From Pseudomonadota bacterium (GTDB lineage Bacteria; Desulfobacterota; Desulfobacteria; Desulfobacterales; JAHIVH01): a stretch of DNA of 64,000 nt. Within the stretch, counting starts at the first letter, position 1. Each line of letters opens with the position of its first letter. Of this stretch, positions 1 through 64,000 are shown one piece after another. The notes beneath the pieces are model-generated. The model was not told the DNA's origin, searched no databases, and saw only the letters and a list, made by a program, of their open reading frames with translations. The position numbers and the translations under genes were made by a program. The stretch covers positions 18,066 through 82,065 of the forward strand of contig JAHIVH010000085.1 in the NCBI GenBank assembly GCA_018816735.1, written 5' to 3'.

Positions 1-376
1 TTATATCTGTTATTTTGGGATAAACGTGACTTTTGTAAATATTATCACCATTTGAAATGATAAAATCATCCTGTTCCATAATATGATAGGCACACCACAA
101 TGAAAAAAGGTTGTTCGATATATCGTAATAGGGGTTGAATAGGATCTCTATGGGAATGCGTGACTGGTATTGAACAATATGTTCCTCAATTTTATGACTT
201 TTGTAGCCGGTAATAATGTAAATTCTGTTGATTCTGTCACTTTGGACGGCATTGTTGATTTGTCTCGCCAGAAGGGTTGTGCCATCGCCAAGATTGATAA
301 GGGATTTTGGGGTATCTTTTGTCAGTGGAAATAGTCTTTGTCCTGTTCCTGCAGCTAGAATAATTAGATTCATCAT
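1..376 (-). CDS. Sugar-phosphate nucleotidyl/cytidylyltransferase (NTP_transferase, LicC-like), N-terminal part only; the 3' end runs off the window
   Basis: Absent from the ORF track because there is no stop inside the window. My own translation downward from the ATG at 376 reads MMNLIILAAGTGQRLFPLTKDTPKSLINLGDGTTLLARQINNAV... The LAAGxGxRL...K loop is the nucleotide-binding signature of sugar-1-P nucleotidyltransferases. The gene starts 8 nt after the licD-like stop. Confidence 0.7.
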   Translation of the reverse strand, partial: MMNLIILAAGTGQRLFPLTKDTPKSLINLGDGTTLLARQINNAVQSDRINRIYIITGYKSHKIEEHIVQYQSRIPIEILFNPYYDISNNLFSLWCAYHIMEQDDFIISNGDNIYKSHVYPKITDI

Positions 377-384
377 ATTTCCTT

Positions 385-999
385 TTAATTAAGTGCCTTA
401 TCGTCAGAAAATGTATCCCATTCCTTAACAGGAATTCGCCAGTTTCCATACCTGTAGGTGAGGTAACCATCATAATCCTTTGGAACAAAATAGGTTTTAT
501 GATTAAAGGGCCAGGTCACCAATTCATTATAAAATTCTGCCGGAACAGATTTTTTGGTGTCTTTAACCCGCCAGTAATAGATCTCATCCTTCCTGAATTT
601 GATAAATATATCAAGGCAGACTTTTCCTCTGAAAAAGAAAAACCGACGCGAGCGCACTTTAATAATTCTGATTTTATCCTTATTAAAAGGCGGGTCATCT
701 TTTTCAAAGGATTTGGTTTTGACCCTGTACCCCAGTTTCTTAATCTTTGGAATACATTGAATGAGTTTTTCGTAGTCATTTTCCTTTACGGATATGTCAA
801 GGTCATTGTCCCAGGGCAGGAGTCGGTTTTCCCGAACCACCCCAAGCAGCGTCCCCCCCTCCAGCCAGTAACTGACCTGGCTTTTATCAAGGCAACCTGT
901 AACACGATCAAGAAGTTTTAAAGCCTTTTTTAAATTTGCCCCTTCAAGGGTATGATGACCTGACATAACAGAAGCTCTTTGAATTTCATTTTGTATCAT
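385..999 (-). CDS. LicD-family phosphotransferase (phosphocholine / phospho-alcohol transferase fold)
   Basis: 204 aa. YWLEGGTLLGVVRENRLLPWDNDLDISV matches the LicD signature (GTLLG..R followed by DxD). Tightly packed between kdsB and the nucleotidyltransferase gene. Confidence 0.75.
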   Translation of the reverse strand: MIQNEIQRASVMSGHHTLEGANLKKALKLLDRVTGCLDKSQVSYWLEGGTLLGVVRENRLLPWDNDLDISVKENDYEKLIQCIPKIKKLGYRVKTKSFEKDDPPFNKDKIRIIKVRSRRFFFFRGKVCLDIFIKFRKDEIYYWRVKDTKKSVPAEFYNELVTWPFNHKTYFVPKDYDGYLTYRYGNWRIPVKEWDTFSDDKALN

Positions 1000-1008
1000 T
1001 AAAAAACG

Positions 1009-1746
1009 TTATAAATTAAAAAGTTGCTCTACAATAGCAATATCTTCCGGCCTGTCCACACCGATGCTCTGATAGTCGGTTTCAATCACATGGATGGGGA
1101 TGCCGTTTTCAAGGAGCCTTAACTGCTCCAATTTTTCAGTCTTTTCAAGAATACTGGCCCCCAGGCTAACGAACTGTATGAGCGTTTTCATCCGAAATGC
1201 ATAAAGGCCGATATGACCATAATAGCGTTTCTTTTTATGATCTCTTGGAAATGGAATGACGGACCTTGAAAAATAGAGGGCCTTCCGGTTCCGGTCAAAG
1301 ACAACTTTCACCCGGTCCGGGTTTTTTGCTTCGTTTTCATCGATCGGTCTTATGGGTGTTGTGACCTGTATATTGGCATCGTTAAACGGAAGAATGAGCT
1401 GGGTAAGAATATCCGGCTCAAGTGCGGGTTCGTCTCCTTGAATATTGATCACCACCGCGTCATCGGGAATGCTCAATTTCCCCGCTGCTTCAAGAACCCG
1501 GTCTGTGCCGCTGGCATGATCCTTTCTGGTCATGACGCAGGGAACTTCCCAAGCGTTGGCGGCAGCCATGATTCTGTCGTCATCTGTGGCCAGAATCACC
1601 TTCGAAAGTCTTTCACATTTTGCAGCACGGGAATAAACATGAAAGAACATCGGTTTTCCCTGAATGAGGGCAAGTGGTTTTCCGGGAAATCTTTCCGAGT
1701 CATACCGGGCGGGAATGATACCATAACATGTTGGAAGTTCAGACAT
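1009..1746 (-). CDS. kdsB: 3-deoxy-manno-octulosonate cytidylyltransferase (CMP-Kdo synthetase)
   Basis: 245 aa. N-terminus [24 protein letters not shown] and an internal IQGDEP motif are typical of KdsB. Starts 1 nt after the waaA stop. Confidence 0.9.
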
Positions 1747-1747
1747 A

Positions 1748-3043
1748 TCAGTTCTCTACCGTTTTTTCCCGGACATTGTCAAGCCCTGCATTGATCATAT
1801 CGCAGGCTATGTTGACGCCCCCTTTTCGTTTTTCGATATAGCCGGACACTTTTTGTCTGATGGTATCACGGTCTGTGGGCTCTGAAAGGTCTTTCATTAT
1901 GATATCGGCGACCTCCTCCCAGTTCTGACCGATTCTGACCAGACCTTCTTTGATGATCTCCTCTCCCACCCATGAAAAATTTTTCCAGGAAGGGCCGATC
2001 ACGGGTTTGACGCCGTATTTCAAGGGTTCAAGAAAATTCTGGCCACCCAGGGGCGCCAGACTGCCCCCCACAAATGCAGCCCTGAAATGGTTGTAGGCCA
2101 TCGAAAGCTCGCCAAACACATCCCACAGGATAACAGTCCCCTGTTGGATGGGCGCTTTGATGCCTGACCGGAGTATCCAGGGGATACCGGCCATTGAAAG
2201 CGTATTTTTCCAGAACATCACCCGGTGCATATGTCTGGGAATCAGACCGATAACCGTATCTGGTTTTTTTTTCATCAGACGTATAATGATTTTTTTTATA
2301 AATGGTTCCTCTTCCTGCCTGACTGATCCGAGGACCACGGATGGGCATTTTGGGGAAAACAGAGGGGGAGAGGTATCCATTCCCTTTTCATTTTCTGCAG
2401 ATGGCTCCAGTTCATCAAATTTGATATTGGGCATGACACCCACCTTATCGAACTGAAAAAGGGTCCTAAAACGATCTGCATCCTCGTGGGATATTGCTAT
2501 CACCTGGTCTGGCCGAAGGTACTTCCAGAGATCTGCCCAGAGCATGTATTTTTTTAGGCTTTTTTCAGTTATCCTGCCGTTTATAATAAGGGTTGGGCAT
2601 TTTTTTTCTTTCAGTGCGGCAAGCAGGCCCGGCCAGAGTTCAAGTTCCAAAAGAACCGTCAGTTTCGGCGCCACTTCCGCCAATGCCCTTTTCATCATCT
2701 CCGGCCGGTCAAATGGAAAATACGACGTGGCAATGTCAATAGCCGGATTTTTTCTTGCATCCAAAGACGCTTTTTCAAGCACTTCAACGCCTTGTCTGGT
2801 ACTTGAGGTCATCAGGATTTTTAAGGGGGATGTCGGGGAGAGATATCTGATGATAGCCCAGGCAAGATAGGCTTCACCACCTGAGGCGGCCTGAATCCAC
2901 AGATCAGCCGAAGGAAGCCCTTTTTTCATGGTTCTCTGGTCAAACCCTTCTGAAATTCTGTTGCTTAATCGAAGGATGGGAATGGCAGCCCCCCAGACCA
3001 GGTTATACACACGTATAGCTGTCTTTTCGGCTGCATGGGCCAT
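1748..3043 (-). CDS. waaA: 3-deoxy-D-manno-octulosonic acid (Kdo) transferase
   Basis: [14 protein letters not shown] (compare the HAASVGE motif) and the C-terminal [31 protein letters not shown] are WaaA/KdtA-like. The track ORF extends to 3142. I prefer the ATG at 3043 (MAHAAEK...), which gives about 431 aa as in characterised WaaA. Confidence 0.8.
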
Positions 3044-3323
3044 TTCAGATGTTCCCTTTTTCCATAAACGATGATGTTTCCCTGTATCAACCCATAAAAT
3101 CTTCAGGCGTGGGATCATAAAGAAAAGAACAGCGTGTGTCAAATGTTAACCCTGAAAGTGGATAAAAAATTGGTCCGAATCCGTTTTTATGCATCGTCAG
3201 GGGTTAAGATTTGCATGCTTTATTATTGTCTGATATAAGTCCCATGTTAAAATATCGTCCTTTGACGGTGATTTTTAAGGGTGCTTTGAAATAAATTGAT
3301 AAACAGGTATGAAAGGATTAAAA

Positions 3324-3500
3324 ATGAGTATCAGTCAGGAGCTTCTTGATATTTTAGCCTGTCCGAAATGCAAGGAAAGCGTAAAACTCACCGAGCAGGA
3401 AGATGGATTGATTTGCGAAAACTGCAGACTGGTTTATGAAATTCGGGATGATATTCCGATCATGTTGATCGATGAGGCAAAACCGCTGCCGGTTGAGTGA
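3324..3500 (+). CDS. Trm112/YcaR-family small zinc-ribbon-like protein (UPF0434)
   Basis: LDILACPKCKESVKL...GLICENCRLVYEIRDDIPIMLIDEA is the Trm112p-like pattern. The alternative start at 3309 is in frame. AAAGGA lies 7 nt before the ATG at 3324. Confidence 0.75.
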   Translation: MSISQELLDILACPKCKESVKLTEQEDGLICENCRLVYEIRDDIPIMLIDEAKPLPVE

Positions 3501-3599
3501 ATGCAATATCAATTGGGTAATTAAAAATGGACATGGCGTGGCTATTGTCTGGAAACAGGATAGGGCTATGGACTTATGTAAAAAGGCAGTGACCCGTTC

Positions 3600-4160
3600 A
3601 TGAGTATACCAACGGCGCCAAAACCGGCCAAGCTGGTCATTGGTGTATACACAAAAGAGAAAGATCTCGTAAAATCATTGGCGGATATCTTTTCACGCGA
3701 ATATGGGGATATCGACCTGGTCAGTCAGTGGATCCCATTTGATTTTACGACATATTATGAACATGAAATGGGAAGCCCGCTTTACCGGAGGGTATTTTCC
3801 TTTAAGCGGCTGATCGAACAGGAGGCACTCTCCGATATTAAAGTTTTCACAAACAGCATCGAACAGACATTCATGGACAATGGTAAACGGCAGGTCAATA
3901 TCGATCCGGGATATATGCTCTATGCCCGATTCGTTCTTGCCACGGGAAAGGATTTCTCCCATCGTATTTATATTGGAAAAGGCATCTATGCGGATCTGAC
4001 GTTGATTTTTCAGAAAGGGTCATTCAAAACCCTTCCCTGGACCTATCCGGATTATGCGGACAGCGCCATGCAGACCTTCTTATATAAGGTTCGGGACAAG
4101 TATGCGTTTGATCTCAAAATGGGCAGGACCGATTTGGCAGAGACAAAACCGAGAGGATAA
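3600..4160 (+). CDS. Conserved hypothetical protein (possibly DUF4416-like)
   Basis: 186-aa clean ORF with normal codon usage, immediately upstream of yicC. The family assignment comes from memory of the PFDFTTYYEHEMG / NIDPGY pattern and is weak. Confidence 0.55.
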   Translation: MSIPTAPKPAKLVIGVYTKEKDLVKSLADIFSREYGDIDLVSQWIPFDFTTYYEHEMGSPLYRRVFSFKRLIEQEALSDIKVFTNSIEQTFMDNGKRQVNIDPGYMLYARFVLATGKDFSHRIYIGKGIYADLTLIFQKGSFKTLPWTYPDYADSAMQTFLYKVRDKYAFDLKMGRTDLAETKPRG

Positions 4161-4164
4161 ACAA

Positions 4165-5046
4165 ATGATAAGAAGCATGACCGCATTTTCAAGGGCTGAG
4201 AAGACCACAGATACAACTGCTGTAAGGATTGAGATCAAATCCTATAACAGCCGTTATCTGGATATTAAAATTCATATCACGCATGGGTATCATGCGCTTG
4301 AGGACAAAATAAAGACTAAGATAGCCGAACAGATCACCCGTGGCAGAATCGAACTTCATGTCAACATCAAGGATGAATCTGAAGGCAGCAAGTCATTTGA
4401 CCTTGATCTGGAAAAGGCAAAAGCCTATTTTCAGTCACTTTCAAAGTTGAAAACCGTTTTGAGTCTGAAAGAAGACATCTCTCTTGCTCATGTTTTAAAT
4501 GCAGGCAATTTGATTACGCCGGCTTCCGGTGAAGATAACTCGGATGCGCTATGGGCTGTGGCAAGCGAATGCCTGGATGATGCGATATCCCAGCTGAATG
4601 CCATGCGGGCGAGGGAGGGCGATTATCTCTCAACGGATTTCAGCCAGAGAATGGAAAAAATAGAAACCATCTTAGGACAGATAGAAGAAGGCGCCACCGG
4701 TCTTTTGGAACAATATCGGGACAGGCTGTCCGAACGGATCAAGGCATTGACAAACGGCATGGCAGAGATCGATCCCCAGCGGATTGCCCAGGAATCGGCT
4801 TTTCTTGCAGACCGGAGTGATATTTCGGAAGAAATCGTGAGAACAAAAAGCCATCTCAAACAGTTCAGGCGAATTGTGGCATCGGATGAACCTGGCGGCA
4901 GAAAACTGAATTTCCTGCTTCAGGAATTTAACCGTGAGTTTAATACCATGGGGTCAAAGATAGGCAACGCGGATATCTCCCACCTGGTGGTGGATGTAAA
5001 ATCAGAGCTGGAAAAAGTCAGGGAGCAGATACAGAACATTGAATAA
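4165..5046 (+). CDS. yicC: YicC-family stress-induced protein (UPF0701)
   Basis: Starts [13 protein letters not shown] (the canonical YicC N-terminus is MxxSMTGFGR) and ends in the DUF1732-like [12 protein letters not shown]. The track ORF from 4054 is an upstream extension overlapping the previous gene. GAGAGGA RBS lies before 4165. Confidence 0.85.
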
Positions 5047-5087
5047 CAAATGTTGAGAGCGTTCATATTTTTTTGAATCGAGGAATT

Positions 5088-5360
5088 ATGGAACAGAATC
5101 TTTTGAATATCGGATTTGGCAGCAGTGTGATTGCAGACCGGGTTGTGGCCATTGTATCGCCCAGTTCAGCGCCGATGAAACGGCTGAAAGATGATGCCAA
5201 GGAAGAAAAACGGCTGATCGATGCCACCTATGGCAGAAGGACCCGGGCCATTATTATCATGGACAGCAATCATGTGGTTCTTTCGGCCATTCAGTCTGAA
5301 ACCGTGGCCCAGCGATATGCCATGATGAAAGAAGGATCAAAGGCCAAAGATGTGCCCTGA
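5088..5360 (+). CDS. RemA/DUF370-family small regulatory protein
   Basis: [68 protein letters not shown] is the RemA/YlzA pattern. The yicC-remA-gmk order is conserved in many bacteria. Confidence 0.8.
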
Positions 5361-5421
5361 AAAATACAGGATCATTAAATCCTAAATTGAAGTCATTCAT
5401 GAAATAAAAAAAGGAGACATC

Positions 5422-5994
5422 ATGCCCCGGAAAGGTCGCATTTTTATTATTTCAGCGCCTTCAGGCGCGGGAAAAACAACGCTTTGCAGAGTCATTCTCG
5501 AGCGTTTTCCAGACATGGTGTATTCGATTTCAGCCACAACGAGGCTCCCCCGTCCTGGTGAAAAGGATGGCGTGGATTACTATTTTCTACCAATGGCGGA
5601 GTTCAAGAAAAAAATTGACCACGATGCCTGGGCAGAATGGGCGGAGGTTCACGGCAACTTTTATGGGACTTTAAGAGACAATATCGAAAAAAATATTTTT
5701 CAGGGGAAGGATGTGCTTCTTGATGTGGACGTGAAGGGCGCTGCACAGATTCAGACCCGATACGACGATTGCATCCTCATTTTCATCATGCCCCCTTCTG
5801 TGGAAATTTTGAGAAAGCGCCTGTCCGGGCGGGCGGCAGACAGCAGTGACGATATTGAAAAACGGATGAAGAATGCAGAAGAAGAAATGGCCATGCGTGA
5901 TATTTATCATCACGTGATCGTGAACGATCAGTTGGAGAGATCCATAAAGGAACTGACCGATCTGATTGATGCCTATCGCGAGGGGCAGAATTGA
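5422..5994 (+). CDS. gmk: Guanylate kinase
   Basis: 190 aa. P-loop SAPSGAGKTT, plus TTRLPRPGEKDGVDYYF. Confidence 0.95.
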   Translation: MPRKGRIFIISAPSGAGKTTLCRVILERFPDMVYSISATTRLPRPGEKDGVDYYFLPMAEFKKKIDHDAWAEWAEVHGNFYGTLRDNIEKNIFQGKDVLLDVDVKGAAQIQTRYDDCILIFIMPPSVEILRKRLSGRAADSSDDIEKRMKNAEEEMAMRDIYHHVIVNDQLERSIKELTDLIDAYREGQN

Positions 5995-6046
5995 TCAGGC
6001 GGTTTTCAAGGGTTCTGTACCAAAAGGGAAAGCGTGTTTTCCAGTT

Positions 6047-6841
6047 ATGAAAAAGCAAAAGAAACATCCGCGTTTAACTGAATCGCCCGGAAAGGACTCA
6101 TCTGAGATCTTGTATGGCGTGCATGCCGTAAAAGAGGCCCTTTCAGCCGGACGGCGGACATTTGAAAAAATTTTTATCCTCGGAGAAAACATTTCCGGAG
6201 AGCGATCTGAAATCGTTGACAAAGCGAAGATGATCGATAGTCCTGTTGAAACCACTTCCCGGCCGCAACTGGACATGATGACGGATAATGCGGTCCATCA
6301 GGGCGTCGCTGCCATCGTGAGCCCGTTTCCGGTTGAAACCATAGACCGTTTTTTTTTGAAATGTCGGTCAGAAGGCGCCCCCCCTTTTTTGCTGATTCTG
6401 GACAGTATCGTCGATACCCACAATCTGGGGGCGCTGATACGGACATCCGTGTGTGCCGGGGTGAATGGCATCATCGTTCCCAAGGATCGCTCCGCCCGAC
6501 CCTCACCTGCGGTGTCAAAGGCGTCTGCCGGCGCCATGGAGCATGCGATGATCGGCATGGCGACGAATCTTTCGAAAACCATAAACGACTTAAAGGAATT
6601 GGGGGTCTGGATCGCCGGGCTTGACGCAGATGCCGACAACCCGCTATATAAAACAGACCTGACAGGACCGATTGCCATTGTTGTGGGCGGGGAGGAAAAA
6701 GGCTTACGGCCGCTTGTGAAAAAGCAATGTGATTTTGTGATTTCCATTCCCCAAAGTGGAACTGTCAATTCTCTTAATGCGTCTGTTGCAGGTGCCGTTG
6801 TGATGTATGAGGCCTTCAGGCAGCGGATAAAAGACAAATAA
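6047..6841 (+). CDS. rlmB: 23S rRNA (guanosine-2'-O)-methyltransferase, SpoU/TrmH family (RlmB-like)
   Basis: ILYGVHAVKEAL at the N-terminus, then the SpoU motifs LDSIVDTHNLGALIRT, IVVGGEEKGLRP and SLNASVAGAVVMYE. The track start at 5966 overlaps gmk, so I prefer the ATG at 6047. Confidence 0.8.
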   Translation: MKKQKKHPRLTESPGKDSSEILYGVHAVKEALSAGRRTFEKIFILGENISGERSEIVDKAKMIDSPVETTSRPQLDMMTDNAVHQGVAAIVSPFPVETIDRFFLKCRSEGAPPFLLILDSIVDTHNLGALIRTSVCAGVNGIIVPKDRSARPSPAVSKASAGAMEHAMIGMATNLSKTINDLKELGVWIAGLDADADNPLYKTDLTGPIAIVVGGEEKGLRPLVKKQCDFVISIPQSGTVNSLNASVAGAVVMYEAFRQRIKDK

Positions 6842-6884
6842 AATGGTTCAATTGGTTTTTTTATAAAGAAAGGGAGTTTTAAAT

Positions 6885-8114
6885 ATGGAAAGTAAAAAAA
6901 TTACCAAACTGGATGACGGGACGTTAAACGTACCGGATTGCCCGATTATTCCCTATATAGAAGGAGACGGCACCGGACCGGATATCTGGGCCGCCACGCA
7001 AATGGTCATAGATGGTGCGGTGAAGGCTGCATATGGGGATAAAAGAAAGATTGACTGGCTGGAGCTTCTGGTCGGAGAAAAAGGATACGAAAAAACAGGC
7101 GAGTGGCTGTCAGGCAAGGCTCTCAAAACAATTGAGGACCATGTGGTCGCGATCAAGGGGCCGCTTACCACACCTGTGGGAAAAGGCATCCGAAGCCTGA
7201 ATGTGACCATTCGGCAGAAACTGGATCTGTATGCCTGTATCCGGCCGGTGAAATACATCGATCCTGTGCCTTCTCCCATGAAATCCCCGGAAAAGATTGA
7301 TATGATCGTCTTCAGGGAAAATACAGAGGACGTATACGCAGGTATTGAATATTCATCCGGAAGTGCTGAATGTGAAAAAGTTGTCGCGTTTTTAAGAAAG
7401 GAAATGGGTGCGAACATCCCGGAAGGTGCAGGGATAGGCATCAAACCGATAAGCGCCCAAAATACCAAACGTCTGGTGGCAAGCGCCATTACCCATGCCA
7501 TTGACAACAACCTGCCCAGCGTTACCCTGATGCACAAAGGGAATATCATGAAGTTTACCGAAGGCGCTTTCCGAATCTGGGGCTATGAGGTGGCCAAAGA
7601 GAAATTCGCGGACAAGACCATTACGGAAGATGAACTCTGGAAAAAGTACAATGGCAATGCGCCGGAAGGGAAAGTCATCATCAAGGACCGGATCGCAGAC
7701 ATGCTCTTCCAGCAGGTTCTCCTGAGACCCGATGAATACAGTGTGATTGCCACGCCAAACCTGAATGGCGATTATATCTCAGATGCGCTTGCCGCCCAGG
7801 TCGGCGGCCTTGGCATGGCGCCAGGCGCAAACATCGGAGACACCTGCGCGGTATTTGAAGCCACCCATGGTACGGCCCCCAAATACGCCGGGCTTGACAA
7901 GGTCAACCCCACCTCGCTTATTCTGTCCGGTGCCATGATGCTTGAATATATGGGGTGGAAGGAAGCGTCGACGGCTATTCGGGATGCACTTCAAGTGACG
8001 GTGAAGGCCGGAATTGTCACTTATGATCTCGCCCGTCAGATCGATGGTGCCAAAGAGGTCAAGTGCTCTGAATTCGGCAAAGCGGTTGTGTCCAATATGA
8101 AAAAGGCCGGTTGA
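6885..8114 (+). CDS. icd: NADP-dependent isocitrate dehydrogenase (homodimeric type)
   Basis: 409 aa. [32 protein letters not shown] and [27 protein letters not shown] are classical Icd motifs. Confidence 0.95.
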
Positions 8115-8147
8115 TTTTTTAAGCGGATGCGTTAAAAAAAGGTATCG

Positions 8148-9044
8148 ATGATATGCCAGTGTGTGCCATTTAAGGGAATGATGGGAAAAGGAAGGGAAGC
8201 CTTCTCCCGTATTTCCAGCGGGTTTTTATCTGCACTGTTCCCGGAATTTTGTCTCGGGTGCGGGGTGTTTTTGGAGAGAATCACCGGTGCAGACAAGAAG
8301 GATTCCTTTCCCGAGTTTCCCAAGGGCTTCATGCAGGCGGATATAGAAACCGTTTTCAGAATGGCCCTTGATACGATGATGTGCCAGGATTGCCTCGATA
8401 CCTTTCAGGCGGTGACATCTCCCTTTTGCATCAAGTGCGGAACGGTTTTTCAAAGCCGGGAAGGGAATGACCGGTTATGCGGCGCCTGCCTGAAAAACCC
8501 TGGCAGATACAGAATGGCAAGGGCTGCCGGTGTGTTTCAAGGGAGTCTGTTGGATGCGATTCACCTGTTCAAGTATCAGGGAAAGCTTCAGCTGGCAAAG
8601 CCCCTTTCACGGGTTCTTTTGTATGCCCTGATGGTGTATGCCCATGAATTTGCAGAGGGGCAGAACATCGACATGATTGTTCCGGTGCCGCTTCATCCCA
8701 AACGGTTCAGGGAAAGAGGATTCAACCAGGCGTACCTTCTGATTCAACACTGGGAGAAGATGGCCGCTTCATTTGGCCGGGCGCTTCCTTATATATCAAT
8801 CGAACGGCATGTCCTAATACGAAAAAAATATACGGATTCTCAAACAGGCCTGGGAAAGAAAGAACGGCAAAAGAACATCAACGGCGCGTTTCAGGTTTCA
8901 GGAAAGATCGATATCAGGAACAAACGCGTGCTTCTGGTGGATGATGTCTATACGACCGGTTCCACGGTCAATGAGTGTGTCGGCGTGCTGTTAAAAGGCG
9001 GGGCACGATATGTGGATATACTGACACTTGCAAGAACGGTTTGA
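8148..9044 (+). CDS. ComF-family phosphoribosyltransferase-like protein
   Basis: N-terminal Cys pairs (CLGCG, CQDC, CIKCG, CGAC) and the C-terminal PRTase motif VLLVDDVYTTGSTVNEC. The exact start is uncertain. Confidence 0.8.
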   Translation: MICQCVPFKGMMGKGREAFSRISSGFLSALFPEFCLGCGVFLERITGADKKDSFPEFPKGFMQADIETVFRMALDTMMCQDCLDTFQAVTSPFCIKCGTVFQSREGNDRLCGACLKNPGRYRMARAAGVFQGSLLDAIHLFKYQGKLQLAKPLSRVLLYALMVYAHEFAEGQNIDMIVPVPLHPKRFRERGFNQAYLLIQHWEKMAASFGRALPYISIERHVLIRKKYTDSQTGLGKKERQKNINGAFQVSGKIDIRNKRVLLVDDVYTTGSTVNECVGVLLKGGARYVDILTLARTV

Positions 9045-9055
9045 ACGGGAAACAG

Positions 9056-9853
9056 ATGACAGGAGAGAATAAACGCATCAGGGTAGGTATTGTCCAGCCG
9101 GACATAAGATTTGGAGATGTTGACGAAAACATTCATCAGGTGTGCGGATATCTCGACGACCTGGGAAAAAGAGGCGCTGATCTGGCTCTTCTTCCGGAGT
9201 TGTGGTCCTGCGGGTTTGACAATGACCATCTGTCTGTTCATGCCGAAAAAACACCGGCGATACTTGAAAAACTCTCGAAGATCGCATCGGCCCATCAGAT
9301 GCTGATCGCAGGGTCGCTCCCTGAAAAAGAGGGGAAAAGTATCTACAACACCCTTTATCTTCATGAAAAAGACGGACGTCTTGCCACCAGTTACAGGAAA
9401 GTTCATCTTTTTTCTTTTGCAGGAGAAGACCGGTTTTTCAAAAGCGGTGAAAGGGCTGTTTTATCTAACACATCCATTGGTCGCATCGGGCTGATGATTT
9501 GTTATGATTTGAGATTTCCCGAACTGTGCCGGAAACTGGTTGTACAGGGTGCGCATATGATACTCGTGTCTGCCCAGTGGCCAACGCCGAGAACCCCGCA
9601 TTGGGATGCACTGATCAAAGCCAGGGCCATCGAGAATCAGGTGTTTATGATTGCGTCAAACAGACGCGGCAGGGATGTCACCAATGAATACTCAGGCCAT
9701 TCACAGATTGTCTCTCCGTCCGGTGAGGTGCTTGCCATGACGGAAAGTGATCAGGCGATACTTGAGAAAGAGATCGATTTAAGAGATATAGACAGGGTGA
9801 GAAAGGCGATGCCCTGTCTTGAAGAGAGGCGGCCGGATGTTTACGGGAAATGA
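9056..9853 (+). CDS. Carbon-nitrogen hydrolase (nitrilase superfamily) protein
   Basis: E-K-C triad contexts LPELW, YRKVHLF and LMICYDLRFPE. The track start at 8975 overlaps comF; the ATG at 9056 follows the comF stop. Confidence 0.8.
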   Translation: MTGENKRIRVGIVQPDIRFGDVDENIHQVCGYLDDLGKRGADLALLPELWSCGFDNDHLSVHAEKTPAILEKLSKIASAHQMLIAGSLPEKEGKSIYNTLYLHEKDGRLATSYRKVHLFSFAGEDRFFKSGERAVLSNTSIGRIGLMICYDLRFPELCRKLVVQGAHMILVSAQWPTPRTPHWDALIKARAIENQVFMIASNRRGRDVTNEYSGHSQIVSPSGEVLAMTESDQAILEKEIDLRDIDRVRKAMPCLEERRPDVYGK

Positions 9854-10655
9854 CATCGTTCAGACACAAATAGGAGACTTGACTTATCTCCGGTTTAAAA
9901 TGTTTCAGGCGTTTCCGGATATCTCCCATGCCATGTTCACGAGAAAGGGAGGGAAAAGTGCGAGCCCTTTCGATAGCCTGAATGTGGGAGAAAATGTGGG
10001 GGATGATCCAAAAGCGGTTGTTGAAAACCGGAAAACGGTTCTGGCCGTCACCGGTGGAAAAACCCTTGTCTCTCTTCGTCAGGTTCACGGAACAGATGTC
10101 TTGAAAGTTGTGCATGATAAGGGTTTAGAGGATATTGCGCCTGAGGCTGATGCGCTCATTACAAACAGGCCGGATATCGATCTGTTGATCAAGGTGGCTG
10201 ACTGCCAGCCCGTGTTTTTATATGATTATAAAAATCATGTGATTGCCAATGTCCACTCCGGCTGGCGTGGCAGTGTGAATAACGTTCTGGGGAAAACCGT
10301 TCAGGAAATGAAAACGGCTTTTTGTTGTGACCCGAAAACCATATTGGCCGGTATCGGTCCCTCCCTGGGTCCGTGCTGTTCCGAGTTTGTCAATTTTCGG
10401 GAAGAAATACCGGAACATTTATGGTCATACAGGGATGAATCAGACCATTTTGATTTCTGGAAGATGAGCAGGGATCAATTGATAGACGAAGGATTAACTG
10501 ATAGTCAGATCAGTGTGGCCGGCCTCTGTACCAGATGCCTTCCGGATCTTTTTTATTCTTACAGAGGGGAACAGATTACCGGAAGGCTTGCCTGCGTGAT
10601 CGGTTTGAGGGAAAAAGGAAATATCTTGTCAGGAGAAATGAATGACGAACACTAA
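9837..10655 (+). CDS. pgeF: PgeF/YfiH-family purine nucleoside phosphorylase / laccase-domain protein (DUF152)
   Basis: Motifs RQVHG, ADALIT, VADCQPV, HSGWRG and the C-terminal CT.C....FYSYR. Confidence 0.8.
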   Translation: MFTGNDIVQTQIGDLTYLRFKMFQAFPDISHAMFTRKGGKSASPFDSLNVGENVGDDPKAVVENRKTVLAVTGGKTLVSLRQVHGTDVLKVVHDKGLEDIAPEADALITNRPDIDLLIKVADCQPVFLYDYKNHVIANVHSGWRGSVNNVLGKTVQEMKTAFCCDPKTILAGIGPSLGPCCSEFVNFREEIPEHLWSYRDESDHFDFWKMSRDQLIDEGLTDSQISVAGLCTRCLPDLFYSYRGEQITGRLACVIGLREKGNILSGEMNDEH

Positions 10656-11439
10656 TGCCAGCGTTTTATGGAATCGGGCAGTGTCCAAAACCTGTTTTAA
10701 TATGGGAATAGGGTGCGTAAATGGGTATCAGGCGTCTTTGCCCGGACAGTTTGTAATGGTTGGATTGAAAGAGAGATTCTCACCCTTATTGAGACGGCCT
10801 TTTTCCATCCACCGGTTGAATATGAAAGACGGCAAGGTTCAATCCATTGAAATTCTCTACAAAGTGGTGGGGGAAAGCACCCGGCTTTTTTCAGCCTTAA
10901 AGGCCGGGGATGACATAAGCGTTTTGGGGCCGCTTGGAAAGGGATTCTCCTGGCAACAATCCTTTAAGCGGATTTTCATGGCAGGCGGTGGTATCGGGAT
11001 TGCGCCCCTTCTTTTTCTTCTGGATACCCTGAAACAAAAAAATGCGGACTTGACGGACAGCCTGGGGTTCATCGGCGGCCGTTCGGCTGACGATATTCTT
11101 TGTGCGGCAGACATGGGTGACCTGGGCCTTTCTGTCCGGATCTCCACAGATGACGGGACCAGCGGCCATCACGGCCTGATAACGGAATTGATGGAAGCGG
11201 CTATTTCAGAAAAGAAACCGGATGTGATTTACGCATGCGGCCCCCATCCCATGTTGAAAGCGGTTTCTGCCATTGCAGACGCTCACCGGATTGCCTGTCA
11301 GATTTCCATCGAGACAATGATGGCCTGTGGTATGGGGGCATGCCTGGCATGTGCGGTGCAAGGACGGAAAGATGATGCAACGTACCGGCATGCCTGCCTG
11401 GACGGGCCTGTGTTTCATTCTGAAGATATCCGGTTATAA
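10642..11439 (+). CDS. pyrK: PyrK-like FAD/[2Fe-2S] electron-transfer subunit (dihydroorotate dehydrogenase B type)
   Basis: RRPFSI flavin motif, GGGIGIAPL NAD/FAD motif and the C-terminal cluster MACGMGACLACAV...C. Overlaps pgeF by 14 nt. No pyrD follows. Confidence 0.75.
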   Translation: MTNTNASVLWNRAVSKTCFNMGIGCVNGYQASLPGQFVMVGLKERFSPLLRRPFSIHRLNMKDGKVQSIEILYKVVGESTRLFSALKAGDDISVLGPLGKGFSWQQSFKRIFMAGGGIGIAPLLFLLDTLKQKNADLTDSLGFIGGRSADDILCAADMGDLGLSVRISTDDGTSGHHGLITELMEAAISEKKPDVIYACGPHPMLKAVSAIADAHRIACQISIETMMACGMGACLACAVQGRKDDATYRHACLDGPVFHSEDIRL

Positions 11440-11521
11440 CGCCCTGTATCAACAAGCGGAATGGGGGTTTTACGATAAACAACATATTGAAATCATAAAA
11501 GAAAAAATTTTCACGTTTGCC

Positions 11522-11549
11522 TTGACTTGTCCAGGTCCCCATGATAATT
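11522..11549 (+). promoter_or_regulatory. Candidate sigma70-type promoter for the atpZ-I-B-E operon
   Basis: TTGACT at 11522-11527, followed 15-16 nt later by GATAAT/ATAATT (11543-11549), about 60 nt upstream of the first atp gene. Found by pattern match only. Confidence 0.3.
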
Positions 11550-11610
11550 ACTCAAATTTCTATTGAGCGAAGCGTTTGTTTGGCCAATATCTGAAAGGTA
11601 ATCTTTTTCG

Positions 11611-11829
11611 ATGAAAAGAGAGACCGTTCGCTGGGTAAGAGAGCTTGCGTCATACAGCAGTCTGGGGTTGACGGTTGCGTTTTCGATTTTTATAGGGCTC
11701 TTTTTGGGTGTGTATCTTGACCGGCGGTTTGGCACCAATCCCTGGCTGACATTGATCGGGCTCGGGTTCGGTATTGCAGCGGGTTTCAGTAATATTATAA
11801 GGGCCATTAACAAAAGCGGAAGACTTTAA
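11611..11829 (+). CDS. AtpZ/ATPase_gene1-family small membrane protein (F0F1-associated)
   Basis: 72 aa with two TM helices. LGLTVAFSIFIGLFLGVYLDRRFGTNPWLTLIGLGFGIAAGF is the AtpZ-like pattern. First gene of the atp F0 cluster. Confidence 0.7.
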   Translation: MKRETVRWVRELASYSSLGLTVAFSIFIGLFLGVYLDRRFGTNPWLTLIGLGFGIAAGFSNIIRAINKSGRL

Positions 11830-11842
11830 AAGGATTTGGACG

Positions 11843-12229
11843 TTGAATATTCAGAAGCGACTACTACATTTCATCACCCGTGCGAACTGGTACCTGTTTT
11901 TCATAGCCAGTGCCTTGGGATTTCTGAATCTTCCGTTTGACGTATTCATGGGAATATTGTGCGGCGGACTCATTGTCACCGTCAATTTTCATCTTCTTTC
12001 CCGTACGCTCAAACGCGCGCTTACCCCGCCCAATCTCACCTCACACAATGTCATCATCGCCAAGTATTATATCCGTTTTATCATAAGCGGTTTTATAATT
12101 TTTATGCTGATTTCAAAGCATATTGTGGATCCTATTGGCCTCATTCTGGGGCTTTCTGTGGTGGTTGTGAGTATCGTTCTTGCAACGGTACTTGAATTGA
12201 CAAAACAAATTTGTAGGGAGGCTGTATAG
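11843..12229 (+). CDS. atpI: ATP synthase protein I
   Basis: 128-aa hydrophobic protein in the position directly upstream of atpB. TTG start according to the track. Confidence 0.6.
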   Translation: MNIQKRLLHFITRANWYLFFIASALGFLNLPFDVFMGILCGGLIVTVNFHLLSRTLKRALTPPNLTSHNVIIAKYYIRFIISGFIIFMLISKHIVDPIGLILGLSVVVVSIVLATVLELTKQICREAV

Positions 12230-12230
12230 G

Positions 12231-12923
12231 ATGAAGCATCCTTTTTTATTTCTCGTTGATCTGTTTGATGTGAATGGTTCCTTATACCATTTTGCCCATC
12301 TTTATCCGCAGGTGGTCTATGCCTGGTTTATCATGGGGCTTTTAATCGTTCTGGGGGCACTGGCTGCCAAAACCATTACCATGGTTCCCGGAAAAATGCA
12401 GAACCTGTTTGAAGTGGTTGTGGACGGGATCGAAAATTTCATGGTCGATACCATTGGAGAAGAGGGCAGATGGCTTTTTCCGCTGGCTGCATCTGTTTTT
12501 CTGTTTATCTTTGTCTGCAACCTGATTGGCCTTGTACCGGGATTTTTCCCCCCCACGGCAAGCTTGAACACAACAGCCGCACTGGCACTGGTTGTGGTTG
12601 TTTTTACCCATGTGATCGGCGTCAAATATCATGGTGCCGCCTATGTGAAACATTTTCTGGGGCCAGTCTGGTGGATGGCGCCATTGATCTGCCCGATTGA
12701 AATCATCGGTCATCTTGCACGTATTCTGTCTTTGTCTTTCAGGCTTTTCGGAAACATGATGGGGCATGAACTGGTACTGGGGATCCTTTTCTTCCTGGCC
12801 GGAGCATTCTTTGCGCCACTGCCGATCATGGCTTTGGGTATTTTCGTGTCTTTTGTTCAGGCCTTTGTGTTTTTCCTCCTGTCCATTATTTACTTCTCAG
12901 GAGCCATGGAACACGCACACTGA
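12231..12923 (+). CDS. atpB: F0F1 ATP synthase subunit a
   Basis: 230 aa, polytopic. Contains the essential Arg context LSLSFRLFGNMMGHE. Confidence 0.95.
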   Translation: MKHPFLFLVDLFDVNGSLYHFAHLYPQVVYAWFIMGLLIVLGALAAKTITMVPGKMQNLFEVVVDGIENFMVDTIGEEGRWLFPLAASVFLFIFVCNLIGLVPGFFPPTASLNTTAALALVVVVFTHVIGVKYHGAAYVKHFLGPVWWMAPLICPIEIIGHLARILSLSFRLFGNMMGHELVLGILFFLAGAFFAPLPIMALGIFVSFVQAFVFFLLSIIYFSGAMEHAH

Positions 12924-13038
12924 TTTTTTAAGGTTATATACGGTTTAGGTTAGTTTAAGTTGATATATATTTAATGTTATTTTGGCTTTTGAATCGGGAA
13001 ATTGGAAGCTGAAAAAAAATCGTAAAAGGAGAATGTAA

Positions 13039-13326
13039 ATGGAAGCAACAGCACTGAATTTTTTTATCGCGTGCGTCACCGCAGCTGGTTTTGGTATTTC
13101 AGTTGCAGCATTTGGTTGTGGTCTTGCTCAGGGCATGGGCCTCAAAGCTGCCGTTGAAGGTATTGCACGAAATCCGGAATCTTCCGGTAAAGTTACCGTT
13201 ACCATGCTGATCGGTCTTGCCATGATCGAGTCTCTGTGTATTTATGCTCTGGTTATTGCGCTGATTCTTATTTATGCGCATCCTCAGGCTGCAACAATCG
13301 CAGGTCTTCTTGGCGGTGGTCACTGA
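13039..13326 (+). CDS. atpE: F0F1 ATP synthase subunit c
   Basis: 95-aa hairpin proteolipid. GLAQGMG...ARNPE loop and the ion-binding Glu in AMIESLCIYALVIAL. Confidence 0.95.
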   Translation: MEATALNFFIACVTAAGFGISVAAFGCGLAQGMGLKAAVEGIARNPESSGKVTVTMLIGLAMIESLCIYALVIALILIYAHPQAATIAGLLGGGH

Positions 13327-13354
13327 TATTTACGGTCACATTGAAGAAGCACAT

Positions 13355-13397
13355 AAAAAGGGCTGTGCCACGCTGGGCACAGCCCTTTTTGTTTTGT
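13355..13397 (+). terminator. Rho-independent terminator after atpE
   Basis: Perfect 10-bp GC-rich stem, gggctgtgcc (13360-13369) pairing with ggcacagccc (13376-13385). The loop is 6 nt and is followed by tttttgtttt. An A-run on the 5' side makes it potentially bidirectional. Confidence 0.85.
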
Positions 13398-13402
13398 AAA
13401 CC

Positions 13403-14917
13403 ATGCTGTTGATTCATCCTCCCATCGTAAAACCCGGCGAACCGCCTGCCGGAATGGCTAAGCTTGCCGGAGCGTTAAGGAAACACCATGTACACTCACG
13501 GATTCTTGATGCATCCATTGAGGGGTTCCATTTTCTTCTTTCTCTTCCCCAGGCACCTCTGGATACCTTCTCTAAACGCGCCTATCGTCATATCAAGGAA
13601 AATCACCATCACCTGATCTCCTGGGAAACATACAGGAATGTCGATAAATATAAAAAGGCAGTCAATGAATTGAACCGGGTGCTCCTGATGGCCGGCGAGA
13701 AGAAAAACATCCATGTTTCCCTGTCCAATTACAGTGACGATATGAGGACACCTGTAAAAAGTGCGGATCTTCTTTTTTCTGCCGAGTTTCCGGAAGCCAA
13801 TCTGTTTTACCCCTATTTTAAACACCGGTTGACCGGGCTTCTGTCAGAAGAAGAACCGGAAATTATCGGATTTTCCCTGAATTACCTGGGCCAGGCATTG
13901 ACCGCATTTGCCATGATCGGATTTTTAAAAAGAATATGCCCGAAAGCAAAAATTGTTCTGGGGGGTGGCCTGGTGACGTCGTGGCTCAGTCGGCCGGACT
14001 GGAAGAATCCGTTTCAAGGCCTGGTCGATCAACTGATCAACGGGCCGGGGGAAAAAAGCCTTCTTGAAATGAAGGGGATTTTTTCCGAAACCTCATCTGC
14101 CTGCCCTGATTTTTGTTCATTTTCTCTTAAGGACTATTTCTCTCCAGGTTTAATTTTGCCTTACAGCACGTCAAGCGGATGTTATTGGGGACGATGTTCG
14201 TTTTGCCCTGAAACCGCAGAAGAAAATTCGTATCTGCCGATATCTGAAGATATTGTACTGAGCGAATTGAACGCTCTTTCCCGTCACGCATCTCCGGTTC
14301 TGACCCATTTTCTGGACAATGCACTGCGCCCTTCCCTGATGAAAGCCCTTATCGAATCACCACCTGGCGTTTCATGGTATGGATTCGCAAGAATTTCAGA
14401 CCATCTTGCCGACCTTGATTTTTGCATGGGGCTGAAGAAATCCGGATGTGTCATGCTTCAGTTGGGAATCGAGTCCGGTGATCAGGGCGTGCTGGACAAT
14501 CTGGACAAAGGGATAAATATAGAGGTAGCGGAAAAAGCCCTTTCTACCCTTAAAAAAGCGGGTATTGCCACCTATGTGTATCTTCTTTTTGGCACACCTG
14601 CTGAAAATTTATCCCAGGCACGCCATACCTTATCGTTTACCGTTAAAAATGCCAATTCAATCGATTTTTTGAATCTGGCAATTTTTAATCTTCCCCTGTT
14701 CAGCAAGGAAGCAGACATGCTTGAGATCGATCCGTTTTATGAAGGTGATCTTTCCCTTTATTCAGACTTCAGGCATCCAAAAGGATGGGGCAGGGCACAG
14801 GTCAGAACCTTTCTCGACAGGGATTTCAAAAGACACAAAGCCATTTCTCCGATTATCAGACGTGATCCGCCCTTTTTTAATTCCAGTCATGCGCCTCTGT
14901 TTAAAATGATTCAATAA
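13403..14917 (+). CDS. B12-binding-domain radical SAM protein
   Basis: 504 aa. N-terminal cobalamin-binding-like region (LLIHPP...) and the cluster motif GCYWGRCSFCPE. Starts only about 6 nt after the atpE terminator T-tract. Confidence 0.8.
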   Translation: MLLIHPPIVKPGEPPAGMAKLAGALRKHHVHSRILDASIEGFHFLLSLPQAPLDTFSKRAYRHIKENHHHLISWETYRNVDKYKKAVNELNRVLLMAGEKKNIHVSLSNYSDDMRTPVKSADLLFSAEFPEANLFYPYFKHRLTGLLSEEEPEIIGFSLNYLGQALTAFAMIGFLKRICPKAKIVLGGGLVTSWLSRPDWKNPFQGLVDQLINGPGEKSLLEMKGIFSETSSACPDFCSFSLKDYFSPGLILPYSTSSGCYWGRCSFCPETAEENSYLPISEDIVLSELNALSRHASPVLTHFLDNALRPSLMKALIESPPGVSWYGFARISDHLADLDFCMGLKKSGCVMLQLGIESGDQGVLDNLDKGINIEVAEKALSTLKKAGIATYVYLLFGTPAENLSQARHTLSFTVKNANSIDFLNLAIFNLPLFSKEADMLEIDPFYEGDLSLYSDFRHPKGWGRAQVRTFLDRDFKRHKAISPIIRRDPPFFNSSHAPLFKMIQ

Positions 14918-15005
14918 AAAAAGAAGGGTTCGCATATTGCAGTAAATAAAGGAGTGTGATACGCGGTCAAAAGGTAAAAACGTGTTGCAACGAAAGGGAA
15001 CCGTC

Positions 15006-15689
15006 ATGCAAAACGAAGTCAGAACGGATATAAAGAAAAACAGGCTTTATATCACCATGAAGAATATGAGTAATGTGGAAATGGAAAGCCTGATTGTTAA
15101 ATTGGATGCCGAGTGCACAAAGCTTGAAAAAGGATTTTCCTGTTTGAACGATATAACCGATTATGACCCCTCATCCCTTGAAAGCGAATCCCTTCTCGTT
15201 AAGGCTCAGAAAAAACTCTGGTTGGCTGGTCTTGGTGTAATTGTAAATATCAGCAGAAATGAGAAACTGGAAGGGCACTATCAGCTCGAAAAAGCCAGCA
15301 AGATGGCTGTGGGGTATTCTGCAGCTGTGGTGTCAAGCCCCAAAGAGGCGGAAGACATTCTGGATGGGAAAAAAATGAGGGACCAGGTATGCCTTGCTGT
15401 CAAGCAGGGGACACTGGAAAGGTTTTCCAGACTGGCCGCCTTTCGAAAAGAGGATACCCTTGAATTTATTGAGTCCGTGCTGATGCGCTATCTTGAAGAC
15501 CAGAAGAAAAAACAACAGGAAAACGAAGATCCCGGGAATGATGAAATTGAACCGGAATCGTTCATGAAAGATTCAATAAAAAGACGATCCAATGATCAGC
15601 TCGCCCCATTGCTCATAGATAAAATTGATCGCTTGACCGGCATCTGTGAGCGCATGGCAATGGCGATGGAAAAACTGGAGAGCAGATGA
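15006..15689 (+). CDS. Hypothetical protein
   Basis: Clean ORF of about 227 aa from the ATG at 15006 (the track gives GTG at 14982). Acidic, coiled-coil-like C-terminal half. No motif recognised. Confidence 0.5.
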   Translation: MQNEVRTDIKKNRLYITMKNMSNVEMESLIVKLDAECTKLEKGFSCLNDITDYDPSSLESESLLVKAQKKLWLAGLGVIVNISRNEKLEGHYQLEKASKMAVGYSAAVVSSPKEAEDILDGKKMRDQVCLAVKQGTLERFSRLAAFRKEDTLEFIESVLMRYLEDQKKKQQENEDPGNDEIEPESFMKDSIKRRSNDQLAPLLIDKIDRLTGICERMAMAMEKLESR

Positions 15690-15722
15690 TCGTGTTAACC
15701 ATTTAAAGAAGGAGTATGCGTC

Positions 15723-16295
15723 GTGATCAAAGCATGTAATCTAAAAAAAGGCATGATTGTTGAAATAAATAACAAGCCGTATCAGGCTAAACATATTGAT
15801 GTTCAGACCCCATCTGCCAGAGGTGCAAATACACTTTATAAAGTCAGGTTCACCTCTGTTCCCGGCGGACAGAAACTCGACCAGACGTTCAAGGGAAATG
15901 ATGCACTTGAAGAAATGGAACTTGAAAGGCGCTCTGTTAATTTTATCTTCAGCGATCAAACCATGTATACCTTTATGGATACGGGAAACTATGAACAATA
16001 TGCATTTTCTGAAGACGCTCTGGAAGGTCAGGTCGAGTGGCTTATAGATGGACTGGAAGGCATCACGGCGCTTTTGCTTGATGGTCAGCCTATTTGCATT
16101 GAATTGCCGTCTTCGGTGATTCTGGAAATCGTTGAAACCGCACCTGCCATCAAGGGGGCTACGGCCACCAATCAGAATAAACCCGCAACACTTTCAAATG
16201 GTCATGTGGTGCATGTGCCTGAATATATGTCCGCAGGGGACAAGGTACAGGTGAATACGGAAACAGGTACGTTCATGTCCCGTGTCAGGGGCTAA
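15723..16295 (+). CDS. efpL: Elongation factor P-like protein (YeiP/EfpL type)
   Basis: 190 aa with a GTG start 9 nt after AGGAG. LKKGMIVEINNKPYQAKHIDVQTPSARGANTLYKVRF and IVETAPAIKGATATNQNKPATLSNGHVVHVPEY align closely with E. coli YeiP as I remember it. The loop is Arg-containing (SARG) rather than the PGKG of canonical EF-P. Confidence 0.85.
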   Translation: MIKACNLKKGMIVEINNKPYQAKHIDVQTPSARGANTLYKVRFTSVPGGQKLDQTFKGNDALEEMELERRSVNFIFSDQTMYTFMDTGNYEQYAFSEDALEGQVEWLIDGLEGITALLLDGQPICIELPSSVILEIVETAPAIKGATATNQNKPATLSNGHVVHVPEYMSAGDKVQVNTETGTFMSRVRG

Positions 16296-16532
16296 CGGTT
16301 GCTTGGGTTCGTTGAGTTCATTGGGTTTCTCAGAGATCAGACGCCATCCCATTCCTTCATATAAATCAAACCACGCATGCCTTTACTTCCAAAGCTGTGG
16401 TTTGATATAATCCGTTTATCAACTTTTTGAATCATAATGTTTGACTTCAATAAAATTATATTTTATCAAATATATATTGTGGCTTTAAGATACACATATC
16501 GATCGAAAGCCATTTAGTCTATTCAGATAAAT

Positions 16533-18836
16533 ATGAACATCCAATTGTTGAAGAGGGGCATTATGAAAGATGAAAAAACCGGTGGAAAAGACAAAGGCAA
16601 ATATACGATGAACATGCGCACGTCTGTGCAGCATACGCTTCTGGATCAGACAGGGGCCGGTAAATATAAAATCGGTCATATTCTGGTAAAGGAGGGGGCC
16701 ATCACACAGGATCAGCTGAAGGAAGCCATGCAGATCAAAAATGGTGATCAGGCTCTGGGTCAGGAAAATCCCCTGAAGTTAAGTTCCATCCTGAAAAAGT
16801 TGGGGCATATCAGCGATAAAACCGTACCCTGGATTCTTGCAAAAAAGTATGGCTATCACATGACGCGCATTTCAGGCAAGTCAACTGAGGCATTGGCAAG
16901 GCAATTTCCCTATGATCTGATGAAAAAGCATATGGCTTTTCCTGTGGCCATGAAGTCCGATGATACGTTGGTGCTGGCCATGGCAGAACCCACAGATACG
17001 GATTCGGTCGATCAGTTGCAACGCAGTACAAAACGGACGCTTGAGATCCGGGTTTGTCCGGAAAATGAAATTATCGATGCCTACAGAAACCATTATGGGA
17101 TAGAGGAAAATGAGTATGAGAATTTGTTAAAACCTCTAAATGCAGATGAAAAAGATGAGATGCTGCCGATCACCCGTGTGGAAGATTTTGGTTCGATTAT
17201 TTCAGAGGCAACGGATCATCTTGAAATTTCTCATGAAACAAAAGAAAAGGAAGAATTGAGTGCGAATGCCACGCCTATCATCAAACTGGTTCGGGGTATC
17301 CTGACCCAGGCGATCACAGACCATGCCAGTGATATCCATATCGAGCCCAATGACAAGGTGCTTCAGGTGAGATGCCGGAAAGATGGCGCCCTCTTCAAAT
17401 CCATGAATCTTCCGGTTACGATTAAAAACGCAATTACGTCGAGAATCAAGGTTCTGGCCAAGCTGAAAATTGAAGAAAAAAGGATGCCTCAGGATGGCAG
17501 GATAAAAATGATTTTTGGAAAAAAGAAGAATGTCGACTTAAGGGTTTCAACACTTCCCACCCTGTATGGTGAAAAAATCGTCATGCGAATTCTCGATCAG
17601 TCCAACCTCAATATGGATCTGATTCAGCTGGGATTGGATGGAGAAACTCTGCGCACGTTTAAAAGGTGCCTTTCCCGGCCATATGGCATGGTGCTTGTCA
17701 CCGGCCCCACAGGCAGCGGTAAAACAACAACGCTTTATTCAGCTTTATCCCGGTTGAACAAGGAGGATGTGAATATAATGACCTCTGAAGATCCTGTGGA
17801 GTTCAATATCAGAGGAATAAACCAGGTCAATGTCAATTCATCCATAGGGTTTAATCATGCGTCGGCACTAAAGGCATTCTTGAGGCAGGACCCGGATATT
17901 ATGATGATTGGAGAAGTAAGAGATCTGGAGACCGCTGAAATCGCTGTAAAAGCTGCCATGACTGGACATCTAGTCCTGAGTACGCTTCATACCAATGATT
18001 CGGCCGCAACGGTCAATAGACTGGTTGATATGGGCATTCCGTCATATTTGTTAGCCTCTTCTCTTATCATGATTTTAAGCCAGCGGCTTGTGAGAAAATT
18101 GTGTCCATATTGTAAAAAGGAAAAGGAAACCCCCGATATTCTCCTGCAGAATCTGGGCTATGACAAGGAAGAGATTGAAGAGGGGCTTAAAATATATCTG
18201 CCCAAAGGATGTGAGATCTGTAATGGCACAGGATATAAAGGCAGAGTAGGCCTTTATGAATTGATGGAGGTGAGCGAGGATATTTTAAACGGAATCAGTT
18301 GCGGCTTGCCGGAAAATCAGTTGCGGCGCATTGCCATAAGGGATGGTATGGTTTCTTTGCGGCGGGCAGGACTTGATAAAATAAAGGAGGGGCTGACATC
18401 AATAGAGGAGGTTACCAAACACACCGTTCTTTATAAAGATATATTGCCGTCCTATCTGGCCAATCCTGAGGTTGAAATCTATGAAGATGGAGAAATCATT
18501 ATTTATGAAGGTGCAGAGGACAAGGATTTCTTTTCACTGGTAAGAGGTGAACTTGAAGTGTTCAAGGGAAAGCGGAAAGTGGGCGTCATTCGGGAGCGGG
18601 GCACTTTTTTTGGAGAAATCGCAGCGATTACAAATGGCAGCAGGACAGCGACTATCAGAGCATCTGGAAAATCAGTTGTAAAAAGATATCCGGGAGACAA
18701 GCTCCTTGAAGTCATCGGAGAATATCCTGAAACCGCAAAGCCGTTATTTAGGACAATGGCTCAGCGTTTAAGAGATTCAATGACAATACTGGGGAGATTG
18801 ACTGCAAAGAAATTAGAACCCGTTCATGAACGATAG
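16533..18836 (+). CDS. PilB/GspE-family secretion/pilus ATPase fused to a C-terminal cyclic-nucleotide-binding domain
   Basis: T2SSE_N-like N-terminus; Walker A GPTGSGKTTT; Asp box EDPVE; Walker B IMMIGEVRD; His box TGHLVLSTLHTND; tetra-Cys CPYC...CEIC. The last ~125 aa carry the cNMP signature FFGEIAAITNGSRTATIRA. The start is uncertain (16533, 16563 or 16608). Confidence 0.85.
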   Translation: MNIQLLKRGIMKDEKTGGKDKGKYTMNMRTSVQHTLLDQTGAGKYKIGHILVKEGAITQDQLKEAMQIKNGDQALGQENPLKLSSILKKLGHISDKTVPWILAKKYGYHMTRISGKSTEALARQFPYDLMKKHMAFPVAMKSDDTLVLAMAEPTDTDSVDQLQRSTKRTLEIRVCPENEIIDAYRNHYGIEENEYENLLKPLNADEKDEMLPITRVEDFGSIISEATDHLEISHETKEKEELSANATPIIKLVRGILTQAITDHASDIHIEPNDKVLQVRCRKDGALFKSMNLPVTIKNAITSRIKVLAKLKIEEKRMPQDGRIKMIFGKKKNVDLRVSTLPTLYGEKIVMRILDQSNLNMDLIQLGLDGETLRTFKRCLSRPYGMVLVTGPTGSGKTTTLYSALSRLNKEDVNIMTSEDPVEFNIRGINQVNVNSSIGFNHASALKAFLRQDPDIMMIGEVRDLETAEIAVKAAMTGHLVLSTLHTNDSAATVNRLVDMGIPSYLLASSLIMILSQRLVRKLCPYCKKEKETPDILLQNLGYDKEEIEEGLKIYLPKGCEICNGTGYKGRVGLYELMEVSEDILNGISCGLPENQLRRIAIRDGMVSLRRAGLDKIKEGLTSIEEVTKHTVLYKDILPSYLANPEVEIYEDGEIIIYEGAEDKDFFSLVRGELEVFKGKRKVGVIRERGTFFGEIAAITNGSRTATIRASGKSVVKRYPGDKLLEVIGEYPETAKPLFRTMAQRLRDSMTILGRLTAKKLEPVHER

Positions 18837-20281
18837 TCTTCTTTATTGGTTTTGGGCAATGTCCGGGCGTACACATTTTGGAAGAATGTTTTCATGGCAA
18901 GCTTGGCGTAATTGCAGGCCCTGGGTCCCAGATATTTTTCATGGGCCACGATAACGGCAATGGCAATTTTCTTTGAACCATTTTTTTCTTCGGCAAATCC
19001 CGCAAACCAGTCATACTTCAGGTCATTTTGCCTGTTGCTTATGGAGCCTGTCTTGCCGCCAATAAAAAGCTTTGAAAGGACAGGATCTCTTTTGCAGCCT
19101 CTAAAGGCTTTTTTTGCTGTTCCGGATTTAATGGTCGCTTCCATCATGTATTTCAACGCTTCAGATGTTTCTTCCGATAATGTCTTGTTGATCAGTTTTA
19201 CATCGTTTTTGTATAATACCTCTCCCTGTTCATTTGTTATTCTATCGATGATGGTGGGTTCTAAAAGCTTTCCGTGATTCAAAATAGTCGCACTTAAAAG
19301 GGCGCTGTGCAGGGGTGAGATCTGTGTCCGTCTGTTGAAGCCGCTTGCCAGTTCAGCCCGCTCATAGGGATTGTCGGATGCTTCAAATGAACTTTGGGGA
19401 AGGGGCAGTTCAAAGTTGATATCATGGTTGAAGTAAAATGCCTCAGCATATTCCAAAAGCAGATCTTTTTTAAGTGTATTCGCCCCTATTTTACCAAAAA
19501 TGGGGTTAATGGATTCAGCAAAAGACTGCTTGAGGGTGACCCTGTTTGTGTATCTGTTTTTCCGGTCATCGAGTTGAGACCGGTATAATGTATATTTACC
19601 GCCGTTATATTCCAGCGTTGATCCCGGATTGAGGGCGCCTGATTCAATCGCCGCTGATGCGGTAACAATTTTAAAGAGACTGGCTGCAGGGAATTCACTT
19701 GACAGGCAACGATTGCTCTGGGAGTCTTCTTTATCAAAGCTTGTCATCGCAAGCACTCTTCCTGTTTCAGGATCGATGGCCACAATTCCGATATACCTTG
19801 GTTTGCCAAGCTTCATACGCTTTACTTCTTCAATGCGGTCAAGGAGGTAATGCTGAAGTGGCATATCGAGGCTGGTTTCCACATGGAGAATTTTATCTGC
19901 CACGGCAAACTTGAAATTTTTGTCCTGAAGATTAATAAATGTGTTCTGATTGAATATCGTTTTGATATCGTTTTTACTGAACAAGAATTGTTTTGGAGTC
20001 ACCTGAACCGGATCGACAGAAGTTACCGGGTGAGACTCGCCAGTCCGGCACGAAGATCCGCTGAAAGAAAAAAACAACGAAAATATAATCGCCATGGCCC
20101 ATGGAAAGAAAGGAGAATATTTTTCCAGCCACCGGGCCCTTTTGCGTGAGGTAACCGTTTTTTTAAGTGTTCGCTGGTATCGTCGCCAGTTTTGTCTTTC
20201 CATGGCTTTCTGCAATGTGTCACCCCTTATCATTTGAGTTGTATAATCGGATGGGAATCCATTATTTTTATAAAGCCGCAT
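18824..20281 (-). CDS. Penicillin-binding protein, transpeptidase domain (class B-like)
   Basis: N-terminal TM anchor, with SxxK (ASLFK), SxN (SIN) and KTG (GKTGS) motifs. The start codon shares one base with the metG stop (TAATG). Confidence 0.8.
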   Translation of the reverse strand: MRLYKNNGFPSDYTTQMIRGDTLQKAMERQNWRRYQRTLKKTVTSRKRARWLEKYSPFFPWAMAIIFSLFFSFSGSSCRTGESHPVTSVDPVQVTPKQFLFSKNDIKTIFNQNTFINLQDKNFKFAVADKILHVETSLDMPLQHYLLDRIEEVKRMKLGKPRYIGIVAIDPETGRVLAMTSFDKEDSQSNRCLSSEFPAASLFKIVTASAAIESGALNPGSTLEYNGGKYTLYRSQLDDRKNRYTNRVTLKQSFAESINPIFGKIGANTLKKDLLLEYAEAFYFNHDINFELPLPQSSFEASDNPYERAELASGFNRRTQISPLHSALLSATILNHGKLLEPTIIDRITNEQGEVLYKNDVKLINKTLSEETSEALKYMMEATIKSGTAKKAFRGCKRDPVLSKLFIGGKTGSISNRQNDLKYDWFAGFAEEKNGSKKIAIAVIVAHEKYLGPRACNYAKLAMKTFFQNVYARTLPKTNKEDYRS

Positions 20282-22209
20282 TATTTCAAGGGTGTACCTG
20301 GCTCTACCTTTTTATAAAATGACGCCAATGTCAAGCCTTTTTCAATGAAAGCCGCAAGAAGCATCCCTCTTGATTCGACCCCCATAAGTTTTGCAGGCTT
20401 CAGGTTGGCGACAACAACAACCTGTTTCCCCACCAGTTCTTCTGGTGAATAGCTTTCTGAAATACCGGCGACAACGGTTCTTTTTTCACCAATATCGACT
20501 TCCACCTTGAGAAGTTTTTTTGAATTTTTGACTTTTTCTGCAGAAAGAACCGTTCCTACCCGTAGATCGATCTTTGCAAAATCTTCTATTGAAATTTCAG
20601 GTTTAATGTCAGATGAAGTTTTCTTTTGGGTCTGCTCCTCTTTTGGCGCCGGTTTTTTTTCAATTCGCGGAAAGAGAATAATTGCCGGCATGACTTTGTT
20701 GCCTGGTTTCAGCACATGCCATTTTCTAAGCAGATCGAGATCATAGAAAAGATCATCCGGATTCAGGCCCAGGCCCTCCTGCATTTTTCGGGCTGTTTCG
20801 GGCATGACAGGGTATATCAGGCCGGACACAACACGCAGTCCTTCCAGAAGATTGTATATGACGGTTTCAAGTTTTTTGCTTAATGAAGGGTCTTTGGCAA
20901 GTGCCCAGGGCGCGGTCTGGTCGATGAACTTGTTCATGTGGTTGATAAATTCCCAGACGGAAATCAGCCCTTTATGGAAGGCGAAGATGGCCATATTTTT
21001 TTCAAATTCATCTACACTTGAAGTTGCTTTCTCAGCCAGAGAAAGATCGTTTTCTTTTTCAGTTTCCTGGTCCGGCTGCGGTATGACACCTTCGAAGTAT
21101 TTGTTGGCAAGCGTTACAACCCTGCTGAAAAGGTTGCCCAGGTCGTTTGCCAGATCTGAGTTGATCCGCTGTATAACGGCGTCTTCCGAGAAATTGGAAT
21201 CAAGGCCGAATACCATGTCCCGCATGAGAAAAAATCTGAAAGCATCCGCACCATAGGTGTCTTTTAAAAGAATAGGATCGGCGACATTACCGATGCTTTT
21301 TGACATTTTGCTTTTGCCCATGTTCCAGAATCCATGGACATTCAAATTTTTATAAGGGTTGATTCCCGCGGATTTGAGCATGATCGGCCAATAGATGCCA
21401 TGCGGTTTCAGTATATCTTTTGCGACAATATGCTGAACACGGGGCCAGTAGGTTTTGAACAGCTCTCCTTCCGGGTAATCGAGTGCTGAAATATAGTTGA
21501 TCAGTGCGTCGAACCAGACATATGTCACATAATTTTCATCAAACGGCAGTGTAATTCCCCATTCAAGCCGTGACTTTGGCCTTGAAATGCAAAGATCTTC
21601 AAGCGGTTCTTTCAGAAAAGAGAGCACTTCATTCCGATACCCTTCAGGCCTTATAAAGTCAGGGTTATCTTGAATATATTCGATCAACCAGTTCTGGTAT
21701 TTACTCATTTTAAAAAAGTAGTTGGATTCCCTGATCAGCTCCGGGGCCTTGTCATGATCCGGGCATTTCCCGTCGACGAGTTCTCTTTCCTGATAGAATC
21801 TCTCACACCCGACACAGTATAGGCCTTCATATTCCGCAAAGTAAATATCTCCGGAATCGTATATTTTCTGAAGGATGCTTGTTACAATATTGATATGACC
21901 GGGATCGGTTGTCCGGATGAATTGGCTGTATTTGATATTGAGTTGGGGCCACAGATCGCGGAACAGGTTGCTTATTCTATCCACATATGCTTTCGGCGCC
22001 ACATTCTCTTTTTGAGCCGCTTCCACGATTTTATCGCCATGTTCATCCGTGCCTGTCAGAAAAAAAGAGTCTTCCCCTTTCATTTCATGAAACCTGAATG
22101 CCACATCAGCAGCAATGGTTGTATAGGCATGACCGATATGGGGTTTTGCATTAACATAATAAATGGGTGTTGTTATGTAGAAAGGTTCTTTTCCCTTTGT
22201 CTGTTTCAT
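20281..22209 (-). CDS. metG: Methionine--tRNA ligase
   Basis: 642 aa. HIGH (HIGHAYT), KMSKS, a Zn knuckle (CVGC...CPDH) and a C-terminal tRNA-binding domain (DLRVGTVLSAEKV). Confidence 0.95.
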   Translation of the reverse strand: MKQTKGKEPFYITTPIYYVNAKPHIGHAYTTIAADVAFRFHEMKGEDSFFLTGTDEHGDKIVEAAQKENVAPKAYVDRISNLFRDLWPQLNIKYSQFIRTTDPGHINIVTSILQKIYDSGDIYFAEYEGLYCVGCERFYQERELVDGKCPDHDKAPELIRESNYFFKMSKYQNWLIEYIQDNPDFIRPEGYRNEVLSFLKEPLEDLCISRPKSRLEWGITLPFDENYVTYVWFDALINYISALDYPEGELFKTYWPRVQHIVAKDILKPHGIYWPIMLKSAGINPYKNLNVHGFWNMGKSKMSKSIGNVADPILLKDTYGADAFRFFLMRDMVFGLDSNFSEDAVIQRINSDLANDLGNLFSRVVTLANKYFEGVIPQPDQETEKENDLSLAEKATSSVDEFEKNMAIFAFHKGLISVWEFINHMNKFIDQTAPWALAKDPSLSKKLETVIYNLLEGLRVVSGLIYPVMPETARKMQEGLGLNPDDLFYDLDLLRKWHVLKPGNKVMPAIILFPRIEKKPAPKEEQTQKKTSSDIKPEISIEDFAKIDLRVGTVLSAEKVKNSKKLLKVEVDIGEKRTVVAGISESYSPEELVGKQVVVVANLKPAKLMGVESRGMLLAAFIEKGLTLASFYKKVEPGTPLK

Positions 22210-22232
22210 CTTTAGTGTGTCCTGATCCTATT

Positions 22233-23021
22233 TTAGGGTGTATCTATTGTAATTTCTTTTTCAGTGCCGTCTTCAAATTTGACAGTGTACTGCCTGTTAA
22301 GGATAGCCTGTCGGATGACCTTTGCAGGCTTTTGATCCACTTCTATGATTTTGCCGATTTTTGGAAAATTTTTCTTATACGCCATATAGGTTTCATTCTC
22401 ATAGGTAAGACAGCACATCAGACGGCCGCATAGACCGGAAATTTTTGTCGGGTTCAAGGATAGCCCTTGTTCTTTCGCCATTCTTATGGATACGGGGTCA
22501 AAATTATTTAGAAATGTCGAGCAACATAATTCCCTGCCGCATCTGCCGAGTCCGCCACACATTTTTGCCTGATTCCGTATACCCACCTGCCGCATTTCAA
22601 TTCGTACGCGGAATTCCTTGACCAGCATCTTGACAAGTTCCCTGAAATCCACGCGGCCTTCGGCGGTGAAGAAAAAAGTCAGTTTGTTCGCGTCAAATGT
22701 GCTTTCAACCGAGAAAAGATTCATGACAAGATTCAGCTTGGCAATACATTCCTGACAGTGTTCAAAAGCGTTTTTTTCGAGAAGTTCATTCTTGTCTCTT
22801 TGTGTAAAATCTTCTTCTGTTGCCAGTCGGAAGACTTTCTTAAGCGGGTTTTTGGCTTGAACCTGATCATCCGGAACCGGCGGGGTTGCCACCGTTCCAA
22901 ATCCAAGTCCCTGTTCTGTCTGTACGATCACGTTCTGGCCAGTCTCCAGCACAAAGGCTTCACTGCTGAAATAATATATTTTCCCTGCGGGTTTGAATCT
23001 GATTCCTACAACTTTTTGCAT
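22233..23021 (-). CDS. PSP1-domain protein (YaaT/RicT-like)
   Basis: 262 aa. Cys-rich segment CGGLGRCGRELCCSTFL...GLCGRLMCCL is typical of the PSP1 C-terminal domain. The holB-yaaT order is conserved. Confidence 0.8.
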   Translation of the reverse strand: MQKVVGIRFKPAGKIYYFSSEAFVLETGQNVIVQTEQGLGFGTVATPPVPDDQVQAKNPLKKVFRLATEEDFTQRDKNELLEKNAFEHCQECIAKLNLVMNLFSVESTFDANKLTFFFTAEGRVDFRELVKMLVKEFRVRIEMRQVGIRNQAKMCGGLGRCGRELCCSTFLNNFDPVSIRMAKEQGLSLNPTKISGLCGRLMCCLTYENETYMAYKKNFPKIGKIIEVDQKPAKVIRQAILNRQYTVKFEDGTEKEITIDTP

Positions 23022-23024
23022 AGT

Positions 23025-24008
23025 TTACACTCTTGACATCCTTATCATCAATACCTCAAGGGTTAACCTGAGGTTCGCATTGGACTGAATTGCCCGTTCT
23101 GCCATGTAAATCGCTTCAATTCTTTGAAGCATTGAATCAATCGTAAGGGTTTTCGACATGCAGGCTATTTTTTCTGACAAATCCCTGAAAATGATTTTTT
23201 CAGGTGCATATTTAAAAATTATAATATCTCTGAAGCAGGTTTTCATTATGGCAAGGAACGTGCTGACCTGGTCTTTTTTTTTGAAAAGCCTGTTGGCAAA
23301 AGAAAGAAGTTGCCCTGTGGATTGTCCGTTTAATATATCCAGGCCGCTGATGATAATGTCTCTGAGACTAAGCCAGTTCGTATGGTTTCCGGATTCGAGA
23401 TCGGCCATTCTTTCTGCTTCAGGAAGGTTGCCATCTGCCATTTGAGCGATGATGAGGGCTTTCTCCTCGGGTACACCCAGTTTGTCCACCAGATGGGATA
23501 TGATGGTTTTCTTTGACACCGGATTGAATTTGATTTGCTGGCATCTTGAAGCAATCGTAGGAAGGACATGGCCATTTTGTGTTGTGATCAAAATGAAAAA
23601 TGTTTTGTCAGGTGGTTCTTCTAATACCTTTAACAGGGCGTTTCCTGCCTCTGTGTTTATCGCATCTGCATCGTGAATAATAATCACTCGTTTTAAAGCT
23701 TCATAGGGTTTTCTTGAGAGGACATGAATCAGTTCACGAATCTGGGCAATTTTGATGACTTTGCCGGAAGGTTTGATCTCAATAATATCCGGATGAATGG
23801 CAGATTTTATTTTTTTACAGGACCTGCAAACGCCACAGGGCTCTTTGTTTGACTCACAATTAGCTGCCATGGCAAAGGTCAGGGCAGCTTTTTTCTTGCC
23901 TACCCCCTCGATACCTGAAAAAAGCAATGCGTGTGGTGCATTTCCCTTTCTTACAAGGGTTGACAGAATCTGCGCAGGCAGCTTTTGATCAATTAAATCG
24001 TCAAACAT
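23025..24008 (-). CDS. holB: DNA polymerase III subunit delta'
   Basis: HALLFSGIEGVGKKKAA, Zn module CESNKEPCGVCRSCKKI and LKVLEEPP. I prefer the ATG at 24008 (MFDDLIDQKLP) over the alternative-start extension to 24059. Confidence 0.85.
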   Translation of the reverse strand: MFDDLIDQKLPAQILSTLVRKGNAPHALLFSGIEGVGKKKAALTFAMAANCESNKEPCGVCRSCKKIKSAIHPDIIEIKPSGKVIKIAQIRELIHVLSRKPYEALKRVIIIHDADAINTEAGNALLKVLEEPPDKTFFILITTQNGHVLPTIASRCQQIKFNPVSKKTIISHLVDKLGVPEEKALIIAQMADGNLPEAERMADLESGNHTNWLSLRDIIISGLDILNGQSTGQLLSFANRLFKKKDQVSTFLAIMKTCFRDIIIFKYAPEKIIFRDLSEKIACMSKTLTIDSMLQRIEAIYMAERAIQSNANLRLTLEVLMIRMSRV

Positions 24009-24204
24009 AATATTAATTGCATCTTTTATATCCGCCACTCGTGAGTGGCCATGTAACACAACAACAGCTTATGCGCTTTTTTACCATTTATCAAGCCAAG
24101 ATCAAATGCCAATTCTCTAAACATGCTATTCCGGATATAAATTTCATTTTGTATTTCTTGAACAGAAACTTACGTATTTGAAATTGGCTCAGGCAGGTAA
24201 AAAT

Positions 24205-24245
24205 GTCAATTCAGCCCGGGTACCTTGTGTTCATGGTACTTCCTG
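24205..24245. repeat. Possible third, degenerate copy of the gcccggg / ccttgtgg intergenic motif
   Basis: gtcaattcaGCCCGGGtaCCTTGTGttcatggtac resembles gtcaatGCCCGGGaaaCCACAAGG at 45199-45221, with the octamer inverted. Weak. Confidence 0.25.
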
Positions 24246-24370
24246 AAAAGGCGATGGACTTGTTTTACCTTTTAAATAACTACCTGCACCAATAGTCGTG
24301 ACATGCAATAGTACAAAAGAAGGCCAGGTAATATGTATAGTGAGCATTGACCGGAAATTTGGATGACAGG

Positions 24371-24646
24371 TTAGTAATCAACCCTTTCCTTAAGCTCTTT
24401 TCCACATTTGAAAAAAGGAAGTTTTTTTGGCTCTATTGTTACTTTTTCGCCGGTTTTCGGGTTTCTTCCTGTGTAGCTTTTATAGTTTTTAACAAAAAAA
24501 CTGCAAAGCCCACGAATTTCAACGCGTTCGCCCCGGCCCAATGCATCTGTCATTGAATCAAAGAATATTTGAACGATTTCAGATGCTTCCGATTTGGAAA
24601 TATCGGCTCTGTTTTTAAGTGTGGAGATGAGCTCCAGCTTATTCAT
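24371..24646 (-). CDS. ihfB: Integration host factor beta-like / HU-family DNA-binding protein
   Basis: 91 aa. GERVEIRGLCSFFVKNYKSYTGRNPKTGEKVTIEPKKLPFFKCGKELKERV parallels E. coli IhfB (GERIEIRGFGSF...GRNPKTGDKV...PHFKPGKELRDR). Confidence 0.75.
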   Translation of the reverse strand: MNKLELISTLKNRADISKSEASEIVQIFFDSMTDALGRGERVEIRGLCSFFVKNYKSYTGRNPKTGEKVTIEPKKLPFFKCGKELKERVDY

Positions 24647-24735
24647 ATGTCCTCCTTGCTTAACTGTCGAAACAAAAATTTGATCTAAAAATAAACGTAA
24701 ATGAATAAGAAGTCAAGCACTTATGATAAAAATTG

Positions 24736-25248
24736 CTATAGGCGCTCAACATCCTCCTCATCGATATTCACAGATGCATGCTGACCAAGTGCATCAATAT
24801 TGACAATTATTCTGCCATTGCCTCTGTATTTGACAAAGCGTCCCTTTACACCTGCCAAAGGACCGTAAATGACAATAACCTCATCACCATTCTGTAGCCG
24901 GGCCCCGGTGTTTATGGGCTCATTGGATGTCACCATGATTTGTAATGATTCAATGGTATAGTCGCTGACAGGTACGGGCCCTTCCGTGTTGCCTATCAGT
25001 TTAACGGCACCGACCGTTTTTACTATTTCAATATGTTCATTGGGTTTGAGAGATGATTTTACAAAAATATAACCTGGAAAAAGAGGTACGGAAAGCATCA
25101 CTTTGCGGTCTTTTCTTCTGCTTTTGACCGTCACTTTGGGCAAAAAAACCTCAAAGGATTTTTTCGAGAGACCATCATTTACAACGTTTTCGAACCGGCT
25201 TCGTGTATGGAGAACATACCATGATGGTTTATAGATGCTTGATACCAT
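24736..25248 (-). CDS. NusG-like transcription antiterminator paralogue (RfaH/UpxY-like)
   Basis: NGN start WYVLHTRSRFENVV and KOW motif GDEVIVIYGPLAGVKGRFVKY. About 170 aa. Not next to secE or rplK, so it is a paralogue rather than housekeeping nusG. Confidence 0.75.
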   Translation of the reverse strand: MVSSIYKPSWYVLHTRSRFENVVNDGLSKKSFEVFLPKVTVKSRRKDRKVMLSVPLFPGYIFVKSSLKPNEHIEIVKTVGAVKLIGNTEGPVPVSDYTIESLQIMVTSNEPINTGARLQNGDEVIVIYGPLAGVKGRFVKYRGNGRIIVNIDALGQHASVNIDEEDVERL

Positions 25249-25478
25249 TGATGCCGCCAAACCCCTTTAAATATTGATGCATCGTTCGTTTGAATTTATT
25301 CTCATTTAAAAATGTAATGGTTTGCCACGTTTTAAAAATACGGGCTAATATAATGTATCAAAAGGGGGTTAGCAACAGCTTATTTCATCGATCCCTAAAA
25401 AAATAAGATTCTGTTTTTATAATAAAGTCCCTGTTTTGTATATTTTCGTCTTTCTTCAAGTCGCAGGATGCGATTGGA

Positions 25479-27881
25479 TCAGGGGCTTGCAAAATTGGTT
25501 TCAAGTTCGCCAAGCCCTTTGAGATTAACCATTACACCCAATTTCTGGTCTTCATCTTCATCAATATAACTGATATCGATTTCCCAGCATTGTTTGCTGA
25601 ACACAAACCCCAGGCGTCTTTTTATGTAATTCCCTTCAGCAATATTCCGTTCATACTCGGAATACACGGATAATTTTTCCGTCAGAATCAGGCTAATTGA
25701 AGCGGCTATGGATTCACCGGAATTCAGCGGGGTAACGTCATCCTCTTTTTGCCTGTATTCAAGGGTAAAAAAATCACCCCGCCGGGTTGAAAATGTTGAC
25801 CCGATATTTTTTGAGATCAGCTTGTTCTTCGTGTAAGACCATCTCGTATCTCCGGAAAATGATACGATGTCATAAGGCATCCATTTTAGCTCAAGGTATA
25901 AGGGAGAAAATTCATCACTTTTATCGATCCAGTCCTGGGGTGTATTGTCATTTAAATTATAAGACTGCTCAATCATGAATCTTAAGAACTGGCGGTAGGC
26001 AAATTCAGGTTCGCTGCCGCTCATCTCTTCCTCAGATTGTGTTTTAACATATGATTTTGACGTAAACAGGTGGATAAATGAAACAGTTATGATATTCATT
26101 TTTTCAACCTGTTTTTCAAAGAGCGGGTATTTTTCAAAATGATTATCCGGAATATATTCCCAGATTATTTCAGGTTTAACCGTATGCCTGATTTTCGAGA
26201 TATCAAAAATTTCGAAGGGATAGATGCGGTAAATCTCTGAAGAAAGCGAAAGCTTGATATCATAATAATCCCTGTCCAGATGATGGGGAACATCATACGG
26301 ATAATCCATGTTCTCAGGCATGTCATCGATGTACCAGAGCGTTTTCCTGTAACCGGCCGAGGGTTCAAACAAAAAATAATGGCGATACCTTAAAGGAAGA
26401 TAGAACCTGGGATACATATCGAGCTGATGGCCTTTCAGTCGCAAATCGTTCATTTGTTTGATTTGTTTGCCGATATCATCCGACGTGTCTGTATCCTTCC
26501 TGAAATAATAGGTATATTCCGAAGACAGATCATAATAAAACGGGGTGTTGTCGATCTTCTGTTTCAGACCGGAAAACATGACATAAGGTAATTTCTGGAG
26601 GGTATAGTTATCCTGATCAACCGGTAATCCTGCGTTCATCGTATGGGAGCGTCTGATCAGGACGTCATCATACCACAAAACGCCGGCGTTCAGGCTGTAT
26701 GTTTGCCAGTTTTTATTCACGCCGATTTTGTTGATTCGAATCGAGTCATCATAACGGTCAAGGCTTCGACCAAAATTTTCCGTAAAATAAGCGTCTGTAT
26801 CTGAAAATCCGGTATAGCCATCCTTGAATTCCCGCAGGTAGTCCTGATCGCTGACCCAATCCAGATCAAATTTGAGAAAGGTGTTTTCGGGCATTTCCTG
26901 ATTTATCTTCGCCCTGAACCAGTATCTTTCCGTATTGGGCCGGGAGGCGACAAGATCATTTGCATCTGTGTATCCCCAGTCTTTATCCGTGCCATCCGGG
27001 TCTGTTTTCTGATCGTCCATGAAATCGTAAAGGAAGGAACCTTTGGAACGGGTGCTCAATGCATACCGGTATTCAATACCGGTCTGAAAGCCACGCTTTT
27101 CCATATAATGACCGTTAACCGTTATGTCCGAGCTGTCATTCAACGCCCAGAAAAATGGCTGCTCATATTGAAGCCCCTTTCTTTTTGAAAAATTGAACTG
27201 GGGACTTAAAAATCCGGACTGGCGTTTAAGTTTTACCGGAAATATAAAAAAGGGTGTGTAAAAAACAGGAATCTCCTTGAGCCATAAAATAGCATGTTTG
27301 ACCTTGCCATATCCGCCAATGGACACATCCAGATCTTTTCCGGATATTTTCCAGTCCGGTTTATCCCCATCACAGGCTGTTATGCATACGCTATCGCCTT
27401 CGTAGGTAGTCGGACCTGTTTTTTCAATTTTTTTTCCTGAAATGTAATAATGATTGGCCTCAATAAATATGGTGCCATCTGATATGGTCCCTGTTTTTGC
27501 GTTAAGGTCCATGGATACCTTGCTTCCCGTTAATTTGTTCCCTTTGGAGGAAATGACAACATTTCCTGTTGCTACGGTTTCCATGGTGTCACTGTTCAGT
27601 CTGATTTTATCGGATACAATCTGGTCATTCTCTTTTGTGATAATGACATTTCCTTCAGCTGAATATAGGTGGGTATTCTTGTTGTAATCGATTTTATCTG
27701 CATTAATATGCCAGGGCGTTTCAGGGGATTTGTCTTTTAATTCTGTTTCGGCACCTGATCGCAGAGGAAGAATGACAATTGCCAGCAGCAGGAAAAATAC
27801 ACCGGACAGCAAGGGCCTTTTGGCAGATTCTGCCGCGTGTTTCAGCTGATTAGCCGGTTTATGGATTAAATCTGTTGTCAT
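25479..27881 (-). CDS. lptD: LPS-assembly outer-membrane protein LptD
   Basis: About 800 aa. Signal/TM segment, an OstA-like N-domain (ADKIDYNKNTHLYSAEGNVIITKENDQIVSDKIRL) and a large Tyr/Asp-rich beta-barrel. I prefer the ATG at 27881; the track gives a TTG start at 27992. Confidence 0.85.
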   Translation of the reverse strand: MTTDLIHKPANQLKHAAESAKRPLLSGVFFLLLAIVILPLRSGAETELKDKSPETPWHINADKIDYNKNTHLYSAEGNVIITKENDQIVSDKIRLNSDTMETVATGNVVISSKGNKLTGSKVSMDLNAKTGTISDGTIFIEANHYYISGKKIEKTGPTTYEGDSVCITACDGDKPDWKISGKDLDVSIGGYGKVKHAILWLKEIPVFYTPFFIFPVKLKRQSGFLSPQFNFSKRKGLQYEQPFFWALNDSSDITVNGHYMEKRGFQTGIEYRYALSTRSKGSFLYDFMDDQKTDPDGTDKDWGYTDANDLVASRPNTERYWFRAKINQEMPENTFLKFDLDWVSDQDYLREFKDGYTGFSDTDAYFTENFGRSLDRYDDSIRINKIGVNKNWQTYSLNAGVLWYDDVLIRRSHTMNAGLPVDQDNYTLQKLPYVMFSGLKQKIDNTPFYYDLSSEYTYYFRKDTDTSDDIGKQIKQMNDLRLKGHQLDMYPRFYLPLRYRHYFLFEPSAGYRKTLWYIDDMPENMDYPYDVPHHLDRDYYDIKLSLSSEIYRIYPFEIFDISKIRHTVKPEIIWEYIPDNHFEKYPLFEKQVEKMNIITVSFIHLFTSKSYVKTQSEEEMSGSEPEFAYRQFLRFMIEQSYNLNDNTPQDWIDKSDEFSPLYLELKWMPYDIVSFSGDTRWSYTKNKLISKNIGSTFSTRRGDFFTLEYRQKEDDVTPLNSGESIAASISLILTEKLSVYSEYERNIAEGNYIKRRLGFVFSKQCWEIDISYIDEDEDQKLGVMVNLKGLGELETNFASP

Positions 27882-28088
27882 CTCATTTTTCTTTTGAAAA
27901 GGTGATTTCCCAGAGTCATTTACAAATGGTGATAATAGCTTGAAGACCTGAAAAATTTCCAGTATAAAAGCTAAACCGTCCAAAAAAGTCAAGATGTTGT
28001 TGCGAGACCTCTTTTTGACAGGGCGGGTTAAAAATCTAAAAGGCTATCATTAGGCGTGCGATGATGTGTAAACGATAAAAGGGTTAAC

Positions 28089-28778
28089 ATGCTGATTACG
28101 TTAGAAGGAATTGAAGGTTCAGGAAAAACCACGCAGCTCGGCCACATGGTCGATTATTTTAAAACGAAGGGGAAAGACTGTGTGGTCACACGGGAACCGG
28201 GAGACACTGAAATCGGTAGAAAAATACGGGCAATATTGCTTGATCCGGAGAACAAAAACCTTGATCCCATGGCAGAGTTGTTTTTGTATGCCGCTGACAG
28301 GGCACAACATATCGAAGAGCGGATCAAACCTTCGATTTTATCCGGCAAGATAGTTATCAGTGACCGGTTTCACGATGCAACGACCGTCTATCAGGGATGC
28401 GCACGTGGACTTCACCCGGATATTATTAACCGTATTCATCGGATAGTATTAAAGGATTTGAAACCGGATGTGACGTTATTATTTGATCTTCCGCCTGAAA
28501 TCGGCTTGAAACGTGCCTGGCAGCAGGTGAATGCGGGGACACGAACAAACACAGAAACCCGGTTTGAAAAAGAGGCGTTATCGTTTCATGAAAAGGTAAG
28601 GCAGGGGTATCTTGACCTGGCCAGGCATGAGCCAGAAAGATTTTATGTGATCGATGCATCTCTCCCTGAAGAGAAGGTGACAGCGGCCATCATCAATATA
28701 TTAAACGGTATGACCTGGGTGAGACATAAATCTGGAGGCGCCAGAATTGAAATTAAAAAAAAAATAACGGATGACTAA
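28089..28778 (+). CDS. tmk: Thymidylate kinase
   Basis: MLITLEGIEGSGKTTQ P-loop, DRF/DR motif and a LID region. Confidence 0.95.
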   Translation: MLITLEGIEGSGKTTQLGHMVDYFKTKGKDCVVTREPGDTEIGRKIRAILLDPENKNLDPMAELFLYAADRAQHIEERIKPSILSGKIVISDRFHDATTVYQGCARGLHPDIINRIHRIVLKDLKPDVTLLFDLPPEIGLKRAWQQVNAGTRTNTETRFEKEALSFHEKVRQGYLDLARHEPERFYVIDASLPEEKVTAAIINILNGMTWVRHKSGGARIEIKKKITDD

Positions 28779-28779
28779 C

Positions 28780-29808
28780 ATGAAACTGATCTATTTTCCT
28801 TTCACATATATTTCCGAATCAACTCAGACAGCCATATCTTCTTTTTTCAGGAGAATAGCTGTGTTTCAATCTGATGAAACGGCGTTGCCGGCTTTCATGA
28901 GATCACTATATGCTTCAGGATTTCTGGAAATCATTACTCCTGTAAAAGGAAATGAAACAGCGCTGCAGGATTTGATTTCCTCTTTCAAGATGTGGGGAAA
29001 CGCTCTTGACGATAAAAACCGAACCTATTTCAAGACAAGGAAAGGAGAAGTCCCTTTTTTTACTGAAGTGTCTTCCTCAAAAATCAAAGCCGATTTGAGA
29101 CAGGCCATGAAATCCGGAAAAGACATGGCGTCTCAAAAACCGGAAGAAAAGATGAACCAGAGTGATATCCTGTTGCGGGCGAGAATGATTCTTCAGTTGG
29201 CCCAGGAGCTGGATATAGAGTCAGATGAATTTCAAAACGGCATGCAGAAATACCAGGAAATGGAACATCTGCTTTTTGAAAATATTAAATGCCGGCTCAC
29301 GGAAGATAATACTGAATTGAATAGATACAGGAAAGATATTGATCGTGATACGTCAAAAGAAAATAAACTTGAAGAAAGGATTATGGCATGGTCCTTACTT
29401 CTTCCTTATTGCAAGGAAGAGACAGGAATTTTTATTACCGATAAAAGAGAAGTGGTGAATTTTTTAAAGGAATTCTCGGTTCTGAAGGATATCGCGTTTC
29501 ATGTTGGCCCGATACCCGCAGGGCATAATGATGAAGATGTTTTTACTAAATTTTATGCCGTCCTTGAGGAAACCTTGATTCAACTGGCCAGGGGAAACAT
29601 AACCAACCCGGAGGATATTCAGATTCATCAGCCTGTGTTTGGTGATAATCAGGAAACATGGATGCTGGAGGTCTATCTGGTAAAAGGCGAAAGCGCTGTC
29701 CGGTTTTTTAACAAAGGCCTTGCTATCCACACACCTGTATCTGAAAATATCCTTAATAATAAGGAATCCATGAATACAGTTATTTGCCTGATCCACAGGA
29801 ACAATTAG
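28780..29808 (+). CDS. Hypothetical protein
   Basis: Clean ORF of about 342 aa abutting tmk (an in-frame ATG at 28771 overlaps the tmk stop). No motif recognised. Confidence 0.55.
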   Translation: MKLIYFPFTYISESTQTAISSFFRRIAVFQSDETALPAFMRSLYASGFLEIITPVKGNETALQDLISSFKMWGNALDDKNRTYFKTRKGEVPFFTEVSSSKIKADLRQAMKSGKDMASQKPEEKMNQSDILLRARMILQLAQELDIESDEFQNGMQKYQEMEHLLFENIKCRLTEDNTELNRYRKDIDRDTSKENKLEERIMAWSLLLPYCKEETGIFITDKREVVNFLKEFSVLKDIAFHVGPIPAGHNDEDVFTKFYAVLEETLIQLARGNITNPEDIQIHQPVFGDNQETWMLEVYLVKGESAVRFFNKGLAIHTPVSENILNNKESMNTVICLIHRNN

Positions 29809-29868
29809 AATCTGTGTGTTTATATTGAGTGAACCTTGAAAAAATAAGAAATTTATTTTTAAACCATA

Positions 29869-29896
29869 TTGACAGGCCTTAAAAAATATATATAAG
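29869..29896 (+). promoter_or_regulatory. Candidate strong sigma70 promoter of the ferredoxin gene
   Basis: Consensus -35 TTGACA (29869-29874), a 16-nt AT-rich spacer and -10 TATAAG (29891-29896). This implies a leader of about 135 nt containing a 7-bp hairpin (29945-29966). Confidence 0.5.
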
Positions 29897-30039
29897 AATA
29901 TACCGGTTGTACGAAAGGGAGCTTAAAAAACGTTGAAATTTATTGTTGTTATGTTTCATTAACAACTAAAAACAGACGGTTATAGCCGAAGGCAAACTGT
30001 CAGCTTTATTTAATTACTATAAATGAGGAGGTTTTGAAG

Positions 30040-30228
30040 ATGGGTTATAATCCAGTAGTTGACCAAGATAAATGCACAGGTTGTGAAGAATGCGTTGATG
30101 TATGCCCCGTTGAAGTATTTGAAATGGATGGCGATAAATCAAGCGTTGCTCAGCCGGAAGAATGCCTTGGGTGCGAGAGCTGTGTGGAAGTTTGCGAATC
30201 AGAAGCGATCACCGTCGAGGAATCTTGA
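30040..30228 (+). CDS. 2x[4Fe-4S] ferredoxin (small, acidic)
   Basis: 62 aa from the ATG at 30040, with GAGGAGG 8 nt upstream. Two cluster motifs: CTGCEECVDVCP and CLGCESCVEVCE. Confidence 0.85.
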   Translation: MGYNPVVDQDKCTGCEECVDVCPVEVFEMDGDKSSVAQPEECLGCESCVEVCESEAITVEES

Positions 30229-30243
30229 TCAAAAAGTTTTTTT

Positions 30244-30287
30244 ATATCCCCTGGTTTTTATCAGATCATCAACCAGGGGATATTTTA
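30244..30287 (+). terminator. Rho-independent terminator after the ferredoxin gene
   Basis: Perfect 13-bp stem, atatcccctggtt (30244-30256) pairing with aaccaggggatat (30271-30283), followed by ttt. Confidence 0.8.
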
Positions 30288-30423
30288 AATTCATAAAAAA
30301 AATCAAACAGTTGACTTTCTCTCCTTTATTTGTTCAATTCCATACCGGTTCCTGAATAGTTAAATGCTTTTATTAAGAGCAACTCGCCAAGAGATACTGT
30401 TTTTTTGGAGAAAGAGGCGCTAA

Positions 30424-30966
30424 ATGGACATCAACCAACTCTTTTATCATGTTTTTTCCAGTTCTTTTGGTGAAATCGTTATTGTATTCAAAAACGATAC
30501 TTTTAAATTGAAAACCATTTATCTCCCTGGGTCGCCTTCACAGGCGTTTATCCGTTCATCTGGAGACAAATTTTTAAAAGACGAAAAACCATCTGCGGAT
30601 GTCCAGGCCACCTGCCAGGCTATCAAAAAGTATTTTAACGGATACGCCATTGATATACCCTGGAAAATCCTTGATTTGTCAACGATGACCGATACCCAGA
30701 AAGGGGTTTTAAGAGCCACGGCAGATATCCCATATGGTGAAGTAAGATCATACCGGGAAATTGCCATATCCGTCGGAAGGCCCAAAGCCTGCAGGTTTGT
30801 TGGAAATACCCTGGCCAAAAATCCTTTTCCTGTCCTGATCCCCTGTCACAGGGTGATCCGGAGTGACCATTCATTTGGCCAATTCGGTGGCGGCGCAGAA
30901 TTAAAGAAAAAAATGATTCAGCTTGAAAAAAATCATCAGAACAGGTATCAGCGGAACCTGAAATAA
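30424..30966 (+). CDS. ogt: Methylated-DNA--protein-cysteine methyltransferase
   Basis: Active-site IPCHRVI and the helix-turn-wing YGEVRSYREIA. Confidence 0.9.
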   Translation: MDINQLFYHVFSSSFGEIVIVFKNDTFKLKTIYLPGSPSQAFIRSSGDKFLKDEKPSADVQATCQAIKKYFNGYAIDIPWKILDLSTMTDTQKGVLRATADIPYGEVRSYREIAISVGRPKACRFVGNTLAKNPFPVLIPCHRVIRSDHSFGQFGGGAELKKKMIQLEKNHQNRYQRNLK

Positions 30967-31018
30967 AAATCGGATGATTTGGTTTAAAATATCCGGCTGG
31001 ACCCATACAGGAGGAAAC

Positions 31019-31540
31019 GTGGCTGTATCACAAAAGCGACCCATAAGCATTCAGGATGCAAGCGAGCAATTGGTGTCTTTTGCCATTGATCGAGAAGATC
31101 TGAAGCTTATTATCGATTCACTTCCGGATGATCAGGGTATTAATACCATATCGCTTGATTATGAACTGCAGATTTTAAAAATTATCAGCGTGGGCTGGAG
31201 TATTTCCGTATATATGGACGGACAGCAGAATAAGGCAGAACTGGCAGAAACATTCTGGAAATCAATCCATGAATTTTCAAAGAATATCTCAGAAGTTTCC
31301 TATTTGACGATTGGAAAGGATATTGATTATTTCCAAATCATCAGGGACCGATTGGATTTTTATGTCAGTTCTCTTAATAACGCGGGAAAAGATGGAGATC
31401 CGGCTGCCTTTATAGGTGGTGCATTTGCGGGAAACTGTAAGGACATGGATAATCCTTTTGTTGCCATAACAGGGTCACGGATATTTCACTTGGCGGCCAT
31501 AGGGGTAAAAGAATATCTGGCGTCCATTGACGTTCAATAA
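31019..31540 (+). CDS. Hypothetical protein
   Basis: ORF in the track from 30974. The GTG at 31019 is preceded by AGGAGG at 4-5 nt, so I prefer it. No motif recognised. Confidence 0.5.
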   Translation: MAVSQKRPISIQDASEQLVSFAIDREDLKLIIDSLPDDQGINTISLDYELQILKIISVGWSISVYMDGQQNKAELAETFWKSIHEFSKNISEVSYLTIGKDIDYFQIIRDRLDFYVSSLNNAGKDGDPAAFIGGAFAGNCKDMDNPFVAITGSRIFHLAAIGVKEYLASIDVQ

Positions 31541-31566
31541 CAGGTTTTTTAAAAGGAGGATATCTA

Positions 31567-32589
31567 TTGAAGCTCGGAATTATTGGACTTGAAGGCGCAG
31601 GGAAATCAACGGTATTTGAAGCGTTGACCGGAAATATTCAGGGTGAAGGCCACAAGGGAGAATCGCGGATTGCTGTCGTTAAAGTTCCGGATAATCGTGT
31701 TGATCTGCTTTCAGAGATGTATAAGCCCCGTAAAACCATCTTTGCTCAGGTGGAATATTTTCTTCCTGCCAAAACAGGCATTAAAAAAGATCAAAATATG
31801 TGGGTATCTGTAAGGGATTGTGATGCGTTTATCCTGGTTGCAAGAAATTTCAGTCAATATGGGGTTGAAGAAGCGAAACCGGTTCAAGATTGTCTTGCGA
31901 TCGACCAGGAAATGATTATTTCCGATCAGGTGGTTGTCGAAAAGCGGATGGAGCGGATGGAGCTGGACAGCAAAAGAGGAAAACCAGTCAACCCTGATGA
32001 AATGACGCTTCTTAATAAATGTCTGACACTTCTTGAAAGTGAAACACCTTTAAGAAATGATCCTGAAATCGCCTCCTCTCCCTTATTGAGAGGCTATGCA
32101 TTTGTATCTGCCAAACCTGTCCTCGTTCTTTTTAATAATAATGATGAAGATGATAATCTGCCTGGCGCAAGCCATACGGATTTAAACAACATATCGATGA
32201 TCATCAAGGCAAAACTGGAGCAGGAATTGTCCCAGATGACCGAAGGCGAGGCCGAAGATTTTTTAAAAGAGTTCAATATATCGGTAACCGCTCGCGACCG
32301 TGTCATTCAAAGGTCTTATGATCTTTTAGGATTAATTTCATTTTTTACAGTAGGAGAAGACGAGGTCCGGGCCTGGACAATTAAAAAAAGCACAGATGCG
32401 GTAGATGCTGCGGAAGTCATTCATTCGGATATCAAAAAAGGGTTCATACGGGCAGAAGTTCTTTCCTATCAGGACCTGATGGATGCCGGGACCTATCCGG
32501 AAGCAAGAAAGAAAGGAACCGTCAGGCTGGAAGGAAAGACCTACAAGGTTCAGGATGGGGATATCATCAATTTCAGATTTAATGTTTGA
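31567..32589 (+). CDS. ychF: YchF/OLA1-like P-loop GTPase/ATPase
   Basis: G1 motif GLEGAGKST and the C-terminal TGS-like/DUF933 tail IHSDIKKGFIRAEV...EGKTYKVQDGDIINFRFNV. TTG start according to the track. Confidence 0.8.
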   Translation: MKLGIIGLEGAGKSTVFEALTGNIQGEGHKGESRIAVVKVPDNRVDLLSEMYKPRKTIFAQVEYFLPAKTGIKKDQNMWVSVRDCDAFILVARNFSQYGVEEAKPVQDCLAIDQEMIISDQVVVEKRMERMELDSKRGKPVNPDEMTLLNKCLTLLESETPLRNDPEIASSPLLRGYAFVSAKPVLVLFNNNDEDDNLPGASHTDLNNISMIIKAKLEQELSQMTEGEAEDFLKEFNISVTARDRVIQRSYDLLGLISFFTVGEDEVRAWTIKKSTDAVDAAEVIHSDIKKGFIRAEVLSYQDLMDAGTYPEARKKGTVRLEGKTYKVQDGDIINFRFNV

Positions 32590-32608
32590 ATTGTGAAAGG
32601 AAAATCGT

Positions 32609-33295
32609 TCAGGCCTGAAACTGAATTGATGACAGATAAGATAGCGTTGCAGAATATTCAGGAGTATGTGGCTGCTTATTTTTCTCCCGGTAGAAAGACT
32701 TAAGGTCATCCAGCGTATCAATATCCTGCAACCCAGGCAATTTTTTCACTGAAAGTCCCTTTTTTTCACAAATTTCCAACGTTTTTTCCAAAACGGTTTC
32801 CGTTCCCCATGGCAGATGTTGAAATACACTTTGGGAAAACGTATCCTTTCTAAAGCCGATCAGATAGTACCCCCCATCAAAGGAAGGGCCAATGACCATA
32901 TCGGATTCTGTCAAATTCTGTTGCGCGGTTTCGATAATTTCAGGTCTGATATGCGGGCAGTCTGTGCCAATAAGCACACTCCTTAAAAAACCAAAGGAAA
33001 AGGTTTCCCGGAAAGCATGGTCCATTTTTTCTCCCAGGTCGGTTCCTATCTGGGGATGCATGTCGTGGGAGATGTCAAGCCAGTTACGGAGTTCATCTTC
33101 TGCATCATCCGGGTCAAAGTAGATCACTACCGGGAAACCGGTTCGTTCGACGGCTTGCAGCACATCTATTACAAAAAATTTGTAAAGCGCAAGCACCGTG
33201 TCATCGCCCAGTGTTTTGGCAAGTCTTGTTTTTACTTTTCCTTTCCGGGGTGCACGTAAAAAAAGGATGACACAGGCGCTTGTTTCCTTGATCAT
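32609..33295 (-). CDS. DUF2064-family (TIGR04282-like) glycosyltransferase-fold protein
   Basis: N-terminus ILFLRAPRKGKVKTRL and an internal GPSFDGGYYLIG are the DUF2064 pattern as I recall it. Confidence 0.65.
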   Translation of the reverse strand: MIKETSACVILFLRAPRKGKVKTRLAKTLGDDTVLALYKFFVIDVLQAVERTGFPVVIYFDPDDAEDELRNWLDISHDMHPQIGTDLGEKMDHAFRETFSFGFLRSVLIGTDCPHIRPEIIETAQQNLTESDMVIGPSFDGGYYLIGFRKDTFSQSVFQHLPWGTETVLEKTLEICEKKGLSVKKLPGLQDIDTLDDLKSFYREKNKQPHTPEYSATLSYLSSIQFQA

Positions 33296-33300
33296 TCGTA

Positions 33301-33825
33301 TTACTCTATTTTGTCCACATCATGCTTGGCACCTTTCCAGGCGTAAATACCGCCAGGATATCTGTAGACATTTTTATATCCCAGCTTTTTGGCCCACATG
33401 CCACCATTGTGGCTTCTTGTGCATTTTACAAAACCGCAGTAGACAACAATTACTTTGTCCATATCATTGCCAAGAAGCGCTTTATAATCATCCATGCTCT
33501 TTCCGCTGGTTTCCTTTTTATCCCATTCCATCATGTCCGGAATGGGAAACAAAAACTGCTTTGCGCCAGGAACATGGTTTTTCACATAACTTGCTTCATA
33601 AGGCATGGTATCCACAATGATCATATCTTTTTTATTATCAATCCATTGTTTCAGTTCCTCTGTCGAAACCACATCATAACCACCTCTTTGCACTTCACGC
33701 AAGAGTTTAATGGCTTCCTGTTCCTTTGCAACTTCCTTTTCAAAAAGATCATCAGCCATCGCAAACGATGACAGCAGACATGCCATCAGAAAAGCATATC
33801 CGGTAAATTTAATCATGTGTGTCAT
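33301..33825 (-). CDS. Secreted rhodanese-domain protein
   Basis: Signal peptide (FLMACLLSSFAMA). Rhodanese active-site region VVYCGFVKCTRSHNG and GGIYAWKGA. Confidence 0.75.
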   Translation of the reverse strand: MTHMIKFTGYAFLMACLLSSFAMADDLFEKEVAKEQEAIKLLREVQRGGYDVVSTEELKQWIDNKKDMIIVDTMPYEASYVKNHVPGAKQFLFPIPDMMEWDKKETSGKSMDDYKALLGNDMDKVIVVYCGFVKCTRSHNGGMWAKKLGYKNVYRYPGGIYAWKGAKHDVDKIE

Positions 33826-34327
33826 TTAAAATCCTCCTTTGGGTATTAAAATGTAATGGGTTGATATTTATTTTTTTCGGTTTTATTTGCCGAACGCATC
33901 GATAAATATACAGATAAATAATTCCTGAAATCATAACCATATCCCGGTAAAGGGCATATCGCAGGTCATGGAATGCAACCTGCTCCGGGTCATCCGGTCC
34001 AAAGCAACCACAGTCAACGTCAAGCCCCATGTGAATGCCATAGGCCAGAATGATGATAAAAAGGATGAGCAGACAGGCTATCAGGAAAAGGCTTCCCCGA
34101 ATATCAAAGATGAGACCGGCACCTGCCATGATCTCAAGGCCGGCTAAAGTGAATGCCGCAAACAGTGTCAATTGCCCGGGGAGTATGCCGTAAGCATCGA
34201 TGATAACAGAAAATAACTGGGGGTTCCCGATCTTGGTGATTCCTGAGTATAAAAAAACAAGGCCTATCACCAGTTTTAAAGTCGTGTAAAAAAGTTGGGA
34301 TATGGAAATTCCTTCCTTTGTGATCAT
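33809..34327 (-). CDS. MauE/DoxX-like redox-associated membrane protein
   Basis: Four predicted TM helices and the loop motif DCGCFG. Overlaps the rhodanese gene start. I prefer the ATG at 34327 over the TTG at 34366. Confidence 0.65.
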   Translation of the reverse strand: MITKEGISISQLFYTTLKLVIGLVFLYSGITKIGNPQLFSVIIDAYGILPGQLTLFAAFTLAGLEIMAGAGLIFDIRGSLFLIACLLILFIIILAYGIHMGLDVDCGCFGPDDPEQVAFHDLRYALYRDMVMISGIIYLYIYRCVRQIKPKKININPLHFNTQRRILNDTHD

Positions 34328-34550
34328 TATGCCACCAGTTCCAAATGAATAAGTTTTGCAACTCAAATCACGGATTTCTGGTGGTGTCCAATTTATAATA
34401 TCAATGCAGAACAGATCCGGTATCGTTTTTTTTGATATGGGATTTCAAACAGCCATGATGAGTGGTATTTATAATTGACTATGTCTTGACGCAGTTATCG
34501 CTGATATCTATATTCAGCTAATAAACCATTTTTTCCTGAACAGGGGAGAT

Positions 34551-34751
34551 ATGAAAAAAGAAGATACGGCAGACAATCATTTAAAGGGAACATTTCAAAC
34601 CATGCCCGGTATAAAGGGGAAAATATTTATCCCCTGCAAGGAAGCCCCCTCTCTCCCCAAAAAGCACCCCTGTAAGGACTGTTTCTCCTGCCAGCAATGC
34701 GGAGACGATCGTTGCCAGCTTTGCCGAAGCAAGAAGCCGGTAAAGGAATAG
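34551..34751 (+). CDS. Small basic Cys-rich protein (hypothetical)
   Basis: 66 aa with C-terminal CKDCFSCQQCGDDRCQLC (CxxCxxCxxCx4CxxC). No family recognised. Coding status unproven. Confidence 0.4.
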   Translation: MKKEDTADNHLKGTFQTMPGIKGKIFIPCKEAPSLPKKHPCKDCFSCQQCGDDRCQLCRSKKPVKE

Positions 34752-34889
34752 CGTCAATGAAGTGATCATATTGGCAGGAAAAAGAGATTTGTCTGTTAAA
34801 AATAATATTAATGGTTGATCATTTCGGGGGCTGTGATATGCATATATGAATGCAAAATCATAAAATTAAATGGGGGGAGTATTGAACTG

Positions 34890-37127
34890 ATGTTCACGTT
34901 TAAAAAAATCAGATCAAGGCTTATTGTTATGGGAATGACACTCAGCGCTTTGCCGCTGGTCATCCTGTCAGTGGTGACGGTTTATCAGGGAAACGCAATG
35001 ATCAGGATTTCGGAGAACGAGACATCACAGCTTGCCATCAATGATCTGGACCATATCCTGAAAGGTGTTTACGCCATGTGTCAGGCCCATCAGGAACTGG
35101 TTCAGGTCAGTGTCAATAATTCACTTAATGTTGCCAGGGACGTCCTTGAGAGTTCAGGAGAAATCAACCTTTCCCTGGATACCATCGAATGGGATGCGGT
35201 CAATCAGTATAATAAGGAGTCTTTGCATATCACCCTTCCCCGATTCATGGTAGGCTCCCGGTGGATAGAAAAAAACAGTGATATGAATGTCAATTCCTCG
35301 GTTGTGGATAAAATAAAGCGCCTGGTTGGGGGCACCTGTACCATATTTCAGCGGATGAACGATGACGGGGATATGTTGAGAATCTGCACCAATGTGATTC
35401 AGAAGGACGGTCGTCGTGCGATTGGAACATATATCCCCAGGACAAATCCGGATGGTACGCCTAACCCTGTGGTATCAACCGTGTTAAAAGGAGAAATCTT
35501 CAGGGGACGGGCATACGTGGTCGATCGCTGGTATATCACAGCTTATGCACCGATTTATGAAGGCAGTGTTTCAGATAGTGACGATTTGGAGGGGAAGAAA
35601 ATCATCGGTGCATTATATGTGGGCATCCCTCAGGAGAGCGTCTCAAGCCTGCGGGAGGCGATAATGGATTTAAAGGTGGGCGATACCGGATACGTATATG
35701 TTTTGGACTCTAAAGCTGCTTACGTTATCTCAAAAGATGGAAAGCGGGATGGTGAAAGCTTGTGGGATGCAACAGATTTAAAGGGTGATTTCCCGGTCAG
35801 GCAGATCGTAGGAAAGGCGCTCGCTTCCAGCGAAGGTGAAATTGTCGAGCATATGTACGACTGGAAAAATCCGGGAGATAATCATATAAGAACAAAGCTG
35901 GCACGAATCACTTACTTCAAGCCTTGGGACTGGGTGATAGGTGTCGGGTCCTATACGGATGAATTGAATAAATCAACCCAGAAAATGAAAGCGACAGGCA
36001 AAAAAATATTGGAAACCATGGGAGGAATTTTTGCAGGTATACTCATTGTCGCTTTCTTCATATGGATAGTGGTATCAAAAGGCATATCCACACCGATCAT
36101 CCAAAGCGCACGTTACGCTGAAACAATGGCAGATGGCGATTTCAGCCAATCCATTTCATTCCTCCAGAAGGATGAAATCAGTATTTTGGGGAAATCCCTG
36201 AATCATGTGTCAAAAAGCCTTTCCGAAATGATCCGGATCATTTCGGATAATACAAAGGCCCTTACAGAATCATCAACCGAACTTAATGAATTGGCTGAGA
36301 AAATGAAGAGCGGAGCGGAAAAAACATCACGGCGTTCAAGTTCTGTTGCAACATCCGCAAACGAGATGAGTTTGGAGCTTTCTGCCGTATCTGCATCATC
36401 CGAGCAGGCATCCTCAAGTATCAGCCTGATTTCCACTTCAACGGCACAGCTTACCTCAACTGTAAAGGACATATCTCAAAATGCAGAAAAGGCACGGACT
36501 ATTGTTCTGAATGCCGTTTCACAGGCGGCGAACGCTTCGAGCAAAGTAGATGAGCTGGGGGTGGCAACCGACGAAATCAGCAAGGTGAATGCTGTGATTT
36601 CCGATATTTCAGAACAGACCAACCTGCTTGCCCTGAATGCAACGATCGAAGCTGCCCGCGCAGGTGACGTGGGTAAAGGGTTTGCGGTTGTGGCCAATGA
36701 AATAAAGGAGCTGGCCAGGCAGACAGCTGAAGCCACCCATGTAATCAAGACGCGTATATCGGGGATTCAGATGTCTACGCATTCGACGGTTCAGACAATT
36801 GGTGGAATATCGGCCGTCATTAACGAAGTAAATGACATTATTTCTTCCATTGCAGCTGCCATAGAGGAACAATTGGCTTCCACAAATGAAATATCGGAAA
36901 ACATTTTTCAAACCGCACAGGGGATACAGGAAATCAATGATATTATTGCCACCAGTTACCGGTCATCATCGGATATTTCAAAGAATATCGCTGATGTGGA
37001 CAAGGAGGCATTGGAATTTGTTGAGAGCAGCAACAATCTGAACACAAAGGCCGAATCCCTTTCCGCCATATCGGAAGAACTGAAACAGCGAATCGAGCAG
37101 TTCAGGATTTCCGGAAAGAAAACATGA
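34890..37127 (+). CDS. Methyl-accepting chemotaxis protein with a Cache-type periplasmic sensor
   Basis: TM1, then a Cache_3/Cache_2-like block ([23 protein letters not shown]...GRRAIGTYI...[17 protein letters not shown]...GALYVGIPQ). TM2, HAMP and the MA signalling hairpin ([35 protein letters not shown]) follow. Confidence 0.9.
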
Positions 37128-37381
37128 CCTGTTTGTGCCCTGGAAGGTGTCGCCCATCCCAACAAGGTCATTCAAACCCTGATGGAATATTACAAAAACG
37201 TATATATTGTGATTATAACAATCCAAAATTGTTATTAATTAACAAATCAGAAGACCATTTGGTCGGCCACTCTTTTTCGTAAAAATAGATTTAATAAATC
37301 ATTAATTCAATGATGCAGTGGCATTTATTCGAAGTGCTCTTGAGGATAGTTTATGAGTTTGGTTAAAAAAAGGGGGGTGAC

Positions 37382-37816
37382 ATGGTAAAATTTGAAACCG
37401 TTTCAAAACAGAAAACAGCATATGTAAGCAATCTGAACTGGCAAACATGGCTGAAGCATGGCGATCAATACCTGAAGGCAGCAACATCCAAAGGGGAAAC
37501 AAGCCGTTTTGGTGCGGATATAAGATACAATTTACTTTCTCTGTCCTTGGAAGGTTATGTCATGGCGATCCTTGATTATCATAAACGACTGCCTGATAAC
37601 CATACCTATACGGATCTTATTGATGCCCTCGAAATAGTCATGCCACTTGATCCAGGCCTTAAAAGTCGTATTTTGCAATATGAAAATATTCAGTCTATTT
37701 GCTCAATCGATAAGTATCAACGCAATGCGCCAACAGAAGAAGAATTGTCGGATTTAAAAGGTGCGATTGTTGAGATAGGCAACATTGCCCATCAAATAAT
37801 ACGTGTATCTTTATAA
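37382..37816 (+). CDS. Hypothetical helical protein
   Basis: 144-aa ORF with GGGGG/GGTGA upstream. Contains one RLPDNH (R-x4-H) motif but nothing else diagnostic. Confidence 0.5.
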   Translation: MVKFETVSKQKTAYVSNLNWQTWLKHGDQYLKAATSKGETSRFGADIRYNLLSLSLEGYVMAILDYHKRLPDNHTYTDLIDALEIVMPLDPGLKSRILQYENIQSICSIDKYQRNAPTEEELSDLKGAIVEIGNIAHQIIRVSL

Positions 37817-38063
37817 GATAATCGATTTCCTGATCCTCATCCTATACGGCTCTAAAGCATTTTCTTCAAGCTGTCGTATGCATTGATGTACGACTATCCC
37901 TTTATCCCGGTTTCGATTAACCATTCAGTAAATTTAATTGATTTATATTTTCATTGTGATATGCACGAATGTAAAATTTTAAAATTCGAATATATCTGTT
38001 TGATCTGATGTTTATAATTTTAAAATAATCGCACAGGCGTATTATCATGCTTCAAGGGAAAAA

Positions 38064-38948
38064 ATGAAACAGTTGAAGAACAAAGTGGCGGCTATAACGG
38101 GCGCTGCTTCAGGCATCGGCAGGATGTTGGCCATTCGGTTGGCTTATGAAGGCAGCCATCTGGCGATCTCGGATATCGATGAAACCGGCCTGATGGCAAC
38201 GAAAAAAATGATCGGAGATCATATCAATATATCCACCCATGTGGCGGATGTGGGAATTTACGAACAGGTATGCCGGTTTGCAGAAGAGGCCGTGGCATAC
38301 CACGGAAAGGTCGATCTCCTCATCAATAATGCCGGTGTCAGCCTGACAGATTTTCTGGAAACGGTTCCTTTGGAAGATTTCAAGTGGCTCATGGACATCA
38401 ATTTCTGGGGCGTGGTGCATGGCACGATGGCCTTTCTTCCCTTTTTGAAAAGACGTCCGGAAGGCCACATCGTCAATATATCAAGCATTTCGGCAATGCT
38501 CCCCAACCCGAATAACGGCCCGTATTGCGCGGCAAAATCCGCTGTCAAAGGATATACCGAGACCCTGTACCAGGAGCTTATGGAAACAAACATTCATGTG
38601 AGTTGTGTCCATCCGGGCGGGATAAAAACCAATCTCGGGCGAAATGCCCGTGTAAACCGGACATTATCTGACATATCCAAAGAGACAGCAGTTGAACTGT
38701 GTGACAAAGAGGTATTTATTACAACGGCGGAACAGGCGGCAAAAACTATTATTGCCGGGATCAAACGAAATAAAAGACGGATAATAACAGGGATTGATGC
38801 AAAAGTAATCGACATTCTGACGCGCCTGTTTCCGCAAACCATGATCAGCCTGTGTGCCATTTCATCTAAAAGACTGGCAAAGAAATATGCAGATCTGCAA
38901 GGAGCAGATCGGGCCATCCGACCGAGTTCCGTTCATCTCCCCTTTTAA
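38064..38948 (+). CDS. Short-chain dehydrogenase/reductase (SDR), paralogue 1
   Basis: TGAASGIGR cofactor motif, NNAG, and catalytic NISS...YCAAK. 294 aa. Confidence 0.9.
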   Translation: MKQLKNKVAAITGAASGIGRMLAIRLAYEGSHLAISDIDETGLMATKKMIGDHINISTHVADVGIYEQVCRFAEEAVAYHGKVDLLINNAGVSLTDFLETVPLEDFKWLMDINFWGVVHGTMAFLPFLKRRPEGHIVNISSISAMLPNPNNGPYCAAKSAVKGYTETLYQELMETNIHVSCVHPGGIKTNLGRNARVNRTLSDISKETAVELCDKEVFITTAEQAAKTIIAGIKRNKRRIITGIDAKVIDILTRLFPQTMISLCAISSKRLAKKYADLQGADRAIRPSSVHLPF

Positions 38949-38969
38949 AATCAAATACGGCCCGTATTC

Positions 38970-40007
38970 TTATAAGATATTCTCCCTGTAACTTTTGGGG
39001 GTGGTTCCGGTCCAGTTTTTGAATGCCCGGTAGAAGCTCGATACTTCACTGAATCCCAGGTGAAGCGCCACTTTTTCCATGGGCAAACCGGTAGTAAGGA
39101 GCAGTTCGATGGCTTTGGTTTTTCGCATATCCGTTAGAATATTCTTGTACGATGTGCTTTCGTCCATCAGTCGGCGCCTGATGGTTCGGGGCGACATATT
39201 GATGCGTCTGGCCAATTGATCCAGAGTGGGGAATTTATCCTGATGAAGAGACAGTTCCTGGCTGATCCTGGCCGTGATTGTCTCATGTTCCTTCAGCCGG
39301 GAAACCAGTTGGTCACATTCCTTTATAAGAGAATTTTTCACCAGAGGATTGGCGAGTTTGAGTGGTTTTGACAAATGGTCGACATCAAAAACGATCAGAT
39401 GAACAGGTGCGTCAAATTTAATGGGGCAACCGAAAGTATCTGCATATCGGTCGGCGTATGATGGTTTTTCATAGGCAAAGTGGAGTTCTTTAAATACGGA
39501 TGCATCTTCGTAGAACAGGTGGGCCATGCTATAGAGAGATGCCACCTCGGATTCACATATATATTGCCGGATATCCCCCAGATCGATGATCTCCTTGAAT
39601 TTTGCAACCCCGGTATTTCCTTTTATTTTTAAAAAATACTGATGGTAGGATGCGGTCAGATGAATATAGGTGAGGGCCAGTTTCAGGGCTTCCATCATGG
39701 TTTCACAGCACATCATCGCCATACCCAGTTTACCGTTGGCACTGAAATGATATTCCTTACCAAGCTCAAGGCCGATCCAGGGAACGGGTATGAGCCTGAT
39801 GGCATTTCTTGCAATGGCCATTTCCTGGGTGGTGGCAATCAGTTTCTGCGGATCATCCAGATCGGCCAGGGAAATACCGCTACCGGCAAGGAGGCGTTCG
39901 GAGCATATTCCATACCGGGTTGCAATTCGGGCAAACACAGCAACAGCGTTGATAAGCCTGAAAGGGGGCAACCGTGAGCTTGAGTGGATATAGGATAGAT
40001 CGGTCAT
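38970..40007 (-). CDS. AraC-family transcriptional regulator with an N-terminal ligand-binding-like domain
   Basis: C-terminal double HTH: SPRTIRRRLMDESTSYKNILTDMRKTKAIELL...LGFSEVSSFYRAFKNWTGTTPKSYR. Divergent from the activase operon. Confidence 0.9.
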   Translation of the reverse strand: MTDLSYIHSSSRLPPFRLINAVAVFARIATRYGICSERLLAGSGISLADLDDPQKLIATTQEMAIARNAIRLIPVPWIGLELGKEYHFSANGKLGMAMMCCETMMEALKLALTYIHLTASYHQYFLKIKGNTGVAKFKEIIDLGDIRQYICESEVASLYSMAHLFYEDASVFKELHFAYEKPSYADRYADTFGCPIKFDAPVHLIVFDVDHLSKPLKLANPLVKNSLIKECDQLVSRLKEHETITARISQELSLHQDKFPTLDQLARRINMSPRTIRRRLMDESTSYKNILTDMRKTKAIELLLTTGLPMEKVALHLGFSEVSSFYRAFKNWTGTTPKSYRENIL

Positions 40008-40045
40008 AAGGCGTTTCCATTTTTTTGGCCGTTTCAGTCAATATT

Positions 40046-40095
40046 AATGACCGTTTGGGTCATTGTCAACACGGTTCTTGTCACGTATCTATAAT
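40046..40095 (+). promoter_or_regulatory. Divergent control region: inverted repeat plus a consensus -10
   Basis: aatgacc-N5-ggtcatt (40046-40064), a TTGTCA direct repeat (40064-40069 and about 40077-40082) and TATAAT (40090-40095), about 30 nt before the activase ATG. There is no good -35 box, as expected for an activator-dependent promoter. Confidence 0.35.
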
Positions 40096-40126
40096 GAAAC
40101 AATCAGACAGACAAACAGAGGAACAT

Positions 40127-40891
40127 ATGATTACGGTCGGTATCGATATTGGTTCAATTACCACAAAAATTGCCCTGATGGAGGGAAAAAAGCTTTTATA
40201 CACAGATGTATCATTAAGCGGTTACGACATGGAAAAGGCGTGGCAGGCTATTTATAAAAAAATGCTTGAAAGGACCGGAAAGAAGGAATCGGACATCTCT
40301 TTTCTGGTTTCAACCGGATATGGCCGGAACAACGTCAGTATCTCCCAGAAGAAAATCACTGAAATTTCCTGTCATGCAGCAGGCGCAAAATATTTTTTTC
40401 CAAAGGTGAAGGCAGTCATCGACATCGGGGGCCAGGACAGCAAGTTTATCAGAATCGATGATACCGGGAGTATTCTCGATTTTGTAATGAATGACAAATG
40501 TGCGGCCGGTACCGGGCGTTTTCTGGAGGTGATGGCCCGGGCCCTCCACGTGGAGATAGACGATTTTTCAACCCTGTCCGGGAAATCAAAAAAGCCGGTG
40601 ACTATCAGCAGCATGTGCACGGTATTCGCGGAATCCGAAGTCATTTCCCTGATCGCCAAAGGAGAAAACCGGGAAAATATCATTGCCGGCATTCATGATT
40701 CAATTGCATCAAGGATGATATCGATGATGAAGCGTACCGGTGTGGCCAGCCCGGTTGTCATGACCGGTGGTGTGTCGAAGAATATCGGCATGCGAAAAGC
40801 CATAGAGAAGAAAATCGGCATGACGTTAAATGTACCGGAACAGGCGCAAGTGTGTGGTGCCATCGGTGCCGCTATTCTGGGCTCAGGTTGA
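40127..40891 (+). CDS. HgdC-like (BcrAD_BadFG) activase ATPase of a radical 2-hydroxyacyl-CoA dehydratase
   Basis: MITVGIDIGSITTK (phosphate-1), DIGGQDSK, and the cluster-bridging Cys contexts NDKCAAGTGRFLE and SSMCTVFAESEVIS. The track ORF from 40025 is an upstream extension. Confidence 0.9.
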   Translation: MITVGIDIGSITTKIALMEGKKLLYTDVSLSGYDMEKAWQAIYKKMLERTGKKESDISFLVSTGYGRNNVSISQKKITEISCHAAGAKYFFPKVKAVIDIGGQDSKFIRIDDTGSILDFVMNDKCAAGTGRFLEVMARALHVEIDDFSTLSGKSKKPVTISSMCTVFAESEVISLIAKGENRENIIAGIHDSIASRMISMMKRTGVASPVVMTGGVSKNIGMRKAIEKKIGMTLNVPEQAQVCGAIGAAILGSG

Positions 40892-40917
40892 AGAGAAAAC
40901 GGATAAGGAAAAAATAA

Positions 40918-41949
40918 ATGAGGTTATTTGCCTACTATGATACGGGCCATGAGTTTTCAGAAGAAATCGTCATGGCCGCCGGATTCACGCCGTATAAGAT
41001 ACTGGGGGATGTCAATGTGCCGAATGATCCGGCTGACCGGTATGTGCATAATTACATCTGCCCGTTTTCACGATCCTGCCTGACGGAAGGCATGGCTCGT
41101 TCGGACGAGTGGGCGGGTATCGCCTTCTGCCATGGATGCGATACCACGAACAATCAGTATGATATCTGGAAGCACCATGTCAAAACCGATTTTTTATACT
41201 GGATCAATACACCGGCAAAAAACGATGCTACCGCAAGGGCATATCATGAGCACGAACTGCGCCGGTTTATTTCCCATATGGAAAAGCATTATCGGGTAGA
41301 CATCACAGATGACAAACTTTCGGAAGCGATCAGGACGTCAAACAGCGTAAAACGCCTGATGCAGGAACTCGCGAAACTCCGTCCGGTAAAGGACATCCCC
41401 AATGACGCCTACCACGCAATCACCAGGAAGTGTGTGCAGATGCACAAGGACGATCTGATCGCAGCGCTTGAGAAAACACTTGAGGAATGGAAGAACCGCC
41501 CGGCGTTTCCGTCTGACTGTCTACCGGTGCTTCTGACAGGTTCGGACATGACCTACCCTGAAGGAATGGATATTCTGGAAGCAGCAAAACTCCGGGCGGT
41601 GCGAGATGATCTGTCTCTGGGAGAACGGTATTTTGCAGAGACGATTTCAGAAGAAGGCGATCCGGTAAAAGCGCTGGTAGACTACCACGCCCGTATCCCC
41701 ATGCCGCCTACAAAAATTCCATTTGAGGCACGGCTTGTTTATTTGCGGAAATGCCTGAAAGAGACTAACGTCAAAGGAATCGTCTATCAGATTCTGAAAT
41801 TCTGCGAACCCCATGGCCTGGATCTGCCCTATATGGCAGGTGAACTTAAGAAAGACGGTCACAGACTGATTGTCATCGAAAGGGAGTATACGCCTACGAT
41901 CGATCAACAGCTCGTGAGCCGACTTGAAAGTTTCAGGGAAATCATTTAA
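40918..41949 (+). CDS. 2-hydroxyacyl-CoA dehydratase / benzoyl-CoA reductase family subunit (smaller, HgdB-like)
   Basis: 343 aa. EEIVMAAGFTPYKILG near the N-terminus and FCEPHGLDLPYM near the C-terminus fit the HgdAB/BcrBC fold family (PF06050-type). Confidence 0.8.
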   Translation: MRLFAYYDTGHEFSEEIVMAAGFTPYKILGDVNVPNDPADRYVHNYICPFSRSCLTEGMARSDEWAGIAFCHGCDTTNNQYDIWKHHVKTDFLYWINTPAKNDATARAYHEHELRRFISHMEKHYRVDITDDKLSEAIRTSNSVKRLMQELAKLRPVKDIPNDAYHAITRKCVQMHKDDLIAALEKTLEEWKNRPAFPSDCLPVLLTGSDMTYPEGMDILEAAKLRAVRDDLSLGERYFAETISEEGDPVKALVDYHARIPMPPTKIPFEARLVYLRKCLKETNVKGIVYQILKFCEPHGLDLPYMAGELKKDGHRLIVIEREYTPTIDQQLVSRLESFREII

Positions 41950-41973
41950 ATAAGGCGGAAAACAAGGACGGTT

Positions 41974-43284
41974 ATGATCAAATTAACCCGTTTTATCATT
42001 CAAAACCCGAAATTATTTGCACAGGGTATAAAGGGGTATATGAACCAGCACCTTTCCCCGCGTTTATACCAGATTATTCTGCAATATCTCACTCAGACCA
42101 AAATGACCACGGTGCAACCCTGGAAAAAATTCGGCGTTTTCAGTGCCGGATTCCCCACAGAGATTCCCCTGGCCATGGGGTATTTCCCCGGATACCCGGA
42201 AGCCTATGCCGCCTTTACAGGCGCAGCCGGCTGCACGGTTCCCCCCATCGAGCATGCCGAAAGCCTTGGATATGGCCGTGATTTGTGCAGTTATATGAAG
42301 ACCAGTATCGGCGCCTCCCGCATGAACTGGCCCGAGGATTTTGGCGGTAACAGACCGGCAGACGCCTATTTTTCAGCAAACCTGGTATGCGATACCCATT
42401 TGAAATGGTTTGAAAGCGAAGCCAGAATTCATGGAAAACCGCATTTTGCATTAGATGTGCCGAGTCTGGTGGCTGGGGAGAGCGAGGAAAGGCTTGAAGA
42501 GTATGTGGATTACGTGGTACAGCAGTTGTATGATTTGATCGGTTTTCTGGAACAGCATACCGGAAGAAAGTTCAATGAAAGGAAATTCTTTGAGCTCGTA
42601 AACAACTCCTTCGAGATTTCCAGTTTGTTCAAGGAATTGAATGCGTACCGGAAACGGTTCCCCGCAAACCGGTATTTTGAATGGGTAAGAAGTTTTATGC
42701 TGCCCATGGTCAGCCAATGGAATCAGAAGGATGCCATCCGCTATTACAAAAAACATCTGGAGATGGCCCGGAAACGGTATGGTGACAATCAAACCATCGC
42801 GTCCGGCAGGGAAAAATACCGGGTGTTGTGGGAGGGGATAACGCTTTGGTACAATGTGGATTTGTATCAGAAGGTTTTGGCGGACAAGGGCGCCTATATT
42901 GTGGCAGATCCCTATACTTATTCATTTGCCGCGCGAAGCAAACCCAAATCCACATTGGCGGAAACCCTGCGCCAGATCGCCCGGGACCACATCATCATTC
43001 CCTTTACCCTGAATCTGGATAGACGCATCGCCTATTTCAACACGCTGATCAAGGAATTCGATCTGGATGGCATTATCATGCATGCGAACCAGAGTTGCAG
43101 ACCAAACAGTACAGGCTTGCTTGATCTTAAGGAAGTACTTCACAAGAAGTGGGGCATCCCGGTTTTGATGATGAATACCGATCATTGCGATCCTCGGGCC
43201 TATGCAGATGGCCCCATGAACACCCGTATCGACGGGTTTGTCGAGATGATGGAAATATATAAGGAAAAGAGAATAAAAATATGA
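41974..43284 (+). CDS. 2-hydroxyacyl-CoA dehydratase / benzoyl-CoA reductase family subunit (larger, HgdA-like)
   Basis: 436 aa. SAGFPTEIPLAMG, CSYMK, VCDTHLKWFE and NQSCRPNS blocks are typical of the family. The stop overlaps the next gene (ATGA). Confidence 0.8.
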   Translation: MIKLTRFIIQNPKLFAQGIKGYMNQHLSPRLYQIILQYLTQTKMTTVQPWKKFGVFSAGFPTEIPLAMGYFPGYPEAYAAFTGAAGCTVPPIEHAESLGYGRDLCSYMKTSIGASRMNWPEDFGGNRPADAYFSANLVCDTHLKWFESEARIHGKPHFALDVPSLVAGESEERLEEYVDYVVQQLYDLIGFLEQHTGRKFNERKFFELVNNSFEISSLFKELNAYRKRFPANRYFEWVRSFMLPMVSQWNQKDAIRYYKKHLEMARKRYGDNQTIASGREKYRVLWEGITLWYNVDLYQKVLADKGAYIVADPYTYSFAARSKPKSTLAETLRQIARDHIIIPFTLNLDRRIAYFNTLIKEFDLDGIIMHANQSCRPNSTGLLDLKEVLHKKWGIPVLMMNTDHCDPRAYADGPMNTRIDGFVEMMEIYKEKRIKI

Positions 43285-44321
43285 AGGCATACACGTATTT
43301 AAAAACAAGAAGAGAAAATCAAACCCTGTGGGCGGAAATTCATAATCCCCCGGTTAATTTTTTGATCATGGATGTTCTGGAAGAATTGCATGAGCTGGTC
43401 AATGCGGTCAAGAATGACGATTCCATCCGGGTATTCATTTTAACAGGCGGCAGGGAAGACTCCTATATCATGCATTTTTCAATCCATGAACTGCTGATGC
43501 TCACCACGCACCTGAAAAAACTTTATCTCCATATTGCCGTCAAATCGAGAATTTCCAGTGCGGTTTTGAAATACATGACCACATTCACGAACTGGCTCAT
43601 GGATCTCTCCCCCTGGTATGAACGGTTCATATTGAAGCAGGCAAAGAAAATGCGACCGTATTCTATGGGGATGTTCTTGTGGATGCAGATGCAGCGGCTT
43701 TATCTGGCGATTGAGCGGATGAACAAGATTACCATTGCGGCCATAAACGGCCCCTGTAATGGCGGGGGAACGGAGATTTCCGCCTGTTTCGATTTCAGGT
43801 TCATGGTGGGTGATCAGGGATTTACCATGGGGCAGCCGGAGTGCTTGCTGAATATCGTTCCCGGCGGAGGCGGCACGCAGAGACTTCCCCGGTTGATCGG
43901 GCGTTCCAAAGCGCTGGAACTGATGCTCAAGGGGAATCAAATAACACCTGCGGAGGCAAAGAATTATGGCCTGTTGACCGATATTTTTGATAAAAAAGAC
44001 TTCCATAAAAAGCTCCAGGACTTTGCCGACCTCATGAGCAAACGACCGCCTGTGGCCGTGGATGCAATCAAACGGTCTGTGCTTGAGGGGATGAATACAA
44101 CACTTCGTCATGGCTTGAGTATCGAACTGGAACAGAGTGTTCGGTGCTTTGACACAAAAGATACCCAAAGAGCAATGGAGAAATATATCGAATATATAGA
44201 ATCCAATATTTTAACATTCGATTACGAAAACGCCACAACCAAAGAGATTGTGGCACTTTTAAACAGAACATCTCATATGATGGAACATGTGAAATTTTTT
44301 GACGGATTCAAGGGGGAGTAA
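43281..44321 (+). CDS. Enoyl-CoA hydratase/isomerase (crotonase) superfamily protein with a large insertion
   Basis: Oxyanion-hole motif INGPCNGGGTE, GQPECLLNIVPGGGGTQRLPRLIG and ALELMLKG place both catalytic Glu contexts correctly. It is 346 aa against about 260 for typical members. Confidence 0.8.
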   Translation: MKAYTYLKTRRENQTLWAEIHNPPVNFLIMDVLEELHELVNAVKNDDSIRVFILTGGREDSYIMHFSIHELLMLTTHLKKLYLHIAVKSRISSAVLKYMTTFTNWLMDLSPWYERFILKQAKKMRPYSMGMFLWMQMQRLYLAIERMNKITIAAINGPCNGGGTEISACFDFRFMVGDQGFTMGQPECLLNIVPGGGGTQRLPRLIGRSKALELMLKGNQITPAEAKNYGLLTDIFDKKDFHKKLQDFADLMSKRPPVAVDAIKRSVLEGMNTTLRHGLSIELEQSVRCFDTKDTQRAMEKYIEYIESNILTFDYENATTKEIVALLNRTSHMMEHVKFFDGFKGE

Positions 44322-45160
44322 TGAAACAGCTTAAAAACAAGGTGGCGGCAATTACAGGAGCAGCCTCAGGCATCGGCAGAATGCTGGCTGTCGGGCTTTC
44401 TAAAGAAGGCTGCCATCTGGCTATTTCAGACATTGATGAAAAGGGCCTTGCTGAAACAAGGAATATGATCGGTGACAGGGTAAATATATCCACCCATAAG
44501 GTAGATGTAGCCAGGCAGGAAGACGTATTCCGGTTTGCGGAAGAGACCATTGCCCATCACGGTGGGGTAGACATGATCTTCAACAACGCCGGTGTCAGCC
44601 TGGGCGATTTTCTGGAGACCGTGCCTCTTGCGGATTTCAAATGGCTCATGGGAATTGATTTCTGGGGTGTGGTGCACGGAACCATGGCCTTTCTACCCTT
44701 GCTGAAAAAAAGGCCTGAAGGGCATATCATCAATATTTCGAGCATAAACGGCATCCTGTCGAACCCGAACAACGGCCCCTATTGCGCTGCAAAATTCGCG
44801 GTCAAGGGATATACGGAAACCCTCTATCAGGAGCTGATGGATACAAACATCCACGTGAGCTGTGTACATCCGGGCGGTATCAAGACAAATATCGGCAGAA
44901 ATGCCCGCGTCAACCGGGCACTTTACAATATAACCAAAGACAGCGCCGTGGAACTATATGACAAGGAACTGTTCAAGACCACGGCAGAACAGGCGGCAGG
45001 CATCATCATTTCAGGCGTCAAGCGGAATGAAAGACGCATCATGGTCGGAAACGACGCCAAAGTCGCGGACATGCTGACCCGGTTGTTCCCCAAAACCATG
45101 GTCTGGCTTTGCGCTGTTGTTACCAGGCGATTGGCAAAGAAATACGCGGCAAACTCGTAG
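44321..45160 (+). CDS. Short-chain dehydrogenase/reductase (SDR), paralogue 2
   Basis: The first 23 residues are identical to the SDR at 38064 (MKQLKNKVAAITGAASGIGRMLA). It has the same NNAG and YCAAK motifs and long identical blocks throughout. Confidence 0.9.
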   Translation: MKQLKNKVAAITGAASGIGRMLAVGLSKEGCHLAISDIDEKGLAETRNMIGDRVNISTHKVDVARQEDVFRFAEETIAHHGGVDMIFNNAGVSLGDFLETVPLADFKWLMGIDFWGVVHGTMAFLPLLKKRPEGHIINISSINGILSNPNNGPYCAAKFAVKGYTETLYQELMDTNIHVSCVHPGGIKTNIGRNARVNRALYNITKDSAVELYDKELFKTTAEQAAGIIISGVKRNERRIMVGNDAKVADMLTRLFPKTMVWLCAVVTRRLAKKYAANS

Positions 45161-45233
45161 GGGTACTCCTTGTGGGTACCCGAAATGCCGGAGAACAGTC
45201 AATGCCCGGGAAACCACAAGGGATTGCCCCTAC
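45157..45233. repeat. REP-like structured intergenic element between convergent genes
   Basis: Nested inverted repeats: gtagggg (45157-63) with cccctac (45227-33), and ccttgtgg (45168-75) with ccacaagg (45214-21). The arms overlap both flanking stop codons. The right half recurs at 48701-48748. Confidence 0.5.
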
Positions 45234-46795
45234 GGATGGGTGCATGATATAATGAAACAGCCGCCACCACCACCTCCGGAATTATCTTCTGCTGCCTTAT
45301 GGGACAGCGTTAAATCATGACCGCCGGTGCAGGTCATTGCGCCCGATACCCAGGTCCAGCTGACCGTGCCTTGGGCGGTTGTCCGGTCATCTGAAAAAAT
45401 GAGATTGATAATATCTGATACAGTCCCGTTGTTATGGGTATAGGTGCCACTGCATGTCACCGTGTCTTCATCCAGTGTGCAGTCATATACATGGTCATTG
45501 TCTACAGTAGTCTGATATCCGGTTTCGGTTTTTTCGAGGTATATGCCGCCGGTTTCTGCAGAAGACGGTGTGGAACAGGAATCGGTTTTGTTTGATTCCG
45601 TGTAGGTCCAGTCGCCTTCAACGGAAAGGGGATCGATGACAGGGTCAGGATTGGGCGCGGGCGTTTCTTCCGGCACACGACCGGTATGCCTGGGGTTCTG
45701 GCGGTACATGGGCCAGGACGTCCCTGCCAGTCCGCCTGAAGAACCTTCGATGGCATACAATTTATTGTCATCGGAACCGATATAAATGGTCCCGTCAGAA
45801 CCGATGGCCGGGCTGGAAAAGACATACCCGCCTGTTTGATAGCGCCATTTCAGTGTGCCGTCGGAATTTATGGCATATATGCTGAAGTCATTGGAGCCGA
45901 TGTATATGGTCCCGTCCGCGCCGATGGCGGGTGACGCTCGCAAACTGCCTGATGTGGCATAGGTCCATTTCAATGTGCCGTCCGGATGGATGGCATAAAG
46001 ATTCATGTCGTCTGAACCGGCATAAATCGTTCCGTCCGGTCCGATGGCGGGTGAAGAATTGATCCTGGCGCCGGTGGCAAAATTCCATTTTGGGGTGCCA
46101 TCCGAGTTGAACGCGTATAATTTCCCATCGCCTGACCCCACATAAATTGTCCCGTCTGCAGCAATCGCGGGTGAGGATTGGATCGCGCCTCCGGTAATCG
46201 TTCTCCAGTGAAAATCACACCCCGGGCCGACGGCGTGCAGGTATCCGGCATCATCTCCAAAGTAAACTCTTCCGTCCGCACCGATTGCCGGTGATGATCC
46301 CACATCTCCTTCTGCATTGTGGACACAGGTTTTAGACGCTGTATCTGGAGAGAGCCAGTATAGATCACCCACGTTGTTGGAAACGTAAATAGTGCCGTCA
46401 GCGCCAATACCAGGAGAGTTTCCGGGAAAAACCATGGTCTTCCATTTATAAGATGTGCCATCCGGTTTGATGGCAAACAGGTACATGCCAGATGTGCCGG
46501 GGATATAAATGGTGCCATCGTCAGCAATGGCAGGTGAACGTTCGACAGCCGTATTATCCATATTATAGGACCATTTCAAAGAGCCATCAGAATGAATAGC
46601 ATAAAGATGCATGTCTTTGCCCATGGACCCCACATAAATGGTTCCGTCCTCGCCGATTGCCGGGGAAGATCGGACCCAACTTTTGGTCTCAAAAGCCCAT
46701 TTCAGATCGCCGTCTGCGGCATAGGCGGTGAAAGATACTGAAAGAATAAAAATGATAATGCATATATATTTTCTGAATGATCTCAAATGATTCAC
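45230..46795 (-). CDS. Secreted 8-bladed PQQ-like/BamB-like beta-propeller protein with a C-terminal beta-rich domain and Gly6-CFI tail
   Basis: Signal peptide (IIIFILSVSFTAYA). Eight repeats of SSPAIGxDGTIYxGS...LYA...DGTxKW, then WPMYRQNPRHTGR. The tail ends ...SGGGGGGCFIISCTHP. Confidence 0.85.
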   Translation of the reverse strand: MNHLRSFRKYICIIIFILSVSFTAYAADGDLKWAFETKSWVRSSPAIGEDGTIYVGSMGKDMHLYAIHSDGSLKWSYNMDNTAVERSPAIADDGTIYIPGTSGMYLFAIKPDGTSYKWKTMVFPGNSPGIGADGTIYVSNNVGDLYWLSPDTASKTCVHNAEGDVGSSPAIGADGRVYFGDDAGYLHAVGPGCDFHWRTITGGAIQSSPAIAADGTIYVGSGDGKLYAFNSDGTPKWNFATGARINSSPAIGPDGTIYAGSDDMNLYAIHPDGTLKWTYATSGSLRASPAIGADGTIYIGSNDFSIYAINSDGTLKWRYQTGGYVFSSPAIGSDGTIYIGSDDNKLYAIEGSSGGLAGTSWPMYRQNPRHTGRVPEETPAPNPDPVIDPLSVEGDWTYTESNKTDSCSTPSSAETGGIYLEKTETGYQTTVDNDHVYDCTLDEDTVTCSGTYTHNNGTVSDIINLIFSDDRTTAQGTVSWTWVSGAMTCTGGHDLTLSHKAAEDNSGGGGGGCFIISCTHP

Positions 46796-46809
46796 TGCCT
46801 TGTCTCCCC

Positions 46810-47559
46810 CTAGAATGAAAAAATCAGATTGACTGCAAACGAACTTTCATTGACAAAGCGACCTTCAAGAGAAAGGCCTAAATTTTCGTTGAATGTCATG
46901 TCCGTGCCCAGAAAAATGCCAACACTGTCCTTTTCTTCAAAGTCATCTTTTACATCGACAGTTTTTGACCCATTTACATGATGGACAAGATCGATTTCAC
47001 CATCGATTTTGTTGTAATGGACGCCTATATATGGCGAAAATTTATCAGATGCATGATACGAGCACCCTAAGGCTGCATCATATTCCATCATGGAAAGTTC
47101 GAATGTGGCATCCCAGTATCCTGCTTCTTCATACCGCTCGCTTTTGTAGTATGATGCTTGTACGACACCACCTACTTTAATATTGTCTTTTTCAAATAGG
47201 GTTGCCTTGAATCCAGCGCCAAACATGGGTTTTGTGTCCAGTTCAAATCCTTTGTTGATGAATATCTGAATGTCGTGATCGTTATATGCTTCTGCAACGC
47301 CGGCTTTGGCGAAAACATTCAGGCGATCAGACACACCGTAACAGGCACCGGCAAGATAGCGGGTAATCCCCACCTTCCCTTCATTGACATTATCGGAATT
47401 GTCACCGACCAGTTCTATTTCCTCCACATCAACACCGATACTGATTTTGTAAGTGCCCTGTTCAATAACCGCACCGGGTATGCCGATGGTTCCCGACCAT
47501 CCGGTTGAAGTAAAAAACAAGCCTGCTACCGCGCATATCATTAAAACAAAGTACTTCAT
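46810..47559 (-). CDS. Outer-membrane beta-barrel protein
   Basis: Signal peptide MKYFVLMICAVAGLFFTS, alternating amphipathic strands and a C-terminal aromatic residue (NLIFSF). Confidence 0.7.
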   Translation of the reverse strand: MKYFVLMICAVAGLFFTSTGWSGTIGIPGAVIEQGTYKISIGVDVEEIELVGDNSDNVNEGKVGITRYLAGACYGVSDRLNVFAKAGVAEAYNDHDIQIFINKGFELDTKPMFGAGFKATLFEKDNIKVGGVVQASYYKSERYEEAGYWDATFELSMMEYDAALGCSYHASDKFSPYIGVHYNKIDGEIDLVHHVNGSKTVDVKDDFEEKDSVGIFLGTDMTFNENLGLSLEGRFVNESSFAVNLIFSF

Positions 47560-47652
47560 TTATTCCTCCCCAATGATTGATCAAAAGCATTAAAAGCTGT
47601 TTTCTGTAAATCCTCCCCTCTTCCAATAGTATTTTAAGAGAGAGGGATGATA

Positions 47653-47814
47653 TTACATATTTGCATTTACAACGACCGACGTATGTTTCGAGTAGCCACT
47701 ATTGCCGTTCCCGAGTTGGCCATTGTCGTTGGCCCCGTATGCATACAGCATCCCGTCCGCACCAAGACAGCATACAAAACCGGCCAAGCATAAAACAAAA
47801 AAAAAATCGGGCAA
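47653..47814 (-). CDS. Mini-ORF encoding a hydrophobic leader plus a single RCC1-like repeat (possibly frame-disrupted)
   Basis: My own translation of the minus strand reads (TTG)PDFFFVLCLAGFVCCLGADGMLYAYGANDNGQLGNGNSGYSKHTSVVVNANM*. YGxNxxGQLGxG is the RCC1-repeat signature. It is below the 60-aa track cutoff. A well-placed ATG/SD at 47854 is one T out of frame. Confidence 0.3.
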   Translation of the reverse strand: MPDFFFVLCLAGFVCCLGADGMLYAYGANDNGQLGNGNSGYSKHTSVVVNANM

Positions 47815-47919
47815 AGGCGTTATTATATATACCTGAAAAGGAAGTCATCATCATATATCTCCATTGAAAATTGTGTCAGCCAAAATGATTCGGTATTTGA
47901 AACCGGCAGTGAAATAGGC

Positions 47920-48369
47920 TCAGGCCGATTCCATTTTCGTTCCGATGAATGTATCCACCTGGCCGCCGTTGATATTCAGAATCACGCCTGTAATGGATGT
48001 ACCGGATTTTTCGATATTTCCGCTGTATACATAGACAGTGACGTCAAACGTAAATGTGATCGGATTCACGATGAGTCCCGGAACATTGAATTGAATCTTT
48101 TTACCATCAATGGCGCCGGAAATATTTCCGGCATCAGATGTACCGGATAACGCATTTCCATTCTGGGAAAAATCAATGATGATCGTGTCCGGCCCGTTGC
48201 CGGTTACATTCTGAAAAATCCAGGCTCCTGAAATATCCAGTGCCTGAGCATCGTCGTCCGCATCGCTCCCGCCACCACTGCTGCTGCAGCCGGTGAAACA
48301 AACCAAGCATAAAACAAGTAATAATTGTGCAATTGCCAAATTGCATCTGTGAAGAAAAAAAACAGTCAT
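47920..48369 (-). CDS. Putative lipoprotein
   Basis: From the ATG at 48369: MTVFFLHRCNLAIAQLLLVLCLVCFTGCSSSGGGS is a signal peptide plus lipobox-like FTGC. The mature part is beta-rich. The track ORF extends to 48492. Confidence 0.65.
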   Translation of the reverse strand: MTVFFLHRCNLAIAQLLLVLCLVCFTGCSSSGGGSDADDDAQALDISGAWIFQNVTGNGPDTIIIDFSQNGNALSGTSDAGNISGAIDGKKIQFNVPGLIVNPITFTFDVTVYVYSGNIEKSGTSITGVILNINGGQVDTFIGTKMESA

Positions 48370-48700
48370 TTTCTTTACCCTTTCCTGAAAATATGTTGAT
48401 AAGATATTTTGTCTGATTTGGCACCGGACCTGTGCCTGTCTCAGAATGTCCACGCTATATTTAACAAACGATTGTCCGAGTTTAATGTTCACCGGATGAT
48501 TAAATTTTTCTAAAAAAGGAATTCATTATCAGTTTGATGTTTTTTTCGCAATAAGTAATTTATGTGTAGTTACTTTCGCGTACAGTGATCATGCTCTGAT
48601 CATATAAATGCTGAAAATTTGTGAACAATTCCTTCGGATAATGGCGGGTGCTTTGTAACGGCAGTATTATATTTTTTACAAAAATGATCGGGCCATCACC

Positions 48701-48748
48701 GCCCGGGTGTCGATCCAAAAGGTCAACCACAAGGGATTGCCTCTATGG
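48701..48748. repeat. Partial second copy of the REP-like element
   Basis: gcccggg...accacaagggattgcctctatgg compares with gcccgggaaaccacaagggattgcccctacgg at 45204-45235. It lies directly 3' of a minus-strand stop codon, as does the first copy. Confidence 0.4.
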
Positions 48749-48755
48749 TATGGTA

Positions 48756-50597
48756 TTATAATTTGTATTTACCGGCGATGATGGCATCGTAAACGGGTTT
48801 TGCAAGGGGCGTGTATTCATCCTCCCCGGGTAACAGCACATAAAGCGGATCAGGTATTTTTTCAGGATCAAATCCGTCTGTTTTGAGATTGGTTTTTTTG
48901 ATCTTGAATGTGGCGGTTGTTTCAAATTGGGTTTTGACGCGGATAAAAATCGGGACGGCGTATGAGGGCAGGTCTTTTTTTAATCTTTGGGCGAGTTCTT
49001 TTTTATTGATGTCGTCTTCCAGGGTATCGGTGATGATGGAGACCATTCCTGCCCGGCCGTCTGTTCCGGGAATGGCCACGCCATAAGCGGTTGCGGAAGA
49101 TATCCCATCTATCTGGTTTACCATTTCTTCCACTTCTGTGGTGGAGACATTTTCTCCTTTCCATCTGAAAGTGTCTCCCAGCCTGTCGACGAACTGGAGA
49201 TGTTTCAACCCGATCTCCCGCATCAGGTCGCCGGTATTGAACCACATGTCTCCTTTTTTAAATACATCCCTGAAGACTTTTTTGTCCGACTCTTCCTTGT
49301 TCGTGTATCCGATATAGGGAGAAAGATTTGTAATTTCCGTTAACATCAGCCCGGGTCGGCCGGGTTTCACTTTTTTCAGGAAGCCGTTCTGATCCCGAAT
49401 GACGTCCCCATCGTCAATATCATACTCTGCGATGGCATAGGGGGTGGGGCACAGGCCAACACTGCAGTCTATATTGAAAAAATTGGTGAATATGGATGGG
49501 CCTTCTGCTGCGCCGTAAAATTCATACACATGGGGTATGTCAAACCGTTTTTTAAACTGTTTCCAGATATCCGGGCGAAGACCGTTGCCGACAATTTTTT
49601 TCACCGGATTATCCCGGTCATCTGATTTTGGCGGCTGATTCATCAGGTAGCGCAATATCTCGCCAATATACATAAATGTCGTGGTATTGAATTTCCGGGT
49701 ATCGTTCCAGAAATTGCTGGCACTGAATTTTCGCCTGATGGCAATGGCGGCGCCGGATATTGCCGCCGTGGCCCATGCCACATGAAGGCCGTTTGTATGG
49801 TAGAAGGGAAGCGGAATATACATGGTGTCATCAGATGTCAAATCCATATTAAAGCGGCCAAACCATCGGCCCGCACCCACCCATTTGAAATTGAGCTGGA
49901 TAGACGCTTTGGGAAGACCTGTGGTTCCTGAGGTAAATACATAGGCAAAAGGATCTTTTAATCGTATTTCTTTTGTGGTGGATGGATTGGTCAAAGGAAA
50001 CCCCCCGGAGATCCGGGTTAAATCCAGGTAGCCTTCAGGCGGTTTCATATCCGATCCATCTGCCAGAAAATATATTTTGGCTGGCGCCGAAAGGTTCAGG
50101 TCCGGCCGGATTTCTTCAAATGCATCTCTCATCTCTTCGCCCACAATGAACAGATTTTTGCAGGTGATATTGACACTGTGGAGAAGTATCTTGCCGGTCT
50201 GGTTGGGGTTTATCAGGCTTGCGATAGCACCGACCTTGGCAAGCGCGCTGATAATCATGACCAGTTCAGGCCTGTTCTCCATGAAAACACCCACCACATC
50301 TCCTTTTTGAATATGTTCGGAAATAAAGTAGTTTGCATAACGGTTCACAGCCTCGTTGAGTTCCTTATGCGTGAAAACCTGATCTTCATACAAGAGGGCT
50401 CGTTTTTCCGGATGCATGGCTGCATTTCGTTCAATGACCATTCCTACCGAATTGATATCGTTCATGGATACGGTTTTCATTTCAAATACCGTTTTAAGCA
50501 AAGACGGTATTCTGGGAACTCTTGAAATGATTCCGGGTAGAAGATCGCGAAATGTTACAACCAGTTCTGTGTGTTGATTTGTGATAGGTGGTGTCAT
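48756..50597 (-). CDS. Long-chain / FATP-type acyl-CoA synthetase (AMP-forming)
   Basis: AMP-binding motif YVFTSGTTGLPKA, YGAAEG, TGDLM and FRWKGENVST (the FATP/VLACS-type signature). I prefer the ATG at 50597. Confidence 0.9.
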   Translation of the reverse strand: MTPPITNQHTELVVTFRDLLPGIISRVPRIPSLLKTVFEMKTVSMNDINSVGMVIERNAAMHPEKRALLYEDQVFTHKELNEAVNRYANYFISEHIQKGDVVGVFMENRPELVMIISALAKVGAIASLINPNQTGKILLHSVNITCKNLFIVGEEMRDAFEEIRPDLNLSAPAKIYFLADGSDMKPPEGYLDLTRISGGFPLTNPSTTKEIRLKDPFAYVFTSGTTGLPKASIQLNFKWVGAGRWFGRFNMDLTSDDTMYIPLPFYHTNGLHVAWATAAISGAAIAIRRKFSASNFWNDTRKFNTTTFMYIGEILRYLMNQPPKSDDRDNPVKKIVGNGLRPDIWKQFKKRFDIPHVYEFYGAAEGPSIFTNFFNIDCSVGLCPTPYAIAEYDIDDGDVIRDQNGFLKKVKPGRPGLMLTEITNLSPYIGYTNKEESDKKVFRDVFKKGDMWFNTGDLMREIGLKHLQFVDRLGDTFRWKGENVSTTEVEEMVNQIDGISSATAYGVAIPGTDGRAGMVSIITDTLEDDINKKELAQRLKKDLPSYAVPIFIRVKTQFETTATFKIKKTNLKTDGFDPEKIPDPLYVLLPGEDEYTPLAKPVYDAIIAGKYKL

Positions 50598-50638
50598 GTA
50601 TTTTCTCTTATTCTGATTTGTTATCGTTATAAAAGGGA

Positions 50639-51481
50639 TTATAATTTTGTGCCGCAATACTTACAGAAGACGGCATCATGATCATGTCCTTCTGCTGCAC
50701 ATTCCGGGCATGACTGGGTTGAGACTTTTTTAGGCCGCACCCGGGACATCTCCACCGTCACGATTCCTGTGGGAACGGCGATGATGCCATAACCCAGTAT
50801 CATTACCAGGGCAGCCAGGGCCTGACCGGCATTTGTTTTGGGAGAAATATCACCATATCCGACCGTAGTCAGGGTGACGATTGCCCAGTAAATGCTTCTC
50901 GGGATGCTGGTAAAACCGTTTCTCTGCCCTTCGATAATATACATCAGTGATCCCACAATAATGACCAGAATCATGACTGTAAAGAGAAAAATCGTAATTT
51001 TTCTCCGGCTTTCCTTCAGCGCCTGAAGAAGCATGGCAGATTCACCCAGATACTGGGCAATTTTCAATACCCTGAATATTCTTAAAACCCTTAATATCCG
51101 GATCACTATCATGTAATGACTGCCTGGAATGAAAAGCCCGATATACGTGGGGAGAATCGACAGCAAATCAACGATGCCGAAAAAGCTTTTCATGTATTTC
51201 ACCGGCCTCCCCACGCAGAGTATTCTTAAACCATATTCAATGGTAAAGATCAGGGTGAAGAACCATTCCGCAGTATAGAGAATGGGCCCATAGGCTGTTT
51301 TGATACTGTCCACACTGTCAAGCATCACAGTGATGACGCTTAAGAGAATGCTTATGATCAGCAGAATATCAAATAATTTTCCGGCAGACGTATCTGCTTC
51401 AAAGATGATTTCATGCAATACCGCCCGCCAGTGATGTTGCCGTATTTCAGTTGATGGAGCATTCACAATTATTACCTGCAA
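50639..51481 (-). CDS. Voltage-gated-type K+ channel (6TM) with a C-terminal zinc-ribbon tail
   Basis: S4-like IRILRVLRIFRVLKIAQ, selectivity filter TTVGYGD and C-terminal CPEC...CKYC. Alternative (TTG) start; the exact start is uncertain. Confidence 0.85.
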   Translation of the reverse strand: MQVIIVNAPSTEIRQHHWRAVLHEIIFEADTSAGKLFDILLIISILLSVITVMLDSVDSIKTAYGPILYTAEWFFTLIFTIEYGLRILCVGRPVKYMKSFFGIVDLLSILPTYIGLFIPGSHYMIVIRILRVLRIFRVLKIAQYLGESAMLLQALKESRRKITIFLFTVMILVIIVGSLMYIIEGQRNGFTSIPRSIYWAIVTLTTVGYGDISPKTNAGQALAALVMILGYGIIAVPTGIVTVEMSRVRPKKVSTQSCPECAAEGHDHDAVFCKYCGTKL

Positions 51482-51489
51482 TATCGAGA

Positions 51490-52560
51490 CTATAATAACA
51501 CTTGATCCGTATACGCCACATTGGCGTCTTCCGATTTATAGAGGGACACCGGTTTGTCATCCCGGAGGTCTTGGACCCAGTTGGGGTTTAAGAGCATGGA
51601 TTTTGCGCTTAAAATAATGTCCGCATCTTTTAAGGCATCATCGGCACTTTTACGGTCATAGATTTTCCCGCAGATCATGATGGGAAGTGTGGTCATTTCC
51701 CGGGTGAGTTGTGCCATATTTTTGTCTGTGCCAAAGGCTTTTTCCTTGTAATCGTAAGTGGAAACAGAAATGGCATCTATGGGCTCATCTGAAAACAAAC
51801 GAATGACTTCCTGGTAGTCTTCCTTTTTCTCAAAAAGAAAGACGTCCATATCGGCAATGCCCCAATTTGAGATTCTGGCGATGAGAAGCCTGTCTTCAGG
51901 AATGACCTGCCGAACAGCCTGGATCACTTCATGGGCAAATCGGTATCTGTTTTTAACCGAGCCGCCATAACCATCTGTCCGATTATTGGAGTAAGAAGAG
52001 AGAAATTGGCTGATCAGATATCCGTGTGCACAATGAATTTCCACACCGTCAAATCCTGCGGCAATAACGCCTTTGGATGTTTCAACAAACCCATTTATCA
52101 CATGGTCAATGTCAAATTGGCTCATCACATCCGGCACAGGATAAGGGGAACCGGTCAATGGATTCATTTGTTTCGGTGTGATCGCACTGGGCGCAATTGA
52201 CCTGTTTGCAGGGTTTACTTCCGGCCATGCCATTCGGCCACAATGAAAGAGCTGGCAAATGATCTTTGCCCCTTGTTTTTGAATCGATTTGACGATAGGC
52301 TGCCAGGCTTCGATTTGCCGTTTTGTAGTCAGGCGGGATTGATTGGGATATCCCTGAGCGCTTTCATAATCTGTTACAATGGCTTCCGTATAAATCAAGG
52401 CAGCACCGTTTTGCGCCCGCCTGACCAGAAAATCAAGCACATCCTTTCGAGGTATGCTGTCATGCTGGGATGACATGCGTGTCATGGGAGCCACGCCAAT
52501 CCGATTTTTCAGTTCAACATGTTTTAGCTTGAATGGAGAAAAAAGTGTCGTGTCTTTCAT
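51490..52560 (-). CDS. Old Yellow Enzyme-family NADH:flavin oxidoreductase
   Basis: 356 aa. N-terminal FSPFKLKHVELKNRIGVAPMT, plus HCAHGYLISQFLS and RTDGYGGS motifs. Confidence 0.9.
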   Translation of the reverse strand: MKDTTLFSPFKLKHVELKNRIGVAPMTRMSSQHDSIPRKDVLDFLVRRAQNGAALIYTEAIVTDYESAQGYPNQSRLTTKRQIEAWQPIVKSIQKQGAKIICQLFHCGRMAWPEVNPANRSIAPSAITPKQMNPLTGSPYPVPDVMSQFDIDHVINGFVETSKGVIAAGFDGVEIHCAHGYLISQFLSSYSNNRTDGYGGSVKNRYRFAHEVIQAVRQVIPEDRLLIARISNWGIADMDVFLFEKKEDYQEVIRLFSDEPIDAISVSTYDYKEKAFGTDKNMAQLTREMTTLPIMICGKIYDRKSADDALKDADIILSAKSMLLNPNWVQDLRDDKPVSLYKSEDANVAYTDQVLL

Positions 52561-52581
52561 TTTTAGGCCTCCTTTTTTTGC

Positions 52582-54327
52582 TCAACCTGTTATATGGCGC
52601 ACCATCGCCCTTCCGATAAATCTGGCCTTTGTCCCCAGGTTGAATCGGTTTAAATTTGTTTTTAAAATCCCTTTGGTAAATCGGGTGTGTTTTTTATAAT
52701 CGATATTCACTTCCACAATGACCGGTGTATGACCTGCAGCCAATTGAAGTGCCTTGGTGATGACCGTTTCGGCATCTTCATTTCTTTTCATCATCAGGAA
52801 TTGAGCGCCGGTTGCCATCGCTACCCCTTTGATGGACAGGTTTCCCAATACGGTACAGACTTTTCTGTTATAGGGAAGTTCCTGGGCCTGTGCGATTTGG
52901 GACAGTTCTCCATCTTTAAAGACAAAAAAAACAGCGCCGGTTTTAAGGGAAGTTGCGGTTAGAATTTCCATGCAGGTCATGGTAAATGCGCCATCGCCTA
53001 TAATTCCCACGACCTGGTTTTCGGGATGTGCCAGTTTTGTTCCGATCACTGCCGGTACAGCATACCCCATACAATTGAAATCGGTTGGTGATATGAATCT
53101 CCTGGAAGCATGAATCGGCATCAATTCTGCAGCAAGAAAGGTATGATTGCCATCGTCTGCCACAACAAAGTCATCGTCCTTCAGGCTGTTTCTCAGTTTT
53201 TCAAAAAAAACAGCCGGATTGACACGAGTCCCGCTGTTGTGCGCCAGCCATTCCTTTTTGTAGCTTTGTTTGTCTTTTTTTATCTGATCCCGGATATGGG
53301 TCCGATGATTTTGGGGGTTTTGTTTCTGCTGCAGTTTTTGCAGGACTGCATGAAGCATATTCAATGCATCTCCTTTGATTATCACCCTGGCCGGGTAATT
53401 GACGTTGAATACAGAAGGATTGATGTCAATATGGATCAGATTTTCAGGTACTGCCACACCGAAACTTCCTGTTGCGATTTCTCCAAATCGCGTGCCTATG
53501 GCCAGCATGCAGTCGCAGTTTTTAAACGCATTAGATGCCGCAGGCACGGCATATCCGCCAAAGCCCATCCCTGTGTGCAGCGGATGGTTTCCCGGGAATA
53601 CGCTTAATCCCTGCAGCGTGGTGCATACCGGCGCATTCAGATATTCGGCAATCCTGACGAGGTTATCCGTGGCGTCACGGGCACCCCAGCCCGCAAAAAT
53701 ACCCGGATTTTTTGCAGACATGATAAGCTCTACAGCCTGGTCGATTAGGGCGTCATCCGGATCAAATCCGGATTTTTTATCTTTTGAATCGTAGGGAGAC
53801 AAGTTTTCGATTTCGCCTGCATACAACTGGAGGTTGACGGGCACCTCCACGAAAACAGGCCCTGGTTCGCCGTCATGGGCGATTCGGTATGCTTCAAAAA
53901 TAGCAGGGACGATGTCCTTGTGCTCATTTATTTTGAATGTTTTCTTTGTTATTTCAGCCAAAAAATTCTGTTGATTCATTTCATGGAGCTGAAACGCGTA
54001 CTTACCGTCCGTCCTTACGCCTCCGGATATGACAATCATTGGGATTCCATCCAGGAATGCCTCACCTATGCCTGCCGATGCATACGCCGCCCCTGCAGCC
54101 GGAACAATAACCAATGTACCGGTCTTGTCAGATGTCCGGCTGATGGCATCTGCCATGAATGATGCGCATGCTTCATGGGTGACGAGAATAGGCGTAATGG
54201 TTTTCGAAAGATTTAATTCATCGTAAATTTCTGTGTTATGAACACCGGGAATGCCAAAAGTGTAAGTGATGCCCAACTCTTCCAGTGCATATCTGACCAA
54301 CCAGGCACCTGTTTTTTTCATATTCAT
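52582..54327 (-). CDS. Thiamine-diphosphate-dependent enzyme (acetolactate synthase-like superfamily)
   Basis: 581 aa. N-terminal Pyr domain (FGIPGVHNTEIYD...THEACASFMADA) and the ThDP motif GIIGDGAFTMT...E. Substrate unknown. Confidence 0.9.
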   Translation of the reverse strand: MNMKKTGAWLVRYALEELGITYTFGIPGVHNTEIYDELNLSKTITPILVTHEACASFMADAISRTSDKTGTLVIVPAAGAAYASAGIGEAFLDGIPMIVISGGVRTDGKYAFQLHEMNQQNFLAEITKKTFKINEHKDIVPAIFEAYRIAHDGEPGPVFVEVPVNLQLYAGEIENLSPYDSKDKKSGFDPDDALIDQAVELIMSAKNPGIFAGWGARDATDNLVRIAEYLNAPVCTTLQGLSVFPGNHPLHTGMGFGGYAVPAASNAFKNCDCMLAIGTRFGEIATGSFGVAVPENLIHIDINPSVFNVNYPARVIIKGDALNMLHAVLQKLQQKQNPQNHRTHIRDQIKKDKQSYKKEWLAHNSGTRVNPAVFFEKLRNSLKDDDFVVADDGNHTFLAAELMPIHASRRFISPTDFNCMGYAVPAVIGTKLAHPENQVVGIIGDGAFTMTCMEILTATSLKTGAVFFVFKDGELSQIAQAQELPYNRKVCTVLGNLSIKGVAMATGAQFLMMKRNEDAETVITKALQLAAGHTPVIVEVNIDYKKHTRFTKGILKTNLNRFNLGTKARFIGRAMVRHITG

Positions 54328-54364
54328 ATTGCACCGCCGTCGCTTATAATGAAGACTTTTATTT

Positions 54365-54384
54365 TGTGATTATCCGGGATCACA
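54365..54384. promoter_or_regulatory. Inverted repeat TGTGAT-N8-ATCACA upstream of the ThDP-enzyme operon
   Basis: Perfect 6-bp arms at 54365-54370 and 54379-54384, 38-57 nt from the minus-strand start codon at 54327. Confidence 0.3.
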
Positions 54385-54772
54385 ATCGGGTCTCTCATGT
54401 TTACAGGATATTTTAAAGTTAATCGGTTGAGTTTGTCTCTGTTGTCATCTGACGGAGAATTTTCAACAACCTGGCCGGTTTATTTTACAGATACGATGTA
54501 TTTAGTTCGTAGCATATCACCTGAATCTTTGTCGACCTGAAATTTGACTTTAGATGTATATCTGTTGCATGGTCGGTATAACGATTTTTTTATCATCAGC
54601 CGCCCAAGGAAAAAAAAGGGATACAAAAAACAGCATCGATTAGAGTTTTCCGTATAAAATAAACTAGATGAAAAAAAGTTCGATCTCTAAACAATTGACG
54701 CAAGTTCAAACCCGGATTTTTTCCTTGACTTTTAGTCCTTTTTTCTGCTCATATTGATTAAACCAATTAGAG

Positions 54773-54789
54773 TAACAACTCAGTTGTTA
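54773..54789. promoter_or_regulatory. Palindrome TAACAAC-tca-GTTGTTA upstream of the Bzd-like operon
   Basis: Perfect 7-bp arms, about 115 nt before the ATG at 54905. A TTGACT hexamer lies at about 54725. Confidence 0.3.
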
Positions 54790-54904
54790 AAATTTATCCG
54801 GGCAAACATACTAACGAATCCAATGGATCACAGAGATGTTTGTTCAATTTTAGACTAAAGTCGACTATCGATTTTTAGCAAGCTTGAAAACAGGATCATA
54901 TAGT

Positions 54905-56122
54905 ATGGATTTTCTGGATACGATTAAGGAAAAAGCGTCCTCAGACGGTAACGCTGATCTTAATGCGTTTAGTCAAAGGGGGAAAAAGATCATCGGGTAT
55001 TTTTGTTCCTACTTCCCCGAGGAAATCATTCATGCCGCAGGCATGATTCCTTACAGGATGAGAGCAACCGGAAAAAGTGACACCACAAAAGGGGATATCT
55101 TCTTTTCATCCCTGAATTGCACCTTTGTAAGACGGTGTTTTGACAAGGCACTGAATCAACATTTTGATTTTTTGGATGGGATTATTTTTTTAAATGGGTG
55201 TGACCATACCAGACGGCTGTATGACAATTGGCGGCATGCAGATATTAAACCGGACTTCAGGTACATGTTTGTTGCGCCTCACAAAATAGGGAGACTTGCT
55301 GAAGAACGGTTTTCTGAAGAAATGGTCAATCTGAAAACGGCTGTCGAAAATGCATTTGATCTTGTGATAACCGATGATGCCTTGCGTCGTTCCATTCATC
55401 TGTACAACAAAAAGCGCCAATTGATTGCCGCGCTTTACAGGGAAAGACTAAAAGAAAGCGTCCCCATAAAAGGCAGTGAACTGCTTTCAATCATGCTGAC
55501 GATAACCATGATGCCGGTTGAGGATGCCATTTCCCTCCTTGAAACGGTTATTGAAAAAATAGATGGACGAAAAACACACAAAGAAGGCGACTTGCGTGTT
55601 TTTATGGGTGGGGGGTGCGTTGAAGAAATTGCCCACCTTGAGCTGATAGAATCTGTAGGTGCTTCCATTGTGGCAGACAATCTTTGCCTGGGATACCGGC
55701 ATGCGGACATGCTCTGTGATGAATCCATGGATCCCTTTTTATCACTGGCCCGAAGGTATCTGAATCATTTTTCCTGCCCAAGGATGATGAATGATTTCAG
55801 AAGACGACTCGATTTTCTTCATACAGTCAAAAAAGAGGCGGCCATAGATGCATTCATTTTTGAAAAATTGAAATTCTGTGATCTCTGGGGCGGGGAGATG
55901 TATCTTTGCCGACAGGAATCAAGAAAACACAATTATCCGATTTTGCTGCTTGAAAGAGAGCTGTACGGTGGAAGCACCGGTCAAATACGCACACGGATAC
56001 AGGCTTTTTTTGAACAGGTCAGGAATCAATCTTATACACCGTCAGAGCTTGTCGTAAGCGCCGGGAATAATTACAAAGCGGTGATGGGGGGTATAACAAG
56101 AGAGGAAAAGGATCATTCATGA
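54905..56122 (+). CDS. BcrC/BzdN/HgdB-type subunit of an ATP-dependent radical CoA-ester enzyme
   Basis: KKIIGYFCSYFPEEIIHAAGMIPYRMRA and NGCDHTRR, FCDLW blocks of the PF06050-type family. About 405 aa from the ATG at 54905. Confidence 0.85.
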   Translation: MDFLDTIKEKASSDGNADLNAFSQRGKKIIGYFCSYFPEEIIHAAGMIPYRMRATGKSDTTKGDIFFSSLNCTFVRRCFDKALNQHFDFLDGIIFLNGCDHTRRLYDNWRHADIKPDFRYMFVAPHKIGRLAEERFSEEMVNLKTAVENAFDLVITDDALRRSIHLYNKKRQLIAALYRERLKESVPIKGSELLSIMLTITMMPVEDAISLLETVIEKIDGRKTHKEGDLRVFMGGGCVEEIAHLELIESVGASIVADNLCLGYRHADMLCDESMDPFLSLARRYLNHFSCPRMMNDFRRRLDFLHTVKKEAAIDAFIFEKLKFCDLWGGEMYLCRQESRKHNYPILLLERELYGGSTGQIRTRIQAFFEQVRNQSYTPSELVVSAGNNYKAVMGGITREEKDHS

Positions 56123-57465
56123 AAAAAACATTTGAATATATTGTCGTGGGCTCAGGCCCTGGCGGAGCGCCGGTCGCCCTTGAACTGGCAAAAGCGGGAA
56201 AACAGGTTTTGGTTCTTGAACGCGGGGCCTACCATAAAAAATTTCTGGGATTTCCTTTGGGTGCCCGTTTATCTGAACGGTTTTTCTGTTTTAACCGTTC
56301 GAAGGAGGGCGTGATTCTGGAACGGGGGCTGACCGTGGGGGGATCGTCGATGATCTACCAGGGAAATGTTTTTGATCCGCCCGAATTCCTAATAAAAAAA
56401 ATGGGGCTTGACTTCAGACAGGAAGCGGAGGATCTGAAAAAGGAAATCGGCGTAAAAACATTGCCCGCCCATTTTTACAATCGGCTTTCAAATGGTGGCA
56501 AAAGATTGATGGCAGCGGCAGAAGAACTGGGCATGCCATTTTTGGAGCAGGAGAAATTTGTCAATCCGGATAAATGCAAACCGGGGTGCGACTGGTGCAT
56601 GATGGGCTGCCCCCATGATGCCAAATGGACCACAAGACGGCTGATTGAAGACGGCTTGAATCATTACAAACAAACATTTACATTGATGGTGTCAAGCCCG
56701 GTGGAACGGATTCTTTTTAATCCGCAGGGCAACCGGGCAACCGGTGTGGTCCTGAAAAACGGCCAGCAGATTATGGGAGAGAACATTATCCTTGCTGCCG
56801 GCGGCATCGGTAGCGCAGGCATTCTTATACGTTCGGGTGTTGATAAGGCCGGCAAACGCTTTTTCATGGATCCCATGACGATTCTTTTCGGGATCAGTAA
56901 ATATGATGATGGCGGTGCATGGGGAGAACAGACATTTACCCATGCCATAGAATCGTTTGCGGAAACAGAAGGGTTTATGATCGGAAACAGTGCGGCATTT
57001 GGAACGTGGCTTGTCATGTGTGGCACAAGAATTGACTCCGCAGCCAGGACCTTGTTCAAGGCCCCTTTTGTAAAAAGAGGCATGGGGCTTTTTGTGAAAC
57101 TGGCTGAGGACGATAAGGGAGAGATATATCCCAACGAAAGGACGAGCAAGCCCATGACAGAAAATGATATCCGGCGAATGCAGAAAGGAATTGACATCGC
57201 AAGTGAACTGATGGTTAAGGCAGGTGTCATGCCATCGAGTATTTCAACGTTGAAATGGGCTGGCGGGCATCCCGGCGGCACTATAGAGATGGGAAAGCTG
57301 GTCAATCGGTCATTCCAGTCGGATATGGACAATCTCTATGTATGTGATGCCAGTGTGTTCCCCGTATCTCCGGGATCTCCTCCCAGTTTGTCTGTGATGG
57401 CCATGTCCCGGCTTCTTTCCAAATTTCTCCTGGGAAAAGTAACACCGGAAGAAAGATATGTTTGA
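56119..57465 (+). CDS. GMC-family FAD-dependent oxidoreductase (short form)
   Basis: Dinucleotide fold YIVVGSGPGGAPVALELAKAGKQVLVLERG and the GMC C-terminal signature LYVCDASVFPVSPGSPPSLSVMAMS. ATGA overlap with the upstream gene. Confidence 0.85.
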   Translation: MKKTFEYIVVGSGPGGAPVALELAKAGKQVLVLERGAYHKKFLGFPLGARLSERFFCFNRSKEGVILERGLTVGGSSMIYQGNVFDPPEFLIKKMGLDFRQEAEDLKKEIGVKTLPAHFYNRLSNGGKRLMAAAEELGMPFLEQEKFVNPDKCKPGCDWCMMGCPHDAKWTTRRLIEDGLNHYKQTFTLMVSSPVERILFNPQGNRATGVVLKNGQQIMGENIILAAGGIGSAGILIRSGVDKAGKRFFMDPMTILFGISKYDDGGAWGEQTFTHAIESFAETEGFMIGNSAAFGTWLVMCGTRIDSAARTLFKAPFVKRGMGLFVKLAEDDKGEIYPNERTSKPMTENDIRRMQKGIDIASELMVKAGVMPSSISTLKWAGGHPGGTIEMGKLVNRSFQSDMDNLYVCDASVFPVSPGSPPSLSVMAMSRLLSKFLLGKVTPEERYV

Positions 57466-57503
57466 AAAGAGCCTGGATAAATTTTAAAGATTGAGAAAAG
57501 AAA

Positions 57504-58907
57504 ATGAACAAGACAAAGAAGACACTCAAGCCCTTTGAGCTCTTGAACTACCACATGGATCTGAAAATCGATATTCTCCAGTTCCTTTTTAAATTTCCCC
57601 GTTTCCTGAACGGATTTCTATTTTTTCTAAGACCGATTTATCTTAAGAAAGAAACGGCCTGGAATAAAAGATTCAGGTGGCTTTTTCTGGTTCTGGGTGC
57701 CGGAAAAGCAGATACCCTGGAATTAAAGGCCATGAGCCATGCCCTTTATGCGGTTACGGATAATTTTTTTGAAGTCAAGGCTGCAAAAAAAAATCGTGAG
57801 AAAATTGTCTGGGTGGAGTGGATTCTAAACCCTGAGATATGCGAAGCCTTTGATCTTGTTTCATTTAACCCGGAAGTATTGAATGTGTTTGCCAATTCAA
57901 AAGGCATGGAATACCCGCCGATGATTATAGAGGCTGCCGAAAATCAGGGCACGCCCATTGAAAACTGTTCTGCCCAGAAGCTCGCGGTAGGTTCCCTGAT
58001 TCTGGAGCAGATCCCCAAGCCGTCTTTGATTCTGGGAGGATCGCATCCGTGTGATACCAGCATATCCATTTATCAGACCCTTGAATATCTGACAGGTGCG
58101 CCTTCCTATATTATGGATTTCCCCTACTGGAAGGATGAAGATTCCTACCGGTATTATGAAAAAAATACCTGGGAGCTACTTTCATTTCTAAAAAAGGAAA
58201 CCGGAAAGGACGTTGACTGGGACAAGTTAAAAACACTTCTTGACCGTGTTAATCAGATCAACAATTACCTCCGGGAAATTTGCGAGATGTCCAGAGCCAA
58301 ACCCTGCCCGTCTTCAAATTCCCTGTTGGCGCTGGCCTGGGCCATAAGGGAAGTGAATCTAAGGTCACCTCATATGTTGAGCATGGTGAAGGCAATGCAT
58401 CAACTGGTTCGGAAACGGTATGAAAAGGGAGAGGGCGTCGTAAAAAAAGAAAAATTGAGAATTCTGTTATGGTTCCCCCCCATACCGTTTTTCTTTTATT
58501 ATTTTAAATGGATGGAAGAAAATTTCGGCGCAGTGATTGTGGCGGATTTTATCGGTTATGTCTCTACCGTCCATATTGATACGTCTTCAAAAGAAACCAT
58601 GATAAGAGATCTGGCCATATCGCAGATGCATCTTGCCATGGGACGTCAATGCCACGGTCCTATGGAATTTATCACAGACGAGATGCTCAAGCTGATCGAT
58701 GAGTATGAGCCGGACTGCATGATATTCTCCGGACACAATGGCTGCAAACACGGGTGGGCAGGATTGAAAATCATTCAGGATATATGCCGCGGCAAAGACC
58801 TCCCCGTCCTTTACCTGAATCTGGATATTATGGATAAAAGACACACATCTGAAGAGGAAATCAAAAAGCAAACAATTACCTTTTTCAAAAGTCATGGATG
58901 GGCATGA
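57504..58907 (+). CDS. BcrB/BzdO/HgdA-type subunit of an ATP-dependent radical CoA-ester enzyme
   Basis: 467 aa. NCSAQK, SHPCDTS and GHNGCKHGW blocks, with overall collinearity to the 41974 protein. Confidence 0.85.
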   Translation: MNKTKKTLKPFELLNYHMDLKIDILQFLFKFPRFLNGFLFFLRPIYLKKETAWNKRFRWLFLVLGAGKADTLELKAMSHALYAVTDNFFEVKAAKKNREKIVWVEWILNPEICEAFDLVSFNPEVLNVFANSKGMEYPPMIIEAAENQGTPIENCSAQKLAVGSLILEQIPKPSLILGGSHPCDTSISIYQTLEYLTGAPSYIMDFPYWKDEDSYRYYEKNTWELLSFLKKETGKDVDWDKLKTLLDRVNQINNYLREICEMSRAKPCPSSNSLLALAWAIREVNLRSPHMLSMVKAMHQLVRKRYEKGEGVVKKEKLRILLWFPPIPFFFYYFKWMEENFGAVIVADFIGYVSTVHIDTSSKETMIRDLAISQMHLAMGRQCHGPMEFITDEMLKLIDEYEPDCMIFSGHNGCKHGWAGLKIIQDICRGKDLPVLYLNLDIMDKRHTSEEEIKKQTITFFKSHGWA

Positions 58908-59712
58908 ATTGATATTTGCAGGATTGGATATAGGGTCTCTTACAGCCAAAGCAGTTCTCCTTGAAAACGATATCATGATTGCATCCGCTATCATTCGGGT
59001 CCGGCCATCAGCCCTGGATTCTGCAAAAGACGTGATGAATGCCGTGATAATGGAAAAAGGATTGTCAGAACAAGATATTGCCTGCTGTTGCGCCACCGGG
59101 TATGGCAGGCTTGATATTCCCTTTGCCGATCTCAATATGAGTGAAATTTCATGCCATGGCATGGGGGCTTTTTTCACCGATAACGGCATTCGGACGATTA
59201 TCGATATTGGCGGTCAGGACTGCAAGGTGATTGTTGTCAATGAAAAGGGCTTGATCAAAGATTTTATCATGAATGACAAGTGCGCGGCAGGAACCGGCAG
59301 ATCCCTTGAAATGCTCGCCAAAACCTTAGATGTTCCCTTGTCTTCACTGGGTCCATTGACATTGAAGTCCTGGCGTCCTATTGATATTACCAACAAATGC
59401 AGCATTTTTATGGAACTCGAAGTGCTGGACGCCTTATACAGCGGGAAGAAGCTTACGCACATCGCTGCTGGCCTTTCAGATGCAGTGGCCAAGCGGGTGG
59501 CCTCCCTTTCGGCAAGTGTACAGATGGAAAACCCGGTTTGTGTGACAGGCGGTGTTTCCAAAAACAAGGGGGTTTTGAAGTTTCTGGAAAAACGCATGCA
59601 AAGAACGTTTGTAGTGCTTCCGGTCGATCCCCAGATTGCTGGCGCACTGGGTGCTGCTGTGTTTGCCATGAGGTCATTTGAAAAAAAAGAAAAGGAAGCG
59701 TTCAGGAAATGA
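58894..59712 (+). CDS. BcrAD_BadFG-type ATPase subunit 1 (BzdP/BcrD/HgdC-like)
   Basis: FAGLDIGSLTAK, DIGGQDCK, NDKCAAGTGRSLE and NKCSIFMELEV. Overlaps the upstream gene by 14 nt. Confidence 0.9.
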   Translation: MDGHELIFAGLDIGSLTAKAVLLENDIMIASAIIRVRPSALDSAKDVMNAVIMEKGLSEQDIACCCATGYGRLDIPFADLNMSEISCHGMGAFFTDNGIRTIIDIGGQDCKVIVVNEKGLIKDFIMNDKCAAGTGRSLEMLAKTLDVPLSSLGPLTLKSWRPIDITNKCSIFMELEVLDALYSGKKLTHIAAGLSDAVAKRVASLSASVQMENPVCVTGGVSKNKGVLKFLEKRMQRTFVVLPVDPQIAGALGAAVFAMRSFEKKEKEAFRK

Positions 59713-60518
59713 TCACCGCAGGCATTGATGTGGGGACCCGGTTTTTAAAAATCGCCATTGTGGAAGATTCCCGTCTTCTGGGAGCATCCTGCCTGGAAAT
59801 GAACCGGCAGTTCAAAAAGGTTTTCAATGCTGGGCTGGATATGGCTGTTGACGATGCAGAGCGGCAATCAGGACATCGGATAAAGAAACGGCACATCAAA
59901 AAAATGATGGCAACCGGATATGGCGCCCATCTGGTCAAGAAAGCCAACAGGATAGTCAAAGAATCGGTTTGCAGTGCTTTAGGCGCGCATGCCCTGAATC
60001 CGAATATCAAAACCGTCATCAACGCGGGTGGCTTTTTTATTCGTGTGGTTACCCTGGGCGACAACGGTCTGCCCAAGGAAGAAGCGATCAATGAAAAATG
60101 TGCCGCAGGAAGCGGCAAATTCCTGGAAATGATTGCCGGAGCCATTGATATGCCATTTAATCAGATTTCGTTTCATGCCGGACGGTCAGAGAGTCCCTTT
60201 ACCCTGACCAACAGCTGTGCGGTATTTGCCGAAAGCGATGTCATCAGCCAGTTGAACGCCGGCTGCCTGCCCGAGGACATTATTGCCGGTGTGATTCAGT
60301 CGATCGTCAATAAGACAATCACACTCCTGAACAGCGCAAATGCCGTATCGCCTGTATGCGTCACAGGTGGCCTTGCGGAAGTCTCTTTCTATACGTCACT
60401 TCTTTCTGAAATGACAGGCCATGAAATTGTTATCCCCGATATACATCCTCAGCTCTTACCTGCCTATGGCGCCGCACTGGCGGCCCGTATAAAACAAAAC
60501 GGCACGGGTTCATCCTGA
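59709..60518 (+). CDS. BcrAD_BadFG-type ATPase subunit 2 (BzdQ/BcrA-like)
   Basis: ITAGIDVGTRFLK, NEKCAAGSGKFLE and NSCAVFAESDVIS. More divergent than subunit 1 (INAGG in place of DIGGQD). ATGA overlap with subunit 1. Confidence 0.85.
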   Translation: MITAGIDVGTRFLKIAIVEDSRLLGASCLEMNRQFKKVFNAGLDMAVDDAERQSGHRIKKRHIKKMMATGYGAHLVKKANRIVKESVCSALGAHALNPNIKTVINAGGFFIRVVTLGDNGLPKEEAINEKCAAGSGKFLEMIAGAIDMPFNQISFHAGRSESPFTLTNSCAVFAESDVISQLNAGCLPEDIIAGVIQSIVNKTITLLNSANAVSPVCVTGGLAEVSFYTSLLSEMTGHEIVIPDIHPQLLPAYGAALAARIKQNGTGSS

Positions 60519-60558
60519 TGTTTTTATGGTTGTTCCAAAAAACGGAAATATATGTTTC

Positions 60559-60597
60559 AGGGCTCACGCAAATTTATTTTTGGGTGAGCCCTTTTTA
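60559..60597. terminator. Bidirectional Rho-independent terminator between convergent operons
   Basis: Stem agggctcac (60559-60567) pairing with gtgagccct (60584-60592), followed by ttttag. A T/A-rich loop allows function on both strands. Confidence 0.75.
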
Positions 60598-60598
60598 G

Positions 60599-61762
60599 TT
60601 ACATCACATAGCCTGAAATAATTTCTTTCATGATTTCCGTGGTGCCGCCGCCTATGGAGAGAATGCGGTTGTCACGGTAGAGTCGTTCCACAAGGGTCTC
60701 TCTCATGAACCCATAGCCGCCAAATATCTGCACTGCATCATAGGTGACCTTGTCGCTGATCTGACAGGCAAAATTTTTAGCCATGGACACCTCTTTCAAC
60801 TGATCGACACCGGCATTCATTTTTGCGGCGACTCTGTAAGTAAATTCCCGGCTGGCTTCTACAAGCGTTGCCATATCCACGAGCTTGTGGCGGGTGACCT
60901 GAAATCCGTTCAGGCGCTTTCCGAACGCTTCCCTGGTTTTGGCATATTTGATGGCTTCTTCAAGGGCAAGCTGCGCGGTCATATTGGCCATGACACAGAG
61001 CATGAGCCGTTCCATCTGGAAATTTTCCATGATGATATAAAATCCCTTGTTCTCCTCTCCAATACGGTTTGCAACAGGGACCCTGCAGTTGTCAAAAAAG
61101 ATTTCCGCCGTGTCGGATGCCCACCAGCCCATTTTCTTGAGCGCCCGGCCGACCTTGTATCCGGGCATATTTTTTTCCATGACCAGAAAACTGATGCCAT
61201 GGGCGCCTTCGCCACCGGTCCTGACGGCACAGGTGAGATGATCTGCGCGCACGCCTGTTGTAATAAAAGTTTTACTGCCGTTTACGATGTAATGATCGCC
61301 ATCTCTTACAGCAGTTGTTTTGAGATTGGCCACATCCGACCCGCCTGACGGTTCGGTGATGCCAAGGGCTGCCATTTTTTCTCCAATGAGAACGGGTTTT
61401 ACGAATTTATCCTTCTGTTCCGGTGTTCCGTGCCTGATGATAGGCGGAAGGGCAATACCAAAAGAACCGATACCTGACACCAGTCCCGCTGATCCGCATC
61501 TCATCATTTCTTCATTAAAAACGATAGCTGTAAACACATCACCTTCTGCGCCACCCAGCTCTTCGGGCATCCCTATGCCCAGATAACCCAGATCCGCCAT
61601 CTTTTTATATATGTCCACCGGATATCCACCAGCTTCTTCCCATTCAGCAACATGAGGCGTGATTTCCTTTTTTACGAATTCGCGAAGTGCTTTCCTGAAA
61701 AGCTGATGTTCTTTTCCAAAATACTCCTGACAGGTATTTGAGGTACTGGCTCCAATCGTCAT
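60599..61762 (-). CDS. Acyl-CoA dehydrogenase (IVD/LCAD-type catalytic base arrangement)
   Basis: 387 aa. GITEPSGGSD and QIFGGYGFM motifs. The C-terminal IGGGTTEIM has Gly where MCAD has the catalytic Glu of YEGT, while a Glu sits in NFQMERL at the IVD-type position. Confidence 0.9.
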   Translation of the reverse strand: MTIGASTSNTCQEYFGKEHQLFRKALREFVKKEITPHVAEWEEAGGYPVDIYKKMADLGYLGIGMPEELGGAEGDVFTAIVFNEEMMRCGSAGLVSGIGSFGIALPPIIRHGTPEQKDKFVKPVLIGEKMAALGITEPSGGSDVANLKTTAVRDGDHYIVNGSKTFITTGVRADHLTCAVRTGGEGAHGISFLVMEKNMPGYKVGRALKKMGWWASDTAEIFFDNCRVPVANRIGEENKGFYIIMENFQMERLMLCVMANMTAQLALEEAIKYAKTREAFGKRLNGFQVTRHKLVDMATLVEASREFTYRVAAKMNAGVDQLKEVSMAKNFACQISDKVTYDAVQIFGGYGFMRETLVERLYRDNRILSIGGGTTEIMKEIISGYVM

Positions 61763-62121
61763 TCTGGTTTCCTTTTTACGTATTCATAATAAAAACAAAA
61801 GTCTAGATTTTGTTCACCATAAAAATCTTATTCGAAAATTAAATATGATTCAATAAAATGTCAAGATATTAGTTACTCATGTGTAAAAAATTATATTAAC
61901 TTTATATTTTCAGATAGTTAAAATGAATTAAACCAGCCAAAAACAGGCGCGGTTTCAGGTATTTTTTAGCCAAAAATGTGAATTTGTAAGTTACTAAATC
62001 ATTAATCATATATAATTTTTCGAACACTCACGATCTTTAAACAGGAAGGATTGTTTAACCGTGTATTCTCAATGCCCTTCGGTGTATATTGGCACCACCC
62101 TGTTTTTAAGGCACGGTTGGG

Positions 62122-63339
62122 TTAGCCCTTTAATACCCTCAGTAACCTGAAGATATCATTATCATCCATGATCTTGGGTACAGGGTAGGGAATGCATTCC
62201 CAATGGATGGAATGGGCAATTTCCTTGAAATCAGATTCCTTGAGTTCAGGAATGGTTGCATCTATGCCGTATGCTTGGTTCATCGTGCGAATGGCTTCAA
62301 TAAAAGCTTTTGTTTTTTGGGCATCGCTCATAGAGGGGTGTGAGATATTGATGATATCAGCCAGTCTGGCCAGACGCTTTTCAACTGTTTTGCCATAGAA
62401 ATCAAAAACAGCAGGCATAACCGCTCCAATCACCCGGCCGTGAGGCAAATTGTACATATTGCCGATTTTATGCGCAAACGGATGAACATAACCTGTCAAG
62501 GAACGGTTGAGTACAATGCCCCCATAATAGGAGGCCATCATCATTTGACTGCGAGCCACTATATCCTTGCCATTCTTATTGACCTTGTCGATATTATCGA
62601 AAATCATTCTGATCGCCACCTCTGAATAGATATCGGACGTCTGGCAGTGTGCGCTGCCGATATATCCCTCTATAACATGGGAGAGCGCATCAATGGCGGT
62701 AATCGTCGTAAGAAAGGGGGGCAAACCAAGGGTAAGTTCAGGATCAAGTATGATGAAATGTGGGTGGATCATGAAGTCATTTATTGTATACTTGGTGTTT
62801 TTTTTGGGGTCGGTTATAACCCCTGCGCTGGTGGTTTCAGCGCCTGTGCCTGAAGTTGTGGGCACGGCGAAGATACGCGGTACCTTTTTGGGGATGGGAA
62901 GCATGATCTTGAAGTATCCGCCTAGTTTATCCGCAGTCAGGTTGGGTCTTACAACGCGACCGGCAACGACTTTGGCACAGTCCATTGATGAGCCGCCACC
63001 AAAGCCTATTACGGCGTCGCAGCCATTTTTCAGATAGAGCGCATATGCATCCTCTATATTGTCAACCGAAGGATTCGGCTGCACGCCGTCATATATTGCG
63101 TAAGACATGCCGATCTCATCGAATGCTGCAAACAGCTTATCAAGGAGCCTTATCTCCATCAGTATGGAATCGGTAACGATTAAGGGCTTTCGAATCCCCT
63201 GGGTTTTAATCAGGGCGGGAAGTTTCTTGACACTCCCCGGACCCTGCAGCAATTCGCTTGTCTGGGGAGGGATCAGATACATAGAATAGGCCAGGGTTGT
63301 CTTCAATGCTTTGAGCAGCGGTTTTCTAAAAGGCATCAT
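62122..63339 (-). CDS. Iron-containing (group III) alcohol dehydrogenase
   Basis: 405 aa. GFGGGSSMDCAK, PTTSGTGAE and metal-binding His contexts (ALSHVIEGY, HPFAHK). Confidence 0.9.
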   Translation of the reverse strand: MMPFRKPLLKALKTTLAYSMYLIPPQTSELLQGPGSVKKLPALIKTQGIRKPLIVTDSILMEIRLLDKLFAAFDEIGMSYAIYDGVQPNPSVDNIEDAYALYLKNGCDAVIGFGGGSSMDCAKVVAGRVVRPNLTADKLGGYFKIMLPIPKKVPRIFAVPTTSGTGAETTSAGVITDPKKNTKYTINDFMIHPHFIILDPELTLGLPPFLTTITAIDALSHVIEGYIGSAHCQTSDIYSEVAIRMIFDNIDKVNKNGKDIVARSQMMMASYYGGIVLNRSLTGYVHPFAHKIGNMYNLPHGRVIGAVMPAVFDFYGKTVEKRLARLADIINISHPSMSDAQKTKAFIEAIRTMNQAYGIDATIPELKESDFKEIAHSIHWECIPYPVPKIMDDNDIFRLLRVLKG

Positions 63340-63501
63340 TTCAACATGTTCTCCTTTCTTTTCATTTAAAAAAAATATTTATTAGTTCACCTCAAGGACC
63401 ACACCTAACGATCGATATTATTTCATATCTTGTTGAATTCGCGCCTGACCATACATCTCATTGGATGCAGTGTAAACATTTAAGACTGAAAGTGCATTTT
63501 T

Positions 63502-63834
63502 TTACTTATTGATAATGTTTTGTATCATGTTAAAGGTTTTCTGATTTAAAAATTTGTTAGCCACCAGCGAGCACCGCTCATCTGAAAGTGAAAAACGAAG
63601 GAACCGGAAATGAAGACGATCAAATGCGATTTTATACAGTCCGATCAGGTCTGCACCCCATGTGAACGCCCCCCCACTTGTCATTGCAGGGAAGCTGCCC
63701 AAAGGTGAACTGGTTGTCATGGACTGCAACCACTTTGAACCCTGCACAGGAGAAATGTTTGAGTGATTTGTTGAGAAGCAGGCCGGATTTTTGAAAGCGC
63801 ATCTGCTATGAGCCGGGTCATTCAACCTGTTCAT
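63502..63834 (-). CDS. Doubtful ORF (110 aa); coding status unresolved
   Basis: The only ORF of 60 aa or more in the 660-nt end region, but the composition is atypical and no motif is recognisable. A small Cys-rich ORF on the opposite strand (63610-63708) competes with it. Confidence 0.25.
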   Translation of the reverse strand: MNRLNDPAHSRCAFKNPACFSTNHSNISPVQGSKWLQSMTTSSPLGSFPAMTSGGAFTWGADLIGLYKIAFDRLHFRFLRFSLSDERCSLVANKFLNQKTFNMIQNIINK

Positions 63835-63890
63835 CCTTTATATTTGTCTTTGTGAAGGGAGCCTTCCTGGATGGGAAAGCAACACGCATA

Positions 63891-63936
63891 TGTAACATGT
63901 TACAAATTGTAATATTACATATTGTATAATATGACA
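63891..63936. promoter_or_regulatory. Cluster of three adjacent TGTA-type palindromes (candidate operator array)
   Basis: TGTAACATGTTACA (63891-63904, a perfect 14-mer palindrome), TGTAATATTACA (63908-63919, a perfect 12-mer) and TGTATAATATGACA (63923-63936, imperfect). Confidence 0.4.
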
Positions 63937-64000
63937 AGTGCATCAGGTTCCATTCAACGCCCATCTTTTCTAATACTTTGAAATTATGATAAATTATTTT

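Follow-up and report, generated by a model that had tools for sequence, protein, structure and literature searches.

The seven-gene module at positions 38064-45160 of the analyzed window, a stretch of 64,000 nt from the Desulfobacterales (JAHIVH01) contig JAHIVH010000085.1, is best read as a catabolic operon that would convert 2-hydroxyacyl-CoA to 3-oxoacyl-CoA by means of a dehydratase from a new clade, with a lipid-like substrate favored; we give this reading a probability of roughly 45%. Judged from sequence, the module encodes a predicted radical enzyme of the BCR/HAD family that is orthologous to no characterized member and belongs to a discrete, uncharacterized clade. A shift from a 2-hydroxyl to a 3-oxo group had been proposed in the initial annotation, and it is backed by the enzyme architecture, the catalytic glutamates of the crotonase and the coupling of the genes, although deeper relatives of the module lack the crotonase.

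The layout described for this region was recovered in full, with all seven ORFs present in the order and with the domains that had been assigned to them (Table 1). The last three junctions had been said to overlap; this applies to those between the large subunit and the crotonase (ATGA) and between the crotonase and SDR2 (TAATG), but the small- and large-subunit genes are 24 nt apart, and both this gap and the 26 nt between activase and small subunit carry AAGGA-type ribosome-binding sites. Through the two overlaps, the crotonase and SDR2 are predicted to be translationally coupled to the large subunit, which, together with co-conservation in the closest clade, agrees with the placement of hydratase and SDR in one operon with the dehydratase. 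The ORF of the activase as called mechanically begins at TTG 40025, but an in-frame ATG at 40127 follows AGAGGAA, and this predicted start yields a protein of 254 aa that matches all orthologs (254-263 aa). As had been noted, no CoA-transferase or CoA-ligase gene is found among the ORFs of the module; 3.6 kb downstream, the opposite strand carries a gene for a long-chain acyl-CoA synthetase (PRK08279, 756 bits, cutoff 625). A second, BCR-like operon with four subunits is located 10 kb downstream within the window, and is not conserved beside the module in relatives.

Table 1 Features of the module, in window coordinates.
Feature	Positions	Strand	Length and matches
SDR1	38064..38948	+	294 aa; adh_short E 1e-48
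AraC/XylS-family regulator	38970..40007	-	345 aa; Arabinose_bd E 4e-38, HTH_18 E 3e-20
Divergent control region	40008..40126	.	119 nt; sigma-70-like hexamers, conserved block, inverted repeat
ATP-dependent electron-transfer activase	40127..40891	+	254 aa; BcrAD_BadFG E 1e-63
Small (beta-type) PF06050 subunit	40918..41949	+	343 aa; HGD-D E 7e-65
Large (alpha-type, catalytic) PF06050 subunit	41974..43284	+	436 aa; HGD-D E 2e-64
Enoyl-CoA hydratase (crotonase fold)	43281..44321	+	346 aa; ECH_1 E 3e-35
SDR2, classical SDR	44321..45160	+	279 aa; adh_short E 4e-47

The claimed HAD-type architecture is borne out by the cluster ligands. The activase scores 293 bits against TIGR00241 (cutoff 125) and has both cluster cysteines, Cys125 and Cys164, within the bridging-cluster binding motifs. 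In the large subunit, Cys105, Cys139 and Cys375 are invariant and correspond to BzdO Cys95, Cys128 and Cys380, and Glu76, Tyr107 and Tyr314 are conserved. The small subunit was compared with the [8Fe-9S] ligand list of BzdN (PMC11971306): the equivalents of Cys73, Cys100 and Cys327 are invariant in 81-82 of 82 homologs, whereas Cys263 is replaced by Ser in 78 and Cys293 by Pro in 72 of them, and position 10, matching Cys36, reads as Gly in the alignment. Two of the six double-cubane cysteines are missing in ~90% of the 82 homologs and, because the small subunit retains only three cysteines, it should be unable to assemble the [8Fe-9S] double cubane, the defining cluster of BzdN and DCCP. HAD is the branch of the family that lost both double cubanes (PMC11971306), and the predicted Fe-S ligand pattern of the module is dehydratase-like. 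A single ATPase gene and the absence of ferredoxin or flavodoxin genes from the module fit a catalytic, not a stoichiometric, electron demand.

Overall similarity places the subunits less sharply. The large subunit finds HadB as its best solved match at the profile level (219 bits; BzdO 173, MbdO 171), and its AlphaFold model (pLDDT 83) superimposes on HadB and BzdO with TM-scores of 0.80 and 0.81, while the best PDB match of the small subunit is BzdN (E 7e-32; HadC 3e-16). NCBIfam scores for HadB (155 bits, cutoff 750) and HadC (101 bits, cutoff 700) are low, every BCR equivalog score is far below cutoff, and more than 100 uncharacterized 50%-identity clusters are nearer to the large subunit than HadB is. 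The clade is separate from the HadB/FldB-like group in a tree whose deep nodes are unsupported and in which HgdA and LcdA were not included. The subunits fall outside the HadBC and FldBC-like groups, about equally far from HAD and class I BCR (HadBC on the one side, BzdNO/MbdNO on the other). Hosts of the clade are Desulfobacterales, Smithella/Syntrophaceae, Syntrophobacteraceae and Chloroflexota, with relatives at 35-42% identity in Spirochaetota and Asgard archaea.

The crotonase is well supported by sequence as a true enoyl-CoA hydratase, as had been assigned, since both catalytic glutamates (Glu165 and Glu187) are invariant in 39 homologs. Its length is explained by a conserved helical insertion of ~70 aa (residues 68-140) with predicted helices (pLDDT 78-90) and many aromatic and basic residues; none of the solved crotonases covers the query over its whole length, the best query-normalized TM-score being 0.61. 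SDR2 is presumed to be a hydroxyacyl-CoA dehydrogenase: yeast (3R)-hydroxyacyl-CoA dehydrogenase is third among its PDB matches, and its orthologs come after the crotonase in five loci (L001, L012, L016, L023 and L092). SDR2 also scores 169 bits against the NCBIfam model PRK05855, an EphD-like fusion of a hydrolase with a C-terminal SDR, the latter being the half that is matched. SDR1 carries the motifs TGAASGIG, NNAG and YCAAK, and Asp37 after strand beta2, which is present in both SDRs, indicates NAD use by the standard SDR classification and suggests the oxidative direction.

The two SDR genes are paralogous, as had been claimed, with 76% protein identity over 276 aa and ~72% DNA identity over the first 300 nt, the DNA match beginning 8 nt before each ATG; this likeness suggests that the gene was duplicated within the lineage. 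Close relatives have one SDR copy and no SDR1 equivalent at its position. SDR1 is convergent with AraC and has its own AT-rich upstream region, in which the motif of the AraC region is absent. The suggestion that the second SDR interconverts 2-oxo and 2-hydroxy acids finds no support for SDR1, given that it is a recent duplicate of SDR2, has no such motif upstream and is missing from relatives.

Between the divergent AraC gene and the operon lie back-to-back sigma-70-like hexamers (+ strand 40066-40095 and - strand 40069-40041, 10/12 matches each) and an inverted repeat, AATGACC-N5-GGTCATT at about 40046-40064, that is unique within the window. The repeat sits inside a block of ~65 nt kept across the window and three other loci (L001, L012 and L092), even though their AraC proteins share only 54-58% identity. 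AraC orthologs of 50-58% identity adjoin the operon in L001, L012, L014, L016, L031 and L092; the nearest NCBIfam models of the regulator, QhpR, GliR and CypR, all score below cutoff. Across its various hosts, the module is patchily distributed and is under inducible AraC or sigma-54 control.

Under the favored reading, the AraC-type regulator would switch the operon on, and the homodimeric activase, at the expense of ATP, would donate a single low-potential electron to the heterodimer formed by the two PF06050 subunits. By analogy of architecture, the [4Fe-4S] cluster of the large subunit would generate a ketyl radical on the thioester, the 2-hydroxyl would be expelled and a 3-proton lost to give (E)-2-enoyl-CoA, and the electron would be recycled, as in HgdAB, HadBC, FldBC and LcdAB. 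The crotonase, for which sequence support is good, would add water to form 3-hydroxyacyl-CoA; SDR2, and perhaps also its duplicate SDR1, would oxidize this with NAD to 3-oxoacyl-CoA, to be thiolyzed by enzymes encoded elsewhere.

Gene neighborhoods lend this scheme qualified support. Six independent loci, whose proteins are 59-83% identical, repeat the order activase-small-large-(0 or 1 extra gene)-crotonase-SDR, so the arrangement is not due to chance. Among the ten informative loci whose large subunit is at least 70% identical, a crotonase follows the large subunit in seven and an SDR in nine, with both present in seven. SDR genes are also the most frequent neighbors overall, making up 26 of the 249 neighboring ORFs at 25 loci. 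The expected co-conservation therefore stands for the closest clade but fails for the crotonase below ~67% identity: relatives at 46-67% lack it and have nitroreductase-ferredoxin genes, sometimes fused. Other partners in deeper relatives include an EphD-like alpha/beta hydrolase, further SDRs, thiolase and CoA ligases, which implies that the pathway may be larger than the three-step scheme; the CoA ligases and SCP-x/BbsB-type thiolases in these operons point to a CoA-ester, beta-oxidation-like pathway. Further observations count against the favored reading. His142 of the large subunit matches BzdO His131, the proposed proton donor beside the cluster, where HadB-like proteins have a hydrophobic residue; the nitroreductase-ferredoxin pairs would suit a stoichiometric electron supply; the usual HAD partners, a class III CoA-transferase and a D-2-hydroxyacid dehydrogenase, are absent; and the 346-aa crotonase family has a far wider distribution than the dehydratase, occurring without it in, for example, Desulfosudis oleivorans Hxd3.

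Gene context hints at hydrophobic, lipid-like 2-hydroxyacyl-CoAs as substrates. Beyond the nearby acyl-CoA synthetase, there are MMPL, lipase and lipocalin genes near relatives, an oleate hydratase gene (PF06100, E 4e-171) within the same gene array of a Smithella MAG (one locus only), and host taxa, Desulfatiferula olefinivorans and Smithella, known to degrade long-chain fatty acids, alkanes and alkenes. In place of Trp46, the large subunit has Val and the close clade small residues, and the aromatic and basic crotonase insertion is a further hint. Candidate substrates would be 2-hydroxy fatty acids, or (R)-2-hydroxyacyl-CoA formed when beta-oxidation reaches an even-numbered mid-chain hydroxyl, as in 10-hydroxystearate.

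One may postulate instead a ketyl-radical reaction new to the family, in which an SDR makes a ketone from a diol, an epoxide-derived or a mid-chain hydroxyl and the PF06050 enzyme then eliminates or rearranges a neighboring substituent, such as the hydroxyl of an alpha-hydroxyketone, the product being handled by crotonase, hydrolase, thiolase and VOC protein. No other partner persists across the clade as the SDR does, its place being taken by a Zn-dependent alcohol dehydrogenase in a 40% relative; the hydrolase and SDRs match the two halves of PRK05855; VOC (glyoxalase-fold), CMD and OYE genes recur in relatives, with a VOC-SDR fusion in L094; and a mosaic active site, combining the BzdO-like His with an enlarged pocket, belongs to a clade distant from every characterized member. 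We nevertheless consider this unlikely, as the operon in the window's clade is the minimal set for a simple 2-hydroxyacyl-CoA route, the window's module has no hydrolase, VOC or CMD gene, and we know of no precedent in the BCR/HAD family for such a reaction.

The main alternative to a lipid-like substrate is an aryl-lactyl-CoA, for example phenyllactyl-CoA, from which cinnamoyl-CoA would be hydrated, oxidized and thiolyzed to benzoyl-CoA and acetyl-CoA, linking aromatic 2-hydroxy and 2-oxo acids to the benzoyl-CoA pathway. For a sulfate reducer that degrades benzene, precisely this series of reactions has been put forward, including "a yet unassigned dehydratase" (PMC13416013). Relatives at 46-54% identity and L021 (73%) have a PaaK-like aryl-acid CoA ligase, their thiolase matches include benzoylsuccinyl-CoA thiolase BbsB (NCBIfam, below cutoff), and the second BCR-like operon would suit such a route. 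Against this, that operon is not retained beside the module elsewhere, PaaK-like ligases are missing from the window's own clade and the ligase near the module is of the long-chain type, several relatives have lipid-related neighbors, and HadB/FldB-like proteins share only 25% identity with the large subunit; the proposal seems rather doubtful.

Less probable again is a BCR/DCCP-type reductase that would hydrolyze ATP stoichiometrically to reduce an aromatic, dienoyl or other unreactive unsaturated CoA ester, with crotonase and SDR serving as dienoyl-CoA hydratase and hydroxyacyl-CoA dehydrogenase of a benzoyl-CoA pathway. BzdN and MbdQ are the best solved matches of small subunit and activase (MbdQ 245 bits, ahead of HgdC at 232 and HadI at 227), equivalents of BzdO Glu65 and His131 are present, nitroreductase-ferredoxin genes of relatives could supply electrons, and BZD-type reductases and their ATPase module associate only transiently. 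With two [8Fe-9S] ligands missing, however, two electrons cannot be stored as in BzdN and DCCP; the module has a single ATPase gene in place of two different ones, the BCR equivalog scores are far too low, and the window's module has no ring-opening hydrolase or electron-donor gene. HAD reactions are reversible in principle and all three enzyme types could run backwards, from 3-oxoacyl-CoA through 3-hydroxyacyl-CoA and 2-enoyl-CoA to (R)-2-hydroxyacyl-CoA, so that membrane lipids would be supplied with 2-hydroxy fatty acids without any oxygen-dependent hydroxylase, but despite lipid-related neighbors in some relatives this is very improbable given the inducible control, patchy distribution, associated CoA ligases and thiolases, the NAD-type Asp with no NADPH signature, and the absence of any acyltransferase or lipid-synthesis gene conserved in the neighborhood.

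Should the favored dehydratase reading be correct, hydroxy-acyl-CoA esters would enter beta-oxidation without oxygen once the 2-hydroxyl is removed, in a sulfate-reducer-like genome, and the clade would represent a separate branch of the BCR/HAD family in sulfate reducers and syntrophs.

An ORF scan and domain searches bore out the gene layout that the initial annotation had proposed for the radical dehydratase module. The last three junctions had been read as overlapping; two of them are indeed overlaps (ATGA between the large subunit and the crotonase, TAATG between the crotonase and SDR2), but the third is not, as the two other junctions are spacers of 24–26 nt, each with a ribosome-binding site. 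The most likely activase start is an in-frame ATG with AGAGGAA ahead of it, which would give a protein of 254 aa, matching every orthologue.

Genes of the module, as located by ORF scan and domain searches
Feature	Start	End	Strand	Length (aa)
SDR1	38064	38948	+	
AraC-type regulator	38970	40007	-	
BcrAD_BadFG ATPase (activase)	40127 (most likely)		+	
Small PF06050 subunit	40918	41949	+	343
Large PF06050 subunit	41974	43284	+	436
Crotonase	43281	44321	+	346
SDR2	44321	45160	+	

The 119-nt spacer between the AraC gene and the activase carries promoter-like hexamers arranged back to back, and a block of about 65 nt that includes AATGACC-N5-GGTCATT is kept in four loci whose AraC proteins are only 54–58% identical. 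This motif has no second copy in the window and none upstream of SDR1; an Rfam search of the window returned no matches. The GC content of the window gave no clear genomic-island signal, and neither inverted repeats nor mobile-element genes were found at the module borders. Flanking genes for an MCP, a beta-propeller protein and an outer-membrane barrel were left out of the module, as they are not conserved beside it in relatives. A 62-nt direct repeat at 45750–45931 (-), with 120-nt spacing and 76% identity, lies within a 521-aa beta-propeller ORF (45230–46795) and probably reflects the repeated blades of a PQQ/BamB-like beta-propeller protein.

Membership of the broader radical-enzyme family is clear. 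Both adjacent PF06050 (HGD-D) subunits cover the whole profile (E values of 7e-65 and 2e-64), and the activase scores 293 bits against TIGR00241 (cutoff 125; ASKHA-type ATPase, BcrAD_BadFG, PF01869) and has the two cysteines, Cys125 and Cys164, for the inter-subunit [4Fe-4S] cluster. Neither subunit reaches any NCBIfam equivalog, however: the large subunit scores 155 bits for HadB (cutoff 750), 106 for BzdO and 101 for BcrB, and the small subunit 117 for double_cubane, its top model, 105 for BzdN and 101 for HadC (cutoff 700). Scores for the BcrB/C and BzdN/O equivalogs, at 73–106 bits, lie well below their cutoffs of 421–487. Among solved structures, HadB gives the large subunit its highest profile score (219 bits, with BzdO at 173 and MbdO at 171), at only 25% identity; the AlphaFold model (pLDDT 83), a predicted three-domain alpha/beta fold of the catalytic subunit, has TM-scores of 0.80 to HadB, 0.81 to BzdO and 0.78 to MbdO, and so appears unable to separate HadB from BzdO. 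The nearest solved structure of the small subunit is BzdN, and that of the activase is MbdQ (245 bits, against 232 for HgdC and 227 for HadI), a comparison without power to tell the families apart. The nearest-structure evidence is therefore mixed across the subunits and the activase.

A neighbor-joining tree separates the family as a distinct clade from BzdO, MbdO and the HadB/FldB-like proteins, but deep nodes are unsupported and we therefore claim no sister group. The tree does not contain HgdA and LcdA; the matches listed in a HadB-seeded search for named HgdA, FldB and LcdA were all HadB-like, at 52% identity or more. Of the HgdAB, FldBC, LcdAB and HadBC dehydratases, against which the initial annotation had suggested placing the subunits, the tree thus covers HadB/FldB-like proteins, with which the family does not group. 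Uncharacterised homologs of benzoyl-CoA reductases (BCRs) and 2-hydroxyacyl-CoA dehydratases (HADs) are to be expected in sulfate reducers and syntrophs. This family stands out as discrete, however, when searched against a library clustered at 50% identity. Two full-length representatives reach 414 and 345 bits, the third one drops to 230 bits (34% identity), and a HadB-like representative, at 116 bits, stands behind more than 100 uncharacterised clusters.

The most informative test of the kind of enzyme is the cluster-ligand pattern. In BzdN and in the double-cubane cluster protein (DCCP), an [8Fe-9S] double cubane is held by six cysteines (Cys36, Cys73, Cys100, Cys263, Cys293 and Cys327 in the 2025 BzdNO structure paper), and this cluster is lost in HADs (PMC11971306). 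The six-cysteine ligand set is absent from the small subunit. In an alignment of 82 homologs, equivalents of the proximal-cluster Cys73, Cys100 and Cys327 are invariant, but 78 sequences have Ser at the Cys263 position and 72 have Pro at the Cys293 position. Cys105, Cys139 and Cys375 of the large subunit, which correspond to Cys95, Cys128 and Cys380 of BzdO and to the HadB ligands, are invariant in 18 homologs and form a three-cysteine site with an open fourth iron that is common to HAD and BCR. Only one ATPase gene is present per operon, in the module and in all relatives; DCCP has a single ATPase as well. Ligand pattern and single ATPase gene together indicate a HAD-type architecture, in agreement with the original proposal.

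The module resembles HadBC/HadI of Clostridioides difficile (PDB 3O3M/3O3N, 4EHT) and the related HgdAB/HgdC, FldBC/FldI and LcdAB systems in having one activator ATPase with a bridging cluster and a heterodimer of two PF06050 subunits, of which the catalytic one has a three-cysteine [4Fe-4S] site and its partner a single three-cysteine site and no double cubane; a Glu and two Tyr by the thioester site are also conserved. The class I BCRs BzdNOPQ (PDB 8S02) and MbdONPQ (PDB 9G87/9GAI) share family and fold (TM 0.79–0.81 to BzdO), and the benzoyl-CoA pathway likewise follows with a hydratase and then a dehydrogenase, but these reductases have the [8Fe-9S] ligands and two ATPase genes, and the module lacks a ring-cleaving hydrolase. 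DCCP and DCCP-R (PDB 6ENO, 7YYL) also pair the PF06050 fold with one homodimeric ATPase partner; DCCP, however, is homodimeric and each of its subunits binds an [8Fe-9S] cluster, whereas the module has two different subunits that both lack the distal-cluster cysteines, and similarity to DCCP is low (48 bits at profile level, TM 0.70–0.72).

Around the catalytic cluster the picture is less uniform. Glu76 of the large subunit, equivalent to BzdO Glu65, is invariant, and His142, found in 16 of the 18 family members (Gln in the other two), matches BzdO His131, the proposed proton donor. HadB-like proteins have a hydrophobic residue here and MbdO has Phe, and the His is thus not universal among BCRs. 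Where HadB and BzdO use a Trp to occupy the room left by the lost sub-cluster, the close clade has a small residue (Val in the module's own large subunit). Judged from these residues, the active site is a mosaic of HAD-type clusters and a BzdO-type His. The clade is thus naturally intermediate between the active sites of HADs and BCRs, which is useful for understanding how the BCR/HAD family diversified.

The crotonase retains the catalytic residues of a hydratase, as Glu165 (GGGTE) and Glu187 (QPE), equivalent to Glu144 and Glu164 of the rat hydratase, are invariant in 39 homologs, and its top Foldseek matches are hydratases. An insertion of about 70 aa, also conserved, has many basic and aromatic residues and a predicted helical structure. 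Solved crotonases all fall short of the full query length, and the best query-normalised TM-score is 0.61. Both SDRs have TGAASGIG at residue 12, NNAG at 88 and YCAAK at 154 (adh_short E values of 1e-47 to 1e-48), match the SDR half of PRK05855 (an EphD-like hydrolase-SDR fusion model), and have an Asp after strand beta2, which usually suggests NAD preference in SDRs. Their substrate is not assignable because every equivalog score falls below its cutoff. The two are 76% identical to each other and, since close relatives have one copy, located after the crotonase, they look like a lineage-specific duplication. A crotonase with both Glu followed by an SDR recalls the crotonase and hydroxyacyl-CoA dehydrogenase pairs of beta-oxidation, such as BbsH/BbsCD of the benzylsuccinate pathway and BadK/BadH, a likeness extended by SCP-x/BbsB-type thiolases in relatives; the differences are the helical insertion, the EphD-like SDR subgroup, and an enoyl-CoA that would come from a radical dehydratase rather than from an acyl-CoA dehydrogenase.

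The 346-aa crotonase family has 2,102 matches, against 78 for the dehydratase clade, and occurs without the dehydratase, for example in Desulfosudis oleivorans Hxd3; a hydratase-dehydrogenase sub-module has thus been recruited into the operon. The crotonase of the Hxd3 locus (L097, 9205–12829, CP000859) has 345 aa, contains the helical insertion and shares 71% identity with that of the module; the locus has no PF06050 genes, and the crotonase gene is flanked by a putative cyclase on one side and an overlapping saccharopine-dehydrogenase-like gene on the other. A similar NAD-binding gene follows the SDR at L012, a locus of the close clade.

The nearest relatives of the large subunit belong to Desulfobacterales metagenome-assembled genomes (MAGs) and to the cultured Desulfatiferula olefinivorans (L001, operon at 6173–11385), which is 77% identical and has the same operon. 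A scan of one genome per species recovered relatives at 46–83% identity in Desulfobacterales, Desulfosalsimonadaceae, Smithella/Syntrophaceae, Syntrophobacteraceae and Chloroflexota, and at 35–42% in more Smithella MAGs, Spirochaetota, Asgard archaea and Bathyarchaeota; many MAGs contain members of this discrete clade. Crotonase and SDR were expected to be conserved together with the dehydratase genes, and within the close clade they are: among ten informative loci whose large subunit shares at least 70% identity with that of the module, the crotonase follows the dehydratase genes in seven (the window, L001, L012, L014, L016, L023 and L092) and an SDR does so in nine.

Further out, the partners change. 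Relatives at 60–67% have a sigma-54 activator, activase, small and large subunits, an EphD-like alpha/beta hydrolase, sometimes a VOC protein, and then an SDR, a 216-aa protein, a second SDR and a CMD protein, often continued by a thiolase, a nitroreductase(-ferredoxin) and an acyl-CoA ligase. At 46–54%, activase and both subunits are followed by an SDR, a PaaK-like ligase, a thiolase, a nitroreductase and a ferredoxin. Across 249 ORFs around 25 loci, approximate counts were 26 SDRs, 15 sigma-54 activators, 10 nitroreductases, 10 CoA ligases, 9 thiolases, 9 alpha/beta hydrolases, 8 crotonases and 6 AraC regulators. The ligases and thiolases point to a pathway that processes CoA esters much as beta-oxidation does. 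Unlike HadBC-type systems, the module has no CoA-transferase, D-2-hydroxyacid dehydrogenase or acyl-CoA dehydrogenase/ETF, and none of these was found among the frequent neighbors at the 25 loci; its coupled partners are a hydratase and an SDR, in the oxidative direction of beta-oxidation. Hosts differ as well, being Desulfobacterota and syntrophs here and amino-acid-fermenting Firmicutes and Fusobacteria for HadBC-type systems.

Several individual loci deserve description. A 40% relative (L096, 5084–9278, MAG CAZGWD010000003) has a Zn-dependent alcohol dehydrogenase gene between activase and small subunit; taken with the SDR counts, this makes a dehydrogenase the persistent partner. At L096 a fatty-acid desaturase-family gene and a ferredoxin lie downstream. 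The conserved protein of about 216 aa between two SDR genes of the 60–67% clade (L003, 11065–11715, and also L018, L019, L020, L022 and L094) has no Pfam or NCBIfam match, and its copies are mutually 52–91% identical. L094, a Syntrophobacteraceae-type locus adjoining integrase and recombinase genes, contains two gene fusions, a two-domain VOC (glyoxalase-fold) protein with an SDR (12341–14299, 652 aa) and a nitroreductase with a 2x[4Fe-4S] ferredoxin (17424–18491, 355 aa), suggesting that each pair works together. A Smithella MAG (L016, 2164–15146, CAYZRT010000027) has a twelve-gene co-directional array in the order AraC, TetR, MCRA/oleate hydratase, GNAT, alpha/beta hydrolase, activase, small subunit, large subunit, OYE, crotonase, SDR and VOC; as this locus carries both hydrolase and crotonase, the idea that the hydrolase substitutes for the crotonase was rejected.

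The window also contains a second BCR/HAD-family operon of five overlapping genes (54884–60518, +), encoding a 412-aa PF06050 protein whose nearest model is double_cubane, a 448-aa protein resembling GMC/FAD oxidoreductases, a 467-aa PF06050 protein and, unlike the single-ATPase module, two different BcrAD_BadFG ATPases of 272 and 269 aa. Its layout is the four-subunit one of class I benzoyl-CoA reductases, with a flavoprotein gene inserted. On the other strand follow an acyl-CoA dehydrogenase that comes nearest to the models for acryloyl-CoA reductase and cyclohexanecarbonyl-CoA dehydrogenase (60599–61762, -) and an Fe-dependent alcohol dehydrogenase (62122–63339, -). Between both radical-enzyme operons lie four co-directional genes (48756–54327, -) for a long-chain acyl-CoA synthetase (PRK08279, 756 bits, above cutoff), an ion-channel protein, a 356-aa old-yellow-enzyme flavoprotein and an acetolactate synthase-like thiamine-diphosphate enzyme that falls under every cutoff.

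From the observed family membership, cluster-ligand pattern, crotonase catalytic residues, translational coupling and co-conservation in the close clade, we infer a reaction, a direction and a substrate. In what is the most economical reading, to which we assign a probability of roughly 0.45, HAD-type ketyl-radical dehydration would turn a 2-hydroxyacyl-CoA into a 2-enoyl-CoA, which the crotonase would hydrate, and the SDR would oxidise the hydrated product to a 3-oxoacyl-CoA. Several hints point to lipid-like substrates. The acyl-CoA synthetase gene is 3.6 kb away; MMPL, lipase and lipocalin genes occur close to relatives; the host taxa degrade long-chain fatty acids, alkanes and alkenes; and the pocket appears enlarged and the crotonase insertion amphipathic. 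The oleate hydratase gene of the Smithella array (E value of 4e-171) is a further hint and not a conserved link, as this is the sole fetched locus with such a gene. Oleate hydratase produces (R)-10-hydroxystearate, and four cycles of beta-oxidation on it would leave (R)-2-hydroxydecanoyl-CoA, with the same stereochemistry as HAD substrates.

Other explanations must be weighed against this dehydration pathway. The enzyme might instead act on oxygenated acyl-CoAs by a ketyl-type reaction that is new, the SDR having made the ketone; this would account for the hydrolase, VOC, CMD and OYE partners of relatives, but it is without precedent and we consider it rather unlikely. Somewhat less probable is an aromatic substrate, with aryl-lactyl-CoA converted through cinnamoyl-CoA to benzoyl-CoA. 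Relatives do carry PaaK-like ligases and thiolases with sub-cutoff BbsB matches, the window holds the second BCR-like operon, and the pathway was postulated for a benzene-degrading sulfate reducer in a 2026 study, where the alpha-dehydratase needed for the same series of reactions is called "unassigned" (PMC13416013). A BCR- or DCCP-type reductase is disfavored, as the double-cubane ligands are missing and there is a single ATPase, despite the BzdO-type His, the similarities to BzdN and MbdQ, and the nitroreductase-ferredoxin genes of relatives. Operation in the reverse, biosynthetic direction is very improbable given the inducible regulators, ligases, thiolases and NAD-type SDRs.

The new element is a separate BCR/HAD clade with HAD-type clusters, placed in an oxidative hydratase-dehydrogenase operon of sulfate reducers and syntrophs. 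To our knowledge, the characterised 2-hydroxyacyl-CoA dehydratases all come from reductive branches of amino-acid fermentation in Firmicutes and Fusobacteria; the module would put ATP-primed ketyl-radical chemistry into an oxidative, beta-oxidation-type operon. Our literature search found no description of this gene combination and no enzyme assignment for the removal of beta-oxidation-blocking hydroxyls in strict anaerobes, a problem on which the module would bear. As Desulfatiferula olefinivorans is cultured, and has the same operon at 77% identity, the proposed pathway is directly testable. We tentatively suggest, as a possibility less probable than the pathway itself, that the clade supplies the missing oxygen-independent answer for lipids hydroxylated at alpha or mid-chain positions, in the form of a radical 2-hydroxyacyl-CoA dehydratase dedicated to acyl-CoAs of medium and long chain length. 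If true, sulfate reducers and syntrophic Smithella/Syntrophaceae could fully beta-oxidise several classes of hydroxylated lipids: the 2-hydroxy fatty acids of sphingolipids, lipopolysaccharide, cutin and suberin; the (R)-2-hydroxyacyl-CoA left once beta-oxidation meets the hydroxyl of oleate-hydratase-made 10-hydroxystearate; and, following hydrolase and SDR steps, epoxy and diol fatty acids. HAD chemistry would then leave amino-acid fermentation and enter the breakdown of lipids and hydrocarbons in sediments, digesters and oil reservoirs.

Follow-up and report, generated by a model that had tools for sequence, protein, structure and literature searches.

The window, a 64,000-nt stretch of contig JAHIVH010000085.1 from a Pseudomonadota bacterium, an uncultured anaerobe, carries on its + strand (54905-60518) five co-directional and tightly coupled ORFs. 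Their boundaries, Pfam matches and overlaps confirm a five-gene operon that an earlier note had placed at these coordinates (Table 1). In the order HGD1, GMC, HGD2, ATP1, ATP2, their products are a pair of HGD-D subunits with a short GMC flavoprotein between them, then a pair of BcrAD-type ATPases. Direct reading of the sequence shows that HGD1 and GMC share an ATGA overlap at 56119-22 that implies translational coupling, that ATP1 and ATP2 share another at 59709-12, and that HGD2 and ATP1 overlap by 14 nt. HGD1 has an AGGA 9 nt ahead of its ATG, with an alternative TTG start at 54884. Between ATP2 and a convergent, AcrC-like acyl-CoA dehydrogenase gene that adjoins the operon lies a hairpin that is likely a terminator, a function we infer; a pattern scan overlooked it because its loop is longer than 8 nt.

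Table 1. Features of the operon and its immediate downstream flank, in window coordinates.
Feature	Position	Strand	Extent	Match or basis
HGD1, BzdN/DCCP-like subunit	54905..56122	+	405 aa	Pfam HGD-D, 7e-78
GMC-family flavoprotein, short, cytoplasmic	56119..57465	+	448 aa	GMC_oxred_N 2e-14, GMC_oxred_C 5e-11 (Pfam)
GMC Cys motif codons, C153-x3-C157-x2-C160-x3-C164-P (CKPGCDWCMMGCP)	56575..56610	+	residues 153-164	
HGD2, BzdO/HadB-like active-site subunit	57504..58907	+	467 aa	Pfam HGD-D, 7e-52
ATP1, canonical BcrAD/HgdC-type electron-transfer ATPase subunit	58894..59712	+	272 aa	PF01869 (BcrAD_BadFG), 1e-51
ATP2, degenerate partner ATPase subunit	59709..60518	+	269 aa	PF01869 (BcrAD_BadFG), 3e-33
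Likely terminator	60560..60596	.		hairpin GGGCTCAC-N16-GTGAGCCC then TTTTT, read directly from sequence

The best PDB sequence match of HGD1 is BzdN (8s02_B, 1.8e-35) of BzdNOPQ, the class I (Bzd-type) benzoyl-CoA reductase of Aromatoleum sp. CIB (PDB 8S02, PMC11971306). Residues C34, C72, C99, C261, C291 and C325 align to BzdN Cys36/73/100/263/293/327, the cluster ligands listed in that paper, and these six are invariant in 23/23 plus 3/3 GMC-linked homologs while the remaining Cys vary. HGD1 is predicted from this alignment to bind a double-cubane [8Fe-9S] cluster, which in BzdN has been assigned an electron transfer/storage role (PMC11971306). The same columns are less complete in two other relatives: HadC, from the (R)-2-hydroxyisocaproyl-CoA dehydratase HadBC with its activator HadI (PDB 3O3M, 4EHT), keeps four of the six and binds a [4Fe-5S] cluster, and MbdN, from the 3-methylbenzoyl-CoA reductase MbdONQP of Thauera chlorobenzoica (PDB 9G87, 9GAI), keeps three. 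A six-Cys [8Fe-9S] site reduced in an ATP-dependent manner is also found in the double-cubane cluster protein DCCP of Carboxydothermus hydrogenoformans (with DCCP-R; PDB 6ENO, 7YYL), which has the same C-D motif following its second ligand and supplies the top NCBIfam model for HGD1 and HGD2 alike. DCCP is, however, a homodimer with a double cubane per subunit and a homodimeric reductase, whereas here the six Cys occur in HGD1 only; its physiological function is unknown (PMC7317905).

HGD2 carries three Cys (C155, C183 and C414) that align to BzdO Cys95/128/380 and are invariant in 25/25 sequences, and its predicted cofactor is a [4Fe-4S] cluster in which one coordination site is left open. 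Its family profile finds BzdO as the top PDB match (141 bits) and HadB as the second, and its model (pLDDT 85) matches the folds of BzdO, HadB and MbdO at TM 0.70-0.73, with HadB and BzdO equally close. E124 aligns to BzdO Glu65, and S186 takes the place of the catalytic His131, a position that is Ser or variable in this system. Together the two subunits resemble the heterodimeric catalytic module of BzdNOPQ, with its six-Cys [8Fe-9S] and three-Cys open-site [4Fe-4S] subunits, and no solved structure matches them better in sequence or profile than BzdNOPQ.

ATP1 retains all of the expected motifs (DIGSLTAK, DIGGQD, NDKCAAGTG, NKCSIFME, GGVSKN), which are conserved in orthologs, and its best specific NCBIfam model is BzdQ. 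ATP2 keeps its cluster-ligand contexts (NEKCAAGSG, NSCAVFAE). The Cys contexts that had been quoted for both ATPases are present, and BzdNOPQ likewise has a two-gene ASKHA ATPase module with Cys that bridge a cluster. The nucleotide site of ATP2 is altered, with DIGGQD changed to NAGGFF and GGVxKN to GGLAEV; this loss of the canonical GGQD and K-N motifs had been overlooked. The degenerate pattern (GG[L/F]F for GGQD, Cys kept) recurs in 9/9 ortholog loci, and ATP2 forms a distinct conserved lineage among 50%-identity representatives. The loss of these ATP-site motifs counts in part against the earlier interpretation, which had named it as a ground for refutation. The second ATPase subunit of BzdNOPQ is not known to be as degenerate. 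In the four-subunit, ATP-dependent MbdONQP, MbdQ is the best PDB match of ATP2, and MbdP, the second subunit, likewise departs from the canonical motifs (DIGGQT and GGIMRW); the Gln is still there in MbdP, but in ATP2 the Gln and the Asp are both gone. The heterodimeric ATPase module proposed earlier is not universal, as some GMC-linked systems have a single ATPase. The match to a Bzd-type N-O-P-Q order fails: ATP1 is BzdQ-like, and gene order varies among orthologs.

Could the operon encode a genuine but divergent class I benzoyl-CoA (or substituted aryl-CoA) reductase, with the GMC gene incidental? BzdN and BzdO are its nearest solved relatives, the cluster-ligand pattern is that of BzdNO, and BzdQ is closest to ATP1. 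We nevertheless consider this very improbable: all equivalog scores fall far under the cut-offs (BzdN 131 vs 454, BzdO 30 vs 449, BzdQ 194 vs 380), the solved relatives share little sequence identity (17% with BzdO in a structure alignment), His131 is replaced, and neither a cluster ferredoxin, which serves as donor in BzdNOPQ, nor a dienoyl-CoA hydratase / Had / Oah set lies beside the operon. The hosts here are strict anaerobes, whereas class I enzymes have been described from facultative anaerobes (PMC11971306), and the GMC linkage is conserved here and absent from BzdNOPQ and MbdONQP. Benzoyl-CoA reductase identity as such was rejected on the unmet cut-offs and the replaced His131.

It is also possible, though unlikely, that the two HGD subunits form a redox-neutral radical dehydratase (or hydratase) akin to the 2-hydroxyacyl-CoA dehydratases, with ATP1/ATP2 as a mere activator and the GMC protein carrying out a hydroxy/oxo interconversion that makes or consumes the hydroxyacyl substrate. 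The HGD2 fold is as near HadB as BzdO, HadB is the second-best profile match, BzdO His131 is missing, a half-dead ATPase would suit an enzyme activated only occasionally, and the AcrC-like gene adjoins the operon. Yet HGD1 has the full double-cubane set, of which dehydratase beta subunits lack two of six Cys (PMC11971306). The ATPases are a conserved gene pair, whereas dehydratases typically have a single activator gene (PMC7317905), as with the homodimeric HadI, and AMP-ligases are present while a CoA-transferase gene is absent. HadBC belongs to the same fold family, and HadI has the ATPase fold with a bridging cluster; HadBC recycles its electron in a redox-neutral reaction and has no flavoprotein partner. 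With its BzdN-type six-Cys set and with BzdO as the best solved relative of the HGD2 family, the system looks Bcr/Bzd-like and not like a plain 2-hydroxyacyl-CoA dehydratase, as had been proposed, a call for a reductase that is drawn from Cys patterns.

The GMC protein has no signal peptide, its N-terminus leading directly into the Rossmann motif, and its invariant features are GxGxxG, H384 (GGHPGGT) and four Cys. Its AlphaFold model (pLDDT 89.5, pTM 0.90) matches best, by Foldseek, Fe-S-bearing fructose dehydrogenase and the Burkholderia FAD-GDH alpha subunit (TM 0.76-0.79). The motif Cx3Cx2Cx3CP, not remarked on in the earlier note, is ferredoxin-like and invariant in 25/25 homologs and in 23/23 HGD-linked family members. 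C160 and C164 align to BcGDH alpha Cys218 and Cys222, which ligate a 3Fe-4S cluster that passes electrons from FAD to the partner subunit (PMC6719666), and an analogous four-Cys motif in acetol dehydrogenase, also a GMC protein, holds a cluster of the [4Fe-4S] type at a distance of 11 A from the FAD (bioRxiv 10.64898/2026.06.11.731722). FAD and a [4Fe-4S] cluster are the cofactors that we predict for the GMC protein; as the motif sits at the Fe-S position of Fe-S-bearing GMC dehydrogenases, the protein could relay single electrons. Within the GMC family all four Cys are present in 23/23 HGD-linked members, 3/17 PLP-enzyme-linked members and 27/46 others, a correlation more in keeping with a low-potential [4Fe-4S] cluster than with a [3Fe-4S] one.

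The Fe-S-bearing GMC references (Burkholderia FAD-GDH alpha, 6A2U; Gluconobacter fructose dehydrogenase, 7W2J; methanotroph acetol dehydrogenase GmcA) share with the window protein the fold, the GMC-type His and a Cys-rich loop at the same position, which in them binds a 3Fe-4S or [4Fe-4S]-type cluster and connects FAD to a partner protein (PMC6719666; bioRxiv 10.64898/2026.06.11.731722). They differ in being larger (526-545 aa) and periplasmic or membrane-bound, in requiring a Tat 'hitch-hiker' subunit and in having cytochrome c as their downhill electron acceptor; the window protein, by contrast, combines four Cys plus a Pro with a putative low-potential radical enzyme as partner.

HGD1 lies directly upstream of GMC in 11/12 ortholog loci, which makes the GMC gene, as first supposed, a conserved partner and not a recent insertion. 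The loci show two different gene orders (HGD2-HGD1-GMC in most) with a movable ATPase pair, and HGD linkage reappears, with different architectures, in at least five other, more distant branches of the GMC family tree. HGD2 has only 64 close relatives, found in the uncultured anaerobe taxa that also supply the GMC orthologs, a co-distribution that speaks for the reading given next. We found no description of the HGD, ATPase and GMC combination in the literature searched, in agreement with the earlier claim of novelty. Our best reading, to which we give about an even chance (roughly 0.5), is that the five genes encode an ATP-driven reductase of an undescribed variety, which acts on a CoA ester and incorporates its own FAD/[4Fe-4S] module for electron exchange. 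If so, many anaerobes consistently pair an ATP-powered radical enzyme from the benzoyl-CoA reductase family with an Fe-S flavoprotein.

In such an enzyme, the double-cubane cluster of HGD1 would store and relay electrons and the open-site [4Fe-4S] cluster of HGD2 would face the substrate, an acyl-CoA produced by a nearby AMP-forming ligase. In the asymmetric ATP1-ATP2 heterodimer a [4Fe-4S] cluster would bridge the two subunits, and ATP hydrolysis, probably at the ATP1 site only, would drive single electrons to very low potential. Standing in for the free ferredoxin or flavodoxin of known systems, the GMC protein would use FAD and a near-surface [4Fe-4S] cluster to turn a hydride (two-electron) oxidation into a pair of single-electron transfers, the hydride coming most plausibly from a hydroxylated intermediate of the same pathway. 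Since the energy input is about -500 mV per ATP per electron (PMC11971306), even an alcohol/ketone couple at -250 mV might suffice as donor.

Alternatively, the GMC protein may be the next or previous enzyme of the pathway, an alcohol or hydroxyacyl dehydrogenase acting on the HGD product or precursor, co-regulated with the reductase and electronically uncoupled from it. Its Fe-S electrons would then pass to a separate carrier such as ferredoxin, a nitroreductase-Fer4 protein or ETF, and an ordinary ferredoxin would feed the reductase. We hold this to be possible, if less probable. The invariant catalytic His384 suggests genuine substrate chemistry and not solely electron relay, and many family members occur in PLP-enzyme contexts without relation to HGD. 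At locus L087 a tandem GMC pair accompanies thiolase, ligase and nitroreductase genes with no HGD genes within 10 kb, so HGD is apparently not required for the protein to work, or to be encoded. Nitroreductase-family and 2x[4Fe-4S] ferredoxin genes, which could be the real electron input, are also present in several ortholog clusters. Against uncoupling stand the strict, translationally coupled HGD1-GMC adjacency, the reappearance of HGD linkage in distant branches, the perfect correlation of the four-Cys motif with HGD linkage, and the absence of a ferredoxin or nitroreductase gene near the operon in the window. The earlier remark that there is no ferredoxin is true of the operon (ORF scan of the window) and misleading as to the system, given the Fe-S motif of the GMC protein itself and the genes in ortholog clusters. 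Taken as a whole, the original interpretation is partly supported: a GMC enzyme acting as CH-OH oxidoreductase on the CoA ester is possible, and the case for an electron-relay role is at least equally strong.

The sole ORF in the window with a ferredoxin-type CxxCxxCxxxCP motif lies at 30059-30355.

The five open reading frames that the earlier note had grouped into one operon are all present where it had placed them: two HGD-D catalytic subunits (HGD1 and HGD2), a 448-aa GMC flavoprotein encoded between them, and two BcrAD-type ATPase subunits (ATP1 and ATP2) at the 3' end (see table). Direct reading of the sequence gives ATGA overlaps at 56119-22 and 59709-12, an overlap of 14 nt between HGD2 and ATP1, and a gap of 38 nt between GMC and HGD2. 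For HGD1, the ATG at 54905, with AGGA 9 nt upstream, is favoured as the start over the TTG at 54884. Promoter and terminator scans returned no more sites than shuffled sequence did.

Features of the window and of loci carrying relatives of its GMC protein (L handles)
Sequence	Feature	Position	Strand	Remark
Window	HGD1	54905-56122		Pfam HGD-D, 7e-78
Window	GMC	56119-57465		Pfam GMC_oxred_N + GMC_oxred_C
Window	HGD2	57504-58907		Pfam HGD-D, 7e-52
Window	HGD2 N-terminal extension	57504-57830		residues 1-109
Window	ATP1	58894-59712		Pfam BcrAD_BadFG, 1e-51
Window	ATP2	59709-60518		Pfam BcrAD_BadFG, 3e-33
Window	Hairpin then T-run	60560-60596		separates operon from convergent acyl-CoA dehydrogenase gene; direct sequence reading
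Window	Ligase	48756-50657		near operon
Window	OYE	51490-52560		stand-alone gene near operon
Window	ThDP enzyme	52582-54327		near operon
Window	Acyl-CoA dehydrogenase	60599-61762		convergent, adjoins operon
Window	Fe-ADH	62122-63339		near operon
Window	AraC regulator, divergent	38970-40007	-	second system
Window	BcrAD ATPase, single	40025-40891		second system
Window	HGD-D subunit	40918-41949		second system; 3/6 double-cubane Cys columns kept
Window	HGD-D subunit	41974-43284		second system; His at BzdO-His131 column
Window	Enoyl-CoA hydratase	43281-44321		second system
Window	SDR	44321-45160		second system
Window	Ferredoxin-type ORF	30059-30355		25 kb from operon
L087	Tandem GMC paralogs	8525-11389		52% and 51% identical to window protein
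L056	~489-aa conserved protein	11677-13146		between GMC and HGD1
L004	CdhC/CooC-like pair	5632-7193		
L081	CdhC/CooC-like pair	5029-6565		
L085	CdhC/CooC-like pair	2812-4306		
L001	~140-aa hydrophobic protein	11359-11784		
L002	~140-aa hydrophobic protein	5765-6220		
L081	~140-aa hydrophobic protein	8167-8583	-	
L085	~140-aa hydrophobic protein	5983-6402		
L086	~140-aa hydrophobic protein	13026-13460		
L085	OYE (Oxidored_FMN)-Pyr_redox_2 fusion	14611-16683		690 aa

Enzymes related to the catalytic pair carry family-specific cofactor sets: double-cubane cluster proteins (DCCP) have two [8Fe-9S] clusters, BzdNO has [8Fe-9S] and an open-site [4Fe-4S]-OH2, ligated by six Cys of BzdN and three Cys of BzdO respectively, and dehydratases have [4Fe-5S] and [4Fe-4S] (PMC11971306). 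The best PDB match of HGD1 is BzdN (1.8e-35), and its C34/72/99/261/291/325 align to BzdN Cys36/73/100/263/293/327, which is the complete double-cubane ligand set. These six Cys are invariant in all 23 GMC-linked homologs and in 3 more (26 total), and the other four Cys are variable. In HGD2, C155/183/414 align to BzdO Cys95/128/380, the ligands of [4Fe-4S]-OH2, and are invariant in both family alignments (25/25 and 24/24). In searches with the HGD2 family profile, BzdO comes top with 141 bits, followed by HadB (108), DCCP (98) and MbdO (84). DCCP is a homodimer with a six-Cys double-cubane site on every subunit, whereas HGD2 has only three conserved Cys. Judged from these conserved residues, the predicted cofactor architecture of HGD1/HGD2 is BzdNO-like and of the reductase type.

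The enzyme is no ortholog of benzoyl-CoA reductase. None of the five operon proteins reached an NCBIfam equivalog cut-off: scores were 131.5 against 453.8 for BzdN, 30.2 against 448.6 for BzdO and 193.9 against 380.2 for BzdQ, and those for BcrA, BcrB, BcrC and BcrD all fell far under theirs. The DCCP model NF040772 scored 184.6 and 73.8 against a cut-off of 350. In the profile alignment, the BzdO active-site proton donor Glu65 aligns to HGD2 E124 (N-P-E), the majority residue of a column that is less than 90% conserved. The catalytic acid/base His131 is replaced by Ser186, in a column that varies within the family. At E <= 1e-20, HGD2 has only 64 relatives, all at least 41% identical and all generically named, and the protein database contains no sequence 100% identical to it. 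All 64 come from metagenome-assembled genomes of the taxa that hold GMC orthologs (Spirochaetota, Smithellaceae, Deltaproteobacteria, Ignavibacteriales and Desulfatibacillum). Ahead of the Pfam HGD-D match, which begins at residue 110, HGD2 and its orthologs have ~100 extra N-terminal residues, rich in aromatic side chains and in Arg/Lys and modelled as confident helices.

A second rival to our reading sees a dehydratase in the HGD pair. Fold comparison proved of no use for this question: the AlphaFold model of HGD2 (pLDDT 85) matches BzdO, HadB and MbdO to much the same degree (TM 0.70-0.73) and fits N/beta-type subunits less well, so that it is not separated from dehydratase alpha subunits. 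Dehydratase equivalog scores were again below their cut-offs (HadC 138.9 against 700; HadB 41.9 against 750). The same alignments that give HGD1 its full ligand set lack two of the six double-cubane Cys columns in HadC (C34, C261) and three of six in MbdN; HadC, a dehydratase beta subunit, has a reduced Cys set ([4Fe-5S] remnant), but HGD1 retains all six. Furthermore, dehydratases use a homodimeric activator from a single gene, whereas the window operon has two distinct ATPase genes, paired in 9/9 ortholog loci.

These two ATPases differ from each other. ATP1 is canonical (DIGGQD, NDKCAAGTG, NKCSIFME, GGVSKN), and its nearest specific NCBIfam model is BzdQ. ATP2 has NAGGFF instead of DIGGQD and has lost the Asn of GGVxKN, leaving it without GGQD and K-N; as expected of a Bzd-type module with two different ATPase subunits, ATP1 has both Cys contexts for the bridging [4Fe-4S] cluster, and ATP2 retains them. 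The GG[L/F]F pattern appears in all nine ortholog loci bearing the ATPase pair. Among 1.8 billion representatives searched, the closest ~35 matches of ATP2 were mostly of the degenerate GG[L/A]F / CAAGSG type, with canonical sequences only lower down, and ATP2 is therefore a stable lineage and not a decaying gene. The solved 3-methylbenzoyl-CoA reductase likewise has a non-canonical second subunit, MbdP (DIGGQT, GGIMRW), but its departure is milder. The motifs suggest an asymmetric ATPase in which ATP1 alone would be fully competent. The earlier note had held that its proposal of a Bcr/Bzd-like four-subunit enzyme would suffer if the second ATPase lacked functional ATP-binding motifs; ATP2 does lack the canonical ATP-site motifs, which goes part of the way, but the heterodimer stands regardless.

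Across 25 homologs of the GMC flavoprotein, with identity down to 36%, the invariant features are the FAD motif GxGxxG (G11/G13/G16), His384 (GGHPGGT) and four Cys spaced Cx3Cx2Cx3C(P) at residues 153-164. The AlphaFold model (pLDDT 89.5, pTM 0.90) finds its best fold matches in the fructose dehydrogenase large subunit and the alpha subunit of Burkholderia FAD-GDH (BcGDH), at TM 0.76-0.79. A PDB search with the isolated Cys-motif segment gave ferredoxins, not GDH, so a sub-profile was needed for positional equivalence, and in it C160 and C164 align to BcGDH Cys218 and Cys222. In BcGDH, Cys212, Cys218 and Cys222 coordinate a 3Fe-4S cluster at the surface, through which electrons pass from FAD to a partner subunit (PMC6719666). 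A GMC acetol dehydrogenase (2026 preprint) has an analogous four-Cys motif, whose [4Fe-4S]-type cluster lies 11 A away from FAD. The window protein has in common with such Fe-S-bearing dehydrogenases (FAD-GDH / FDH / AceDH type) the GMC N and C domains, GxGxxG and the catalytic His. These enzymes, however, are periplasmic, have a small subunit bearing a Tat signal and pass electrons to cytochrome c, whereas the window protein is short and has no signal peptide, its N-terminus being the FAD motif itself. Neither the operon nor the ortholog clusters contain Tat-signal subunit or cytochrome c genes.

We located GMC relatives in species-representative genomes (80 loci) and on metagenome contigs. 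In 11 of 12 independent loci of the ortholog clade (51-81% identity), HGD1 lies immediately upstream of GMC with HGD2 adjacent, which speaks against a recent unrelated insertion of GMC, an outcome the earlier note had allowed for. The gene order that it had proposed to look for elsewhere, with GMC between the catalytic subunits, was found in the window and its two closest relatives, but the other orthologs read HGD2-HGD1-GMC, and there the ATPase pair lies upstream or is divergent, with one locus lacking it within 10 kb. A neighbour-joining tree of 87 family members shows a wholly HGD-linked window clade, and HGD linkage appears again in at least five other branches. Two further architectures occur in those branches: GMC-unknown489-HGD1-HGD2 with two canonical ATPases, and HGD1-HGD2 plus a single ATPase followed by GMC. 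The ~489-aa conserved protein of the former, which matches no Pfam family, is encoded between GMC and HGD1 in L019, L021, L035, L039, L056, L057 and L080.

The main rival to a role for the flavoprotein within the enzyme is that it is simply a pathway dehydrogenase, co-regulated with the reductase, that hands its electrons to a separate acceptor. Bearing on this are the one exception in the ortholog clade, L087, which has a tandem GMC pair, a thiolase, MaoC, two AMP-ligases and a nitroreductase and no HGD genes within 10 kb, and, on the other side, the distribution of the Cys motif. The full four-Cys motif is present in 23/23 HGD-linked GMC proteins compared with 3/17 in a branch linked to PLP-dependent enzymes and 27/46 elsewhere, counts that describe a correlation and not an independent-sample statistic because the sequences are related. 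Both GMC paralogs of L087 have the four Cys, and a sigma-54 activator gene adjoins them. The PLP-enzyme (PALP)-linked branch of the short GMC family (L017, L022, L023, L025, L027, L028, L030, L037, L038, L043, L044, L061, L062, L065, L071, L073, L075) has a mostly three-Cys, [3Fe-4S]-type motif, and some of its loci also have amino-acid permease and M20/M28 peptidase genes; it appears to serve an uncharacterised amino-acid-related function.

The accompanying genes point to a CoA-ester catabolic pathway. Recurrent in ortholog clusters are AMP-forming ligases, SCP-x-type thiolases, a nitroreductase-family protein that in many cases carries a 2x[4Fe-4S] domain, AraC, GntR or sigma-54 regulators, enoyl-CoA hydratase, acyl-CoA dehydrogenases, and OYE-type or AFOR enzymes; thiolase, nitroreductase and CdhC/CooC-like genes are absent from the window. 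The ThDP, acyl-CoA dehydrogenase and Fe-ADH genes near the operon prompted us to consider anaerobic alpha-oxidation (hydration to a 2-hydroxyacyl-CoA, then lyase cleavage), but the ThDP gene was dropped as a core component because it recurs only in L016 and in no close ortholog cluster. A separate BCR/HAD-family system at window 38970-45160 has no GMC gene and therefore provides a contrast to the studied operon within one genome.

How might the flavoprotein feed the enzyme? Archerase-type ATPases inject electrons in an ATP-dependent manner, usually from ferredoxin or flavodoxin (PMC7317905); a potential drop of ~500 mV is possible per ATP per electron, and the BzdN double cubane holds at least two electrons (PMC11971306). 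We propose that the FAD of the GMC protein oxidises a hydride donor and that its predicted [4Fe-4S] cluster would pass single electrons to the ATPase or the double cubane in place of a soluble ferredoxin. A hydroxylated intermediate from within the pathway may supply the reducing power, which would close an internal electron loop. To a stronger reading, in which the system forms a class of its own among ATP-driven reductases, independent of ferredoxin and found in strict anaerobes, we give roughly one chance in four. The GMC-type FAD/[4Fe-4S] dehydrogenase would then dock on either the ATPase or the subunit with the double cubane, oxidise the hydroxylated intermediate and recycle its two electrons, boosted by an asymmetric ATPase with one active site, into a difficult CoA-ester reduction, and the loop would be redox-neutral.

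Each operon component comes from a known family; what is undescribed is their conserved combination, in which a catalytic pair of the BzdNO type and an asymmetric ATPase have a cytoplasmic Fe-S GMC flavoprotein as an integral partner. The earlier note knew of no characterised Bcr/Bzd/Hgd system with a GMC partner, and our full-text literature searches bear this out, returning no such system and no paper linking a GMC protein to BCR/HAD-family enzymes. A literature search on MbdONQP gave no papers. Two other papers were set aside: the anaerobic benzene 'flavoprotein' is a VAO/PCMH-type protein and unrelated (PMC13416013), and isoprene reductase, where double cubanes are invoked by analogy only, is not relevant (PMC10134865).

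If the electron loop exists, it would give double-cubane [8Fe-9S] enzymes a second catabolic context, together with an electron source. Some of biology's lowest-potential reductions are the work of ATP-driven enzymes of the BCR/HAD family. The physiological role of double-cubane proteins is mostly undefined, with BzdNO having the sole defined catabolic function so far (PMC7317905, PMC11971306). A dedicated, conserved Fe-S flavoprotein partner would be a new electron feed, drawing on a hydride donor and not on low-potential ferredoxin, of relevance to energy-limited fermenters and syntrophs (Spirochaetota, Smithellaceae, Desulfomonilia, Ignavibacteriales). With such a partner, the reach of Fe-S-bearing GMC dehydrogenases, which oxidise sugars and alcohols in the periplasm and are linked to cytochromes, would also come to include low-potential chemistry in the cytoplasm. 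The ATPase, conserved in its half-degenerate form, is a natural case for asking how many ATP sites are required per electron, and the operon type flags a widespread catabolic gene cluster in anoxic metagenomes.

Several smaller features of the GMC loci deserve mention. In 11 GMC+HGD loci, a CdhC-like protein of ~257 aa that matches PF03598 weakly is paired with a P-loop ATPase of ~262 aa resembling CooC/CbiA; each family occurs in 12, and the pair is found again in L085. Besides those in the table, the loci concerned are L006, L016, L021, L035, L036, L039, L047, L056, L057, L066 and L080. These proteins never occur in non-HGD GMC loci and may be metallocluster maturation factors. Five ortholog clusters conserve a strongly hydrophobic ~140-aa protein without a Pfam match (36-57% identity) and without a homolog in the window, which could be a membrane anchor or transporter component. 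In L085, an AMP-ligase gene adjoins the OYE fusion. Finally, the sole ferredoxin-type CxxCxxCxxxCP ORF in the window (CTGCEECVDVCP) is weakly similar to a small ferredoxin-like ORF that adjoins the nitroreductase gene in L001.
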